Shown in pieces: positions 1 to 64,000 of a stretch of DNA of 64,000 nt. A program made the translations under genes and the position numbers. The notes beneath the pieces are model-generated. The model did no database searches. It saw nothing but the letters and a program-made list of their open reading frames with translations, and had not been told where the DNA came from. Position 1 is the first letter of the stretch. Each line of letters starts with the position of its first letter. This DNA is from Macrostomum lignano (lineage: Eukaryota). The stretch is taken from contig NIVC01000990.1 of NCBI GenBank assembly GCA_002269645.1, positions 62,001 to 126,000 of the forward strand, in the 5' to 3' direction.

Positions 1-1113
1 GACCACCTGGACTTGAATTCCACCTCCCATCTGTGAGGCTCTTCAACAGACTGGCTCAGTTGCGTCAGTGCAGTCTGTAGGTTAGCTGGACCACCTGGAC
101 TTGAATTCCACCTCCCATCTGTGAGGCTCTTCAACAGACTGACTTTGTGGCCTCAGTACAGTCTGTAGGTTAGCTGGACCAGTTCAATTAGAATAGGATA
201 AGCCAAATCTGAACACTTTTGCAGCAAGCTCACCACAGTAGATTCAATCTCGTCCGATGACTGAACTGCGATGAGGCAACACGTCTGTCCACCGGACTGA
301 CCAGCGTCTCAGGTGCCTCAGCCAACTTCTTAGAAGTGTCCAGACGTGAGGTGTCAGCCTATAGTCGACTTAATGGCTCTTGGCCTTTAAAGTCTTGGTC
401 GATATCTTGCTGGAGTTGCTTGCGTCACTCGTCTGCATCAAAGCTGACTTGCCGTCTCCAGACTGGGCCTGTCAAATTTGGCATTTATACGAGAATTAAG
501 GATTGACAGTTTACAACTGATATTCTACTGAGACTGTGAAACAGACTGGCATATTGGTGTCAGTACAGTCTGTAGGTTAGCTGGACCTCCTAAACTTGAA
601 TTCCACCTCCTATCTGTGAGGCTCTTCAACAGACTGGATCAGTTGCGTCAGTGCAGTCTGTAGGTTAGCTGGACCACCTGGACTTGAATTCCACCTCCCA
701 TCTGTGAGGCTCTTCAACAGACTGGCTCAGTTGCATCAGTGCAGTCTGTAGGTTAGCTGGACCACCTAAACTTGAATTCCACCTCCTATCTGTGAGGCTC
801 TTCAACAGACTGGATCAGTTGCGTCAGTGCAGTCTGTAGGTTAGCTGGACCTCCTAAACTTGAATTCCACCCCATCTGTGAGGCTCTAAAACAGACTGAC
901 TCTGTGGCGTCAGTGCAGTATGTAGGTTAGCTGGACCACCTAAACTTGAATTTCACCTCCTATCCTTGAGGCTCTTCAACAGACTGGCTCAGTTGCGTCA
1001 GTACAGTCTGTAGGTTAGCTGGACCACCTAAACTTGAATTTCACCTCCTATCTGTGAGGCTCTTCAACAGACTGGCTCAGTTGCGTCAGTGCATTCTGTA
1101 GGTTAGCTGGACC
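1..1113. repeat. 88-bp tandem array (about 2 copies at 1-180, about 6.5 copies at 535-1113) interrupted by a unique segment
   Basis: GACC(A/T)CC unit starts at 1, 89, 177, then 584, 672, 760, 848, 934, 1022, 1110. Confidence 0.95.
234..358 (-). CDS. possible isolated internal exon of an unidentified gene running off the left edge
   Basis: Acceptor ctatag at 359-361, open reading ADTSRLDTSKKLAEAPETLVSPVDRRVASSQFSHRTRLNLL, donor GTGAGC at 233. No recognisable domain. Confidence 0.3.
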
Positions 1114-2636
1114 AGCTTAAGTTGTATGTGCACCGATTTGCTTACCTGGTAGATTTTGCTTTTTGGTCTGGCAGGAAAACATATTTCTGAAGTTGCGATT
1201 GAGTAGGTTCTTAATGAGGCTCTTTACAAAAGTTTATTATTTTTTCATCCTAAATAACACTTCGTTTTGGTACTTACTGCAATTTCAATGCAATTTTTCA
1301 AAAACGTCGTCGAAAACATTTTTCACTGGCTCCCAAGTATTGTTAGATCTAAAAGTCGTGTGTTGTTTTTATTAGCTACGTAGTAATCCAAAGGCTTGGT
1401 TTTACTAGAGAATTAGAACGCGAGGAAGTCAATCTTTTAAATTGAATCTTTTCATTTTATGCTTACCTTAGGTATCCAGTCCACTTGATGCAACATCTGT
1501 TACTGTTGCACCTCTCCGGGACTCTGTGTTATTGGGATATCTCCTGCGAGACATTCGTGTCTTCTCGTGTATTGACTATTGACAGTTCAGTTGAATGTTT
1601 CAGTCTATCCGAGAAATTAGGTGGTCCATGTAAGCCTGTTTTAGCTAGACCAAAGGTTTTCACTTTTATAGCTCTGCCCCTCTCTGACTCGTTTAGTCGA
1701 CGGACTGTCTGTCCTTGGACTGCTCCTATTGGCTGGCATTCCCAGTAGGGGTGGTCCGATTTTTACCAACCTCTCCGAAATCAGTCCTTAACCAATGCAG
1801 CACTAGTCTGTGTGAATGTGCTGTGCGCTTTGAGTTTCGTTTACATGGACCTCAACAGACGATTTGATGTGCGTGCAACTGTGTTTAGTGGGACCCAGGC
1901 TAAACTAAAATAAAAAATATCAGACCTTCGCTTTGAGCTTGGTTTGGTGCTTCCCCACCCCTAAACAGGGATCTGAGAGCAGAACCTTCTCCTCAAAGCC
2001 GAAACTCTCCACCAGGATTATTTCTTATTGTGGTTCGACACTTTTATAAATATCAAATATCAAAAGGAATCTAAAAGAAGGAAAGTCGATAGGCCTATAG
2101 GATACAATATCCATTTAAACTACTATCAGCAGCTAACGTGATAAAGGAACCGTCATTCGAATATTTTTCGGGCACAAAACCGTGGGAAGGCTTTGAAGAA
2201 AGCTCAACAAAGCCGTGTGTGCCTAATTTAAGATCACGGAAATTAAATAGATTACTTTTTTGGCGTAAAAGATGTTGTAAAAAGGTAAATTGCCAACAGA
2301 CTGAAACAGACTGAAACAGACTGAAACAGACTGCAACAGACAAATTCAGAAATTTTCATTGACAATTTTTGTTTAGCTGGACCTTTCAGACCCGGTTTAG
2401 GTGGACATCGCAAAAAGTCCATGTAAACTGAAATGCATTTTTTTCTGAGCATGAATGCCGATGAATGTTGCGCTTTGCGGCACTCATTCCTGACATCCAT
2501 TGCTCTGTTTTGTGGTCCTTATAAACCACTCAACGTTGTCTGGAGCAAAGTTATTCGGTGGTCCACCTACGCTGTCCACCTAAACCGAAAGGTCCAGCTA
2601 ATGCGGCAACTGAACCGACGAAAGGTCCAAGTAAAC

Positions 2637-2825
2637 ACACAGACAGTAACACAGACAGACAGGCAGGCAGACAGACAGACAGACAGACAGATAGACAGAC
2701 AGATAGACAGACAGACAGACAGACAGGCAGACAGACAGACAGACAGACAGACAGGCAGGCAGGCAGACAGACAGACAGACAGACAGGCAGGCAGGCAGAC
2801 AGACAGGCAGACAGATAGAAAGACA
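2637..2825. repeat. (ACAG)n/(GCAG) microsatellite
   Basis: Direct reading. It generates the spurious TDRQ/SVCL ORFs. Confidence 0.95.
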
Positions 2826-2963
2826 CGTCATGGGGATCCTTGTCTTTTAATTGGCTAGCGAAGAGGCTGCACTGCCATTGGATTCCAAGTCAATAAATAC
2901 GGGGCACAGCAGTTCTCGGCAATTTCCCTGCCCACCCGATCAGCTCGGACAGCCCGATAAGCC

Positions 2964-3272
2964 ATGCCTAGCAACAAGATCACCGTAGCAGAGTGCAAAA
3001 GCCGACGTGAATCGTCGCGGCTGTCGCCGTCGCAGTCGCAGCCGCGGGAGGCGGCCGCCCTGGCGGCGATCCCATTCGCCGAGAAGCCACTGGCTCTGAG
3101 AGTCTTCGGATTGTTGCTGGGAGTTGCTCTGTTGCTGCTGCTGCTGTACCAGGCTCGGCAGCTGTACACTGAGTATTCGCAATCGCCCACCGTCGCTTCG
3201 ATGACTGCTGTGGAAAATTCACCGTTTCCCAGCCTGCTGATTTGCAACAGCGTGCCAGCGAGTTACACCACG
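2964..3272 (+). CDS. DEG/ENaC (amiloride-sensitive channel family) exon 1: N-terminus, TM1, FPSLLICN
   Basis: gccATG with an in-frame TAA at 2958. Hydrophobic TM1, then YQ..LY.EY...PT and FPSLLICN (family motif FPAVTICN). Donor GTGAGC at 3273, phase 0. Confidence 0.9.
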
Positions 3273-3317
3273 GTGAGCTCTGACTTGTTGCTGCGCAATA
3301 TCCTGATAGATCTTTCT

Positions 3318-3590
3318 GTCTGATTGCAGTTCTGTCTGATTGCAGTTCTGTCTGGTTGCAGTTCTGTTTGGTTGCAGTTCTGTCTGGTTGCAGTTCTGTC
3401 TGATTGCAGTTCTGTCTGATTGCAGTTCTGTCTGATTGCAGTTCTGTCTGATTGCAGTTCTGTCTGATTGCAGTTCTGTCTGATTGCAGTTCTGTCTGAT
3501 TGCAGTTCTGTCTGATTGCAGCTCTGTCTGATTGCAGTGGTGTCTGATTGCAGTTCTGTCTGATTGCAGCTGTTTACTTGCAACAGTCTG
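3318..3590. repeat. 16-bp tandem array (CTGATTGCAGTTCTGT) filling DEG/ENaC intron 1
   Basis: About 16 copies, period 16. Confidence 0.95.
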
Positions 3591-3625
3591 ATGGCACAAT
3601 TCTGCCTGACTGCCACTAATTGCAG

Positions 3626-4079
3626 GTGTCAGCCCGAGCCCAGAAGTGGTTCTCCACCATCGCCTCGATGGCCCGTCAGTTCAACGAGTCCCAGTTCAAC
3701 AGTGGTCAGGAGGACTTGCTGGCCATCTTCTTCAACTCGATGCCAGATGGTCTGGCCGCGGAACTATTCGGCATCTGGCCGGAGACCTTCCTGCTCGACT
3801 GCGTCATCAATGGGATTCGCCAGTGCGTCAAAGATGTTCACTACAGACTGTGGCGGCACGAGCTGTACCTCAACTGCCTGCAGTTCGAATTCGATCCAGC
3901 CGAGGCCGCCGCGGTGACCTCACTGGAGATGACACTGTTTGCCGAGAGCCTGGCCGGCACGGAGGAGGCAATGAGGCAGCTGCCCAGCCTTATGGGAGTC
4001 CCCCTGACCACCGTGGCCTTCGATGGCAGCATCAGCGCAGACAGATCAGCTGGGGTGGCCGTGTTCCTGCACGACCCGG
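3626..4079 (+). CDS. DEG/ENaC exon 2 (finger/palm, ending GVAVFLHDP)
   Basis: Acceptor ttgcag at 3625. LNCLQF and GVAVFLHDP match family motifs. Donor GTGCGA at 4080, phase 1. Confidence 0.9.
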
Positions 4080-4094
4080 GTGCGAGTCAGGGAC

Positions 4095-4630
4095 TGCGGC
4101 ACTCTGGGATTTGGGATTCTAGGATCAGGGAGGGACTCTGGGATCAGGGAGGGAGGGACTCGGGGATTCAGGGATTCTGGGATCAGGGAGGGACTCATGG
4201 ATTTTGGGATTCTGGGATCAGGGAGGGACTCGGGGTGGGATCGGGGAGGGACTCAGGGATTTTGGGATTCTGGGATCAGGGAGGGACTCGGGGTGGGATC
4301 GGGGAGGGACTCAGGGATTTTGGGATTCTGGGATCGGGGAGGGACTCAGGGATTTTGGGATTCTGGGATCGGGGAGGGACTCAAAGGATTTTGGGATTCT
4401 GGGATCAGGAAGGGACTCTGGGATCAGGTAAGGGACTCTGGGATTTTGAGATTTTGGGATTCTGGGATCAGGAAGAGACTCTAGGATTTTGAGCGTCGGG
4501 GAGGACTCTGGGACTTCGGGATCAGGGAGGGACTCCAGGATTTTGGGACTCGCGGGAGGACTCTGGGATTCAAAGATTTTAGGATTTGAGGAGAGGACTC
4601 TGCGATCTGGAACTCGATGAGGGATTTTGT
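4095..4630. repeat. G-rich composite array (GGGATTCTGGGATC.../about 58-bp higher-order unit) in intron 2
   Basis: ATTTTGGGATTCTGGGATC recurs at 4201 and 4259. Confidence 0.9.
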
Positions 4631-5164
4631 GATTCTGGGGATCTGAGATGCGCGGATGTACTTCGGTTGGGTCTGCGGTTCACGATGGCTCAGAGTTTTA
4701 GGAGTAAATTGGTGTTGGGTTTGTCAATTAATCCTGTAATCACCTGCGCATAACCCAGCCCTACTCAGTCATTCGATATTATTTGATTGATACCTGCAGG
4801 CAGCCTGGCTTCAATCTTAATTTTGAATAATTCCTTTTCCTAGGCATTGAAGCTGCAAGCAGAGGCCATTCCAGCTGGAATTATTTTCGCAGCTGATAAA
4901 ATTTCTCACAGGCTCACACAATTTCATTTGTTAAATATTTGCACTTTGCATCCTTTACAGCCTCGTGCTGCTTTTAATACTTCACAGGAGAATTTTCAAT
5001 ACTTCTCATACGGCACTGAAAACTGTGGCATTGGTAGCCGAACTGATGTTTACGAGATTGATAATTGCTTTTGAGAAATTTGAGAATGCCTTCATGCTTT
5101 GTAAACTGGATCCAGATGATATCTGAATGTTGCTATAAACTGACTGTCTTCACTTTCAACTCTC

Positions 5165-5610
5165 CAATGTATACTCACACATCTCTACTCTCTCCCCTCT
5201 CCCATATACTCTCCCATCTCTACTCTCCCATCTCTACTCACACATCTCTACTCTCCCATCTCTACTCACACATCTCTACCCTCTCAACTCTCCCATCTAC
5301 TCTCCCAACCTCCCAACTACTCTCCCATCTCTACTCACACATCTTTACCCTCTCAACTCTCCCATCTACTCTCCCATCTCTACTCTCTCCACTCTCCCAT
5401 CTCTACTCACACATCTCTACCCTCTCAACTCTCCCATCTACTCTCCAATGTCTATCCTCCCATCTATAATCTCCCATCTACTCTCCCATCTCTACTCTCT
5501 CCTATCTCTCCCATCTCTACTCTCCCATCTCCACTCTTTCATCTTACTCTCTCAACTCTACCATCTCTACTCTCTCCACTCTCCAATCTCACTCAGCCCC
5601 AATCTCTCTC
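5165..5610. repeat. CT-rich degenerate array (CTCTACTCTCCCAT) in intron 2
   Basis: Direct reading. Confidence 0.9.
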
Positions 5611-5688
5611 CTTCAGTCAACAGTATCATTGATGCCATAACTCATTCCTTTTTGTTTTATTTTCAACTCCAAATCCCAATCCCCACAG

Positions 5689-5957
5689 AGTACTATCCCC
5701 ATAGCAACTACAAGGTGATGCTGAGCACAGGCCGAGCAGTCACTCTGGTCTACAACAGACAGCTGTTGAGAATGAAGAACACCGCCAGCAGGCCCTGCCT
5801 GGACCAGCCTGAGCAGGTGGAATACCGGGTCTACAACAGCAGCGGCGGACCGCCGAACTGGCGTAAATTTGAAGGCCGATTAGCGGACTGCAAATTAAAG
5901 GACACGATGGACTTCTACGAGAGGTTTTGCGCCTGCAGGCCAATTGGATATCCGGTT
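5689..5957 (+). CDS. DEG/ENaC exon 3 (start of Cys-rich thumb, FCACRP)
   Basis: Acceptor cccacag at 5688. The phase-1 join gives HDPEYYP. Contains PCLD...DC...FCAC. Donor GTAAGG at 5958, phase 0. Confidence 0.88.
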
Positions 5958-6069
5958 GTAAGGATTTTCTGTCAGTTGAATATTATCCGACCCGATTTTG
6001 CATTGGCTACTTGTACGCACCACTATTAAGTAGTGATGAGGGTGTATTATCTTGTATATTTACAAGCTC

Positions 6070-6640
6070 GAACCTGTGGCTCAATCTGCACCTGCCCTAC
6101 CCGCCCCTAATTGTCTGCTACTTCGCCCCTAATCCTCCTCTAATCCGCTCTTAATCCCTTTATTTCTGACTCCCTAATCCTGCTTTACTCGAATCCTCAA
6201 TCTACATGTAAATAGTGCTTCAGTAATCCGCTCCGATCCTCATCATTCGATAATCCTCTATTAACCTGCCCCTAATCCTCTATGATTCGTCATCAATCAC
6301 TGCCCCTAATCCTTCTAATCCTATTCTACTTTTCCCAAATGCGCTGTTAATCTGCAACTAATCCGTCACTAATCCGTCCTAATCCTTCCCTAATCTGCCT
6401 TATTATTCCCTTCCCATAATTCACTCCAATTCTCCCTAATCTTCCACTAATCTACCCATGACCCTTTCTACACATTAATCCTCCCCTAATCAGCTCCCTA
6501 ATCCTCTCCCTAATCCGCTCCCTAATCCATTTCCTAATCTGCTCCCTAATCCGCTCCCCTAATCCACTCCCTAATCCACTCCCTAATCCACTCCCTAATC
6601 CACTCCCTAATCCGCTCCCCTAATCCGCTCCCTAATCCTC
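6070..6640. repeat. CCCTAATC-based array (12-bp CCCTAATCCACT/GCT at its 3' end) in intron 3
   Basis: Direct reading. It becomes more homogeneous towards the acceptor at 6648. Confidence 0.9.
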
Positions 6641-6648
6641 ACTGGCAG

Positions 6649-7104
6649 GACCGCCGCCGAGAGCGGCTGCCGCTTTGCCTGGACCGCGGCAGCCCTGACT
6701 TCAACGCCAGATACGCCTGCTACAGGCGGGCCCGGTCCAACTTCACCAATTCCAGCGGGAGCAGCAGAAACTGCCTGGAGCCGTGCAGCCGCGGCCAGCA
6801 CGGCCTGTCAATCAGCAGCACCCTGTGGCCGCTGTCGGGCAACGTCAAGGATTTGATTGACAGCTGGGTAGTGCCGTTGCTGATGTCGCGCATGGCAACC
6901 GGAGGAGCGGCCTACCTGGCCAATCTGAGCAGTCTGGTTGGGGATAATCCCCAATCGGATTTGGTAAATGCCACCGGGCTGGAGTACTCGAGCTTCAACG
7001 AGCTCAAGCAGCTGGCCCCGCTCAGATTCAATGCCAACCTGTCGCGGCAGGTGTGGAGCCAGTACCTCAGGGATGTGGTGGGCAGCAACTTTGTCAAGCT
7101 GACT
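6649..7104 (+). CDS. DEG/ENaC exon 4 (LPLC..CY..CLEPC..SSTLWP..NFVKLT)
   Basis: Acceptor ggcag at 6648. CLEPC and S..WP are family motifs. Donor GTAAGT at 7105, phase 0. Confidence 0.9.
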
Positions 7105-7149
7105 GTAAGTTGGGGGCGCGTGGGGTTTGGATGAAGGGGTGTCTTAAGA

Positions 7150-8800
7150 CAGGGAATTCGAGGATTAAGATATGAGATTAAGACACGGGAGTGGAGGATT
7201 AAGATATGGGATTAGGACACGGGAGTGGAGGATTAAGATATGAGATTAAGACACGGGAGTGGAGGATTAAGATATGGGATTAAGACACGGGAGTGGAGGA
7301 TTAAGATATGGGATTAGGACACGGGAGTGGAGGATTAAGATATGAGATTAAGACACGGGAGTGGAGGATTAAGATATGAGATTAAGACACGGGAGTGGAG
7401 GATTAAGATGTGAGATTAAGACACGGGAGTGGAGGATTAAGATATGAGATTAAGACACGGGAGTGGAGGATTAAGATATGAGAATAAGACACGGGAGTGG
7501 AGGATTAAGATATGAGATTAAGACACGGGAGTGGAGGATTAAGATGTGAGATTAAGACACGGGAGTGGAGGATTAAGATATGAGATTAAGACACGGGAGT
7601 GGAGGATTAAGATATGAGAATAAGACACGGGAGTGGAGGATTAAGATATGAGATTAAGACACGGGAGTGGAGGATTAAGATATGAGATTAAGACACGGGA
7701 GTGGAGGATTAAGATATGAGATTAAGACACGGGAGTGGAGGATTAAGATGTGAGATTAAGACACGGGAGTGGAGGATTAAGATATGAGATTAAGACACGG
7801 GAGTGGAGGATTAAGATATGAGATTAAGACACGGGAGTGGAGGATTAAGATGTGAGATTAAGACACGGGAGTGGAGGATTAAGATATGAGATTAAGACAC
7901 GGGAGTGGAGGATTAAGATGTGAGATTAAGACACGGGAGTGGAGGATTAAGATATGAGATTAAGACACGGAAGTGGAGGATTAAGATATGAGATTAAGAC
8001 ACGGGAGTGGAGGATTAAGATATGAGAATAAGACACGGGAGTGGAGGATTAAGATATGAGATTAAGACACGGGAGTAGAGGATTAAGATATGAGATTAAG
8101 ACACGGAAGTGGAGGATTAAGATATGAGATTAAGACACGGGAGTGGAGGATTAAGATATGAGATTAAGACACGGGAGTGGAGGATTAAGATATGAGATTA
8201 AGACACGGAAGTGGAGGATTAAGATATGAGATTAAGACACGGGAGTGGAGGATTAAGATATGAGATTAAGACACGGGAGTGGAGGATTAAGATATGAGAT
8301 TGACACGGGAGTGGAGGATTAAGATATGAGATTAAGACACGGGAGTGGAGGATTAAGATATGAGATTAAGACACGGGAGTGGAGGATTAAGATGAGATTA
8401 AGACACGGGAGTGGAGGATTAAGATGTGAGAATAAGACACGGGAGTGGAGGATTAAGATGTGAGATTAAGACACGGGAGTGGAGGATTAAGATATGAGAT
8501 TAAGACACGGGAGTGGAGGATTAAGATATGATATTAAGACACGGGAGTGGAGGATTAAGATATGAGATTAAGACACGGGAGTGGAGGATTAAGATATGAG
8601 ATTAAGACACGGGAGTGGAGGATTAAGATGTGAGACTAAGACACGGGAGTGGAGGATTAAGATATGAGATTAAGACACGGGAGTGGAGGATTAAGATATG
8701 AGATTAAGACACGGGAGTGGAGGATTAAGATGTGAGATTAAGACACGGAAGTGGAGGATTAAGATATGAGATTAAGACACGGAAGTGGAGGATTGAGACA
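7150..8800. repeat. 34-bp tandem array (GAGATTAAGACACGGGAGTGGAGGATTAAGATAT), about 48 copies, filling intron 4
   Basis: Period 34 (7261 to 7295). Confidence 0.97.
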
Positions 8801-8823
8801 TGGGAGGGTCCCACAACCCGCAG

Positions 8824-9114
8824 GTGCGACCCGACTCCAAGCCGGCCATGCTGGTCTCAGAGGAGTGGAAGTACACAGTTGTGAACATATTCAGCGAGGT
8901 GGGCGGCCTGCTCGGCCTGTTTCTCGGCTGGTCGGCGATGTCCGTAGTGGAGCTGGCGCACCTGCTTTACGGCTTGAGTCGTTTGGCGATTCTGCACCTG
9001 GCGCAGCGCAAAAAGCGGCACGAGGTGGCCGTCGCAAACCCAAACCCACCGATTGCTAATACTACTGCCGAAGCTACCAAGGGCAAGAGTAGTATAGCAA
9101 AGATTTTTGATTGA
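8824..9114 (+). CDS. DEG/ENaC exon 5: TM2 with selectivity filter (FSEVGGLLGLFLGWS) and stop
   Basis: Acceptor ccgcag at 8823. GGxLGLFLGxS..xxE is the diagnostic TM2 motif. The spliced total is 1779 nt, 592 aa plus stop. Confidence 0.93.
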   Translation: MRPDSKPAMLVSEEWKYTVVNIFSEVGGLLGLFLGWSAMSVVELAHLLYGLSRLAILHLAQRKKRHEVAVANPNPPIANTTAEATKGKSSIAKIFD

Positions 9115-9174
9115 CACTGATTGCTAGATGAGACACTATGGGGCTTGAAGCAGCTTGGATGCGTTGTGAGGAAG

Positions 9175-9735
9175 GACAATGAGTCATGATGGGGCCGGAT
9201 GAGTCATGATAGGGCCAGATGAGTCATGATGGGGCCTGATGAGTCAGTATGGGGTTTGATGAGTCATGTTGTAGGGTCTGAGGAGTTATGATGGGGCCAG
9301 ATATGTCATGATGGGGCGGGCCATGAGTCATGATGAGGCCATGAGTCATGATAGGGCCAGATGAGTCATGATAGGGCCAGATGATTCATGATGAGGCCAT
9401 GAGTCATGATGAGGCCATGAGTCATGATAGGGCCAGATGAGTCATGATAGGGCCAGATGAGTCATGATAGGGCTGGATGAGTCATGATAGGGCCAGATGA
9501 GTAATGATGGGACCAGATGAGTCATGTTATGGCAATGAGTCATGATGGTGCCAGATGAGTCATGATGGTGGAGCCAGATGAGTCATGATGGTGGAGCCAA
9601 ATGAGTCATGATGGTGGAGCCAGATGAGTCATGATGGTGGAGCCAGATGAGTCATGATGGTGGAGCCAGATGAGTCATGATGGTGGAGCCAGATGAGTCA
9701 TGATGGTGGAGCCAGATGAGTCATGATGGGGCTGG
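9175..9735. repeat. 20-23-bp array built on ATGAGTCATGAT
   Basis: About 22 perfect ATGAGTCAT copies counted by eye. Confidence 0.93.
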
Positions 9736-10309
9736 ATAGCCAGTCAGAGAGCACGGGTGCAGCCTTTAAAATTCAATTACACAACCGAATTAGAGCAGAC
9801 AATTTCTTTCTCAATAATATTTGCACCGCACGCTATTTTTCTACTGGTCAGTTTGTTGATAAAAGCTCACGCGGACGTTGAAGTTAAACAACACTGCACT
9901 AAACATGCACTGCCTATCCTCAAAACGAAATTTTCAAAAAACCGAATTAAACGAACAACCATTCTGGCCAGTCATTTAGGACATTGACAGTAGTATGAGC
10001 GGAAAACGTTATAATTAATTTAATAAATAAACAAATCCATTTATTTTAAACATATTACCAATTCGAGAGTACAAAAAATCTATCAATTCTTTTAAACTAA
10101 CTTACTCGCGCCAATTGGTTAACAAAAAAGCAGCAAAGTGATGGCCAAAAATATCCAAAATGGACAATCAATAACGATTGCAGAATTATTTTACAAGGCA
10201 ATATTTGCATGGGAACCAAGACGGAAGCTTAAACAACAGTATATTGATGATATAATGATACCGGAAGCTGACGATTTTGTTCACATGCGCCTAGAACCGG
10301 GACTTATAG

Positions 10310-10860
<551 letters not shown>

Positions 10861-12179
10861 ACACAGCTAGGGACACCAAAACCAACCAAAAGCAACACAG
10901 AATTAGGCTCAACAGCAGCCGATATGTATCGTAAAGAAACATTAAAGTATAAAGAAAGCAAGCGAAATGTCAGTTTGAATGGCGCCATTCTGTTATAATT
11001 GCGATGAAGCGGCGTAGCAATCAAGTAACCACAAGAAGCACAGCGGGCAGAGCTGAATGGGCAACAAACAACTCATAGGAGAAATCGAACAGCGCACAAT
11101 TAAAAAAAAACAAACAAAAAATTGAACTGGCGCCAGAAAATTGAAATATTCTGTTTTATTGGCAAACAAGCGGATTTCGAATTGAACAGATAAATTTTTC
11201 TTGAAAATTTATAAACAAAAAATAAAGTGGCAGTATACCGTATCTTGTTATTCAACATAAATTCGTAGCTCGAATAATTTCAACTTTTAGCGCCTCTTTA
11301 TGCACACAACAGCGAAGCACACAATATTGAATAAAATATCGAAAATGCTAGCATACATTCATAACGATACTAATAATATGTAATAATTATGTTAAATATG
11401 AAGACTGCGGCATATAAAGCTGAATAAAAAACACCTAACAAATCTTTGTCTTATTTTTGAAAATTGCTTGAACAGCCTACTTAGAGTAGAAATATAAGAA
11501 AAACTGTTGACAAAAGAAACAAGTTTTTTAATAAATAAATTTTACACACACACATTTAGCCTACTTGAAGTAGGTGCATATGCGGGAAAACATTGAAACG
11601 GAAAGCTATTGGCGATAAATTATGGACAAAACTGACAAAATACAACAGAATTAAAGCAATTCAAAGCAGCAGCAGCAGGCGGTAGGGAATACAAATTCAT
11701 CACTTATAATAACCAATTAGATGGGGCACTTAGTCAATGAATAAATAATGAATTAAATGAATCATTTATAAAAAAGGCTGGGAGGGGGGCAAATGAAGGT
11801 TAAATTTGTGAACAATTATTTACAGAAAACATATTTAACTGACAAATATAACAATGGATTTCGCTGAGTGCAGTGGAAATATAACAGAAACAATCCACTG
11901 AGAGCGACACCTTTGTGTTGACGAAACAGTCCGGTAAATATTCGGTGGGAAATGAAGAAAAATAGTTTTGCTGCTATGACTACTGACCAGGAAAGTTGCG
12001 AGTAGCGAGTCTCGGACACATGATGTACAATTAACCAGGTCACTTAGGTAACAGCTTAACATCCTTATACACATGGATGTGTATCCCTTGGTAACAGCAT
12101 AGCAACTGATCCGTGATAACATCTGCACACTAATCGATAGCAATAGTTCCATCCATACTGCATACCGTTAGCAACAGTC

Positions 12180-12620
12180 TAGCAACGGATGTAACATAGC
12201 AAACTCATAACACGATATTTGTCACAGCAGCAGCTTAGCAACGGAAATTTAACATAGCAACGGATCAGTCACAAAGCAACTACGGTTTTGTCCTATGGCA
12301 ACTGCATAGCAACAGATTCATGGCATAGCAACCGCATAGCAACAGATTCATCGCATAGCAACTGCATAGCAACTGCATAGCAACTAGATAGTAACAGCAT
12401 AGTAACGGATCAGTCACATAGCAACGACGGTTCTGTCCTATGGCAACTGCATAGCAACAGATTCATGGCATAGCAACCGCATAGCAACAGATTTATACCA
12501 TAGCAGCCGCATAGCAACCAGATAGTAACAGCATAGTAACGGATCAGTCACATAGCAACCACGGTTTTGTCCAATGGCAACCACATAGCAACAGATTCAT
12601 AGCATAACAACTGCATAGCA
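12180..12620. repeat. degenerate GCATAGCAAC array
   Basis: Repeated CATAGCAAC cores with internally duplicated blocks. Confidence 0.8.
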
Positions 12621-12732
12621 ACGCATTCCGCCTCCGCGACAAAAATAATCATATTTACATTTTCCGCTGAAAACCGAATCGAACTACATTAAGATTACTA
12701 GAATGTAACAAATCCATAGAAATTCAATCCAA

Positions 12733-13347
12733 TCAAAAGGTGGAGCGTGGAGTCTCCGGCTCGCATTTCAGATCGCCGTGGGCAACTCCAGCCTCGTCGG
12801 CTTCATCATCGTCGGTGGCAAGGCCCATCCGCTGGCGCTGGCGCTGCTGCAGCTCGAACACCTCAATGAGCAGGGGGTCCAGCTCCTCGTACCGGAAGCC
12901 CACAATGTGGCACAGCTGGCTAAACTCGTTAGCCAAATCTTCCAAATCGGACAGCCGGTTCATCAGATCGAAGTACACCCGCCTGGCGCACTGGGCCGGG
13001 AAGCTGTGCTGGATGTAGCGCCTGAACAGCAGGATGTAGCCCTGCTGGATCCTGTCAACCCGGTGCATGTTGCACAGGTTCGGCCGGGCGGGGTTGTAAA
13101 ACTCGATCAGCTGTAGCAGGGTGAGGGCCAGCTGATCGCCCTGGCTAACCGAATGGTACTCGACCATGAATCTCTGGTAGCGGTGCAGCAGGGCCTGCCC
13201 GTTGGGATAGACGCTGAGAGACTGGGACAGGCAGGCCAGGGACAGGGTGTGGTGCCCACCGAGGCTGTTGGACTGGAAGCTGAACGTGTTCTCCGCCGGG
13301 TTGTAGATGGAAACGCCGCGCATGAGGATGAAGTGGAACACTCCGCC
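12733..13347 (-). CDS. Hr96: HR96/NR1J-type nuclear receptor, last exon (LBD helices 5-12)
   Basis: Acceptor ccgcag at 13348-13350. The join gives HLIK|GGVFHFILMRG (cf. LLKGG..E...R). AF-2-like PLLIEVFEL, then stop. Confidence 0.88.
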   Translation of the reverse strand, partial: GGVFHFILMRGVSIYNPAENTFSFQSNSLGGHHTLSLACLSQSLSVYPNGQALLHRYQRFMVEYHSVSQGDQLALTLLQLIEFYNPARPNLCNMHRVDRIQQGYILLFRRYIQHSFPAQCARRVYFDLMNRLSDLEDLANEFSQLCHIVGFRYEELDPLLIEVFELQQRQRQRMGLATDDDEADEAGVAHGDLKCEPETPRSTF

Positions 13348-13364
13348 CTGCGGATCGGGAATGA

Positions 13365-14890
13365 GGCTGCTGGATTATCTAGATGAAGCTGCTGGATTAT
13401 CTAGATCAGGCTGCTGGATTATCTAGATCAGGCTGTTAGATTATCTAGACGAGGCTGCTAGATTATCTAGATGAGGCTGCTGGATTATCTAGATGAAGCT
13501 GCTGGATTATCTAGATCAGGCTGCTGGATTATCTAGATGGGGCTGTTAGATTATCTAGATGAGGCTGCTAGATTATCTAGATGAGGCTGCTGGATTATCT
13601 AGATGGGGCTGTTAGATTATCTAGATGAGGCTGCTAGATTATCTAGATGAGGCTGCTAGATGATCTAGATGAGGCTGCTAGATTATCTAGATCAGGCTGC
13701 TAGATGATCTAGATGAGGCTGCTAGATGATCTAGATGAGGCTGCTGGATTATCTAGATGACGCTGCTGGATTATCTAGATCAGGCTGCTGGATTATCTAG
13801 ATCAGGCTGCTGGATTATCTAGATCAGGCTGCTAGATGATCTAGATGAGGCTGCTGGATTATCTAGATGACGCTGCTGGATTATCTAGATCAGGCTGCTA
13901 GATAAACTAGATGAGGCTGCTAGATTATCTAGATCAGGCTGCTAGATTATCTAGATCAGGCTGCTGGATTATCTAGATCAGGCTGCTAGATGATCTAGAT
14001 GAGGCTGCTGGATTATCTAGATGACGCTGCTGGATTATCTAGATCAGGCTGCTGGATTATCTAGATCAGGCTGCTAGATGATCTAGATGAGGCTGCTGGA
14101 TTATCTAGATGAGGCTGCTAGATCATCTAGATCAGGCTGCTAGATAAACTAGATGAGGCTGCTAGATTATCTAGATCAGGCTGCTAGATTATCTAGATCA
14201 GGCTGCTAGATTATCTAGATCAGGCTGCTAGATAAACTAGATGAGGCTGCTGGATTATCTAGATGACGCTGCTGGATTATCTAGATGAGGCTGCTAGATG
14301 ATCTAGATGAGGCTGCTAGATGATCTAGATGAGGCTGCTGGATTATCTAGATGACGCTGCTGGATTATCTAGATCAGGCTGCTGGGTTATCTAAACGAGG
14401 CTGCTAGATTATCTAGATCAGGCTGCTAGATTATCTAGATGAGGCTGCTAGATCATCTAGATCAGGCTGCTAGATAAACTAGATGAGTCTGCTAGATTAT
14501 CTAGATGAGGCTGCTAGATGATCTAGATGAGGCTGCTAGATGATCTAGATCAGGCTGCTAGATTATCTAGATCAGGCTGCTAGATCATCTAGATCAGGCT
14601 GCTAGATAAACTAGATGAGTCTGCTAGATTATCTAGATGAGGCTGCTAGATTATCTAGATGAGGCTGCTAGATGATCTAGATGAGGCTGCTAGATGATCT
14701 AGATGAGGCTGCTAGATGATCTAGATGAGGCTGCTAGATGATCTAGATGAGGCTGCTAGATGATCTAGATGAGGCTGCTGGATTATCTAGATGAGGCTGC
14801 TAGATCATCTAGATGAGGCTGCTAGATTATCTAGATGAGGCTGCTAGATTATCTAGATGAGGCTGCTAGATTATTTAGATGAGGCTGCCA
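13365..14890. repeat. 22-bp tandem array (GATTATCTAGATGAGGCTGCTA), about 69 copies, in the last NR intron
   Basis: Period 22 (13441 to 13463). Palindromic ATCTAGAT core. Confidence 0.97.
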
Positions 14891-15379
14891 GATTTTGCAG
14901 GTCAATGGCCATTTAGAGCAACTGCATTGGACCACTAGATCCATTACATTTAGGCCAAAAAGTTATTTAATATTAAATTCGCTTTTGCTCTACTTAGCTT
15001 TGAAAATAGCGAGACAAAAAATCTAGAAAATTCCTATCTTGCTACTGCATAATCAGCCATAAAACAGCGCATCTACGGTAAAAAGTGTTTTTTTTGCAAT
15101 CGCAAGCAGTTTAAACTTGTTTAAATTTAGTCGTCAGCATATTGTTTATCAATTGGGCAATTACTGAAAAACTTCTAACTGATTCAACAGATTAAAGACT
15201 TAATAGTCCAGCCGCACCTGTGGCAGCAGCGCACCATGGCGGACGAATAAAGTTTGCCTAGTCAAATAGGGCTTAAGGAAACAGTTTGCACACAATTGAT
15301 AGAATTTAACCATGCGACTCCTGTACGAGAGTAGGTGCAGTAGGCTGCAATTGCTGACTTATTAGGACGTTTGCCAGCA

Positions 15380-15770
15380 CAGACAGACAGAATGACACTA
15401 AGACAGATACAGACAGACAGACACTAAGACAGATACAGACAGATACAGACAGACAGACACTAAGACAGATACAGACAGACAGACACTAAGACATATACAG
15501 ACAGATACAGACAGATACAGACAGACAGACACTAAGACAGATACAGACAGACAGACACTAAGACAGATACAGACAGAATGACACTAAGACAGATACAGAC
15601 AGACAGAAAGACAGACAGACAGGCAGACAGACAGGCAGACAGACAGACAGACAGACAGACAGGCAGACAGACAGGCAGACAGACAGACAGACAGACAGGC
15701 AGACAGACAGACAGGCAGACAGACAGACAGACAGACAGACACACAGGCAGACACAGAGACGCTAAGTCAG
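15380..15770. repeat. (ACAG)n microsatellite with ACTAAG/ATAC variants
   Basis: Direct reading. Confidence 0.93.
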
Positions 15771-15794
15771 ACAGTCAGCAGTCCAAAAGCTCAC

Positions 15795-16462
15795 CTTAAT
15801 CAGGTGAATCATGTCCTTCTGCTCGATCAGACTGTATTCGGGCAGCCGTTTAACAAACAGCACAAACCGCTGCACAAATGACAGCGTGATGGCAAACGGA
15901 GCCTCCAGAGTCACCGGCGCGTTAGTCGCCGACCTGATCCTGTCCGAGTCCTGCGGCTCCACGTTGTTCATGACGCCGTCCAGGGCGCCTCTGATCACGT
16001 CGATGATGGCGGCGCTGGCCGGCGACAGCGGCCGCCTGTCAGTCCAGCGCGGCACGGCCGGCTCCGGCTCCTCCTCGCGCAGGAACGCCAGCACGCTGGG
16101 CCGGCCGACTGCGGCTGGCGAAGCTCCGTCGACAACGCCAGGAGGCGACGCCGAGACTGCGGCGGCTCCAGCGGCGATAGTGACGCCTGACGATGATGCC
16201 AGAAGGGTCGGCGGAGGCGGCGGCGTAGGCGGCACCTGGCAGTGCGATCCGGACGAAGGCTGGAAGCCGCCGCCGCACTTGCCGGAGCTGCAGCAGCCCG
16301 GATTGTGCTCAAGCTTGAACACGGGCATCGCCAGTGAAGCCTGCGGCTGCTGATCGACCGACAGGAGCGTCGGCATTGGCGGCGTCCGGGTCGGGGTGGA
16401 GCCGGTGCGGCACTCCCGGTTGCAGCGGGTCTTGGCCCGGCGCTGCTGCAGTTCGGTCTCGT
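15795..16462 (-). CDS. Hr96: HR96/NR1J nuclear receptor exon 4 (CTE, hinge, LBD helices 1-4)
   Basis: Acceptor ccgcag at 16463, phase 1, giving WILNETELQQRRAK. FVKRLPEYSLIEQKDMIHLIK matches the LBD signature. Donor GTGAGC at 15794. Confidence 0.88.
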
Positions 16463-16494
16463 CTGCGGCGGGGATTGGAAGAGATTGGGCATCA

Positions 16495-17345
16495 TTGGCT
16501 TCAGGATCTGAGGACAATGATGCCTGATTGCTTCAGGGTCTGAGGACAATGATGCCTGATTGCTTCAGGATCTGAGGACAATGATGCCTGATTGCTTCAT
16601 GGTCTGAGGACAATGATGCCCGATTGCTTCAGGGTCTGAGGACAATGATGCCCGATTGCTTCAGGATCTGAGGACAATGATGCCTGACTGCTTCAGGGTC
16701 TGAGGACAATGATGTCTGATTGCTTCAGGATCTGAGGAAAATGATGTCTGATTGCTTCAGGATCTGAGGACAATGATGTCTGATTGCTTCAGGGTCTGAG
16801 GACAATGATGCCTGATTGCTTCAGGATCTGAGGACAATGATGCCTGACTGCTTCAGGGTCTGAGGACAATGATGCCCGATTGCTTCAGGATCTGAAGACA
16901 ATGATGCCTGATTGCTTCAGGGTCTGAGGACAATGATGTCTGATTGCTTCAGGATCTGAGGAAAATGATGTCTGATTGCTTCAAGATCTGAGGAAAATGA
17001 TGTCTGATTGCTTCAGGATCTGAGGAAAATGATGTCTGATTGCTTCAGGGTCTGAGGACAATGATGCCTGATTGCTTCAGGATCTGAGGACAATGATGCC
17101 TGACTGCTTCAGGGTCTGAGGACAATGATGCCCGATTGCTTCAGGATCTGAAGACAATGATGCCTGATTGCTTCAGGGTCTGAGGACAATGATGTCTGAT
17201 TGCTTCAGGATCTGAGGAAAATGATGTCTGATTGCTTCAGGATCTGAGGACAATGATGTCTGATTGCTTCAGGGTCTGAAGACAATGATGCCTGATTGCT
17301 TCAGGATCTGAGGACAATGATGTCTGATTGCTTCAGGGTCTGATG
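16495..17345. repeat. 32-bp tandem array (CTGAGGACAATGATGCCTGATTGCTTCAGGAT), about 26 copies, NR intron 3
   Basis: Period 32 (16508 to 16540). Confidence 0.96.
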
Positions 17346-17419
17346 GCAGGTTAATTAAATAATTTGTTGAACCCGAGGACCTAATAAGATAAGGCAATAA
17401 AAGTACATCGAGTACTCAC

Positions 17420-17537
17420 TCAGAATCCAGTCCTTCTTCATGCCAACGCTAAAACACTTCTTTAACCGGCAGGCCGAACAAAATTTCCTCGTATTGACCG
17501 ACACGTCGCAGGCGCCTGAGAAATTGCATTTCTGCTC
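17420..17537 (-). CDS. Hr96: HR96/NR1J nuclear receptor exon 3 (second C4 zinc finger), absent from the ORF track
   Basis: Hand translation EQKCNFSGACDVSVNTRKFCSACRLKKCFSVGMKKDWIL. Acceptor TAG at 17538-17540, donor GTGAGT at 17419. Confidence 0.95.
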
Positions 17538-18404
17538 CTAGAAGAAAGTAAGAGTTGCAGACTAGAAAAAATAATTAATTACTCGTTGAAGAAAAGCCGT
17601 CCGAAATTCGAATAGAAATCACAAACATTCGGTAGCACGTGCGTGGAGCTAATGTATTTTTTTACTATTAGACTTGCTGTTTAGTTCTCATTCGAAGCAT
17701 CAGTGCACGAGCACTAATAAAAGCTGAGAAGAGAGAAAATAGCAGTCATGGGCGTGCAAGCTACTCAGCGCCCACCGAAAACCTACGGGTAGCAGACAGA
17801 CAGACAGACAGACAGACAAACATGGATGCAGAAATAATATCCGAAACAAGCAGGTGAGTAGCGAGTCTCCCAAAAGAATCTCTATCTCGGTAAAGCCTAC
17901 CGATCCCTAACCTTAGGCTTAGGCATTATCTTCCCCTGTTGCCCGTGAAGCCAGGTGTGCGCGTGTGTGCGACACGTCTGATCCGCTAGACAGCATATTG
18001 GATTTATCTTCTATGCTCTTGTATAGATATATAGGTAAGAACACACGTAAGGTAATCTGGTCGAGTCAGTCTACAATAGCATTGAAGCCTGCAGAGGAGC
18101 ACTAAGAGCATATGTATAGTCCACCTACAATAGCCCAACAAATAATCCAATGAAAGCCTTAATATATAATAACGCAAAGGAAAAGCTCTAAGGAAATTTA
18201 AAAAAAATTATTGATTACCGATAGCTATAAGCACATGGGTAAAGTGAAAGAGAGGACTTGACACGGATCTTAAACGCATGAGATGGGGGATTTAGAACAA
18301 AGAAATATTAATTACAGACAAATAAGTTGCAGCAGATTAAGGGGCGGTTGTGAAATGAGGTGACTGGAAAAGAAAAGGTTAGGGATACTAGGAAGGAAGA
18401 GAGA

Positions 18405-18880
18405 GGGAGAGAGGGAGAGAGGGAGAGAAAAAGAGGGAGATAGATAGAGGGAGAGGGAGAGAGGGGGAGGGAGAGGGAGAGAGAGGGAGAGGGAGGAGAG
18501 AGGAGGGAGAGGGAGGGAGGGAGGGAGGAGGGAGAGAGAGGGAGAGAGAGGGAGAGAGGGAGGAGGGAGAGAGAGGGAGAGAGAGGGAGAGGGGGAGAGA
18601 GGGGGAGAGGGAGGGAGGGAGGGAGGAGGGAGAGAGAGGGAGAGAGAGGGAGAGAGAGGGAGAGAGGGAGGGAGAAAGGGAGAGAGGGAGAGGGCGGGAG
18701 AGAGGGGGGAGAGGGAGGGAGGGAGGAGGGAGAGAGGGAGAGAGGGGGAGAGGGAGGGAGAAAGGGAGAGAGGGAGAGGGGGGAGAGAGGGGGAGAGGGA
18801 GGGAGGGAGGTAGGGAGGGAGAGAGGGGGGAGAGGGAGGGAGAGAGGGGATGGAGGGAGGGAGAGAGGGGATGGAGACTC
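18405..18880. repeat. about 470-bp polypurine (GA/GGGA) tract
   Basis: Almost pure A/G on the + strand. Confidence 0.95.
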
Positions 18881-19360
18881 TAAGAAAATCTAATAATTAA
18901 AAACAGTCCAAAAGTACAGAAGATCCTAACCGAGGCCTTTGATGTCATGCGCTTCCCTGCCCGCAATCCGAGCAGGCGAGAGATGAGAAGGGAAAGCAGG
19001 AGAGAGACAGTCGGACAGGCAGGGAAATTCCTGCTAATAATTAGTTGAAAACAGTCCATAATTAGCTATAGCATCAGCTCAGACTGCAAGCAATCTGTCA
19101 CTATTGACTGTGTAACCTACTGAGATGAAGCAAGCCCGATAGCTTATACTGCGTACTTATTCATTCACTAACAACACTGAAGTTATAAAAACACGCACTA
19201 ATCTTATACAGTAATAATAAGCCGACCAGTCTGCAACTTACTTCAAGATAGACACTATGTACATCAGAAATTCCTAAATTCATAGTTTTCCTAGCAACCT
19301 GGTTTAAAATGATCATATACTGCAGCACGAGGAACGTATTGGAATTTGCTTAGTTAAGAC

Positions 19361-19707
19361 TAGGGGTTGTTAGTTAGCTAGGCTAGGGGTTGTAGCCTAG
19401 TAGTCAGAGCGTCGGACTCCGTCGGACCCTGATCGAAGGCCGGGGGTTCGATTCTTGACTCACTCGGAACAATTTGTGTCCTTGAGCAAGACACTCAACT
19501 CTGCATTGCTTCAGTTCACCCAGCTGTAAAATGAGTGCCAGCATTAGCTGTGGTAATTGAGGGTGTGTGTGGCGACCCCCCAGTCCTTGGACTGAACAGC
19601 CGTACGCAGCCTTCAGATGCGCCGCGCAATAGCTGCGGCTGAGCTGTCGGTTGCACATCTGGCCCAATTGGAGCAGGTGTAATCAATTATTATTACTATT
19701 ATTATTA
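19361..19707 (+). mobile_element. tRNA-derived CORE-type SINE with (TTA)n tail and 11-bp TSD
   Basis: A-box TAGCCTAGTAG, B-box GGTTCGATTC, and a central block resembling the MIR/CORE domain (GTCCTTGAGCAAGACACT..CTGTAAAATG). TSD TTAGTTAAGAC at 19350-19360 and 19708-19718. Confidence 0.88.
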
Positions 19708-20002
19708 TTAGTTAAGACGTTTAACCAATGCTTTAGATAGAAAGTTCTTTGATAGAAATTCAGGGCCGCGTCGTAATAGGCCACATTAATTTGGTGACGG
19801 GGGGGGGTGGGTTCGAACGACTCAAACTCAGACACAGCGAGTGTACATGACGTGTGTGCTCAATGAGTCAGCGGAGTGGGCAGAATTGCCGTCAGCGCTC
19901 TGGTTGTGAGACGATGTCACCGAATGCAATTTTTATTATAAAAAAAAGTGGAGCAAAATCAATTAGAAAGCCAATCAATGCCAAAATGAGCTCCCCCCAA
20001 AC

Positions 20003-20554
20003 CTTTTTCTTGAGCGCATTCCGCCTGAAAAAGGCTTTACACGATTCGCAGGTGACAGCGTCGAAATTATAGCCCAGCGCTTTGTCGCCGCACACGTGAC
20101 ACAGGAACGGCTCGTCAGCTTCCGGCATTTGCACTTTGTACCGGCGCTTCCGGTGCGGCGGCTGGCCGGAAGCGGCAGCCGACGACGGTCTCGACGCCGC
20201 CGATGACGTTGACGCGTTACTGTTCGATCCAACGGTGACCGAAGTGGCAGCGGCGGCAACGGCGGCGGCGGAGGATGTCGCGGCGATGTCCAGCTGATTG
20301 TCCGAGGAGTTGGACACCAGCGAATGGTTGGCGATGGAGCCGGACGGCGAGTTGTATGACGAGCTGGCCGAGCAGGCGTCTTCGTCATCAACTGCCACCA
20401 GACTGGAGAGGCGCTGATGATGCTGCTGCTGATGATGCTGCATACGCATTTGGACCTGCTGATGGTGCTGCTGCAACTCTTGGAACTGCTCCTGGTTGAG
20501 CTGGTGCAGCTGCTGATGCTGTTGCAGCAGGAGGCGCGGACTCAAATAGGAGCC
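20003..20554 (-). CDS. Hr96: HR96/NR1J nuclear receptor exon 2 (polyQ/Ser-Ala A/B region plus first zinc finger)
   Basis: CHVCGDKALGYNFDAVTCESCKAFFRRNA carries P-box ESCKA of the HR96/DAF-12 group. Tandem acceptors CAGCCGCAG put the start at 20560 or 20554. Donor GTTTGG at 20002. Confidence 0.93.
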
Positions 20555-22450
20555 CTGCGGCTGCGGGGGGGGGAAGAGATGTTCAGATGCTCAGCCTCAC
20601 AAACTTAACAAGTCTCTGTGCCATATCTGCACATCTACAGACTTTGTCTCAAAAATCTTACAGCCTCTTTAATGAGACCATTTTGCACGCCTTTAGAAAT
20701 AAAATCCTAATAAAACCATTAAAGAGAAAATTGCGATTTCCTAAATTGCTGCTCAAAGCCGAGTCCACAGCTGTGAGCCATCCAGCAATTATCAAAATTA
20801 CAATATTCACCAAAGAGTTATTTGCCTCGTTACACGTAAATAGAAAGAAATGACAGAAAACGGCAGATTTAAGGACCGACGTTAAAAGAAACTGGCAGCC
20901 ACACAGCCAGACAGACGGCCAGACGGAAAAAAGTACCTGTAGGAAGTTTCATTACTTTAATGAGACCCGAACAAACAAGAGAGCAGAGCACACAGCTCAA
21001 TGGGTAAAAACAGTTGCAAAAATAAAAGCAGGACAGGAAAAAAGTTGGTTCCACCAGAATCTAGGGCCGCGGCCCATTAATCAAAGTCATTTAAAGCAGT
21101 TTCTTGCTTCATTCGAAACAGACAATTGCAGACGAGCAATTAAAGTCTCCAAAACAGAAACCTTCCAGACACAATGCCGATTCCATTAATTAAAGCGAAA
21201 AAAGTTGGGGATTAAAGCTTCGCAAAAAATTCTAGTATTCACGTCTCAATGACAAAGCTGAGTTTTTTAAGTCGAGGAAGCAAGACCAACTCAGACTGTG
21301 TAGTCGTTTTACATTTTTTCACTTAATCATTTTTTTCAAAGTAATTAACGTACTCTGGTAAGTCGGTGCGTACAGACGTACACTTAAGATTTTGGTTTCA
21401 TAAACATGGGTCCTTACTCGTTTTAAAAATGACTGAATTTTATGTCTATGGTTGAGACACCATATGAAATCGATCCAGAGTTGAGACCACAGACCACAAT
21501 TATAGGATCTGAGTTTTTAGACAGACTTGCTTTAAAAGACGGCCTTTGCGTTCTTCTTGGACTTTAATAGACAGCTTTAATAAAGCTACAAGTGTCACAG
21601 CGACTTGTCAAAAACACATGACAAGAGGAAGTATTTTCACACGGAAGCATCCAGCTTAGTGCATATCTATGGACGAAACCCCCGAAGAAGCGCTTGTAAT
21701 TTGTCAAATTTCGCTTGTCACTTGTCACTTGTAACTTGTCATTTGTAATCTGTCCGACAAGTGCTTTATGAAATAGGCCCCTGACGACTGATTTTAGCGC
21801 ACCGTGCCCTAAATTGCGAATTGATTTCTGTTGTCATGGCTTTCTGTGGTTTGTCTGTGTCAGATTTCTGTCACGCTGGCATACAGCGTCACCAATTGGA
21901 ATGAAGAAATAACTGAGATTTATATTTATTATCTAGCCAGTATTTTGCTTATCTAAGCTTTTTTTCGTACAAAAAATCGTATTGTGTTGCACTTTCACAA
22001 GCATCGAGACGCAACCTACGGTCTCGTGCGTGCGCTAACCAGGCTAGTGCGTGGGGACGACAGACACGGCAGCAGCAGCAGCCGCAGCGGCAGTAGCAGA
22101 TAAACAAAAAACGAAGACCCCGAAACGAAACCCGCTGCAACAGCGATAAGACTGTAGATTATATGGCTTTAATATAAGAGTTCTATCTATCCATTGTACA
22201 AATGCTGCGGTCAGCAACAAGTTTTTCAATTTATTTCCTTTTGTACGTGCCTATAGCTCTGGGTGTTACCTATATTTAGCAAGTTATCATATCATGCCAG
22301 TTGTCTGTGTTAAAAGTCTGCGTTAAAATTTCAAATAACCCAGACTAGCCACGTAGGCTAAACTGAACTAACCGAACCCTAATCAGCGAGTGCCGGCCCA
22401 CTACAGTTGTCTCAGGGACCCAATGTATGTCTTTTAAAAACTTTACTCAC

Positions 22451-22465
22451 CTGATAGCTGTTCAT
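22451..22465 (-). CDS. Hr96: probable first coding exon of the nuclear receptor (MNSYQ)
   Basis: ATG AAC AGC TAT CAG followed by consensus donor GTGAGT at 22450. Phase 0 matches exon 2. Confidence 0.6.
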
Positions 22466-24789
22466 TGAACTATAGTTCAGTTTTTTGTGGAGAAATTGAA
22501 AATTTATTGGTACTTCTGTTCGATTCAATACAATATTTAGCTTTCTCACGCGGCTGGCAGAGGCAAAAGCTTGGCTTGAAGCAAAGCAACGGCTTCAGTG
22601 GCTAAATGAAATTTACTAAGCTAGTTAGAGAGGAAAGTAGACGATCTAAGAGAATCTGCTGCGCAAAAAGCAAAAGGAAGGCAGACCATGCGATTTGGTG
22701 CGGTTCTCCTCGACTTGCCTCCTCTTTTTAGGCTCTTTCTTGCCCGCCGCCTCGCTGATCTCTCATAGGCTGAGGGAACCACTTGCAGAAATTGGGAAAG
22801 AGAGGCAAGGGAGAATAGAATGCGAGCGATAAATTTAATGTGGCCAGCTTCGCCTGTCAGATTTCCTGGCCCTGATAGGCTAGCTATAATCCCTACGATG
22901 AAGACTGGAAGCTGGGAGCCAGGTAGCCCAATAATCTAGGTAGAATACAAAAATCTGAAATAATCTGCAAAGTTGTTCAAATACTCACACGAAGTCCGCC
23001 CAACAATGTCAATGCTAATCCGCTCATTACTATGGAGAAATTCAAATCAGACAGATCCTCGTTAGCAATTTGTTTCAACTGGTCGTCGCTAGCTGGCATG
23101 GTTACTCAAGTTGTTGAGAGGAAATCTTAAGATTGAAACATGAAACAAAGTACGAGCTACTGTAAAGAAATTTCTTTCTGTTATTGCAGCCAATGTTGCG
23201 CTTATTTAGGTCTATATATGAGCGACAAGTGAAAACATGAAAAATAAAGAATTATAAAATCGTTCTCGACTGCGCGAGACAACTTTTTTTATATAGAACT
23301 TCAGGGCCGTGATCTATGCCTGTATTTGCATTTTTACGTACATGCGCGCGCGAGGGCACTGATTTGTGCAGGATTTTTGCGCTTCTACTATAAGCGCAAC
23401 TGTGACAACCAACCAGCCAACACGACACGACCAGACGAGAGCCGGGGTTTCGGGGGTGGCTAGTTAAGTGCTGTGTCTGGTAACTTTTGGCTTGGCAGTT
23501 TTTTTTTAGCTGTGAACATTTCTAGGCCTAGACTTGACGTATAGGAGGACGAAAAAGTACGGAGAAGGCGGAGTCGCTTCACAAGACTGGCTAGCCAATA
23601 AAACATTATCGACTTTGAAAGTGACACGGCGGCTTGCATTGGATTCTTTTTTCTTCAACGCAAACTTGCATTCGAAACAGATTTGCAGCTGCTGCAAAAA
23701 GTTTCGGTTCAGCTGCTCTGCGCACCAAACTTGGAGGTGGAGAGAGGTAGAGGGGCGCAGGGTCAAGAGGAAGCACGGAGTGTACGGTCTGACTTAGTAA
23801 GAAAATTCAGCTGCCTGAGGCAAGAACGACCCGCATTGTTGTATCGCTTGGATGTTCTCAGATGACTACATGTAGAAAAATAGTACTTTTAAAAGACGCA
23901 AACTTTTATTGAAAGTTCCGTATTTGATTAGTCATTCGGCACTACGTTACACCCAGTCCCCAATGGTTGTAACGTAGATTAGCTAGGGAAAAATAGCAGC
24001 AGAAAATACAGTGAAAATCTATAAATATAGGGCTCTGCTCTGTTTGCAGTCAGGGGCTACGACGATGGCATTTTTGACGATATTACGTTCCTTACTAAAT
24101 AGGCTTGTATTTTTTTCGGACTATAGTTGACAATCTCTTTCAGTGTCGCTATCGGAACAGAAAGTCCAGACTAGCTTACGAGTTTATTGATAACAGCAGA
24201 TGGCAGAAAAGATAATGCTATATGGTTTACACTCGCGCGTCATCAATGACACAATTGGTTAGTGTTAACCTCTGAGAGACGCGATATAGATTAGTCGGAT
24301 TCATCATAGCCAAGCAATGCTTGCAGCTACAGAGGAAACCGCACACTGCGTGAACTTCGATAGTGCGCTACCATATGACACTGGCATTGCGCACAAGTCT
24401 TCTAGGCCCGAAAGTACACGAAATATTTTTAAATGCCACGGTTACTGATAGCCGTCTCTGCGATAGCTTGACCCTATCTGCAAAAATCACAACGTAGATT
24501 TTATATTCAGTCTAATTTTAAGTACCAGCAGTAGTCTTAAGTTTTTTTCTGCTATAGTAAAACTTATTATTATGTAGGCATTCTATTCCGTTATTGTAAT
24601 TACAATACTCCAGTAGTTAGGTTATATAGAAATCAGTCTATATTTAATTGGCAATCGCTAATTCAGTCGTAGGGGGAAGTGACTGATACCGCATCTTGAG
24701 CTTCGCATTACTCCCTCCGGTTCTTCTGATGGGCATCGATACGAGTAAACACCTTGATTTACTCGAGAGGTCGCTCTATTGTGCGCAGT

Positions 24790-25170
24790 GAACACCCAAA
24801 GGACATTGCAAGGTTGCTGAATGTAAAAGAAGATGGTTTGCAGCATGTATCAGCGCGTTGAAACTCTGCTGGCAGAGATTGCCTGCGAAAGGGTGGCAAT
24901 TGCCAAGGCAAGTTGCTCGAGAGCCTCAGGTCCAAATGCTACTCGATGCAGTTGAGACGAACCCTTTGTTGACGTTGCAGAAATGCAGCAGAAGTTGAAG
25001 GAACAGTTCCAGTTGGTTATCAGATTTTGACTATCAGCAGAGCTCTGGAAAAGCGACTGAAAATTGTTGGTAGAGACGCTGACATTCCAGCGGTCCGCAA
25101 CAATCGCAGACGGTTGCGAGAAGGCAAGATTTTGTCCAATGGCTCACGAGCGTTCGGATCAAATTGATGC
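24790..25170 (+). pseudogene. frameshifted Tc1/IS630-superfamily transposase N-terminal (HTH) remnant
   Basis: Stitched frames read IARLLNV..RKGGN..GKLL..LLDAVETNPLLTL.EMQQKL..TISRAL..RNN..ARRQDFVQW, typical of the paired-HTH region. Multiple indels, no DDE seen. Confidence 0.6.
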
Positions 25171-25216
25171 TTGTTGGATCAAATTGAATGCCGCTGTGCC
25201 AGCCTTGCTACCATAG

Positions 25217-25380
25217 ACAAAAGCTTCACTGCATTGGCAAATCTATCTTGGATTAACTTCAATGCACGTAGGCCCAAATGGGCTGCAAAAAGCTATAGTA
25301 GAACATAAGTTAGGCAGTATAGGCAGTAGGGCCGAGTGCATTGAATTTAGATAGATTTGCCAATGCAATGAAGCTTTTGT
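25217..25380. mobile_element. 164-bp foldback/MITE-like element
   Basis: 31-bp arms ACAAAAGCTTCACTGCATTGGCAAATCTATC (25217-25247) and the reverse complement at 25350-25380 with 1 mismatch, plus inner 10-bp arms. Confidence 0.75.
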
Positions 25381-27119
25381 AAATAAAATAGTGCTGCTGT
25401 CGTCTTTTTTGAAATTTATATATAACAAGCCAAATGGATGTTCATAGCATTGGTAATTTCCAACCTTAAATACTCAAAATTTTAAAAAGTAATTTTCAAA
25501 TTTTAATCATTTTTACTGTTTAACTGGTTTGTTTTATCAACCCCAAGCAAAAATGTGTGTGCGCGTTATGCGAATTAGAATAAAAGTATGCATTCAGGGT
25601 TGGCGTCCGAGTTTGTACAAGTAATTAATGGGTGTCAAACATTCATGTAACTTAAAAGGACAGCTTTTTAGCAAAATAATTTTTCAACTATTACTCAATG
25701 CTTAATAAAGCATTTGGACTTAGTAACAAACTGCCTTAGTACGAGCGTGTCTCGTAATTAATCTACCCGTATCGTGTCGATGTGCAACAGTAGCTTACTA
25801 AGACCCATCGAGCTCCTAGCAATTCACAAAAAGAGTTACATTTTCTCGATTTCTTAATAATTTTGTTAGTTTTACTTCCTCAATGCTTTTTTCACTAGTT
25901 TGTGTCTACGAATACTTACAAGAACAAACTTCAATACATACAAGTATACATATATATATATATGAAACAGGTATTTTAAAAGCAAAATATTCTCGTATTA
26001 AGGAAGCAAGTTACATGTGAGTGACTAATTAGCTAAGCTAAAAAAGCTAGTCTCATAGTTTAAAACTAACGAGCTCGTCGTCCGCAAGCTATTTATTAAA
26101 ACTGCAATATTTTAAAAAGCCTCAACCAGAGTACCAGACGCACAAAAATGCTAAAAGTCTAAGGAATTTTGAGCACAACGTTAATAACCGCAGTGCTCAG
26201 ACACTTTCCGGACTTCCCCTTAATGCCGAAGTAATTATTTACCTCCTTTATTGTCATGTCTGCCCCTAGCCTGCAATTCCAATTGCAGCGTCTCCTCTCC
26301 CCTCACGGCTAATAAACAAGACGCGCAAGGATTTGTACGTTTATAAGGAAAGCGAGCGGGACTCTAAAAATAAAAACACGCGCATATTAAAAAAATCAAC
26401 AACAAAAAAGTTTTCAAGCTAAAAAAACGGAGCTATCCAAATAAAGTTTGGATTACTATTGTCGATAATTGGGCCACTATCGACTCGCTGCCTCTTAAGG
26501 AGACCCAGGAAACTAGAATCACGGATTGGAAATCAAGCTACTATTGTTTGCTTAACAAATTATCTCAGGGTCTCACTGAAAGGCTGAATAAATTATTCGT
26601 AGTCTTCGAATAATCTTAAGTCAATACGAAAGAAATGAATTAAAGTAACTTCGGATGCCACACAGAAATTATGACAACTATATTGGCAAAAGATGAACAC
26701 CAGATCTTTGTTCAAAATCTCCATGGTGTGCAAGTCCAATAATGAAGACATCAAGAAAAATATCCTACATAGCAGCCAGCCCTAATTTCAAGATTGTTTA
26801 AAAAAGCCCCCCCTGGCGTGTATTTATCGCAATAAAATAATACATAAAGTACTTTCCCATCGAGTCAGCTCCCATGCATATTACTCATATAATCTAACAA
26901 GGCCAACGGACCCGTATGGCCTGGCCTTATTAAAATCCAACTGCGCAATTCATAGGGGAACTTAGAGCGAAAACTGCTGTATAATAAACTTGCCAAAAAG
27001 TGGAAAGAATTATATGCAAAAACCATGGCAGCCTGAATATAGCAACGAAATTTTCTATTATTAAATATTTTAAGACAAGTCATTTATACTGCAACTCAGA
27101 TGTAAAAATAAGACGAGTA

Positions 27120-28790
27120 ATCTCACTAGACTAAGATGTGAAATGAGACACTTCATTTCACTAGACCGAGATGTGAAATGAGACACTTCATCTCACTAGA
27201 CTAAGATGTGAAATGAGACACTTCATTTCACTAGACCGAGATGTGAAATGAGACACTTCATCTCACTAGACTAAGATGTGAAATGAGACACTTCATCTCA
27301 CTAGACCGAGATGTGAAATGAGACACTTCATCTCACTAGACCGAGATGTGAAATGAGACACTTCATCTCACTAGACCGAGATGTGAAATGAGACACTTCA
27401 TCTCACTAGACCGAGATGTGAAATGAGACACTTCATCTCACTAGACCGAGATGTGAAATGAGACACTTCATCTCACTAGACTGAGTTGCGAAAGAGACAA
27501 TTCATCTCACTAGACTCAGATGTGAAATGAGACACTTCATCCTGCTAGACTCAAATGTGAAATGAGACACTTCATCTCACTAGACCGAGATGTGAAATGA
27601 GACACTTCATCTCACTAGACTGAGTTGCGAAAGAGACAATTCATCTCACTAGACTCAGATGTGAAATGAGACACTTCATCCTGCTAGACTCAAATGTGAA
27701 AAGAGACACTTCATCTCACTAGACTGAGTTGCGAAAGAGACAATTCATCTCACTAGACTCAGATGTGAAATGAGACACTTCATCCTGCTGGACTCAAATG
27801 TGAAAAGAGACACTTCATCTCACTAGACTGAGTTGCGAAAGAGACAATTCATCTCACTAGACTCAGATGTGAAATGAGACACTTCATCCTGCTAGACTCA
27901 AATGTGAAAAGAGACACTTCATCTCACTAGACTGAGTTGCGAAATGAGACAATTCATCTCACTAGACTCAGATGTGAAATGAGACACTTCATCCTGCTAG
28001 ACTCAAATGTGAAAAGAGACACTTCATCTCACTAGACTGAGTTGCGAAATGAGACACTTCATCTCACTAGACTCAGATGTGAAATGAGACACTTCATCCT
28101 GCTAGACTCAAATGTGAAAAGAGACACTTCATCTCACTAGACTGAGTTGCGAAATGAGACAATTCATCTCACTAGACTCAGATGTGAAATGAGACACTTC
28201 ATCCTGCTAGACTCAAATGTGAAAAGAGACACTTCATCTCACTAGACTGAGTTGCGAAATGAGACACTTCATCTCACTAGACTCAGATGTGAAATGAGAC
28301 ACTTCATCCTGCTAGACTCAAATGTGAAATGAGACAATTCATCTCACTAGACTCAGATGTGAAATGAGACACTTCATCTCACTAGACCGAGATGTGAAAT
28401 GAGACACTTCATCTCACTAGACCGAGATGTGAAATGAGACACTTCATCTCACTAGACCGAGATGTGAAATGAGACACTTCATCTCACTAGACCGAGATGT
28501 GAAATGAGACACTTCATCTCACTAGACCGAGATGTGAAATGAGACACTTCATCTCACTAGACCGAGATGTGAAATGAGACACTTCATCTCACTAGACCGA
28601 GATGTGAAATGAGACACTTCATCTCACTAGACTGAGTTGCGAAAGAGACAATTCATCTCACTAGACTCAGATGTGAAATGAGACACTTCATCCTGCTAGA
28701 CTCAAATGTGAAAAGAGACACTTCATCTCACTAGACTGAGTTGCGAAATGAGACAATTCATCTCACTAGACTCAGATGTGAAATGAGATA
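27120..28790. repeat. 35-bp satellite with an internal 104/105-bp trimeric higher-order repeat
   Basis: Monomer CTAGACCGAGATGTGAAATGAGACACTTCATCTCA. The variant CTGAGTTGCG recurs at 27620, 27724, 27828, 27932, 28037, 28142, 28247. Confidence 0.96.
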
Positions 28791-29149
28791 ACGCGACACC
28801 TGATCTCGTGAATCAAATATGGAATATCAAATGAGACACTACATCAATCGTTCTTATTTAAAATCATTCTTTTTTAACTCGCATTTTTGTAGTTTAAATA
28901 ATTTTTCATATCAAGCAACTCGAGCATCCTGCGCTATTTTTCACATTCATAAATCCGAACCATTTTTTGGACAGCGGCTGACTGCATGGGGCGCGTGCCC
29001 CAGTTACTGGACAGGAGAGAGACGCGGGCACGCCGGTGTGACCTCAGATTTCAAAGACGGGGAAGTACGAATGCATTGTACAGCCGTAAGACCTATCTTG
29101 GACTTTTAAACTTGTCTGTTTGACCCGGCTGTCTGAGAAACCATGCAGG

Positions 29150-29600
29150 TTTTGGAGATAGACAAGACCTCAAGGACGTCAGGTAGAATTACTCAGGTCG
29201 ACAAGAGCTCAAGGACGTCAGGAAGAATTACTCAGGTCTACAAGACCTCAAGGACGTCAGGTAGAATTACTCAGGTCTACAAGACCTCAAGGACATCAGG
29301 TAGAAGTACTCAGGTCTACAGGAACTCAAGGACGTCAGGTAGAATTGCTCAGGTCTACAAGACCTCAAGGACGTCAGGAAGAATTGCTCAGGTCTACAAG
29401 AACTCTAGGACGTCAGGTAGAATTACTCAAGTCGACAAGAGCTCAAGGACGTCAGGTAAAAGTACTCAGATCTACAAGAACTCAAGGACGAGGTAGAATT
29501 GCTTGCTTAGATAGACAAGAACTCATAAAATTCAGGTAGAATTAACCAGAAAGACAAGAACTCTAGGACGTCAGGTAGAATTGCTTGGATAGAACAGACT
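29150..29600. repeat. 39-bp tandem array (AAGACCTCAAGGACGTCAGGTAGAATTACTCAGGTCTAC)
   Basis: 13-aa periodicity of the overlapping ORF confirms period 39. Confidence 0.92.
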
Positions 29601-30247
29601 CAATGAGAATTGCTCACATGGGCAAAGAACTCAATCAAAGCTAAGGATTTGGAGAGAAAGGATCAAGAAAGCAAGATAATTCTCAGTAAATTACATGCTT
29701 CAACCTACCTGATGATCCTGAAGGTGATCAGATCAGAGAGTAGGACAGTCTAATACACGGTTAATGCTAGGCAAGAGAGGCGTGCTTAAAGATTAACTGA
29801 TTTAACTGACACTGAAGCTCATTTTATTCAATCGAGGACAGGGCGCACACACAAATGCAAAAGCGGAGCTGTTGTCGGCAAACAAGAAAAAGATAAATTA
29901 AAATTTGCAATGCTAATTTTTACAAGTACATTCAACCCGATTGCGGGTGAACTGAATTGAAAGAAGTGAAGAGCTCAAAAATACGCAGGATATAAAGTCT
30001 GTATGTAGAAAAACTGATTGACAAAAAAGAGAAGAGGATTATGTTTAGTACGAGGGGTGTTGTAAAGTTTCCAAGCTTGAAGCAACAAACGCATGGGTTT
30101 TATAAAACGATCTGTAAATTGAAATTGTCTCTGGCTATCCAGTCACTGATGTTGTTTTTCCTTGCCGTTGACATGTCAGAATAAAGTTCCGTTGGCTCTC
30201 AGCAAGCAGCAAGTTGCCCGTGACAAATTTAAAATGGCTCCCTAGGC

Positions 30248-30722
30248 CATGGCTCAATATGGGATTTGCTGAGATGCCATGGCTCAATGGGGGATTTGCT
30301 GAGATGCCATGGCTCAATATGGGATTTGCTGAGATGCCATGGCTCAATGGGGGAGTTGCTGAGATGCCATGGCTCAATATGGGATTTGCTGAGATGCCAT
30401 GGCTCAATGGGGGATTTGCTGAGATGCCATGGCTCAATATGGGATTTGCTGAGATGCCATGGCTCAATGGGGGAGTTGCTGAGATGCCATGGCGCAATAT
30501 GGGATTTGCTGAGATGCCATGGCTCAATAGAGGAGTTGCTGAGATGCCATGGCTCAATAGAGGAGTTGCTGAGATGCCATGGCTCAATAGAGGAGTTGCT
30601 GAGATGCCATGGCTCAATGGGGGAGTTGCTGAGATGCCATGGCTCAATGGGGGAGTTGCTGAGATGCCATGACTCAATGGGGGGAGTTGCTGAGATGCTA
30701 TGACTCAATCGGGGAGTTGCTC
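30248..30722. repeat. 30-bp tandem array (GAGATGCCATGGCTCAATATGGGATTTGCT) with alternating variants
   Basis: The period is visible in register across the 60-nt lines. Confidence 0.96.
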
Positions 30723-31371
30723 AGATACAAATGAGATTACTACTATCATATTTCATGACAGGTATAGCCGCTGAGTCATATTGTCCGAAATACACAGTAC
30801 ATAGTATTTTTAATGTATTGTACTTTGTCAAGAAGAAACAAAACAGCAATTTCGCTTTCTTTTGTTGTTGCTGCTGACGCACCTGCGTCTAGACACTTAA
30901 TTAAAACCATAGAAACGCAACAATTTATAGCAATGAATGCATGAAATTATCCAAGAAATATTGCATTGCAACGCCCTTAATTCAAATACTAAAAGCAGAC
31001 AGAGAAGCAATAAAATATTAAATAATATTAAAGGCGAGGTCCATTTCTGCGGCTTCTCTCGCCGCTATATCGGAATTTACAATTTTTTTCTCTTTTAGAA
31101 GCAGCAAAAAGCAACACAACCGATAGAAACCTTTCAACAGTAGCAGCAGAAAGAAATTGGTGCAGTCAAGCATCGTTTGAAACTAAAAGCAGTTAAGCTA
31201 ACAATAATTTGATCAGTACGTCTCCTTCAATTGCGTCTAGACGTATAACAATAAAATAAAAAACAATTTTCATAATCAAAATGCACTACTTGGCTAAGTA
31301 GAGAAATAGGAGAATACCAACAATTTTTATATAGAAAACACATTGGATTTAGATAGAAAGTAACGACTTAC

Positions 31372-31541
31372 CTGTTCATAATTGGCGTACAATTCAGTAT
31401 TATTAGCTCTGGGTGGCCACTGCTGAGCCTGAGCTGACAGCATTAGTGAGAACGGCTGTGTGAGGGCTCTGGAATTGGACGAGAAGTTTCGATGCACAAG
31501 CTGCATTGCACGGACTGACGACTACCGATATGATGAGGCAA
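31372..31541 (-). CDS. probable exon of unidentified gene X (acceptor choice and frame uncertain)
   Basis: Acceptor ttctag at 31542 abuts the array, with an alternative CAG at 31501. Perfect donor CAG|GTAAGT at 31371. Confidence 0.45.
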
Positions 31542-31549
31542 CTAGAACT

Positions 31550-32961
31550 CAGGGAGGGTAGTGGGTGTTTGCACTGAGTGAGGGAGGGTAGTGGGTGTCT
31601 GCACTGGGTGAGGAAGGGTAGCGGGTGTTTGCACTGGGTGAGGGAGGTTAGTGGGTGTTTGCACTGAGTGAGGGAGGGTAGCGGGTGTTTGCACTGAGTG
31701 AGGGAGGGTAGCAGGTGTCTGCACTGAGAGAGGGAGGGTAGCAGGTGTCTGCAGTGGGTGATGGAGGGTAGCGGGTGTCTGCACTGAGTGAGGGAGGGTA
31801 GCGGGTGTCTGCACTGAGTGGGGGAGGGTAGCAGGTGTCTGCAGTGGGTGATGGAGGCTAGCGGGTGTCTGCACTGAGTGAGGGAGGGTAGCGGGTGTTT
31901 GCACTGAGTGAGGGAGGCTAGCGGGTGTCTGCAGTGGGTGAGGGAGGGTAGCGGGTGTCTGCACTGAGTGAGGGAGGCTAGCGGGTGTCTGCAGTGGGTG
32001 AGGGAGGGTAGCGGGTGTCTGCAGTGGGTGAGGGAGGGTAGCAGGTGTCTGCAGTGGGTGAGGGAGGGTAGCAGGTGTCTGCAGTGGGTGAGGGAGGGTA
32101 GCAGGTGTCTGCAGTGGGTGAGGGAGGCTAGCGGGAGTCTGCACTGAGAGGGGGAGGGTAGCGGGTGTCTGCAGTGGGTGATGGAGGGTAGCGGGTGTCT
32201 GCACTGAGTGAGGGAGGCTAGCGGGTGTCTGCAGTGGGTGAGGGAGGGTAGCGGGTGTCTGCACTGAGTGAGGGAGGGTAGCAGGTGTCTGCAGTGGGTG
32301 ATGGAGGGTAGCGGGTGTCTGCACTGAGTGAGGGAGGCTAGCGGGTGTCTGCAGTGGGTGAGGGAGGGTAGCGGGTGTCTGCACTGAGTGAGGGAGGCTA
32401 GCGGGTGTCTGCAGTGGGTGAGGGAGGGTAGCGGGTGTCTGCAGTGGGTGAGGGAGGGTAGCAGGTGTCTGCAGTGGGTGAGGGAGGGTAGCAGGTGTCT
32501 GCAGTGGGTGAGGGAGGGTAGCAGGTGTCTGCAGTGGGTGAGGGAGGCTAGCGGGTGTCTGCAGTGGGTGAGGGAGGGTAGCGGGTGTCTGCAGTGGGTG
32601 AGGGAGGGTAGCGGGTGTCTGCAGTGGGTGAGGGAGGGTAGCGGGTGTCTGCAGTGGGTGAGGGAGGGTAGCAGGTGTCTGCAGTGGGTGAGGGAGGGTA
32701 GCAGGTGTCTGCAGTGGGTGAGGGAGGGTAGCAGGTGTCTGCAGTGGGTGAGGGAGGGTAGCGGGTGTCTGCAGTGGGTGAGGGAGGGTAGCAGGTGTCT
32801 GCAGTGGGTGAGGGAGGGTAGCAGGTGTCTGCAGTGGGTGAGGGAGGCTAGCGGGTGTCTGCAGTGGGTGAGGGAGGTTAGTGGGTGTCTGCAGTGGGTG
32901 AGGGAGGGTAGCGGGTGTCTGCAGTGGGTGAGGGAGGTTAGTGGGTGTCTGCAGTGGGTGA
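31550..32961. repeat. 30-bp G-rich tandem array (GCAGTGGGTGAGGGAGGGTAGCGGGTGTCT), about 47 copies
   Basis: Period 30. It fills the space between donor 32972 and acceptor 31542. Confidence 0.97.
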
Positions 32962-32972
32962 GTACAGCTCAC

Positions 32973-33003
32973 TCCATAGCCAATGCGACCCAGCACAGGT
33001 GAG
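32973..33003 (-). CDS. probable 31-nt micro-exon of gene X (SPVLGRIGYG)
   Basis: Acceptor tttag at 33004, donor GTGAGC at 32972. Phase 2 in matches the donor at 35137, phase 0 out. Confidence 0.5.
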
Positions 33004-33539
33004 CTAAATTAAGCTGCAGTGCTTTAAAAAACGCCCAGTGCTACCACTACAATTTAGAAGGACATTTGAGAAGCTGTCGATTCCTCGCTCAGTCAGTAGC
33101 CGGGGGGGGGGGGGGGGGTGACACCAGACGCCAGACAGGAAATGGACAGGAGAAGCAAAAATGCGCAGGAAACACATCCATCCACTGTGTGATGAGTAGA
33201 AGCAGGCTATTCTGAGAAGAGCCGATAATCTTAGAAAAAAAAATTCGCTGCCCTCTCACTCAATTTCCGACACGCTTTCAATCTAGTAATCATGTAACGA
33301 GTGAGTGTCAGGGGGAGGTAAAGAGCTGGCGAGGATCAAGTTAACAGTAGGAGCATGGCAACCAGCAGATTGTCAAATGGCGACAATTAGCAAATATGCG
33401 ACTGCCATCAAATGGCAGAGCAGGGCAGGGGGGGGAGGGTAGAAAAGGCTGCAGTGCGGTGGCACTCTTGCCATGGCTATTCTGTGACTGTGCTATGCAT
33501 GCTTAGGCCAACAGCATCCATTACATCACATCAACAGTA

Positions 33540-34092
33540 TCAATCTCAGCATATATATATCATACAAGATTAAACTTATCAATCACACAAGATCAATATT
33601 ATCAATCAGACAATATTATTATCAATCACACAAGATCAATATTATCAATCAGACAATATTATTATTATCAATCACACAAGATCATATATACTAAAAATAC
33701 AACACTAAAAATCACAAAATATCAACAGTATCGATCACAGCACATCAACAGTAGCAATCATATAAGAACAACAGTATCAATCACACAAAATGAACATTAT
33801 CAATCACAATATCAATATTATTTATCGCACAAGGGCAATATTATCAGACAAGGTCAATTTTATCAATCAGACAAGGTCAATATTATGAATCAGACAAGGT
33901 CAATATTATCAATCAGACAAGGTCAATATTATCAATCAGACAAGGTCAATATTATTAATCAGACAAGGTCAATTTTATCAATCAGACAAGGGCAATATTA
34001 TCAATCAGACAAGGTCAATATTATCAATCAGACAAGGTCAATTTTATCAATCAGACAATATCTATATTATCAATCAGACAAGGTCAATATTA
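33540..34092. repeat. 23-bp AT-rich array (ATCAATCAGACAAGGTCAATATT), homogeneous from 33845
   Basis: AGGTCA at 33851, 33874, 33897, 33920, 33943, 33966, 34012, 34035, 34081. Confidence 0.93.
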
Positions 34093-34794
34093 TCCATTCC
34101 CAAAGCCTACAAACCAGCTAGTTTCAAAGCAAAGCACACTGAATAGTCTCAGTTGCATTCGAATGAGACAACATTAAAAATAAATATTTAGTGTTGGTAT
34201 ATTTTTGTTAAAATACTGGAATATTTAATTCACTTTTGCCAATACTATTAATTAAATTAGAAAGCTGGGTAGAAGTATGAATTAAGGAGGACCAAAAAAT
34301 TACAATAACTGCATGAGAGTCATACAGAGTGTGTTAAGCCATACAATGGTATACAATATAACCAGGAGACGAGGCTAAAAGTACACGTATAAGTGCTTTT
34401 TGCATTTTCCTGATACAAATGACAATAGAGATGCAAAATAATCGAGATAAAACGGTGTCTTTATGATATAAAAGTACAAAAAATAACTTGTTTTATCGGG
34501 CAACGTGCAAAGTCGACACGAATTGAGGTGTGGAATTTATCGAATATTAATTCATAATAATTTTTATCAGACTAGAAAAGCTGAAACTTGGGTAAATATT
34601 TTGTAAGATTATTTTTGGCCCCAAGACAAGACAACGATATTGACACTGGGAGCGGGTCTCAGAAGAAAACGCAAAAGCAGAAATACAATGCTGTCGAAAA
34701 CAAAGAGCAGAAAACACACAAAAAGCCGCTTAAAATAGGTAAAAAGCGCTATCAATGGCAGGAAGCAGATTTATTTCAGTCATTTCAGATAATT

Positions 34795-34978
34795 ATTTAA
34801 GTCATTCAGACAATCAATGATTTGAGTCACTCAGACAATCAATAATTTGAGTCATTCAGACAATCAATGAATTGAGTCATTAAGTCAATCAATGATTTGA
34901 GTCATTTCAGATAGTAATATGAGTCATTTCAGATATTGATTTTTGAGTCACTTTAGATAATTATGAATTGAGTCACCA
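34795..34978. repeat. degenerate array with 7 TGAGTCA cores
   Basis: Direct reading. Confidence 0.75.
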
Positions 34979-35137
34979 ACAAAACGCAGACAGACCAATT
35001 TAACAGCTACCTCGGACACTTTAATTAGTTCAACTGAATTTATCTTGGCAAAAATGGCAACACTTTTAACTGACAGAAAATACTAGAAATTCTGGCCGAC
35101 TGGTCGATTATAAACGCATTAAATCAATAATAATTAC

Positions 35138-35588
35138 TTTAATATTAAAGAATCGTCATTCCCTACCGCTTTCCCAGCAACATTATTTGCAAGCGATTGA
35201 TTGACAGTTAAATTACTACTGCTACTAGTAGTAACATCCGCACTATTGCAAACCCGATCGAAATAGTTATGCTTGGCTACCTTGTAATGCTTCAGATACA
35301 GCTGCATTGAGCTAGCCGAAATGGCGTTGCTACGCTGACGCGGCTTCAAGACTTGAGGCTGCTGCTGCTGCTGCTGTTGTTGCCGAGCAGCTCGAATATT
35401 CGACAACTGCTCCGACAGCTGCTGTTGCGCGGACGAGTCGTCCGCATCTGCGGCGCTAAACTCGGCGCCTTCGCTGGTGCTGCCGCTGCGCAAGGACTGC
35501 ACCGAGGCCGTAGTTGATTCCGCTTTGCCCAGATTGTTCGGTTCGCTCAGCATCTCAGATAATTGATGATAACACACACTGCACACAA
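35138..35588 (-). CDS. exon of unidentified gene X: VCSVCYHQL (CxxC, resembles a FYVE-type finger tail), polyQ, Ser-rich
   Basis: 150-codon GC-richer ORF preceded by a pyrimidine tract and AAG/CAG acceptor (phase 1). Donor AA|GTAATT at 35137 (phase 2). No upstream exons identified. Confidence 0.6.
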
Positions 35589-36139
35589 CTGCTTATCCGA
35601 TATTGACGAGAACGGAACGGAAAAAGGAAAGGAGAGTGGAGGGGAGGGTAAGGAGAGAAGTACTGACGAATCAGCCCGACTAACCAATCGCAATGCAAGG
35701 TGATCAGACTGTTTCTCGGGTTTAAGTTATACTCTTTGCTTAAGACAGCACAGGTCAACAACAACAACAACAAGGATCTCTTCTTGATTATTTTTCGTCG
35801 GCCCTCTCAACAAAAACTAACCTCATTCCTTAACCCTAGCCTTGATTCCCAATTGATGATTTTGAAAATATCCACTGGGGATTTTCCTGTTCAACCCCCT
35901 TACCCTGCCCAGCTGCTCAAGGCAAACAAATAAACATATTGATTAGAAAGATAAGGACCGTCAGGAGCCCACGGTAAAGACACGGGCTGCTAGATATCGA
36001 AGGTAGAAGGGTCTAAAAGCAGGAAAAATACTTTTAATTGACACTTTAAACACTTAAAATGCCCTCTGTTTAAAACTGCTTTGCCCTGTCAGTACGCTCG
36101 TAGGGAGCTTCTTCTGCCATATCTGTCCTTCAGTACGGA

Positions 36140-36890
36140 GCCTCTTCTACCAACAAACCTTCGGTAGGGAGCCTCTTCTACCAACAAACCTTCGGTAGGG
36201 AGCCTCTTCTACGAACAAACCTTCGGTAGGGAGCCTCTTCTACCAACAAACCTTCGGTAGGGAGCCTCTTCTACCAACAAACCTTCGGTAGGGAGCCTCT
36301 TCTACCAACAAACCTTCGGTAGGGAGCCTCTTCTACCAACAAACCTTCGGTAGGGAGCCTCTTCTACCAACAAACCTTCAGTTGGGAGCCTATTCTACCA
36401 ACAAACCTTCAGTTGGGAGCCTCTTCTACCAACAAACCTTCGGTAGGGAGCCTCTTCTACCAACAAACCTTCGGTAGGGAGCCTCTTCTACCAACAAACC
36501 TTCGGTAGGGAGCCTCTTCTACCAACAAACCTTCGGTAGGGAGCCTCTTCTACCAACAAACCTTCGGTAGGGAGCCTCTTCTACCAACAAACCTTCGGTA
36601 GGGAGCCTCTTCTACCAACAAACCTTCGGTAGGGAGCCTCTTCTACCAACAAACCTTCGGTAGGGAGCCTCTTCTACCAACAACACTTCAGTAGGGAGCC
36701 TCTTCTACCAACAACACTTCAGTAGGGAGCCTCTTCTACCAACAACACTTCAGTAGGGAGCCTCTTCTACCAACAACACTTCAGTAGGGAGCCTCTTCTA
36801 CCAACAACACTTCAGTAGGGAGCCTCTTCTACCAACAAACCTTCAGTTGGGAGCCTCTTCTACCAACAAACCTTCAGTTGGGAGCCTCTT
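36140..36890. repeat. 31-bp tandem array (GGGAGCCTCTTCTACCAACAAACCTTCGGTA), about 24 copies
   Basis: Period 31. Confidence 0.96.
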
Positions 36891-37189
36891 TCACCCTTAA
36901 CACTTGTCACACGTGTTAAAGTAAAACACCTTTGCCCCCTCTCCGAAAGACCATGAAATCAATGAAGCCGGATTCGTGCGATCACAGGATTTATACATCA
37001 AACTGCATTTCTTTCCTATACCTGTCGCGTGAGTTAAAAGCTTATTCAGTGATACGGATGCGAAATAAGAGTATAAAATGCTTGCTTTATGACAATCAGA
37101 AAGATTAATGCTGAGCCTAATCTTTCAAACCAAACAGTTGGTTTTTTCTAGCAAACCTACTTCTTACCTACATCAAAATCAAAATGAAA

Positions 37190-37791
37190 AGGCACACGCA
37201 TCATCAAAATCAAATGGCACACGCATCATCAAAATGAAATGGCACACGCATCATCAAAATGAAATGGCACCCGCATCATCAAAATGAAATGGCACCCGCA
37301 TCATCAAAATGAAATGGCACCCGCATCATCAAAATGAAATGGCACACGCATCATCAAAATGAAATGGCACACGCATTATCAAAATGAAATGGCACACGCA
37401 TCATCAAAATGAAATGGCACACGCATCATCAAAATGAAATGGCACACGCATTATCAAAATGAAATGGCACACGCATTATCAAAATGAAATGGCACACGCA
37501 TCATCAAAATGAAATGGCACCCGCATCATCAAAATGAAATGGCACACGCATCATCAAAATGAAATGGCACACGCATTATCAAAATGAAATGGCACCCGCA
37601 TCATCAAAATGAAATGGCACACGCATCATCAAAATGAAATGGCACACGCATCATCAAAATCAAATGGCACCCGCATCATCAAAATGAAATGGCACACGCA
37701 TCATCAAAATGAAATGGCACACGCATCATCAAAATGAAATGGCACACGCATTATCAAAATGAAATGGCACACGCATCATCAAAATGAAATA
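37190..37791. repeat. 25-bp tandem array (GGCACACGCATCATCAAAATGAAAT), about 24 copies
   Basis: Period 25. Confidence 0.96.
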
Positions 37792-38684
37792 ACTCAGTAC
37801 CAAAGTCAGTGGACAAGAAACGCGCTTCCATCAGCCTCTGCGAGCAAGCAAGAGAGCCACCTTCCCTCATTCGCCTTCCTTCTGCGCACTTTTCAGACTT
37901 AGAAATAGAAAAAATCTGGGGCGTCGCCGATCTCAGAAGACCCGCGAGTAAGAGGAAGCCTAAAAACCGACGCGCCCACGCACAAAAAAGATTTTCTGTT
38001 GAATTCACAGATTCATATAAATGCATTTTTTTGTTAATGCTCGGCTCTTTTATTTGTTAATGCTCAGCTTTATTATCTTTGATGGATGGCTTCAAATGTC
38101 TTTGCATGGAATTCGCGCTCAGATTTGCGCTCACAGTCCCAGCCTAAACCAAGCGAGCCAACTGACGGGGACAAATGTACCTAAATGGCGATCCTTCTTC
38201 TGCTTTCAGCCTGCAGACTACACCAGCTGTAGCAAAAAACCTCGCTTGAAGTCGGAGCTTGATTTTTCAAAATAAAAAAAATTAACGATAATTTGTATTA
38301 GAAAAATACTTAACTAATACATCAAATCATTTTACTCTCTGCGGCTAAAGTACAAATATATGCATATAAATACAGGCGAGTAAGTTTTAATATTAATACG
38401 CGCGTATTTCTACTGATTGCCAGAGGAGTCAGTAGTATTTCAAGGGTGTGTTTTTTCATATATATGATAAGTATAACTAACTTTTTAACATGAAGTATAA
38501 ATCATAAATTTACGTATACAATAATAAAACAAAAATTATTTATTAGATACTCATACTGCTTGTTAATGCAATAACTTAAATCTGTACTATAAAAATATCT
38601 ACTTGCTAACATAAACTACTTATTCGTAAAATTGTATGTATATGTGCACGAGTTTCTTGCATCTGTCAATAATTACTTTAATTT

Positions 38685-39030
38685 GTACAAGAGCTGCTCT
38701 CATCTGTACAAGAATTGCATGCATCTGTACGAGAACTGTTCTCATCTGTACAAGAACTACTTGTCTGTACAAGAACTACTCATCTTACGAAAACTACTCA
38801 TCTGTACAAGAACTACTCATCTGTACAAGAACTACTCATCTGTACAAGAACTACTCATCTGTACAAGAACTACTCATCTGTACAAGAACTACTCATCTGT
38901 ACAAGAACTACTCATCTGTACAAGAACTACTCATCTGTACAAGAACTACTCATCTTACGAGAACTACTTATCTGTACAGGAACTGCTCTCATCTGTACAA
39001 GAACTACTTATTTCTACAATAATTACTCAT
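38685..39030. repeat. 19-bp array (CTGTACAAGAACTACTCAT), copy A
   Basis: Period 19. Confidence 0.95.
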
Positions 39031-39859
39031 AGTACTCATCGGAAATACTCATCGGTTTGTTTACCCAAAGCAGCAACACAGTCCCAGAGAGGATCACCGC
39101 ATTCATGCATAATTTCTATACTGTCATCAGCCGCATCAACATTAAAGCTCATAGCCCATACATGAATAGAATTAGATAATTTATAGCAAGCATACAAGAT
39201 TCAAAGGAGGTCAGAACCCTAATTAAATATGCAGCACAATGCCATATTCATCCACAACAGAAGTGAACAGTAGAAAAATCAGAATTTACTATTATTTTGA
39301 TAAAACTAGTCAGAAATAACCATAAAGTAGAGGGGGGTGGTAGGGGTCTACCGCGCAGTCAGTGAATACTGCGCACATATGTTTCTGATTTATAAATAAA
39401 ATATAATATATAGCATACGATACTTATCATCAATACTTAGAGCAGGAAAACTGCGCGGCAATGCCAACAGCGCGCGGATTTGGAGCAATAAAAAAGAAGG
39501 AAAGAAAAATTTCAAGCCCCACAAGCGCCCGGGGTACCAGCGGAATCCAAGTGAAAATTCGAGCGCCTGATATAGGCTTGAAGCCAAGCTGAAGCAAGGG
39601 CGGGTGGCGCTATATATGAATTATAATTTACAACTGCTTAACAGACACAGGGGCCAGTGCAGACAACGGCGGGTCAGAGGCTGAAGCGAAGCGAACTAGT
39701 AAAAGCAGTAGAAAGGCCAGTACTCGTAGTGTTATAAAATGTTATAAAGCGATTGCATATACACTGAAGTATATGCAGACAGTCAGGAGATGCACATTAC
39801 ATATATGTACACAGGCAGATGGTCACACATGCCAGACATGTTAGGGCAATGTACACACC

Positions 39860-41035
39860 CATCTGTACAAGAAATACACATCTGTACAAGAATTACTCAT
39901 CTGTACAAGAACTACACAACTGTACAAGAACTATAAATCTGTAAAAGAACTAGACATCTGCACAAAAACTAGAAATCTGTACAAGAACTAGACATCTGTA
40001 CAATAACTCTTCATCTGTACAAGAATTACTCATCTGTACAAGAACTAGACATCTGTACAAGAACTTCTCATCTGTAAATGAAGTACTCAGCTGTACAAGC
40101 AAGAACTACTCATCTCTACAAGAATTACTTATCTGTACAAGAACTACACAACTGTACAAGAACTGCTCATCTGTACAAGAACTACACAACTGTACAAGAG
40201 TTACTCATCTGTACAAGAACTACACAACTGTACAAGAACTACTCATCTCTACAAGAATTACTCATCTGTACAAGAACTACACAACTGTACAAGAACTGCT
40301 CATCTGTACAAGAACTACACAACTGTACAAGAATTACTCATCTGTACAAGAACTACTATCTGTACAAGAACTACTATCTGTACAAGAATTACTCATCTGT
40401 AAAAGAAGTACTCAGCTGTACAAGCAAGAACTACTCATCTCTACAAGAATTACTCATCTGTACAAGAATTACTCATCTGTACAAGAACTACTTATCTGTA
40501 CAAGAATTACTCCTCTGTACAAAAACTACTATCTGTACAAGAACTACTCATCTGTAAAAGAAGTACTCAGCTGTACAAGCAAGAACTACTCATCTCTACA
40601 AGAATTACTCATCTGTACAAGAATTACTCATCTGTACAAGAACTACTTATCTGTACAAGAATTACTCCTCTGTACAAAAACTACTATCTGTACAAGAACT
40701 ACTCATCTGTAAAAGAAGTACTCAGCTGTACAAGCAAGAACTACTCATCTCTACAAGAATTACTTATCTGTACAAGAAATACAAAACTGTACAAGAACTG
40801 CTCATCTGTACAAGAACTACACAACTGTACAAGAATTACTTATCTGTACAAGAACTACACAACTGTACAAGAATTACTCATCTGTACAAGAACTACACAA
40901 CTGTACAAGAACCACTCATCTGTACAAGAACTACTCATCTGCACAAGAACTGCTCATCTGCACAAGAACTGCTCATCTGTACAAGAATTACTCATCTGCA
41001 CAAGAACTGCTCATCTGTACAAGAATTACTCATAG
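39860..41035. repeat. 19-bp array (CTGTACAAGAACTACTCAT), copy B, with higher-order duplications
   Basis: Same monomer as 38685-39030. Confidence 0.95.
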
Positions 41036-41905
41036 TACTTATCGGAAATACTGCAGCATCGGTTTGTTTACCCATAGCAGCAACCCAGTCCCAGAGAGGA
41101 TCACTGCATTTAATATAATTTACTACAGACAAGATTAATTGATTTTTACAAATACTGAATTTATAAAATGACCTACACATGCTCAACAGTGAAACTACGA
41201 GTATTTGTCCTTTCTGTTACGATAGATTTAAGCAAAAACACAGTTACAGAGCTTGAATAGATTCTTACCAGTGCAGGTGTATTAGTTTTCTGATAGCCAA
41301 TATTGACTTCAACAGCAAATTTGGTGCACAGAAATCATTAAAGCTGCAATCATTTAGTGATATAAAAGTTGCTTTATTAAGTTGGATCATTAATTTTATT
41401 AGATACATATCATATAATTATTTAACGATCATTTAAAAAGTGCTTAAATCTTTAAATCTGAGTGCTCTCAATAGGAGAGTGTCATTCTCTTCATGATAAA
41501 GACAGTTCATACAGTTTAAAAGCATTTTAATTATATCTGCACAATCTCTTTAATTTTATATAGCTGGTAGACACGGTTTACTAGAAAAATGTAGCATATT
41601 TGTATCTAAAGAGCTTTTTTGCAACAGTTTAATGCTGGTTTAGTTAATTTTGTGACATGCCTACCTTGGCAACCTGAGCTGGATATTGTGAATATGAGTT
41701 AAGTATCAAAAATTTCAGTAAAATTATAAATTAAATATGTAAATAAATAAACATATTAAATTATAACAAATAAAATTGTTAAATTTAAAAAATTAAGACA
41801 AACCAAATTTATGAAAAAATGCCTATGAATCATTCTATCACCTTTTTTCAGCCTATTTTATACTGCAAGTTCTGTGCTTAATAAAGTGCTAAAGTTCTAA
41901 AATTT

Positions 41906-42204
41906 ATAATAATTATAGATTACACCAGCCCCAACTTGGCCAGATGTGTAGCCAATACCTCATCTGCAGCTATTGTGCAGTGCTTTTAAAGGCAATATAT
42001 GGCTGTTAAGCCTAAGGACTAGGTCATCATACACCCTTATTACTCCAGCTAATGCTGGCACCCATTCTACAGCTGGGTGAACTGAAGCAATGCAGAGTTG
42101 AGTGTCTTGCTCAAGGACTCAAATAGTTCCAATGGGATTGGGAATCAAACCCTTGACCTTTAAGTCACAAGTCTAATGGTCTGAACACTATGCTACAACC
42201 CTCT
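41906..42204 (-). mobile_element. second, more diverged copy of the tRNA/CORE SINE
   Basis: The reverse complement aligns end to end with 19383-19700. The central 51 nt are identical. Confidence 0.85.
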
Positions 42205-44039
42205 CATAGAATCAACTAGACTGCAAAAAATATATAATTATGTCCCATCTCATCTACATGTATATGTCTTATGTCTAAAAATCACAAAGAATCTATTTAC
42301 CATTCTATAATTCACTTTGTTATATAGTCATTAGGCTAAGAATTATAAAATAGATTCCTAAAGCCAATAGGTTAAGCTGTGCCATTTTTATGATTTTTAG
42401 ACATTGTACATATATGACTATACATCAAAGATACTATATAACTAGATAGATCACTTCCTATCTTGCTGTGGGAAGCAAAACTGATACTACTCTTAGGACA
42501 GTAGTGTAAAAGCAACTTATAAGAAACATTCTTATCAGTGACTAAAATGAAATCAATTACAATCTTCTACAGTACAGTATACATTCTCAACTTTAAGGTA
42601 GGCTTTTGCTACCCTAAATTTCCAGTAAATGATTTCCCTTTTCAACCCTATTGCTAGCCTATAGCAGTGTGGAGGGGGTAGGTGAAGGGGTAGAGGCCAA
42701 GGGCTATTCAAGCCATCTAGCTAAGCAGAGCTTTTTTGTGTTGCCTTAACTTTAGTAAAAGCCAACTAACAAAGTTGCCTTGAAGGGAGGATAGGAAGGT
42801 GGTGAAAGGGTTAAGAGCTGTGCAAGCCATAATATACACACTATGTGGTCTATGAACCAATCTTAATATAAGCATTGAATTTGCCTTTGTTTTAAGAGCA
42901 TTTGGCTAAGTCTAGTTTCTTATCCTTCCTCACAAAGATTATGCATCTAGTGTTTCCAGTGTGATTTGCAATCATGTATATATAATCAAATAGTTTTTCA
43001 ATGGCCAATGGCCATAGCCATGCAAAATTTGATATTCAACTCAAAAGGTGTACAGCCACTTGCACAAATACAACTCAAGCTGTCAAGCATTCACTGGTGA
43101 TACCAGAACTCCAGTGTGAATGCACAGATTCCCGACAGATGATGCAGTGGCTACTTAATAGGAAGGAATTTTTGAGCTAAATTTTGAGCTTATAGTGATT
43201 CTTTAAAATAACACATAAAATAATCTATAAAAACTAGATAACATATTATATAAGAATTTACCATATTATTATAAGTTATATTAACAAGATGCAATTATAT
43301 GGTTTATGATAAATTTTCCAAAAAAGCTATATACCAAATATACTTAAGACTTTGGAATATGTAGGATAACAGAATTTTCTGTGGCAATTGCCACTTTTCT
43401 AACTGGTATATATGATATAAGTTTCAACGCTGACTTGGCAGAATTGTAGGAGTTCACTTACTACATACATACAGACAGACAAACATCGCGTCAGTTTTAG
43501 TATAAGGAGATAGCCTTATTAGCCAAATTAATATAATAACATTAAACCCTTGTATAAGGCTGGGACTCAGGCAATAGAGCTATAGAAAATATGAATATAT
43601 TTTATTTTATTTTATTTTATTTGTATTTATTTATTATTTATATTTTATTATATTATATATTGTATGATATATAATATAATAAAATATATTCATATTATAT
43701 TATATTATAGTATCATACAGACGACGTGAAGAAGCTGGATATATAACCCTAATTGTGTATATCCTCTATGCTTGGCATGTTTTATTGTTCTTGCATTTAC
43801 AAAATAGTTCATTAATAATGTATATCTATTGATAGATATATTAATATATATAATATAATATATAATATATAATTGTATATAATATTTAGAGATATACTAG
43901 CAATCTTCACCCCCCATTGGGGGACATCTGTATAGAATCTCTGTTCTCTACAAGTAACAAAAAGACAGCCAAAAAAGCCTTCACAAAGACAACAGACAAA
44001 CTGCTCAAATAAAGTGTAATGCAAAAAGAAATCATCCCA

Positions 44040-44195
44040 AGATAGCAAGCATCCCCCAGATAGCAAGCATCCCCCAGATTGCAAGCATCCCCCAGACAGC
44101 AAGCATCCCCCAGATAGCAAGCATCCCCCAGATTGCAAGCATCGCCCAGATAGCAAGCATCCCCCAGATAGCAAGCATCCCCAAATAGTAAGCAT
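44040..44195. repeat. 18-bp array (GCAAGCATCCCCCAGATA)
   Basis: Period 18. Confidence 0.93.
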
Positions 44196-44289
44196 CCACC
44201 ATACAATAAGTAGCTAGTGCTACAATTTCCTTAGCTCTATAGTGGCTCCTTTGAAATTGGCATGACGCTTACGTTTACGTTTGAAATTG

Positions 44290-46670
44290 TGTAAATTTTA
44301 TGTTTGACATGGTGGCTCTTTAATGTTTGACATGGTAGCTCTTTTATGTTCTACATGGTGGCTCTCTTATGTTTGATTCGGGGTTTTTTTAATGTCTGAC
44401 ATGGTGTCTCTTTATTGTTTGACATAGTGGCTCTTTTATGTTTGACATGGTGGCCCTTTAATGTTTGACATGGTGGCTCTTTAATGTTTGACAATATGGC
44501 TCTTTAATGTTTGACATGGTGGTTCTTTTATATTCGACATTGTGGCTCTTTTATGCTTGACATGGTGGCTCTTTACTGTTTGACATAGAGTCACATATAT
44601 GTTTGACATGGTGGCTCTTTAATGTTCGACATGGAAGCTCTTCTATGTTTGACATGGAGTCACGAATATACTTGACATGGTGACTCGTTAATGTTTGACA
44701 TGGTGGCTCTATAATGTTAGACATGGTGGCTCTTTTATGTTCGACATGGTGGCTTTTCTATGTTTAACATGGTAGCACTTTAATGTTTGACATGGTGGCT
44801 GTTTTAAATTTGACATGGTGGCTCTTTAATGTTTGATATGGTGGCTCTTTAATGTTTGACATGGTGGCTCTTTTATGTTAGACATGGTGGCTCTTTAATG
44901 TTTGACATGGAGTCACATATATTTTTGACATGGTGGCTCTTTTATGTTAGACATGGTGGCTCTTTTATGTTTGACATGGTGGCTCTTTAATGTTAGACAT
45001 GGTGGCTCTTTAATGTTAGACATGATGGCTCTTTAATGTTTGACAGTGCGGCTCTTTAATGTTTGACATGGTGGCTCTTTTATGTTCGACATGGTGGCTC
45101 TTTTATGTTAGACATGGTGTCTCTTTTATGCTTGACATGGTGGCTCTTTACTGTTTGACATGGAGTCACATATATGTTTGACATAGTGGCTCTTTTATGT
45201 TTGACATGGTGGCTGTTTTAAGTTTGACATGGTGGCTCTTTAATGTTTGATATGGTGGCTCTTTAATGTTTGACATGGTGGCTCTTTAATGTTTGATATG
45301 GTGGCTCTTTAATGTTTGATATGGTGGCTCTTTTATGTTAGACATGGTGGCTCTTTAATGTTTGACCTGGTGGCACCTTAATGTAATGATGGCTCTTTAA
45401 TGTTTGAAATGGTGGCACTTTAATGTTAGACATGGTGGCTCTTTAATGTTTGACATGGTGGCTGTTTTATGTTTGACATGGTGGCTCTTTTATGTTTGAC
45501 ATGGTGGCTCTTCAATGTTAGACATGGTGGCTCTTTAATGTTTGACCTGGTGGCACCTTAATGTAATGATGGCTCTTTAATGTTTGAAATGGTGGCTCTT
45601 TAATGTTCGACATGGTGGCTCTATAATGTTAGACATGGTGGCTCTTTAATGTTCGACATGGTGGCTCTTTAATGTTAGACATTGTGGCTCTATAATTTTT
45701 TACTGGTGGCTCTTCAATGTTAGACATGGTGGCTCTTTAATGTTAGACTTGGTGGCTCTTTAATTTTTGACATGGTGGCTTTTTAATGTTAAAAGACGTG
45801 GCTCTTTAATGTTCGACATGGTGGCTCTATAATGTTTGACATGGTGGCTCTTTTATGTTTGACATGGTGGCTCTTTTATGTTTGACATAATGGCTCTTTA
45901 ATGTTTTACGTGGTGGCTCTTTAATGTTCTTCATGGTAGCTCTTTTATGTTTGACATGGAGTCACGAATATACTTGACATGGTGACTCGTTAATGTTCGA
46001 CATGGTGGCTCTATAATGTTAGACATGGTGGCTCTTTAATGTTCGACATGGTGGCTCTTCTATGTTTAACATGGTAGCACTTTAATGTTTGACATGGTGG
46101 CTCTATAATGTTTGACATGGAGTCACATATATGTTGGACATGGTGGCTCTTTAATGTTCGACATGGTGGCTCTTTAATGTTTGACATGGTGGCTCTTTTA
46201 TGTTAGACATGGTGGCTCTTTTATGCTTGACATGGTGGCTCTTTACTGTTTGACATGGAGTCACATATATGTTTGACATGGTGGCTCTTTTATGTTTGAC
46301 ATGGTGGCTCTTTTATGTTTGACATGGTGGCTCTTTAATGTTAGACATGGTGGCTCTTTAATGTTAGACATGGTGGCTCTTAAATGTTCGACATTGTGGC
46401 TCTTTAATGTTAGACATGGTGGCTCTTTACTGTTAGACATGGTGGCTCTTTAATGTTTGACATGGTGGCTCTTTTATGTTCGACATGGTGGTTCTTTTAT
46501 GTTAGACATGGTGGCTCTTCTATGCTTGACATGGTGGCTCTTTTATGTTTGACATGGTGGGTTTTTATGTTTGACATGGTGGCTCTTTAATGTTCGACAG
46601 GGTGGCTCTTCTATGTTTGACATGGTAACTCTTTTATGTTCGATATGTTGGCTTTTCTATGTTTGACATT
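44290..46670. repeat. 23-bp minisatellite (TTTGACATGGTGGCTCTTTAATG), about 100 copies
   Basis: Period 23 (45241 to 45264). Confidence 0.96.
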
Positions 46671-47039
46671 GCGCTTCTTTGATGTTTAGCAGTTTTGTTG
46701 TGTTTTTAAGGTGTTTTAATAAAAAATCTTTTTGCACTACTAAGATTCGAACCCAGGTCGCTACATTAGCATTCCAGTCTGTTCGCATCAGGGCTATCTC
46801 TTTTCTTGTGGAATTGTGGCCCTTATAATTCAATTCTTACAGCAAGTCAATTGGAGTAAAAAGTTTCTTCAGACATACTTTGGAGTAAAAAGTAAGTCAG
46901 ACATCTATTTCTCAGTCAGCCAGTATCAGTCTCAATTTAAGTTAGCAATATGGTTACGCAATTTAAATCAAGTCGTGTGTGCATTTCTTGGGCACTGTTT
47001 TCAACTTGTGATGCAATCTTTATCACAATCGGAATTCAG

Positions 47040-47200
47040 CCAGTCAGTTTTTTCTCTAGCATTCTTACAATGCATTTCAGGTCGAAAGAGCTGATTTCTG
47101 ATCAAATGGTGCAAGTTTGAAGAAAATCGGTTGAGCCATTTTTTCTGAAATCTATCGCATACCTACCCACATACAGACAACTCATTTTTAGTATATAGGA
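47040..47200 (+). mobile_element. possible Helentron/DINE-like (HINE) 3' terminus
   Basis: AAGTTTGAAGAAAATCGGTTGAGCC...ACATACAGACAAC..TTTTAGTATATAGGAT resembles such ends. A similar ending lies at 43400-43512. Resemblance only. Confidence 0.4.
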
Positions 47201-47312
47201 TATTATAGCAATTCAAGCAATTCAAGATTGTAAACTATACATACATTTTTGTATTATAATATGCCCAAAATATGCAATATATTTGCAAAGGTAGTTGTTA
47301 TTTGCATAGTAC

Positions 47313-47521
47313 TGTAAGAGCCGAGAATTTAGAGTAAGTTTACGAATTATATTTTGATGCAAGATAATTTACGAGCGATTAAATAGTCAGCGATGATAGA
47401 TCGATTAAAGTGACTCACCCAACTGGGGTGGTGGGCATGTACAGAGAAGAAAGCGAGATGCAAGTACATATACTAATAGAGCAGCCCCCACCCCGACGGC
47501 CCAAACCAAACGCAACCTACA
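47313..47521 (-). repeat. 3' LTR
   Basis: 207/209 identical to 52127-52335. Confidence 0.97.
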
Positions 47522-47524
47522 TCA

Positions 47525-47533
47525 CTCTCCCCC
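47525..47533 (-). other. polypurine tract (GGGGGAGAG)
   Basis: Immediately upstream of the 3' LTR on the - strand. Confidence 0.8.
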
Positions 47534-47629
47534 AAGAAAAATACATGGGATAAAAAAACGGGATAAAACAAAAGCAAACAAAAAAAGTTCATGCAACGCG
47601 AAAAAAGTCCCGATCAGAAAGAAAGCACG

Positions 47630-49024
47630 TCAACAGGTCGCCGTGTAAAAATCCGGCCGCCGGCGCTGCCTGCCCGACCGGCGCACCGTGTTGCCGGGTT
47701 CAGCCGCGTCCAGGTTGCGCAGCGGCTCCCAGGCGTCCGGGCCGGCCAGCTGACCCGCGGCGTCCTCGACGCTCTGACAGTCGTCCTCGGTGGCCGGCTT
47801 GGCTGGTGGCCTGTCGCTCAGATTCGGTCGGTCGATAAAGCGCTTCAAGCGGTCGTGGTGGACCAGCAAGCGGCGCCTGCCGTTCACAGCCTGCAGCCGG
47901 TAGTTCACAGGGCTGACCTTCTTAAGGACGATGAACGGGCCGGACCACCGGTTCGACAGCGACTTGCACTGGCCGCGCTTCATCGCATGGTGCGTCAGCA
48001 TCACTCGGTCACCGGTCTTGAAGTCGGTAGTCTCTGCCCCTAGGTTGTAGAACTCGTGCTGCGATTTCTGGGGCGTGTGCAGGTGCGCCCGCACTACCTG
48101 AAAGCCGCGCCTGATTCTTGCCTGCAGGTCCGCGCAGTCCTGCGGCTGGTCGCGCTGCCCACCGAGTGCCAAGTCGACCGGCAGTCTGGGCTCGATGCCG
48201 CGTAGCACTTTGAACGGCGACTCGCCCGTGGAGCTGTGCTCAGAGCTGTTGTAGGCCCACACGACATAGGGCAGCAGGGCGTCCCAGCTGGCCTGATTCT
48301 CTGAGCAGAATGCGGAGAGCATGTTGCCCAGCGTCCTATTGAACCTCTCGACGTTCCCGTTGCCGCTGGGGTGAAACGGTGAGGTCCTCGATTTTTCTGC
48401 TCCGAGCAGCGCGCAGGTCTGCTTGAAAACTTCGGCCTCAAACTGGCGACCTTGGTCCGAGTGCACGACCTCCGGAACTCCGTGCCGCAGCACCACACAG
48501 GTCACCAGAGCCTCGGCTACCGTCTTGGCGTCGATCTGGCTGAGGGCCGCCGCCTCCACCCACTTTGAAAATGTGTCGACAAAGCAGATGATGTAGCGCT
48601 TGCCAGACTCGGTGACTGGCAGTGGGCCCTTGATGTCGAGTTGCATGACAGCCCACGGCTTGGCCGGTAGCGGCTGCCGCACCAGCTCAGCACGCGCTCG
48701 CTTTGGCGCTCCCTTGCGTCGTTGGCAGACCAGGCAGCTCCGCACCCAGTCCCGCACGTCCTCGCGCATGTCCGGCCACCAGGAACGCTCGCGCAAAGCC
48801 CGCAGCACCCGCCGCTGTCCGAGGTGACCCGCGCTCGGCCGGTCGTGCGCCTGGTGCAGCAGCTCCGCTCTCATGTGCTGGGGGATCACCGGCAACCCGT
48901 TGTGGAGCAGTGCGCCGTCCGGTGACAGCGTCAGACAGGGCAGCAGCTTCTGGACCGACGCACTCACCGCCGCCGGAACTTGAAAGTTGGGCTGGAGCAT
49001 CGCGTGCCGAACCGCGTGCAGAAC
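47630..49024 (-). CDS. Gypsy integrase (HHCC, D-D-E, GPF), in frame with pol but separated from it by a TAG
   Basis: HDRPSAGHLG..CLVC; LDIKG, SDQG, VERFNRTL; WSGPF. Confidence 0.95.
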   Translation of the reverse strand, partial: VLHAVRHAMLQPNFQVPAAVSASVQKLLPCLTLSPDGALLHNGLPVIPQHMRAELLHQAHDRPSAGHLGQRRVLRALRERSWWPDMREDVRDWVRSCLVCQRRKGAPKRARAELVRQPLPAKPWAVMQLDIKGPLPVTESGKRYIICFVDTFSKWVEAAALSQIDAKTVAEALVTCVVLRHGVPEVVHSDQGRQFEAEVFKQTCALLGAEKSRTSPFHPSGNGNVERFNRTLGNMLSAFCSENQASWDALLPYVVWAYNSSEHSSTGESPFKVLRGIEPRLPVDLALGGQRDQPQDCADLQARIRRGFQVVRAHLHTPQKSQHEFYNLGAETTDFKTGDRVMLTHHAMKRGQCKSLSNRWSGPFIVLKKVSPVNYRLQAVNGRRRLLVHHDRLKRFIDRPNLSDRPPAKPATEDDCQSVEDAAGQLAGPDAWEPLRNLDAAEPGNTVRRSGRQRRRPDFYTATC

Positions 49025-51376
49025 CTAGTCCTGGTCCTGCTCGTCAGGCAGATTAGCGATCTGGAACTGCACCGCCGCTGCTCGGCTGAGGGTGTCTGGC
49101 ACGATGTTCTCCTTGCCGGGCCGGTACAGGATTTCCAGGGGGAACTCCTGAATGAGCTGTAGCCAACGTGCCAGCCGACCGGTTGGCTCCTTCGCGTTGA
49201 GCAGCCCAGTGATCGGCTTGTGGTCAGTGAACACCTGGATCTTGCAGCTGTTGCTCAGGTACATGCGGAACTGCTTGAGGCTCCAAACAATCGCGAGCAG
49301 CTCCCGGTCCGTGGTGCTGTAGTTGCGCTCTGCCTTGCTCAGCGTCCGGGAAGCGTAGGCCACTGGCAGCTCCTGGCCGTCGCGCTCCTGGCTGAGCACC
49401 GCACCCAAGGCCACAGCACTGCTGTCACAGCTGATGACGATAGGCCGGCTGAAGTCGGGCAGCTGGAGCACCGGGGCCTGGGTCAGCGCGTCCTTCAACT
49501 TTTTCAGCACCGCAGCATGCTCTGACGTCCACACGAAGCCGCCGCCCGCGCCTTTCTGAGCCAGGTGATGCAGCGGTTTGGCAATGTCAGAGAAGTTGGG
49601 CACGAACCTGCGGTAGAAGCTGAGCATGCCGATGATGCGTCGAACATCCTCCTCAGACTGCGGCTCCGGCATCCGCCTGATCGCCTCGACCTTCTCCGCG
49701 GCAGGTGCGATGCCGCTCTCAGAGACTTGGTGACCCAGGTACGTGACGCTCCGGTAGGCAAAGAAGCTCTTGTCTGGGTTCAGCTTCAGCTTGGCAGACC
49801 GCAGTCGATGCAGCACCTTGGACAGTGACTGAACGTGGTTCTCAAAGTCTCTGTTGAAGATGATCAGATCATCAATGTACGCGATGACCTCCTCCCAGCT
49901 CAGGCCGGTCATGATGAGCTCCATCATTCGCTGGTACGTCGCAGGCGCGTTGCACATGCCGAATCCCATTTTGCGGAATTGCATCAGGCCGCTCGGAGTG
50001 TAGAACGCTGTCAACGGCCGATCCTCCTCTCTGACCTCCACCTGAAGGAAGCCTTGGCGCATGTCGATCGTAGAGAACCATGAGCAGCCAGCCAAGGAGT
50101 CGAGCGCTTGGTGCAAATGCGGCAGCGGGTGGGCGTCCTTCACTGTGAGGTTGTTCAGCGCCCGCCAGTCTACACAGACTCGGATGTCATTATTCTTCTT
50201 TCTGACGATTATCAGGTTGCTCGCCCACGGGCTGGTGGAGGGCTCGATGACGCCGTGTTGTCGCATCTGCTCCAGCTTCTCGTCCACTTGCCTCCTGAAG
50301 GCGTGAGGCACCCGCCGAGGCCGTTGGCGAATCGGGCGAGCGCCGTCGTCCAGCTCAATCTTGTGCTGCGCTGCGCTGCTCGTACCAACGTCGAACTCAT
50401 GGACTGAGACCACGTCGGCAAATGCCCTCAGCAGCATTGCTAAACGGTTGCTGTCCTCCTCCGGCAGCTCCGGATTGATGTTGAACTGGTCTGCGGGGCC
50501 TCGCCACTCGTGCACGTCCTCGTCCTCGTCGATAACCTCCGCGCTCTCGAAGGTGCCGATGCTCTGGTTGGAGAACAGCGTGACCGGGCTGCAGCTGAGG
50601 TTGCACACTTGAACCGGAATCTTGCCGCTCTCTGAAGACACCGCGAACACGCGGCCGGGCAGCACTCCGATTCTGTCGATGAACTCCTGTGACGGCTCGA
50701 AGATGCCATGTGCCTGCTTGGTCTCGGTCGTCACGTCCACCACTTTAACTGACCTTGGCGGTACCACGACGGCGTCCTGAACTCTGGCGATGATCACTGT
50801 GGGTACCAAGCAACAAGACAGCGGGCCATCTTGCTTGGAATCGCAGTTACTGAACGGAACCGCCTCACCATCGAATGCGACTGTCTTGGCACCCTGGTCG
50901 ATGCTGAACTGCGATCTGGCCGCCTTGCTCACGAAATCCATCCCCAGGATGAAGTTTGGGCGAATCCCTCTGACCACCAGCACGTCCATTTGTCTGCGCA
51001 GCTGATGACTGAGTCGCACCGTAATGCTCACGCTTCCTAACAGCTCGAGAACGGAGCCGTCCACGGACACAGGCCTGACATCTGCCGGCTTCAGCTCGCA
51101 GCGACCGTCCAGCTCTCTCAAAGCAACGTCGCTGATCAGCGAGGTCTGCGCTCCGGTGTCCAGCAGCCAGCGGCACGGCTTGCCGTTTGCCTCTCCAGGT
51201 ATAAAAATAGCATGAAGCACGGGATTGCTCCTTGGGGTTGGTGTGGGTCCCGCACCCGTTGCACCAACCCTTAAAGGTTTCCCGGAGCCTTCGATGGGCA
51301 GACAGAGGCCTTGTGCCCCCGCCCAGAGCACTTGTGGCAGATGATCGGACCCGGCTGTTTCTCTCGCTGCTGACAT
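49025..51376 (-). CDS. Gypsy pol: aspartic protease, RT, RNase H (entered by -1 frameshift near 51283)
   Basis: LLDTGAQTSLI; IDMRQGF..YIDD; DSS..E..TDHKP. Ends at TAG 49025-49027. Confidence 0.96.
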   Translation of the reverse strand: MSAARETAGSDHLPQVLWAGAQGLCLPIEGSGKPLRVGATGAGPTPTPRSNPVLHAIFIPGEANGKPCRWLLDTGAQTSLISDVALRELDGRCELKPADVRPVSVDGSVLELLGSVSITVRLSHQLRRQMDVLVVRGIRPNFILGMDFVSKAARSQFSIDQGAKTVAFDGEAVPFSNCDSKQDGPLSCCLVPTVIIARVQDAVVVPPRSVKVVDVTTETKQAHGIFEPSQEFIDRIGVLPGRVFAVSSESGKIPVQVCNLSCSPVTLFSNQSIGTFESAEVIDEDEDVHEWRGPADQFNINPELPEEDSNRLAMLLRAFADVVSVHEFDVGTSSAAQHKIELDDGARPIRQRPRRVPHAFRRQVDEKLEQMRQHGVIEPSTSPWASNLIIVRKKNNDIRVCVDWRALNNLTVKDAHPLPHLHQALDSLAGCSWFSTIDMRQGFLQVEVREEDRPLTAFYTPSGLMQFRKMGFGMCNAPATYQRMMELIMTGLSWEEVIAYIDDLIIFNRDFENHVQSLSKVLHRLRSAKLKLNPDKSFFAYRSVTYLGHQVSESGIAPAAEKVEAIRRMPEPQSEEDVRRIIGMLSFYRRFVPNFSDIAKPLHHLAQKGAGGGFVWTSEHAAVLKKLKDALTQAPVLQLPDFSRPIVISCDSSAVALGAVLSQERDGQELPVAYASRTLSKAERNYSTTDRELLAIVWSLKQFRMYLSNSCKIQVFTDHKPITGLLNAKEPTGRLARWLQLIQEFPLEILYRPGKENIVPDTLSRAAAVQFQIANLPDEQDQD

Positions 51377-52092
51377 TGCGCTGCACGGTGTCCGAGCTGG
51401 CCGCAGTTGAAGCAGCCGCCTCCTCGCTGTTGACGGCGACGCCGAGTGTCGGTACCCGACTGTACGCTGACCCTCGCGATGAGCTCCTCCATGCGTTTCT
51501 CCAGTCGGTCCAGGCGGTCCTCGCTTGGTTCTGCCGATGATGTAGCGCTGACGGCTCCGACTGCCGCCACCGACTGTCGCCCAGCCAGCTCCTCCAGCCG
51601 AGCCGCCCGCTGCAGCAGAGTCTCCAGGCTGCAGGTCTCTGCGTCCTCTGCCTTAAGCAGGTTGTCACGAATGTCGGCCTTGAGCAGCTGCAGAAGCTTG
51701 AAGCGCACATCTCGGTCTCGCTGAGCAATTGAGTCCTCCGGTCTGGCTTTCTGGTGTAGCAGCTTCAGGTTAAAGCAGAGCTCACGCAGTGTCTCGGCAT
51801 CTCCACGTTTTTTCGCGTAGAAGTCGCTCATGGCCTTAAAGCTGTGGGCTTCGCCTCCATAAAACTTTGTGAGGTCCTCCTTTATACTTTTAAAACTCTT
51901 TTGTCTTGTCTCGGCCAGGTCCCAGACGACCAGTTGGGCTTCTCCCGTGAGCAGCAGCTTCACCTTCGACGCTGAGGTCGCGTCGTCCCATTTCGCATCG
52001 TTGGCGAATTCCTCAAAGATGCGCAGCCACTTTCTCACGTCAGTGCCGTCTGTTCCACTGAACTTTGGCGGTAGAAGGGTGTTCTGGGCCAT
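51271..52092 (-). CDS. Gypsy gag (273 aa) with two CCHC zinc knuckles
   Basis: MAQNTLLPPKFSG..WLRIFE; CFNCGQLGHRAAQC and CHKCSGRGHKASVC. Confidence 0.95.
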   Translation of the reverse strand: MAQNTLLPPKFSGTDGTDVRKWLRIFEEFANDAKWDDATSASKVKLLLTGEAQLVVWDLAETRQKSFKSIKEDLTKFYGGEAHSFKAMSDFYAKKRGDAETLRELCFNLKLLHQKARPEDSIAQRDRDVRFKLLQLLKADIRDNLLKAEDAETCSLETLLQRAARLEELAGRQSVAAVGAVSATSSAEPSEDRLDRLEKRMEELIARVSVQSGTDTRRRRQQRGGGCFNCGQLGHRAAQCQQREKQPGPIICHKCSGRGHKASVCPSKAPGNL

Positions 52093-52114
52093 GAGTGCAC
52101 TTGCACTGGGTTCT

Positions 52115-52125
52115 CGCTGCCACCA
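52115..52125 (-). other. primer-binding site TGGTGGCAGCG (complementary to tRNA-Leu 3' end)
   Basis: 1 nt from the 5' LTR. Matches the ...CGCTGCCA-CCA end of eukaryotic tRNA-Leu(AAG/TAG). Confidence 0.85.
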
Positions 52126-52126
52126 A

Positions 52127-52335
52127 TGTAAGAGCCGAGAATTTAGAGTAAGTTTACGAAGTATATTTTGATGCAAGATAATTTACGAGCGATTAAATAG
52201 TCAGCGATGATAGATCGATTAAAGTGACTCACCCAACTGGGGTGGTGGGCATGTACAGAGAAGAAAGCGGGATGCAAGTACATATACTAATAGAGCAGCC
52301 CCCACCCCGACGGCCCAAACCAAACGCAACCTACA
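52127..52335 (-). repeat. 5' LTR
   Basis: TG...CA, flanked by TSD GTAC. Confidence 0.97.
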
Positions 52336-54229
52336 GTACAATTAAAAAATTGCTGGTGTCATTTATTTGTCAACTGAAATAAATAGGCCTACCTTATAAA
52401 TAGTTGACTATTTATTTACCTAATATTTGCCTTGCCTTATATTTTTTTATTTTCATAATGAGTTTCAACTAACTAAAGCTGATAGATGGCCCATTCCATA
52501 TAAGATGGACATATTTAGAAAATAGAAAAAAGTCAATATTTTTGCTTGTCATTGCCTTATCAGCCAATTTTTTACCAAATCTTTTTTGTATGTAATGTAT
52601 ATAATCTAAGAATAAATAAATGATAAAATGTTGGATTAGTATGTTATCAATTGGCAAAAAGTTGTTTTTGTAAAAAATTGGACATTTTCTAAGCAAAAGA
52701 CATCATTAAGTTTGTGTACCTTTTAAAAACAAATAGAAAGCTTTGGAAAGTTGAAACAAACTATAGATAAAAGTATAGTACTTGGATCATCAGATAAAAG
52801 TATTGGTGACCAAATAATCTATTATATTTTTAATATATTGGTACCTCAAAGTTACTGAATTGACAGAAAAAAATATGTTACGACCATAATGTTAGGACCA
52901 TAAGGCTGCCTTTTCTTTTGTATCTTTGTTGCCTTTTTGAGTTTATATATTTTACAAAAAGAGTATGATTACTGAAGATGTTCTTAGTCAAATTTTAAAG
53001 AATGTATTGCAAAATATCAAAAATAAAAAATGTTATTACACTTTTACCTTTTAGTTTCTATATGTCAAAAATCCTGTTGTTACAACCATAAATGCCATTC
53101 AAGGTTTAATAGCATCTATACTAATGATGATATCTATATGAAACTTTATAAACATATTCTTGACAAAATAATCTTTCATTTTATAAGTAAAAATAGTCTC
53201 TCATGTTACGACCATAATTATATGGAATGGCCCACATGAGTTTAGGTATGATTAAAATATGTTATAGCTAGGGATTGACTATGATTTCTGCATGCATGAC
53301 TAGAATAATACCATGTACTAAAAATAGAACTATTAGTATTAATAACTACTGAGTTTAATAATTTTTAAGCTTTGTTTTTATCATTTTTATTGTTTCAATA
53401 TATTTTATTATATGGCTTTGTTACATCTATGTTAATTTATTGCAATTTTGGTTTGCTTTGACTGTGCTATAACAGAAAAAAGTAAGGTTTTATTCATAGA
53501 ATTCATAAATTGTGATTGGCAAAAGACTGGGCATGATTTTTTCCTTAAGATCATGGTTTTCGTGATTATGATCATGATCAGAATCAATCCTTAGTTGTAG
53601 CATAGCATTTTTATTTGCTTATATTATCAATAATGCAAAGTACCAAAGTACAAAAGTACAAAAGGTGTTTCAAAAGAAATGAACAAGAATATGACTTATT
53701 TGCTTTCAAAAAGATAGATTAATGGTAATGGTTAAATATAATTATACTATAGCTATAAGTACTACACAGTATATAAGACTAGTATTTATTTTAGTTACCA
53801 TATAAATAACAATAGTATTATTTACAAATTACAATGCAAATAATGAGTATCTTTTAAATAACTCTAAAAGCTTTTAGAGTTCATAAAGTTCCGAAATTAC
53901 AAAAAAATTGTTTTGCCAATATAGGCCTACTAGCCTATAAAACAGGTTTAACAAATCTAAAAACTTTATAAAAAAACTGGAATAATGACACTATTTTACT
54001 AGACAATAAAATTAACAAAGTTCTAATCTAATAATAGTATTGATTGAAATTAAATGAAAAACTTTGAAATTCGATACTTTCAAAACTTTTATTCTTAAAT
54101 TTTTTATCAAAATCAAAATTTGCATTTAAAACTTGGAAAATTGGATTCAAAATTGGAAATTTGAAAAATAAAAATTAAAAATTTGGAATATCTCGACTCT
54201 AGGTCTAAATTTTGGAATACTTTAGCTAG

Positions 54230-54690
54230 CAAGCATCCCCCAATAGCAAATAACCCTAGATAGAAAGCATCCCTAGATAGCAAGAATCCCTATATAGCAA
54301 GCATAGGGCCTACCTAGATAAAAAGAATCATTATAAATAGCCAGCAATCCCTTTTTAGATACCAAGTACCCTCCACCTCCCAAGAGCAAGCATTTCCCAG
54401 ATAGTATGCATCCTTCCAATAGCAAGCATTTCCTAATAGCAAGTAGGCCTATGCCTATCTATTAGAAGACAAGTAGCTAATGCAACAATTGCCTTAGCTT
54501 TAGAGTGGCTCCATTTTTTTACCTGATGCATTTTTTATATTCTACATAATGTTCTTTTTTTGTTTTACAGAGTGCTTATTTTATGTTTGATATTGTGGCT
54601 CCTTTATGTTTGGCATTGTTGCTTTTTTTACATTTCAAATAAGTGTCTCTTTTATGTTTGAAATGGTAGTTCTTTTATGTTTGATATATA
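54230..54690. repeat. degenerate paralog of the 18-bp and 23-bp arrays of 44040-46670 (resumes at 57520-57660)
   Basis: AGCAAGCATCC and TTTATGTTTGA..GTGGCTC units joined by the same linker (GTAGCTA.TGC.ACAATT.CCTTAGCT.TA.AGTGGCTCC). Confidence 0.75.
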
Positions 54691-54816
54691 TACATGCACA
54701 ATTTCCAAAATTTGGTCGGCCATGCAACTTAGTTTTAACAAAAATGCGACATCATTTTTGGTCAAAAATGCGACTTACATGTAAAAAAAACCCTAAAGCA
54801 AAATTAATGCAACTTT

Positions 54817-54878
54817 GGGTAAACGGCTGGAACCTATGACTGTCTTATTAGGGCAAAATGCCTTGTCAGCTACTTAGT
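54817..54878 (+). pseudogene. 28S rRNA-derived fragment (H69-H71), copy 1, more diverged
   Basis: GGGTAAACGGCTGGAACCTATGACTGTCTTATTAGGGCAAAATGCCTTGTCAGCTACTTAGT aligns with copy 2 and with the recalled 28S consensus. Confidence 0.7.
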
Positions 54879-54977
54879 ACTACTTGGGTATTAATTTGGG
54901 TAGGCATTTTTGCGACTTACTTTGGTTGGCCGCCAAATCGGTCAGCTGGATTGGCCGACTTGGCCAACTGTTGCGCA

Positions 54978-55826
54978 TAGGGGGCGACCCAGTCCCGGGC
55001 CCGAAAAGTCGGGAATCCCAACCAAAATTGTGGCCCGACCCAGGCCCAGGCCCGACCCTAAAAAAGTCGGGAAATTGGGACAAGTCTTTTTTCCTTAAAG
55101 GCACTAACTGCGTGCGAATAAGAATAAAATTATTTTTCAACACATTCACACTAATTTACCTTTAATTCTAACCCCAGGAAAAGCTATGTAAAGGAACTAA
55201 AAATTCAAATAAAAGAATCAATCAACTGATTTGGTTCTTACTTCCTTACTGCTTCCAATGCCAAGTGCCTTACACTTAATGCTTTAGCTTTTTTTCTTTT
55301 TGCTTACTGCCAGTGCCAGCCGCACTGCCGCAGTGCCTGCTTGCCTACCTCACTGCCTGTTAGTGTCACTGTCACTGGCACACACACAGTACTTGTGCCA
55401 CACAGTGACATTGAATTTGAACTATTGAGTATATTGATATTTGTCATATTTGAGTATTAAGTCTTTTAATGTAACTCTTATGTATTCTGAAGTCTTAACT
55501 AATGTATTAAATAATATAAAATATATAAAATATATTATATGTATTATTTATATATTATAATATATTTCATATATTTATATATTATAATATATTTAATGTT
55601 TATCATATATTTATTATACATTTAATATATTATATTAGATTTAAAATATTCATATATTTATTATATATTTAATAGTAATCCGCATATGCTAAAAGTATTA
55701 AGATTTATTATGATTTTTTTCCAATTATTGAGCTGTCCTAAAGATCTTGTCCCGAATTCCCGAGGCCCAACCCGGGCCTGAGTCCTCATTCCCAGGCCCA
55801 ACTTTGGCCGTCCCGGTTGCCCCCTA
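54978..55826. mobile_element. non-autonomous hAT-type element (849 bp)
   Basis: TIRs TAGGGGGCGACC / GGTTGCCCCCTA. 8-bp TSD GTTGCGCA at 54970-54977 and 55827-55834. Confidence 0.92.
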
Positions 55827-55835
55827 GTTGCGCAT

Positions 55836-57508
55836 GTGGGCTTCTTGAAGTTTATGTTGATAAAATAGCTGCAATTTTGATAGGATCATAATTCCATCCC
55901 TAAAGGGTTTTTGATGGTGCTGATTTCAAATTTGAGCTCCATTTTTTGGTAGCTTTAACCTAATTATATGTAGCTTAAAGCCAACCACCGGGGCATGGGG
56001 AATAGGGGGGGGGGTTTAGGGTGGGGAGATTTTTCATGAGGATTGATTTTATCAACATAAACTTCAATAGAGGCATGGAGACCTATTGAAGGTTATGTTG
56101 ATTTATTCCAATCCTAATAGGGGGGGGGGGGTTGTAGCTTAAAGCCAACCACTGGGGCATAGGGAATAGGGGGTTTCAGGGTGGGGAGATTGAGTAAATT
56201 GTGATTGCATCAACCATACAGGTAACTTTCTGCTGTTTTTTTACATTTGTACTAGGGTTGTTTCCTGTGCACTGAGAATCCCACTAAATGCCACCAAACC
56301 CTATTGCAGCGCATGGCTTAAGTATGCCAGACGCCTACACAACCTGCGCCACGCTGTGAAATGACTTACCTGTGAAAGAAACCCTAAAGCAAAATTAACG
56401 CAGTTTTGGGTAAACGGCAGGAGTAACTATGACTGTCTTATCAAGCCTAAATGCCTCGGCATCTAATTAGTACTACGCCCGTATTCTATGGGGTGGCATT
56501 TTTGCGACTTACCCCTGGTCTACCACCAATGCTGCGCCATGCAGGCTGATCCGCGCCGGACGCCGTCCGCCAAAATGCCCATGCGCTGCAATCAGGCCAC
56601 CAAAGTTGTACTAGGGGTTAACTTCTGTCCCTACAAATGATTCCATAGCTGTCACTAAAGTTGTCGTAGTGGTATTCCCGTATGATACAAAATCTCGCTG
56701 CTGTTACCAAAGTTGTTACAGGCCTTTTGGCTCTCTATGCCACCAAAGTTGTAATAAAGCTATTTCTCCTTAACAATTCTACTGGTTATTAATTGTCTTT
56801 CTACTGGTAGCGCATGTACTTCTATTGGTAGCATATACTTTTATTGTACTTTCTGGCCTGAGCGGACTAATAGCACTGTCTATTCTATTCCTATACTTCC
56901 CCCTAAAGATATTATTCTCTTAGTCCTGGCGTTCCCGGGATCAGAGGGTCACAGCTTATGCTCCTTTTTCTGCCCTGAGGCGATCTTCTCTCGTTATGAG
57001 GCGGTTCTCCTGCCCTGAGGCGAATTTACTATAACTGCCCTGAGGCGGTTTCTTGCTTGTAGCAGTTCTTTTGGTAATACTCCCAATTTGGGGTTTTATA
57101 CTGTCAAAATGAGTAAGTTGAGTAAAAATGCTTTGGAATATTTATCAAGTGAACTAATTGTCACTGTCTTGCCTGAGCATGCAGGAAGGAGAGTTTATCC
57201 TCTTGGCCCATTCTGGGCTCCTATTTATACCGTTTTGCCTATGTATTAAAAACAAAATTGGTTTCGTACAATATTAATTGCGTTCACAACATTAAAACAA
57301 AATTATTAGCATTTTTGCAAGAATTCAAATAATGGTCTTTCTAAGAAATAAATGTAACACAAATAGGCTTTAAAGTATTCATACTGTATTACAAGAAGCT
57401 CTTCCTCACATTTTTGAGATTTTGGGTGTCCCATAAGTGTCTACTGCAAGTTTTAGAAAAATTGGAAAATTGAAAGTATTTTATCAACATAAACTTCAAG
57501 AAGCCCAC
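55836..57508. mobile_element. TIR-bounded composite element(s), 31-bp inverted ends GTGGGCTTCTTGAAGTTTATGTTGATAAAAT
   Basis: Exact reverse complement at 57478-57508. Two partial internal copies form a hairpin near 56047-56101. No TSD resolved. Confidence 0.65.
56408..56471 (+). pseudogene. 28S rRNA-derived fragment (H69-H71, R2/I-PpoI target region), copy 2
   Basis: GGGTAAACGGCAGGAGTAACTATGACTGTCTTATCAAGCCTAAATGCCTCGGCATCTAATTAGT versus recalled metazoan GGGTAAACGGCGGGAGTAACTATGACTCTCTTAAGGTAGCCAAATGCCTCGTCATCTAATTAGT: 54/64 ungapped by manual count. Confidence 0.88.
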
Positions 57509-58609
57509 CCATATATATTGATATAGTGCCTTTTTTATGTTGACATGGTGTCTTTTTTATGTTTGACATTGTACCTTTTTTATTTTTGACATAATAGCTC
57601 TTTTATGTTTAACAAGGTGGCGTGGCTCTTTTATGTTTGACATGTGGCTCCTTTATGCTTGATATACATATAGTGCCTCTGGTAACAGTCTACTTTGGTT
57701 ATAGCCATTGGCATTATTAAAGTAATTATTGCTAAACTTAATTATCATAAAAATAAAGTGTTGATAATGATAGTCATTAAATCTGCTTTGTTGCTGAAGT
57801 GGCTGTTTACTCAAATGGCTGTTGTTAATAAAGTGGATTGTATTTGTGCCTTTTATGTTTGATATGACACTTCTTTGATATATTATAGGCTTAAAGGGTA
57901 CTTTTTGTTTAGCATTTTTAAATAAAAGGCTTTTAAATAAAAAAACTTACACTTTTTAGATTCAAACTTATATTAGGTTGCTACATTGTCATTAGCAGTC
58001 TTAAACTGTTCAAATCTAGTCTAGGTTAGCTCTTATAAAATTTATAATATAAATTAGGGCCCACAGTCTTTATAATTCAATATGCCTACTGACAAAAAAT
58101 TGGTTAGAGTAAAAGTTTTGACATAGGCCCTAATCAATTTCTCAGTCAGCGACAGACCATTTTAAGCAGTGCTGGGCAAGTTAATCAATTTTTTTAACTC
58201 GTTAAAAGTTAAAAAGTTAATTTAATTGCTCCAAAAAAATTAACTGTAACTAGTTAATTATTTAACTTTTGCCCAAAATTTAACTTCTGAAAAGTTAAAA
58301 GTTAAAGTTAATAATTCCCTTACGGAAAAAGTGACATTTTCCCGGACATGTGTTCGGCGTGTTTTTTAAATTTCAGGTCGGCGCGGCGCGGCTGTGGCCA
58401 GGTCGCGGCGCCCTGGGGAGCTTGTCAGGGAATACTCCCCTGGGAATTAGACTGGGGACCCCGGGAAGAAAAAAAGCATTTTTAACTAAATTTTTGCCAT
58501 TTAAATAAGAAAATCATTCACAGAAAGCTGATTGAAACTCTGTCTATGCTTTTTTACCGCAAAACTGCTTATTTCAATGTATTACTTCAAACACAACACA
58601 CGTTTGAAT

Positions 58610-58776
58610 GGGGGGGTTCATAAGACCGAAATTTCACAACGCCGAAACACCATACTTCACAAGACCGAAACTTCATAAGACCGAAATTTCACATCGTAGA
58701 AAACTTTACAATAAGGATTGTATTGCATGCAGAATTTTCGGCGTTGTGAAATTTCGGTCTTATGAAATTAGCGACC
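58610..58776. mobile_element. 167-bp Mutator-like MITE
   Basis: Perfect 31-bp inverted arms TTCATAAGACCGAAATTTCACAACGCCGAAA. 9-bp TSD CGTTTGAAT at 58601-58609 and 58777-58785. Confidence 0.85.
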
Positions 58777-59034
58777 CGTTTGAATGTTTTTTTCACTATG
58801 AGTCTTTCAATCAAGCAAATTGAACGTACGAGCGTAGAAACCCATCAGGAAAAAGAAGCCTTACTGACTATTGTGTTGGTCTGCGTTGACGGCTTGACAC
58901 ATTTGACGCAGTCACTGACGCATAGGGGGGTATCATACAATAACAAAATACTCCGTATTAGACAGGACAAAATGGTGATTTATTTGTATCTGCAAGAAAT
59001 TAAAATTTCGATTATAAAAACAGTCTCATTCATT

Positions 59035-59364
59035 AATTATCCTCACACGAGTGCAGCTGCTGAGTATGCATTTTCCGCCTCCGGAGTCTGGACCCTTTCT
59101 GATAAAGGTGCGCGCACGATTTGGTGATGCCATATTGTCAAATACAGTTTTAAACAAACATTGCTTAAAGTTTTTACCCTTGCGCCTTGAACATGTAGTC
59201 CATCCAAAGCTTTAATCAAAGTTTAAAAAATGCCACTTAGTGACTTATAAAGATCTAAGTTATCCGCCGTTTTTTACCTATTTTTTTCCCCGGGGTCCCC
59301 GGGGAATGACAGTAAATTCCCCGGGTCCCCGATAAGAAAATTCCCCGGGGAATCGACATCCCTA
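59035..59364 (+). pseudogene. hAT transposase C-terminal dimerisation-domain remnant and TAGGGATG-type right end
   Basis: PHTSAAAEYAFSASG..VRARFGD..L (cf. P.TS..AER.FS..G..R.RL.D) with a frameshift. Terminus ...CGACATCCCTA at 59364. Confidence 0.7.
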
Positions 59365-60710
59365 TGTACAACGATAACTTATAGTAGTGCTTGGGTAGAA
59401 TATCAAAAGATAATAGTTGAAGATTCCAGAATCTTCCGAATATTCTATACATTATAACTTGTAACTGAAATATATACATGTAATAGTAGTTTGTGACGCG
59501 TTAAATAATGCTTAGAAAGGCGAAGTTATTTTATGTATGTATTAATTTTACTTTTTAATGGCATACAAGCTGTTGAAACCCGCGGATTTTGAACCCGGGG
59601 AACTCCATTTCCCGGAATTATTAACTTTTGTCATTTAACTTTAACTTCAGAAAAAAATTAACGATTTTTGTTAACTAGTTAATACATAAAAAATTTAACG
59701 AAAATTTAACGATTTTTTAAAAAATTTAACTAGTTAATTAACTAGTTAAACAATTAACTAGTTAACGCCCAGCACTGATTTTAAGTATATTGGAATGGAA
59801 GTTCTTATAAATATTAATTAGTGAAGAGTAAACATGAGAATTGACATACAATATATGATGATTAAGTCAAACTAAGTCTAAGTCTGGTCATACATGTTTG
59901 GTCATAGCTCAAGTCATAGTCAAAGGCCTGTTAGAGCAGAGCTAGACTAGGCTACGCTAGACTGAATTGTGCTAAGAGGGGGGCTACACAACACTGTAGA
60001 TAACAACACTTTACTCTACTACACAACATCCATAGTACACACTACAAGTCTACGATCCGGTCAGCCGCAGAGTCAAGTGAGGTGGGGGCGGAGAAAAGAA
60101 AATAAAACTTGAGCTTTTGAAAATCGGCCGGGCTGCTGACACGAAACTAAAGAAGCGCTTATAATTTTAATTACTATGCGAGTAAGAGTAAGAGAATTTG
60201 GCTCAGGCAATTAGCCTGTTTGGCCAATATATTATAGAGCTATGTATTTGGAAAAGTTTTCGAAATAGAAGTTTATAAAGACGATTTGCCGCGATCGTTA
60301 GTAGTAGTAAGAGTTAGAGTTATTGTAAAAGATAAAGTATTTGAAAGCGCGCCAGAATTTTTACGGTATTTTTGGACGAAAAGTGACGACTAACAACTAA
60401 CAACGAGTATAAATATTAATACAAAAATGAGTACAAATTACGAGGTATAGCTTTAATTGCGAGATTACTTTGGTAAGCGAGTTTGTAAAAAAAGATGTAG
60501 TATTTTTGAAAGCGCGTGATATTTCAAAGCGTGAAAAAACGAACATAAACAACTTCGAAAGAACTTTACGTTTAACGAATAACGACGATTTAAATAGGGA
60601 ATTAAAAAAGACAGTTAATGAATAAACAACTGAAAAGCGGATTTGTTACACTGCTAATGTATCTGATTCAGTTTGTTTAACTGTTTTAGCTATTCATGAC
60701 TTCATATATT

Positions 60711-62897
60711 TTAGCTACACTCAGTGAGTTCTTTTCTGACTCTTTTTTCATTTGTAGCATATCCTATCTTGTGCATTTGATTGCTATTTAAGAGGTATTG
60801 ACAGAAGTATTTTTTCCTGATCTCTTCAGTTTGTGGACATTCGGTCAAGTAGTGTAGAATGTCAGAACCATTTCGCGCTCCACACATTTTACATGGTTCT
60901 TGAGAAAAAAAGTTGGGTGTAATCTCGCATTTCAGTTTTAGGAGGGTTGTTAAGAATTTTTTGTTTCTAAATGTACATGGAAAGTAATCTGAAAGGTCGG
61001 GCTTGCAGATTTTTTTGTAGAGATAGGCGTTTTTGTAGAGTTTAATATGTTGCTGATTCTCTAGCTTTTGGCTAAGTTCTCTTTCTCTGTGTATCTTGAG
61101 GTGCTTTTTCACTAGGTATTTCTCGTTATTAAAGCTTTGGGAAAGTTTATCTTCAGTTAGTGCTTTTAGGTCTATACTTTCTAGTTTCTTTAGTACATTC
61201 ATTTTCCATGGATTTTTTTGGCCGGTGCTTGAGTAGAAAATTTCTAGAGTCGTTTGGCAGAGTTTTTTGTGTCTAATCTTCAGCCAGTAGATGAGGTAGG
61301 TTTTAGCGATTCGTTGAGAGATTGGAGTAAGCTCAAGTTCTGATGATATCACACTGTTGCTAGCAAATTTTGGTAGATTGAGGAGATATTTGTAGAATTT
61401 CAGCTGAATATTATCAATAGCTTTTGTATCAGACATGGTAGCCAGAGGGCCCCAGAGCTCACAACCGTAAGTGATAACGGGGGTAACAAGCGCGTCAAAT
61501 AGTCTGCGAATGAGTGTGATGTCTAGGGACGTATTCTTTACCCTATGGAGTAGGGAAAACATGGCTGCATATCCCTGCTTAGTTTGGTGTTCAATACATT
61601 TTTTAAAGCTGTTTTTTGGTTCAAAAATAATTCCCAGGTATTTAAATTCATTTACTTCTTCTATTTCTTGGTTGTCGTAGTATATTTTTGTAGCAATGCT
61701 ATCTGTGTCGTTTTTTTGTCTGGTATTGCCCTGCATAAACTTTGTTTTGCTTGCGTTTACTTTCAAGTAATTTTGTTTGCAGTAATTTTCCATAGTCGTA
61801 AATGTGTCTTGAAGTTCGTCTTTGTTTTTAGCTAGAATGGCTTGATCGTCTGCAAAGAGTAGGATGAGTGGGAAAGCAGATCTCGTAAGAGAGCGCCTAG
61901 CGCTAGAGAGTTCAAGATATTCAACAATGTCGTCAATATATAGTTCAAAAAGAATGGTAGAGAGAGGGTTGCCTTGAAGAACACCTTTAGATATTGAGAT
62001 TGGCTGGGTTTCATCATCATCATCATCATCTTTTTTTAGAATGAAGCAGGCATTTTTATGCATGTTCTTGATAAGTTCCATCATTTGACCTTTAATACCC
62101 TGATTATCCGTTTTGCACCAAAGGGTCGGTTGATTTAAGCTATCGAAGGCTTTTTCATAGTCAACAAATCCAATAAAGAGTTCTTCTTTGTTGTAGATGG
62201 ATTGGTTTATAATGTTGTAAAGATTAAAACATTGGTCGATTGTGCTGTGATTGGGCTTGAAACCGTATTGGTATTTTGATATAAGATTGTTTGCGTATGC
62301 TAGGTTTTCGAGTCTGGATTTAATAATTTGGCAAAAGAGCTTGCCAAGAATTGGTTGAATGCAGATTCCTCTGTAATTGTTGGGGTCGGCACTGCTGCCT
62401 TTGTTTTTATAAATCGGATGAAGTGTATTTGTTATCCAACTAGTTGGGAAGGTTCCTTGTTTGAGTGCTTCGTTGAAAAGTGAGCATAGGAGGTCAGCAA
62501 GTTCGTTCTCGAGGTATTTGAGTGTTTCTACATATACTTTATCGTGCCCAGGTGCTTTGTCGGTTTTGAGCTTTTTGATATGTTTTATAACTTCTTCTTT
62601 GGTGAATGGGGCATTGAAATCCTCTAAATCAGCCAGAATAGGGTTGTCAAGGTGAAGATTGTATGATAGTCTAATGCTGCTGTCTTGTTCAGTTACAAGA
62701 TTTTGAAAGTGTATGACAAATTTTTCATCAATTGTTACTCTGTTGTTTGAGGGATTTGGTGTTTTTAATAAGTTCCAAAGTTGTTTTGTATCGTTTTGAA
62801 TAAAGGCCTGGTTGATCATGTTGTCTGCACAGAGAGTTGTTTCAAATTTCCATGAAGTGAGCTTTTTTTCGTATGCTTTTTGCGAGGTGGGGCAATT
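60711..62897 (-). CDS. non-LTR retrotransposon (LINE) reverse transcriptase ORF, 5'-truncated (no APE domain); clade unresolved (CR1/L2 group or RTE-X like)
   Basis: KAPGHD, QYGFK, FVDYEKAFDS, GVLQG, LFADD, KYLG, and C-terminal CKMC..H...C. The frame is open upstream of ATG 62819 to a TAA at 62898-62900. Confidence 0.93.
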   Translation of the reverse strand, partial: NCPTSQKAYEKKLTSWKFETTLCADNMINQAFIQNDTKQLWNLLKTPNPSNNRVTIDEKFVIHFQNLVTEQDSSIRLSYNLHLDNPILADLEDFNAPFTKEEVIKHIKKLKTDKAPGHDKVYVETLKYLENELADLLCSLFNEALKQGTFPTSWITNTLHPIYKNKGSSADPNNYRGICIQPILGKLFCQIIKSRLENLAYANNLISKYQYGFKPNHSTIDQCFNLYNIINQSIYNKEELFIGFVDYEKAFDSLNQPTLWCKTDNQGIKGQMMELIKNMHKNACFILKKDDDDDDETQPISISKGVLQGNPLSTILFELYIDDIVEYLELSSARRSLTRSAFPLILLFADDQAILAKNKDELQDTFTTMENYCKQNYLKVNASKTKFMQGNTRQKNDTDSIATKIYYDNQEIEEVNEFKYLGIIFEPKNSFKKCIEHQTKQGYAAMFSLLHRVKNTSLDITLIRRLFDALVTPVITYGCELWGPLATMSDTKAIDNIQLKFYKYLLNLPKFASNSVISSELELTPISQRIAKTYLIYWLKIRHKKLCQTTLEIFYSSTGQKNPWKMNVLKKLESIDLKALTEDKLSQSFNNEKYLVKKHLKIHRERELSQKLENQQHIKLYKNAYLYKKICKPDLSDYFPCTFRNKKFLTTLLKLKCEITPNFFSQEPCKMCGARNGSDILHYLTECPQTEEIRKKYFCQYLLNSNQMHKIGYATNEKRVRKELTECS

Positions 62898-63555
62898 TTA
62901 ACTTTTGAATTACCGCCGGCGTTGCGTTCGTACGAATTGAATCCGGAAAATCGCGCCGACGAATCTTAACGAAATTTCTCCTGAATACTCCGGCTGCCGG
63001 GGTCCTCAATTCCGGGGGGGTGGTAGTTCGGTCGTAGGCGGGCGGTCTTCGTTAGGCACGGTCGTTCAGAGACACCGAAAATTAATGTACCTCGTATGCT
63101 TGACTTATTACTATCAGTAGAGTAGCGCTGCCACAACCGTAATTTACGTATTACGGAACGTTGAAGTCTCAGAGATTTCTTTGAGTTGAGAACTTGACTA
63201 TTTTTAAGCACCGTGGGCAAAGAACTCAATAAAGGTTAATTTTTCAAGATAATTAATAAGCGATTAAGTATCGTTCAACGTTTATTAAACCACAAAAGAA
63301 CTAAGGAATATAGTTATGCTAGCAAGGTAACTTATTAAGATCGGCGACCTGACAAATAGATGAGAGCCGGCAGTGCCGCGAGCGCGCTTATAACAGTTAA
63401 CTAAGTTTAAGCACAAACGACTGGTCTCAAATTGAGCTAAATTGATTCAGAAGTTAACGGTTAAATTGCAGCAGGGGATGACGAGAGGGAAGGGAGGGAA
63501 AACCAAAAAGAAAAGGAGAAGGAGGCATGAAAACAAACGGCACCCGGGAACATCA

Positions 63556-64000
63556 TTAACAACAACAACAAGTTACGCCCCAGGGTCGATGTTGGGCGTC
63601 ACAGGTCGCGCCTCAGAGCACGGGAGCGGAGAAAGGCCGGTCCACCGGCCTGGTCGGGGGCGCCAGCATCGGCCAGCAGGCAGTCCGGATACCGCCGAGT
63701 GCGCGCCTGCCCCCGCCGGAAGGGCGCCGGGAGCGCAAGCAGCAGCGTCTCCTGCGCCGGCTCGGGGCAGTACGCCTCAGCGCGGATGAGGTGGCCTGCC
63801 AGCTGGAGCCGCCGACGGCGGAGCAGATCGCTGGGGCGGGCCAGGCGAGCTTGGGCGTACAGCGCCGCGTTGGTGACATGCTCTCCGCCGCCGATCTTGA
63901 AGGCAGCGCGCAGCAGGCCGGCGTGCGCCGCGTCGACCTGTCACTCGAGCGTCTCACCGCCTGGAACAACGCCGAGCGCTGGCGGTCTGGCAGGGCCGCA
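63556..64000 (-). mobile_element. 3' end of an RTE-type LINE with an internal deletion and (TTG)n tail
   Basis: VDAAHAGLLRAAF..HVTNAALY..RRRRLQLAGHLIR..RRGQ..YPD is the RTE post-RT region. The upstream LFQAV frame is joined out of frame. Confidence 0.85.

What the first reader, a model, noticed from the sequence alone, without database searches (positions are those of the whole stretch)
54779..56592. Two diverged cassettes in which the 28S rRNA R2/I-PpoI target region lies antisense inside a 128-129 nt GT-AG unit followed by a 14-nt micro-exon
Seen in sequence: on the - strand both copies read GTAAGTCGCAAAAATGCC...[antisense 28S]...TTAATTTTGCTTTAG | 14 nt | GTAAGTC. Copy 1 has intron-like 54920-54793 and exon GGTTTTTTTTACAT. 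Copy 2 has 56512-56384 and exon GGTTTCTTTCACAG. Splice-like signals and spacing are kept although the copies have diverged. Against the recalled 28S consensus, copy 2 has only 3 mismatches outside an 8-nt block. That block (AGGTAGCC replaced by TCAAGCCT in copy 2, TTAGGGCA in copy 1) is exactly where R2 and I-PpoI cut. Copy 2 also sits between perfect 14-bp inverted repeats (56303-56316, 56579-56592). Established: H69-H71 is a near-universal ribosomal core and a hotspot for R2, Pokey and group I introns. Inference: a dispersed element carrying an excised intronic RNA complementary to the 28S functional centre, an uncleavable target-site decoy, or a captured rDNA scrap now amplifying. I do not know of a description of this architecture.
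Basis: partly seen in the sequence, partly recalled or inferred. Interest (0 to 1): 0.85.

Follow-up and report, generated by a model that had tools for sequence, protein, structure and literature searches.

The report
28S rDNA scrap inside flatworm transposon
Two old, diverged copies of a ~150-bp repeat in the flatworm Macrostomum lignano carry a 65-bp piece of 28S ribosomal DNA, one of them inside a small cut-and-paste transposon; the intron-like look is real on paper, but nothing I could test shows that it is spliced or acts on ribosomes.

Summary
The sequence facts are correct. Two ~150-nt units (54772-54920, 56363-56512; 82% identical) read on the minus strand GTAAGTC…TTTAG | 14 nt | GTAAGTC. 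Each holds a 65-nt core clearly derived from 28S rDNA around the R2 site.

The window is Macrostomum lignano, in a transposon-rich stretch with no annotated gene over the cassettes. Copy 2 is the middle of a 297-bp element with perfect 14-bp terminal inverted repeats and a clean 9-bp target-site duplication, so it is cargo of a MITE-like DNA transposon.

The "5' splice site" is one instance of a motif (TAAGTYGCA) that occurs three times in copy 1, once as CTAAGT. The splice-like sites lie 83-85 nt inside the transposon ends. Neither strand folds better than shuffled sequence. A third, partial relative elsewhere has lost the GT and lacks the 28S part.

The odd 8-nt block is not unusually variable between the copies. 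It looks like one ancestral small lesion at the R2 site.

Best reading: a dispersed repeat or MITE carrying a captured rDNA fragment, probably neutral. That is a new member of a known kind. Only 273 kb of the genome could be searched, so copy number, transcription and splicing remain untested.

The parts
56363..56512 (-). Cassette copy 2. Minus strand reads GTAAGTC (56512-56506), a 129-nt GT…AG unit (56512-56384), the 14-nt spacer GGTTTCTTTCACAG (56383-56370), and a second GTAAGTC (56369-56363).
56407..56471 (+). 28S rDNA-derived core of copy 2, sense on the + strand (GGGTAAACGG…TTAGT). It has 3 mismatches outside the 8-nt block TCAAGCCT, which replaces AGGTAGCC at the R2 nick.
   Evidence: score 86 vs shuffle max 24-27; reference
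56299..56595 (.). 297-bp MITE-like TIR element that carries copy 2 as its central cargo. TIRs are 56303-56316 and 56579-56592 (14 bp perfect; about 17-18 bp with 2 differences). Arms are GC-rich (55% and 65%) against 43% for the cargo.
56290..56298 (.). Left copy of the 9-bp target-site duplication GCCACCAAA.
   Evidence: Removing the element plus one TSD restores ATGCCACCAAAGTTGTACTA, which matches the intact neighbouring motif at 56737-56756.
56596..56604 (.). Right copy of the 9-bp target-site duplication GCCACCAAA.
54772..54920 (-). Cassette copy 1. A 128-nt GT…AG unit (54920-54793), the 14-nt spacer GGTTTTTTTTACAT (54792-54779), and a second GTAAGTC (54778-54772). Here the flanking direct repeat is 10 nt, GTAAGTCGCA (54920-54911 and 54778-54769).
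54816..54878 (+). 28S rDNA-derived core of copy 1. It is more diverged: a 2-nt deletion, about 6 mismatches, and the block TTAGGGCA.
   Evidence: score 64 vs shuffle max 27
54723..54778 (-). Downstream flank of copy 1, made of reiterations of the cassette's own 5' motif. TAAGTYGCA occurs at 54777 and 54731 (the latter as CTAAGTTGCA). GTCGCATTTTTG occurs at 54774 and 54750. Part of this flank is shared with the L023 relative.

Best explanation
The two cassettes are old, diverged copies of a short interspersed repeat of Macrostomum lignano. Its middle contains a ~65-bp fragment copied from 28S rDNA, in the H69-H71 region around the R2 site.

In copy 2 the repeat is the central cargo of a 297-bp non-autonomous DNA transposon with terminal inverted repeats. 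That element inserted by cut-and-paste and made a 9-bp target-site duplication. Copy 1 is a more decayed relative with no clear ends, lying 1.6 kb away among other nested transposons.

The rDNA piece was most likely acquired once, by a common ancestor. Plausible routes are template switching or gap-repair capture, or copying from a damaged or R2-associated rDNA unit. It already carried a small lesion at the R2 site: about +2 nt after CTTA and -2 nt (TA) after AAGG. It has since drifted neutrally.

The GTAAGTC 'splice donors' are instances of a reiterated internal motif (TAAGTYGCA followed by an A/T run). The GT…AG…14 nt…GT layout is a by-product of that repeat structure.

Shown: the 28S origin of the core, the TIRs and TSD of copy 2, the reiterated motif, the lack of fold signal, and the absence of an annotated gene. 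Inferred: the capture mechanism, neutrality, and the single ancestral lesion.
For: - **Source.** M. lignano assembly GCA_002269645.1, contig NIVC01000990.1.
- **28S core.** Scores 86 and 64 against a shuffle maximum of 27. Both copies share derived differences from 28S (GACTGTCTTAT; ACTAC after TTAGT), so they have a common, already diverged ancestor.
- **Copy 2 is a transposon insertion.** Perfect 14-bp TIRs and a 9-bp TSD. The reconstructed empty site matches an intact neighbouring motif. Arms are 55-65% GC and the cargo 43%.
- **Splice-like sites are internal.** They lie 83 and 85 nt inside the element's ends.
- **Reiterated motif.** TAAGTYGCA occurs 6 times in the window against 1.3 expected, 4 of them in the cassettes. 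GTYGCAWWWWTG occurs 5 times against 0.4 expected, 4 in the cassettes. Three instances of each lie in copy 1, one reading CTAAGT.
- **No structure signal.** z-scores +0.72 to -0.69 on both strands of both copies. No Rfam match. No tRNA-like head.
- **A third relative.** On contig NIVC01000368 (L023 23522-23578, E about 2e-4) it shares only a 57-nt module. It has ATAATT instead of GTAAGT and no 28S part.
- **Setting.** Nested transposons and a minisatellite.
- **Precedent.** Non-autonomous TEs carrying rDNA-derived modules are documented (PMC10946416).
Against: - Only two full copies were seen. Neither the 297-bp backbone nor the cassette was found again in 209 kb of other M. lignano DNA. 'Family' therefore rests on two copies plus one partial relative.
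- Copy 1 has no convincing TIR or TSD. It could be the source locus or a local duplication rather than a transposed copy.
- The crude pattern GTAAGT, 90-170 nt, AG, 8-25 nt, GTAAGT is rare: one other hit in 152 kb scanned on both strands. The intron-like layout is therefore not trivially expected.
- The clustering of differences from 28S exactly at the R2 nick is non-random and is only explained by inference.
- Transcription was not tested.
Confidence: 0.65

Rival explanations
1. The 28S-like core is a relic of the 3' junction of a 28S-site-specific (R2-type) retroelement, or of a severely 5'-truncated retro-insertion bounded by the 7-10-bp direct repeat GTAAGTC(GCA). It was later carried along inside the MITE. 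In that case the odd block is the element/target junction itself.
For: - Some R2 lineages carry a diverged 28S-like sequence at the end of the 3' UTR, directly abutting authentic downstream 28S. Flatworms have R2 families that lost target specificity (PMC5035012).
- The cassette core has the same layout: 33 nt resembling upstream 28S, then the odd block at the R2 nick, then 23 nt resembling downstream 28S.
- A 10-bp direct repeat flanks a 132-nt segment in copy 1.
Against: - The upstream-like part (2 mismatches in 33 nt) and the downstream-like part (1 in 23 nt) are about equally similar to 28S in copy 2.
- There is no poly(A) or recognisable LINE tail at either end.
- The L023 relative shares a module that straddles the putative insert/TSD boundary.
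- The 'TSD' motif occurs three times in copy 1.
- The only LINE in the window is APE-type and unrelated to the cassette.
- No M. lignano R2 sequence was available for comparison.
Confidence: 0.15
2. The units are genuine spliceosomal introns flanking 14-nt micro-exons in an unannotated minus-strand transcript, for example a long 5' region of the downstream nuclear-receptor gene or a lncRNA. The excised intron is an antisense RNA that pairs with 28S H69-H71.
For: - GTAAGT donor motifs that fit the 5' splice-site consensus (CAG|GTAAGT at the second site of copy 2), a pyrimidine-rich tract before AG, and unit lengths of 128-129 nt.
- Both copies are on the same strand as the nuclear-receptor gene at 12-35 kb.
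- The layout is rare by chance.
Against: - No annotated gene lies between window 39025 and 61376 other than the LTR pol.
- The splice-like sites are internal to a transposon with a clean TSD.
- The GT belongs to a reiterated motif with a CT variant.
- The L023 relative has lost the GT.
- No fold signal.
- 14 nt is not a multiple of 3.
- From general knowledge, excised introns are short-lived and H69-H71 is buried in the assembled subunit.
- I know of no precedent.
Confidence: 0.05
3. The cassette is an uncleavable mimic of the R2/I-PpoI target that titrates a 28S-specific endonuclease (a decoy).
For: About 33 nt upstream and 23 nt downstream of the R2 nick are retained, while the 8 nt at the nick are changed in both copies.
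Against: - Two copies in 273 kb. I would expect rDNA target copies to be far more numerous (general knowledge; rDNA copy number in M. lignano not checked here).
- Copy 1 has decayed further within the flanks a protein would need: a 2-nt deletion and about 6 substitutions. That argues against constraint.
- Between copies the block is no more variable than the rest.
- No R2 element was found nearby.
Confidence: 0.02
4. The cassette is an introner-like module: a transposon that brings its own 3' splice site and takes the 5' site from its target-site duplication, so that insertions into genes are spliced out.
For: - Published introners include families that carry the 3' site and co-opt the 5' site from the TSD, and families that add a few codons (bioRxiv 10.1101/2022.06.06.494994).
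- Here the direct repeat contains GTAAGT, and 14 nt + 7 or 10 nt = 21 or 24 nt, a multiple of 3.
Against: - Both copies have the same 'TSD', and homology continues about 20 nt beyond it, so they are not independent insertions of the 132-nt core.
- The verified transposon ends lie 83 and 85 nt outside the splice-like sites.
- Neither copy is in an annotated gene.
- The two introner surveys searched do not mention Macrostomum, flatworms or Platyhelminthes.
Confidence: 0.03
5. There is no mobile family. Copy 1 is simply a local genomic sequence containing an old rDNA pseudogene fragment, and the MITE at 56299-56595 picked up about 170 bp of it once (or the reverse, a local duplication).
For: - Homology between the copies is confined to about 170 nt and stops inside the MITE arms.
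- The copies are 1.6 kb apart, and none was found in 209 kb elsewhere.
- Arm and cargo GC content differ.
Against: A partial relative exists on a different contig. 82% identity implies an old event, after which more copies could exist unseen.
Confidence: 0.1

Closest known systems
Transduplication / Pack-MULE-type capture of host DNA by non-autonomous TIR transposons
   Same: A short TIR element with a 9-bp TSD whose internal part is foreign host sequence of different base composition from the arms.
   Different: The cargo is a 65-bp rRNA-gene fragment embedded in other repeat sequence, not a protein-gene fragment. The superfamily is unassigned, since no transposase was seen. The capture mechanism is inferred. 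Animal examples are uncommon: Turmoil-1 of C. elegans (PMC2572040) is listed.
TEs with rDNA-derived modules (SINE28 with 28S sequence; Pokey/mPok with IGS repeats; 5S-derived SINEs; Cassandra)
   Same: A non-autonomous mobile element containing a piece of rDNA. Review PMC10946416 lists these and considers most such modules neutral products of modular reshuffling.
   Different: SINE28 is a mammalian retroposon. Here the carrier is a TIR/TSD DNA element in a flatworm. The captured piece is the H69-H71/R2-site region and carries no promoter. No such case is in the review's Table 2.
[quoted passage not shown]
   Same: A diverged copy of the 28S sequence next to the R2 site resides inside a mobile element, and the discontinuity falls at the R2 insertion point.
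   Different: No RT/RLE ORF, no R2 3' UTR and no rDNA context here. The cassette also contains sequence resembling 28S downstream of the site, and it lies in a DNA transposon.
Introners (intron-generating MITE-like transposons)
   Same: A small TIR/TSD element associated with GT…AG signals and a direct repeat containing the donor.
   Different: The splice-like sites are 83-85 nt inside the element. The copies are intergenic. There is no evidence of splicing. The 'TSD' is identical in both copies.
Dispersed rDNA pseudogene fragments ('rDNA-like junk')
   Same: A short, decayed piece of 28S outside the rDNA array (Robicheau et al. 2017 as cited in PMC10946416).
   Different: Here the fragment is duplicated and at least once embedded in a transposon with intact ends.

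Membership tests
MITE / non-autonomous TIR DNA transposon (copy 2) | Terminal inverted repeats at both ends | tested here: met
   14 bp perfect at 56303-56316 and 56579-56592, extendable to about 17-18 bp with 2 differences.
MITE / non-autonomous TIR DNA transposon (copy 2) | Target-site duplication of fixed length flanking the TIRs, with a reconstructable empty site | tested here: met
   GCCACCAAA at 56290-56298 and 56596-56604. Removing the element restores ATGCCACCAAAGTTGTACTA, which matches the intact motif at 56737-56756.
MITE / non-autonomous TIR DNA transposon (copy 2) | Small size and no coding capacity | tested here: met
   297 bp. Only ORFs of 50 aa or less. No protein homologue.
MITE / non-autonomous TIR DNA transposon (copy 2) | Multiple copies with the same ends at different loci | tested here: not met
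   Neither the arms nor the TIR recur in 273 kb of M. lignano DNA. That is about 0.04% of the ~764-Mb assembly size I recall (not checked here), so the test is weak.
MITE / non-autonomous TIR DNA transposon (copy 1) | TIRs and TSD | tested here: inconclusive
   Only a weak ~13-bp candidate, ATTTGG(T)CGGCCA, and no TSD. One side abuts another nested element.
28S rDNA-derived sequence | Significant alignment to the eukaryotic 28S H69-H71/R2-site region | tested here: met
   Scores 86 and 64 against a shuffle maximum of 27. Reference taken from printed oligos. Rfam's LSU model did not report this short fragment.
Spliceosomal intron plus micro-exon | GT…AG with consensus donor and a pyrimidine tract | tested here: met
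   GTAAGT donors and TTAATTTTGCTTTAG acceptors in both copies.
Spliceosomal intron plus micro-exon | Lies within a transcribed gene, with spliced transcripts | not testable with these tools
   No annotated gene over window 39025-61376 except the LTR pol. No RNA data accessible. ORF handles were not on record elsewhere.
Spliceosomal intron plus micro-exon | Splice signals conserved better than surrounding sequence among related copies | tested here: inconclusive
   Kept in the two copies. Lost (ATAATT) in the only other relative. Too few copies to judge.
Introner | Splice sites at or next to the element's termini or TSD, so the whole element is removed | tested here: not met
   The sites are 83 and 85 nt inside the verified ends. 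Criteria.
Introner | Many near-identical copies located in genes as introns | tested here: not met
   Two copies at 82% identity, in an intergenic TE-rich setting.
SINE (including SINE28-type) | Pol III-type head (tRNA, 7SL or 5S) or defined rRNA head, a LINE-related or A-rich tail, and variable TSDs | tested here: not met
   No tRNA-like sequence. No Rfam hit. No A-rich tail. The flanking direct repeat is identical in both copies.
R2 / R2-derived element | RT with restriction-like endonuclease, or an R2 UTR; insertion in 28S | tested here: not met
   No such ORF near the cassettes. The neighbouring LINE has RVT_1 only, and its homologues carry APE domains. The locus is not rDNA.
Structured non-coding RNA | Folding energy or covariation beyond chance, or a match to a known family | tested here: not met
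   z +0.72 to -0.69. No Rfam match at E of 10 or less.

The most novel reading that the evidence does not exclude
A flatworm transposon family has domesticated a 28S H69-H71 fragment as part of a splice-competent module. Wherever the element lands in a transcribed region on the right strand, a ~129-nt lariat antisense to the ribosome's functional centre (or to pre-rRNA or R2 co-transcripts) is released. The reiterated GTAAGTYGCA motif serves as U1-binding donor sites. This would be an introner-like element with an rRNA-antisense payload.
Probability: 0.04. Interest if true: 0.75.

Novelty: new member of a known kind. Interest (0 to 1): 0.2.

Why it matters
If the ordinary reading holds, this is one more documented case of a transposon shuffling a piece of rDNA around a genome. 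It is mildly useful for three reasons.
- It is a DNA-transposon carrier of 28S coding sequence in an animal. The 2024 review lists only SINE28 for 28S.
- The captured piece spans the R2 site and carries a small lesion exactly there. That hints that damaged or R2-associated rDNA units are the ones that leak into the genome.
- Such fragments can mislead rRNA read filtering and repeat annotation in M. lignano.

It would matter much more only if splicing or an antisense-28S RNA were demonstrated.

Tried and rejected
- **Rfam.** Gathering threshold over the whole window, and E up to 10 over 54300-57000: nothing relevant.
- **Metagenome scan** with GTAAGTCGCAAAAATGCC: 20 loci, and none contains more than the 18-mer.
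- **Search for the homeologous or allelic locus** via near-identical LTR pol and integrase proteins (L022, L026). Both are merely other insertions of the same LTR element with unrelated flanks.
- **Sampling of nine other M. lignano loci** (209 kb) with an nhmmer profile and blastn: only the partial L023 relative.
- **Protein-handle tricks.** The translated MITE as a query found no candidates. Exact look-up of ORFs overlapping the cassettes found nothing on record.
- **Extension of 28S homology** into the flanks carrying GT and AG: not significant.
- **Structured RNA:** rejected.
- **tRNA-SINE:** rejected.
- **LINE 3' UTR origin** from the neighbouring LINE: rejected. There is no similarity, and it is APE-type with its closest homologues at about 31% identity.
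- **Hypervariability of the 8-nt block between copies:** rejected.
- **Simple 'retro-insert plus 10-bp TSD' model:** weakened by the L023 module straddling the boundary and by the third motif copy.
- **Literature search** for MITEs with 28S cargo: confounded by the arachnid meaning of 'mite'.
Full report

Yes.
- Copy 1: GTAAGTCGCAAAAATGCC starting at 54920; …TTAATTTTGCTTTAG ending at 54793 (128 nt); GGTTTTTTTTACAT at 54792-54779; GTAAGTC at 54778-54772.
- Copy 2: 56512-56384 (129 nt); GGTTTCTTTCACAG at 56383-56370; GTAAGTC at 56369-56363.

A repeat search, motif searches and an nhmmer profile find exactly two copies in the 64-kb window. They are 82% identical over 151 aligned columns.

To test the 28S claim without relying on memory, I took the R2 target sequence printed in three papers. 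These were PMC13000458, bioRxiv 10.1101/2024.11.11.623112 and PMC4370867, which together give a 105-nt reference.
- A 65-nt core (GGGTAAACGG…TTAGT) aligns with local scores of 86 (copy 2) and 64 (copy 1). The maximum in 500 shuffles is 27, and the next-best score anywhere in the window is 23.
- Copy 2 has three mismatches outside the 8-nt block, as claimed.
- The block spans the R2 bottom-strand nick. The cleaved-product oligos place that nick between AAGG and TAGCC.
- The homology cannot be shown to extend into the 45-nt and 41-nt flanks that carry the AG and GT signals.
- The perfect 14-bp inverted repeats around copy 2 are confirmed.

**2. Where are we?**

An exact protein look-up places the window on contig NIVC01000990.1 of GCA_002269645.1, with window position p equal to contig position p + 62000. 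That assembly is Macrostomum lignano Mlig_3_7.

The window holds several recognisable features.
- A nuclear-receptor gene on the minus strand, with its zf-C4 exon at 19892-20545.
- A 5-kb Gypsy-type LTR element at about 47313-52335.
- An APE-type LINE fragment at 60711-62819.

Between window 39025 and 61376 the only gene on record is the LTR pol. The cassettes lie in a pile of nested repeats.
- A 23-nt minisatellite lies on both sides.
- An ~860-bp TIR element with a 3-bp TSD lies at 54972-55834.
- Another element is bounded by 43-bp TIRs at 55836-55878 and 57466-57508, and it encloses copy 2.

**3. What is copy 2?**

It is the central part of a 297-bp element at 56299-56595.
- It has perfect 14-bp TIRs and a 9-bp direct duplication, GCCACCAAA, immediately outside them.
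- Deleting the element plus one duplicate restores ATGCCACCAAAGTTGTACTA. This is the same motif that stands intact 140 bp away at 56737-56756. It is therefore a textbook cut-and-paste insertion.
- The arms are 55% and 65% GC, and the cassette 43%.
- Homology to copy 1 covers only about 170 nt and stops inside the arms. The cassette behaves as cargo in a MITE-like backbone.
- The splice-like sites are 83 and 85 nt from the element's ends.

**4. What are the 'splice sites'?**

GTAAGTC is rare in this genome sample: 8 occurrences in 152 kb scanned on both strands, 4 of them in the cassettes. However, it is not an isolated signal.
- In copy 1 the flanking direct repeat is 10 nt, GTAAGTCGCA.
- The longer motif TAAGTYGCA occurs three times on copy 1's minus strand, at 54919, 54777 and 54731. 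The third instance reads CTAAGTTGCA.
- GTYGCAWWWWTG also occurs three times in copy 1.
- Both motifs are significantly over-represented in the window purely because of the cassettes.

The donor-like heptamer is therefore one instance of a reiterated internal motif, as is common in the subterminal regions of TIR transposons. Two such instances 142 nt apart produce the 'GT … AG | 14 nt | GT' picture.

**5. Any sign of RNA function?**

- Neither strand of either unit folds better than dinucleotide shuffles (z +0.72, -0.07, -0.39, -0.69).
- There is no Rfam family match at E up to 10 and no tRNA-like head.
- ORFs across the cassettes are 50-77 aa. They are not on record in any other assembly. A translated-element search found nothing.

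Transcription and splicing could not be tested with the tools available.

**6. Other copies.**

The only route to more M. lignano DNA was through proteins.
- I fetched nine other loci (209 kb) around paralogous LTR pol genes.
- None is the homeologue of this locus.
- A profile search finds no further full copy and no other 28S-like fragment.
- It does find one partial relative on contig NIVC01000368 (L023 23522-23578, E about 2e-4).

The relative shares a 57-nt module: TTAATTTTTGCTTAAGGGTTTCTTTTACAG|ATAATTTGCATATTTGGTCACAAAAT. It keeps the AG and the 14-nt spacing. It has ATAATT where the cassettes have GTAAGT, and it lacks the 28S part upstream. It also continues into the sequence that flanks copy 1, so the module straddles the putative 'insert/TSD' boundary.

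A metagenome scan with the 18-mer returned only chance hits.

**7. The 8-nt block.**

- Between the two copies it has 4 of 8 mismatches. In 89% of permutations some 8-nt window does at least as badly, so it is not a hypervariable spot.
- Relative to 28S, however, the differences in both copies cluster there.
- A gapped alignment describes both copies as about +2 nt after CTTA and -2 nt (TA) after AAGG, plus ordinary substitutions.
- Together with the shared derived changes elsewhere (GACTGTCTTAT; ACTAC after TTAGT), this points to one ancestral small lesion at the R2 site, followed by drift.

Why a lesion should lie exactly there is open. The source may have been a damaged or R2-associated rDNA unit, or the 3' junction of an R2-type element. 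Some R2 lineages carry a diverged 28S-like stretch in their 3' UTR, and flatworms have R2 families that lost target specificity (PMC5035012). I could not test this, because no M. lignano R2 or rDNA sequence was reachable. The LINE in the window is APE-type and unrelated.

**8. Comparison with what is known.**

Non-autonomous TEs carrying rDNA-derived modules are an established phenomenon.
- Examples are 5S-derived SINEs, Cassandra, Pokey/mPok with IGS repeats, and SINE28 with 28S sequence.
- The 2024 review PMC10946416 considers most such modules neutral products of modular reshuffling.
- A TIR/TSD DNA element with a 28S coding fragment is not in its table, so this would be a new member of that kind.

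Introners are the one known class in which MITE-like elements and splice sites go together. Their defining geometry is splice sites at the termini or TSD, with copies inside genes. That geometry is not met here.

**9. Verdict.**

- The most economical explanation is a captured rDNA scrap in an old repeat or MITE, with intron-like features produced by a reiterated motif (confidence about 0.65).
- The main alternatives concern the origin of the fragment: an R2-type junction relic (about 0.15), or a one-off local capture (about 0.10).
- The antisense-intron, decoy and introner readings have no positive evidence. Together I give them about 0.1. They remain formally untested for lack of RNA data and genome-wide copies.
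- Interest is low to modest.

Noticed in passing
window 12733-20545 and 35134-35586 (minus strand): Nuclear-receptor gene. There is a C4 zinc-finger exon (Pfam zf-C4, E 7e-11) with a Gln-rich N-terminal region. A further poly-Q ORF at 35134-35586 may be an upstream exon. The cassettes lie about 19 kb upstream on the same strand.
   Followed up: partly
window ~47313-52335 (minus strand): A Gypsy-type LTR retrotransposon of about 5 kb. Its LTRs of at least 209 bp lie at 47313-47521 and 52127-52335. It has gag (zf-CCHC), protease-RT-RNaseH (783 aa) and integrase (456 aa), with pol split into two ORFs. Copies 98-99% identical lie on at least five other contigs, so the family is young and probably recently active in M. 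lignano.
   Followed up: partly
window 60711-62819 (minus strand): A 702-aa LINE reverse-transcriptase ORF with a C-terminal CCHC knuckle. Its nearest database relatives are only about 31% identical, several named ones are from Chlorella, and many carry APE endonuclease domains. No close M. lignano paralogue is on record.
   Followed up: partly
window 54527-54686 and 57526-57665; L022 1-1720: A 23-nt minisatellite (consensus about TGNCTCTTTTATGTTTGAYATNG) flanks the whole cassette region in the same orientation. It forms a 1.7-kb array on another contig, so it is a dispersed satellite or part of a larger element.
   Followed up: no
window 54972-55834: An ~860-bp TIR element (TGCGCA(AC)TAGGGGGCRACC ends) with a 3-bp TSD, TGT, at 54969-54971 and 55835-55837. 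It contains GGGCC/CCCGG-rich subterminal repeats and an AT-rich palindromic centre (55500-55680). It is inserted at the very tip of the next element.
   Followed up: partly
window 55836-57508: A ~1.67-kb unit bounded by 43-bp inverted repeats (93% complementary; GTGGGCTTCTTGAAGTTTATGTTGATAAAATA…). It encloses the copy-2 MITE, and further copies of the same terminal motif occur at 56046-56102. It is likely another DNA transposon family.
   Followed up: no
window 3620-4492, 30135-33002, 38632-40557: Long tandem arrays that stay open in several reading frames. Examples are a 30-nt unit giving PLQTPATLPH repeats over about 1.4 kb, GFWDSGIREGL-type repeats, and THLYKNYSSVQELLICTR repeats. These regions have strong GC skew. 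They are presumably minisatellites rather than genes.
   Followed up: no
L006, L007, L008, L013, L017 (metagenome contigs, e.g. Ga0056126): Five of the chance 18-mer hits share longer similar flanks with each other (…TTGCAGTAAGTCGCAAAAATGCCAC…TTTAGC/TAGCACCAAATTT…). They look like an interspersed repeat of some host eukaryote in those metagenomes. They are unrelated to the cassette beyond about 21 nt.
   Followed up: no
L022 ~14286 (minus strand): This is the only other hit to the crude pattern GTAAGT, 90-170 nt, AG, 8-25 nt, GTAAGT in 152 kb. It lies inside the range of an annotated LRR/PDZ gene on the same strand, so it may be a real short intron plus micro-exon. That would make it a useful positive control for what such a structure looks like in M. 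lignano.
   Followed up: no
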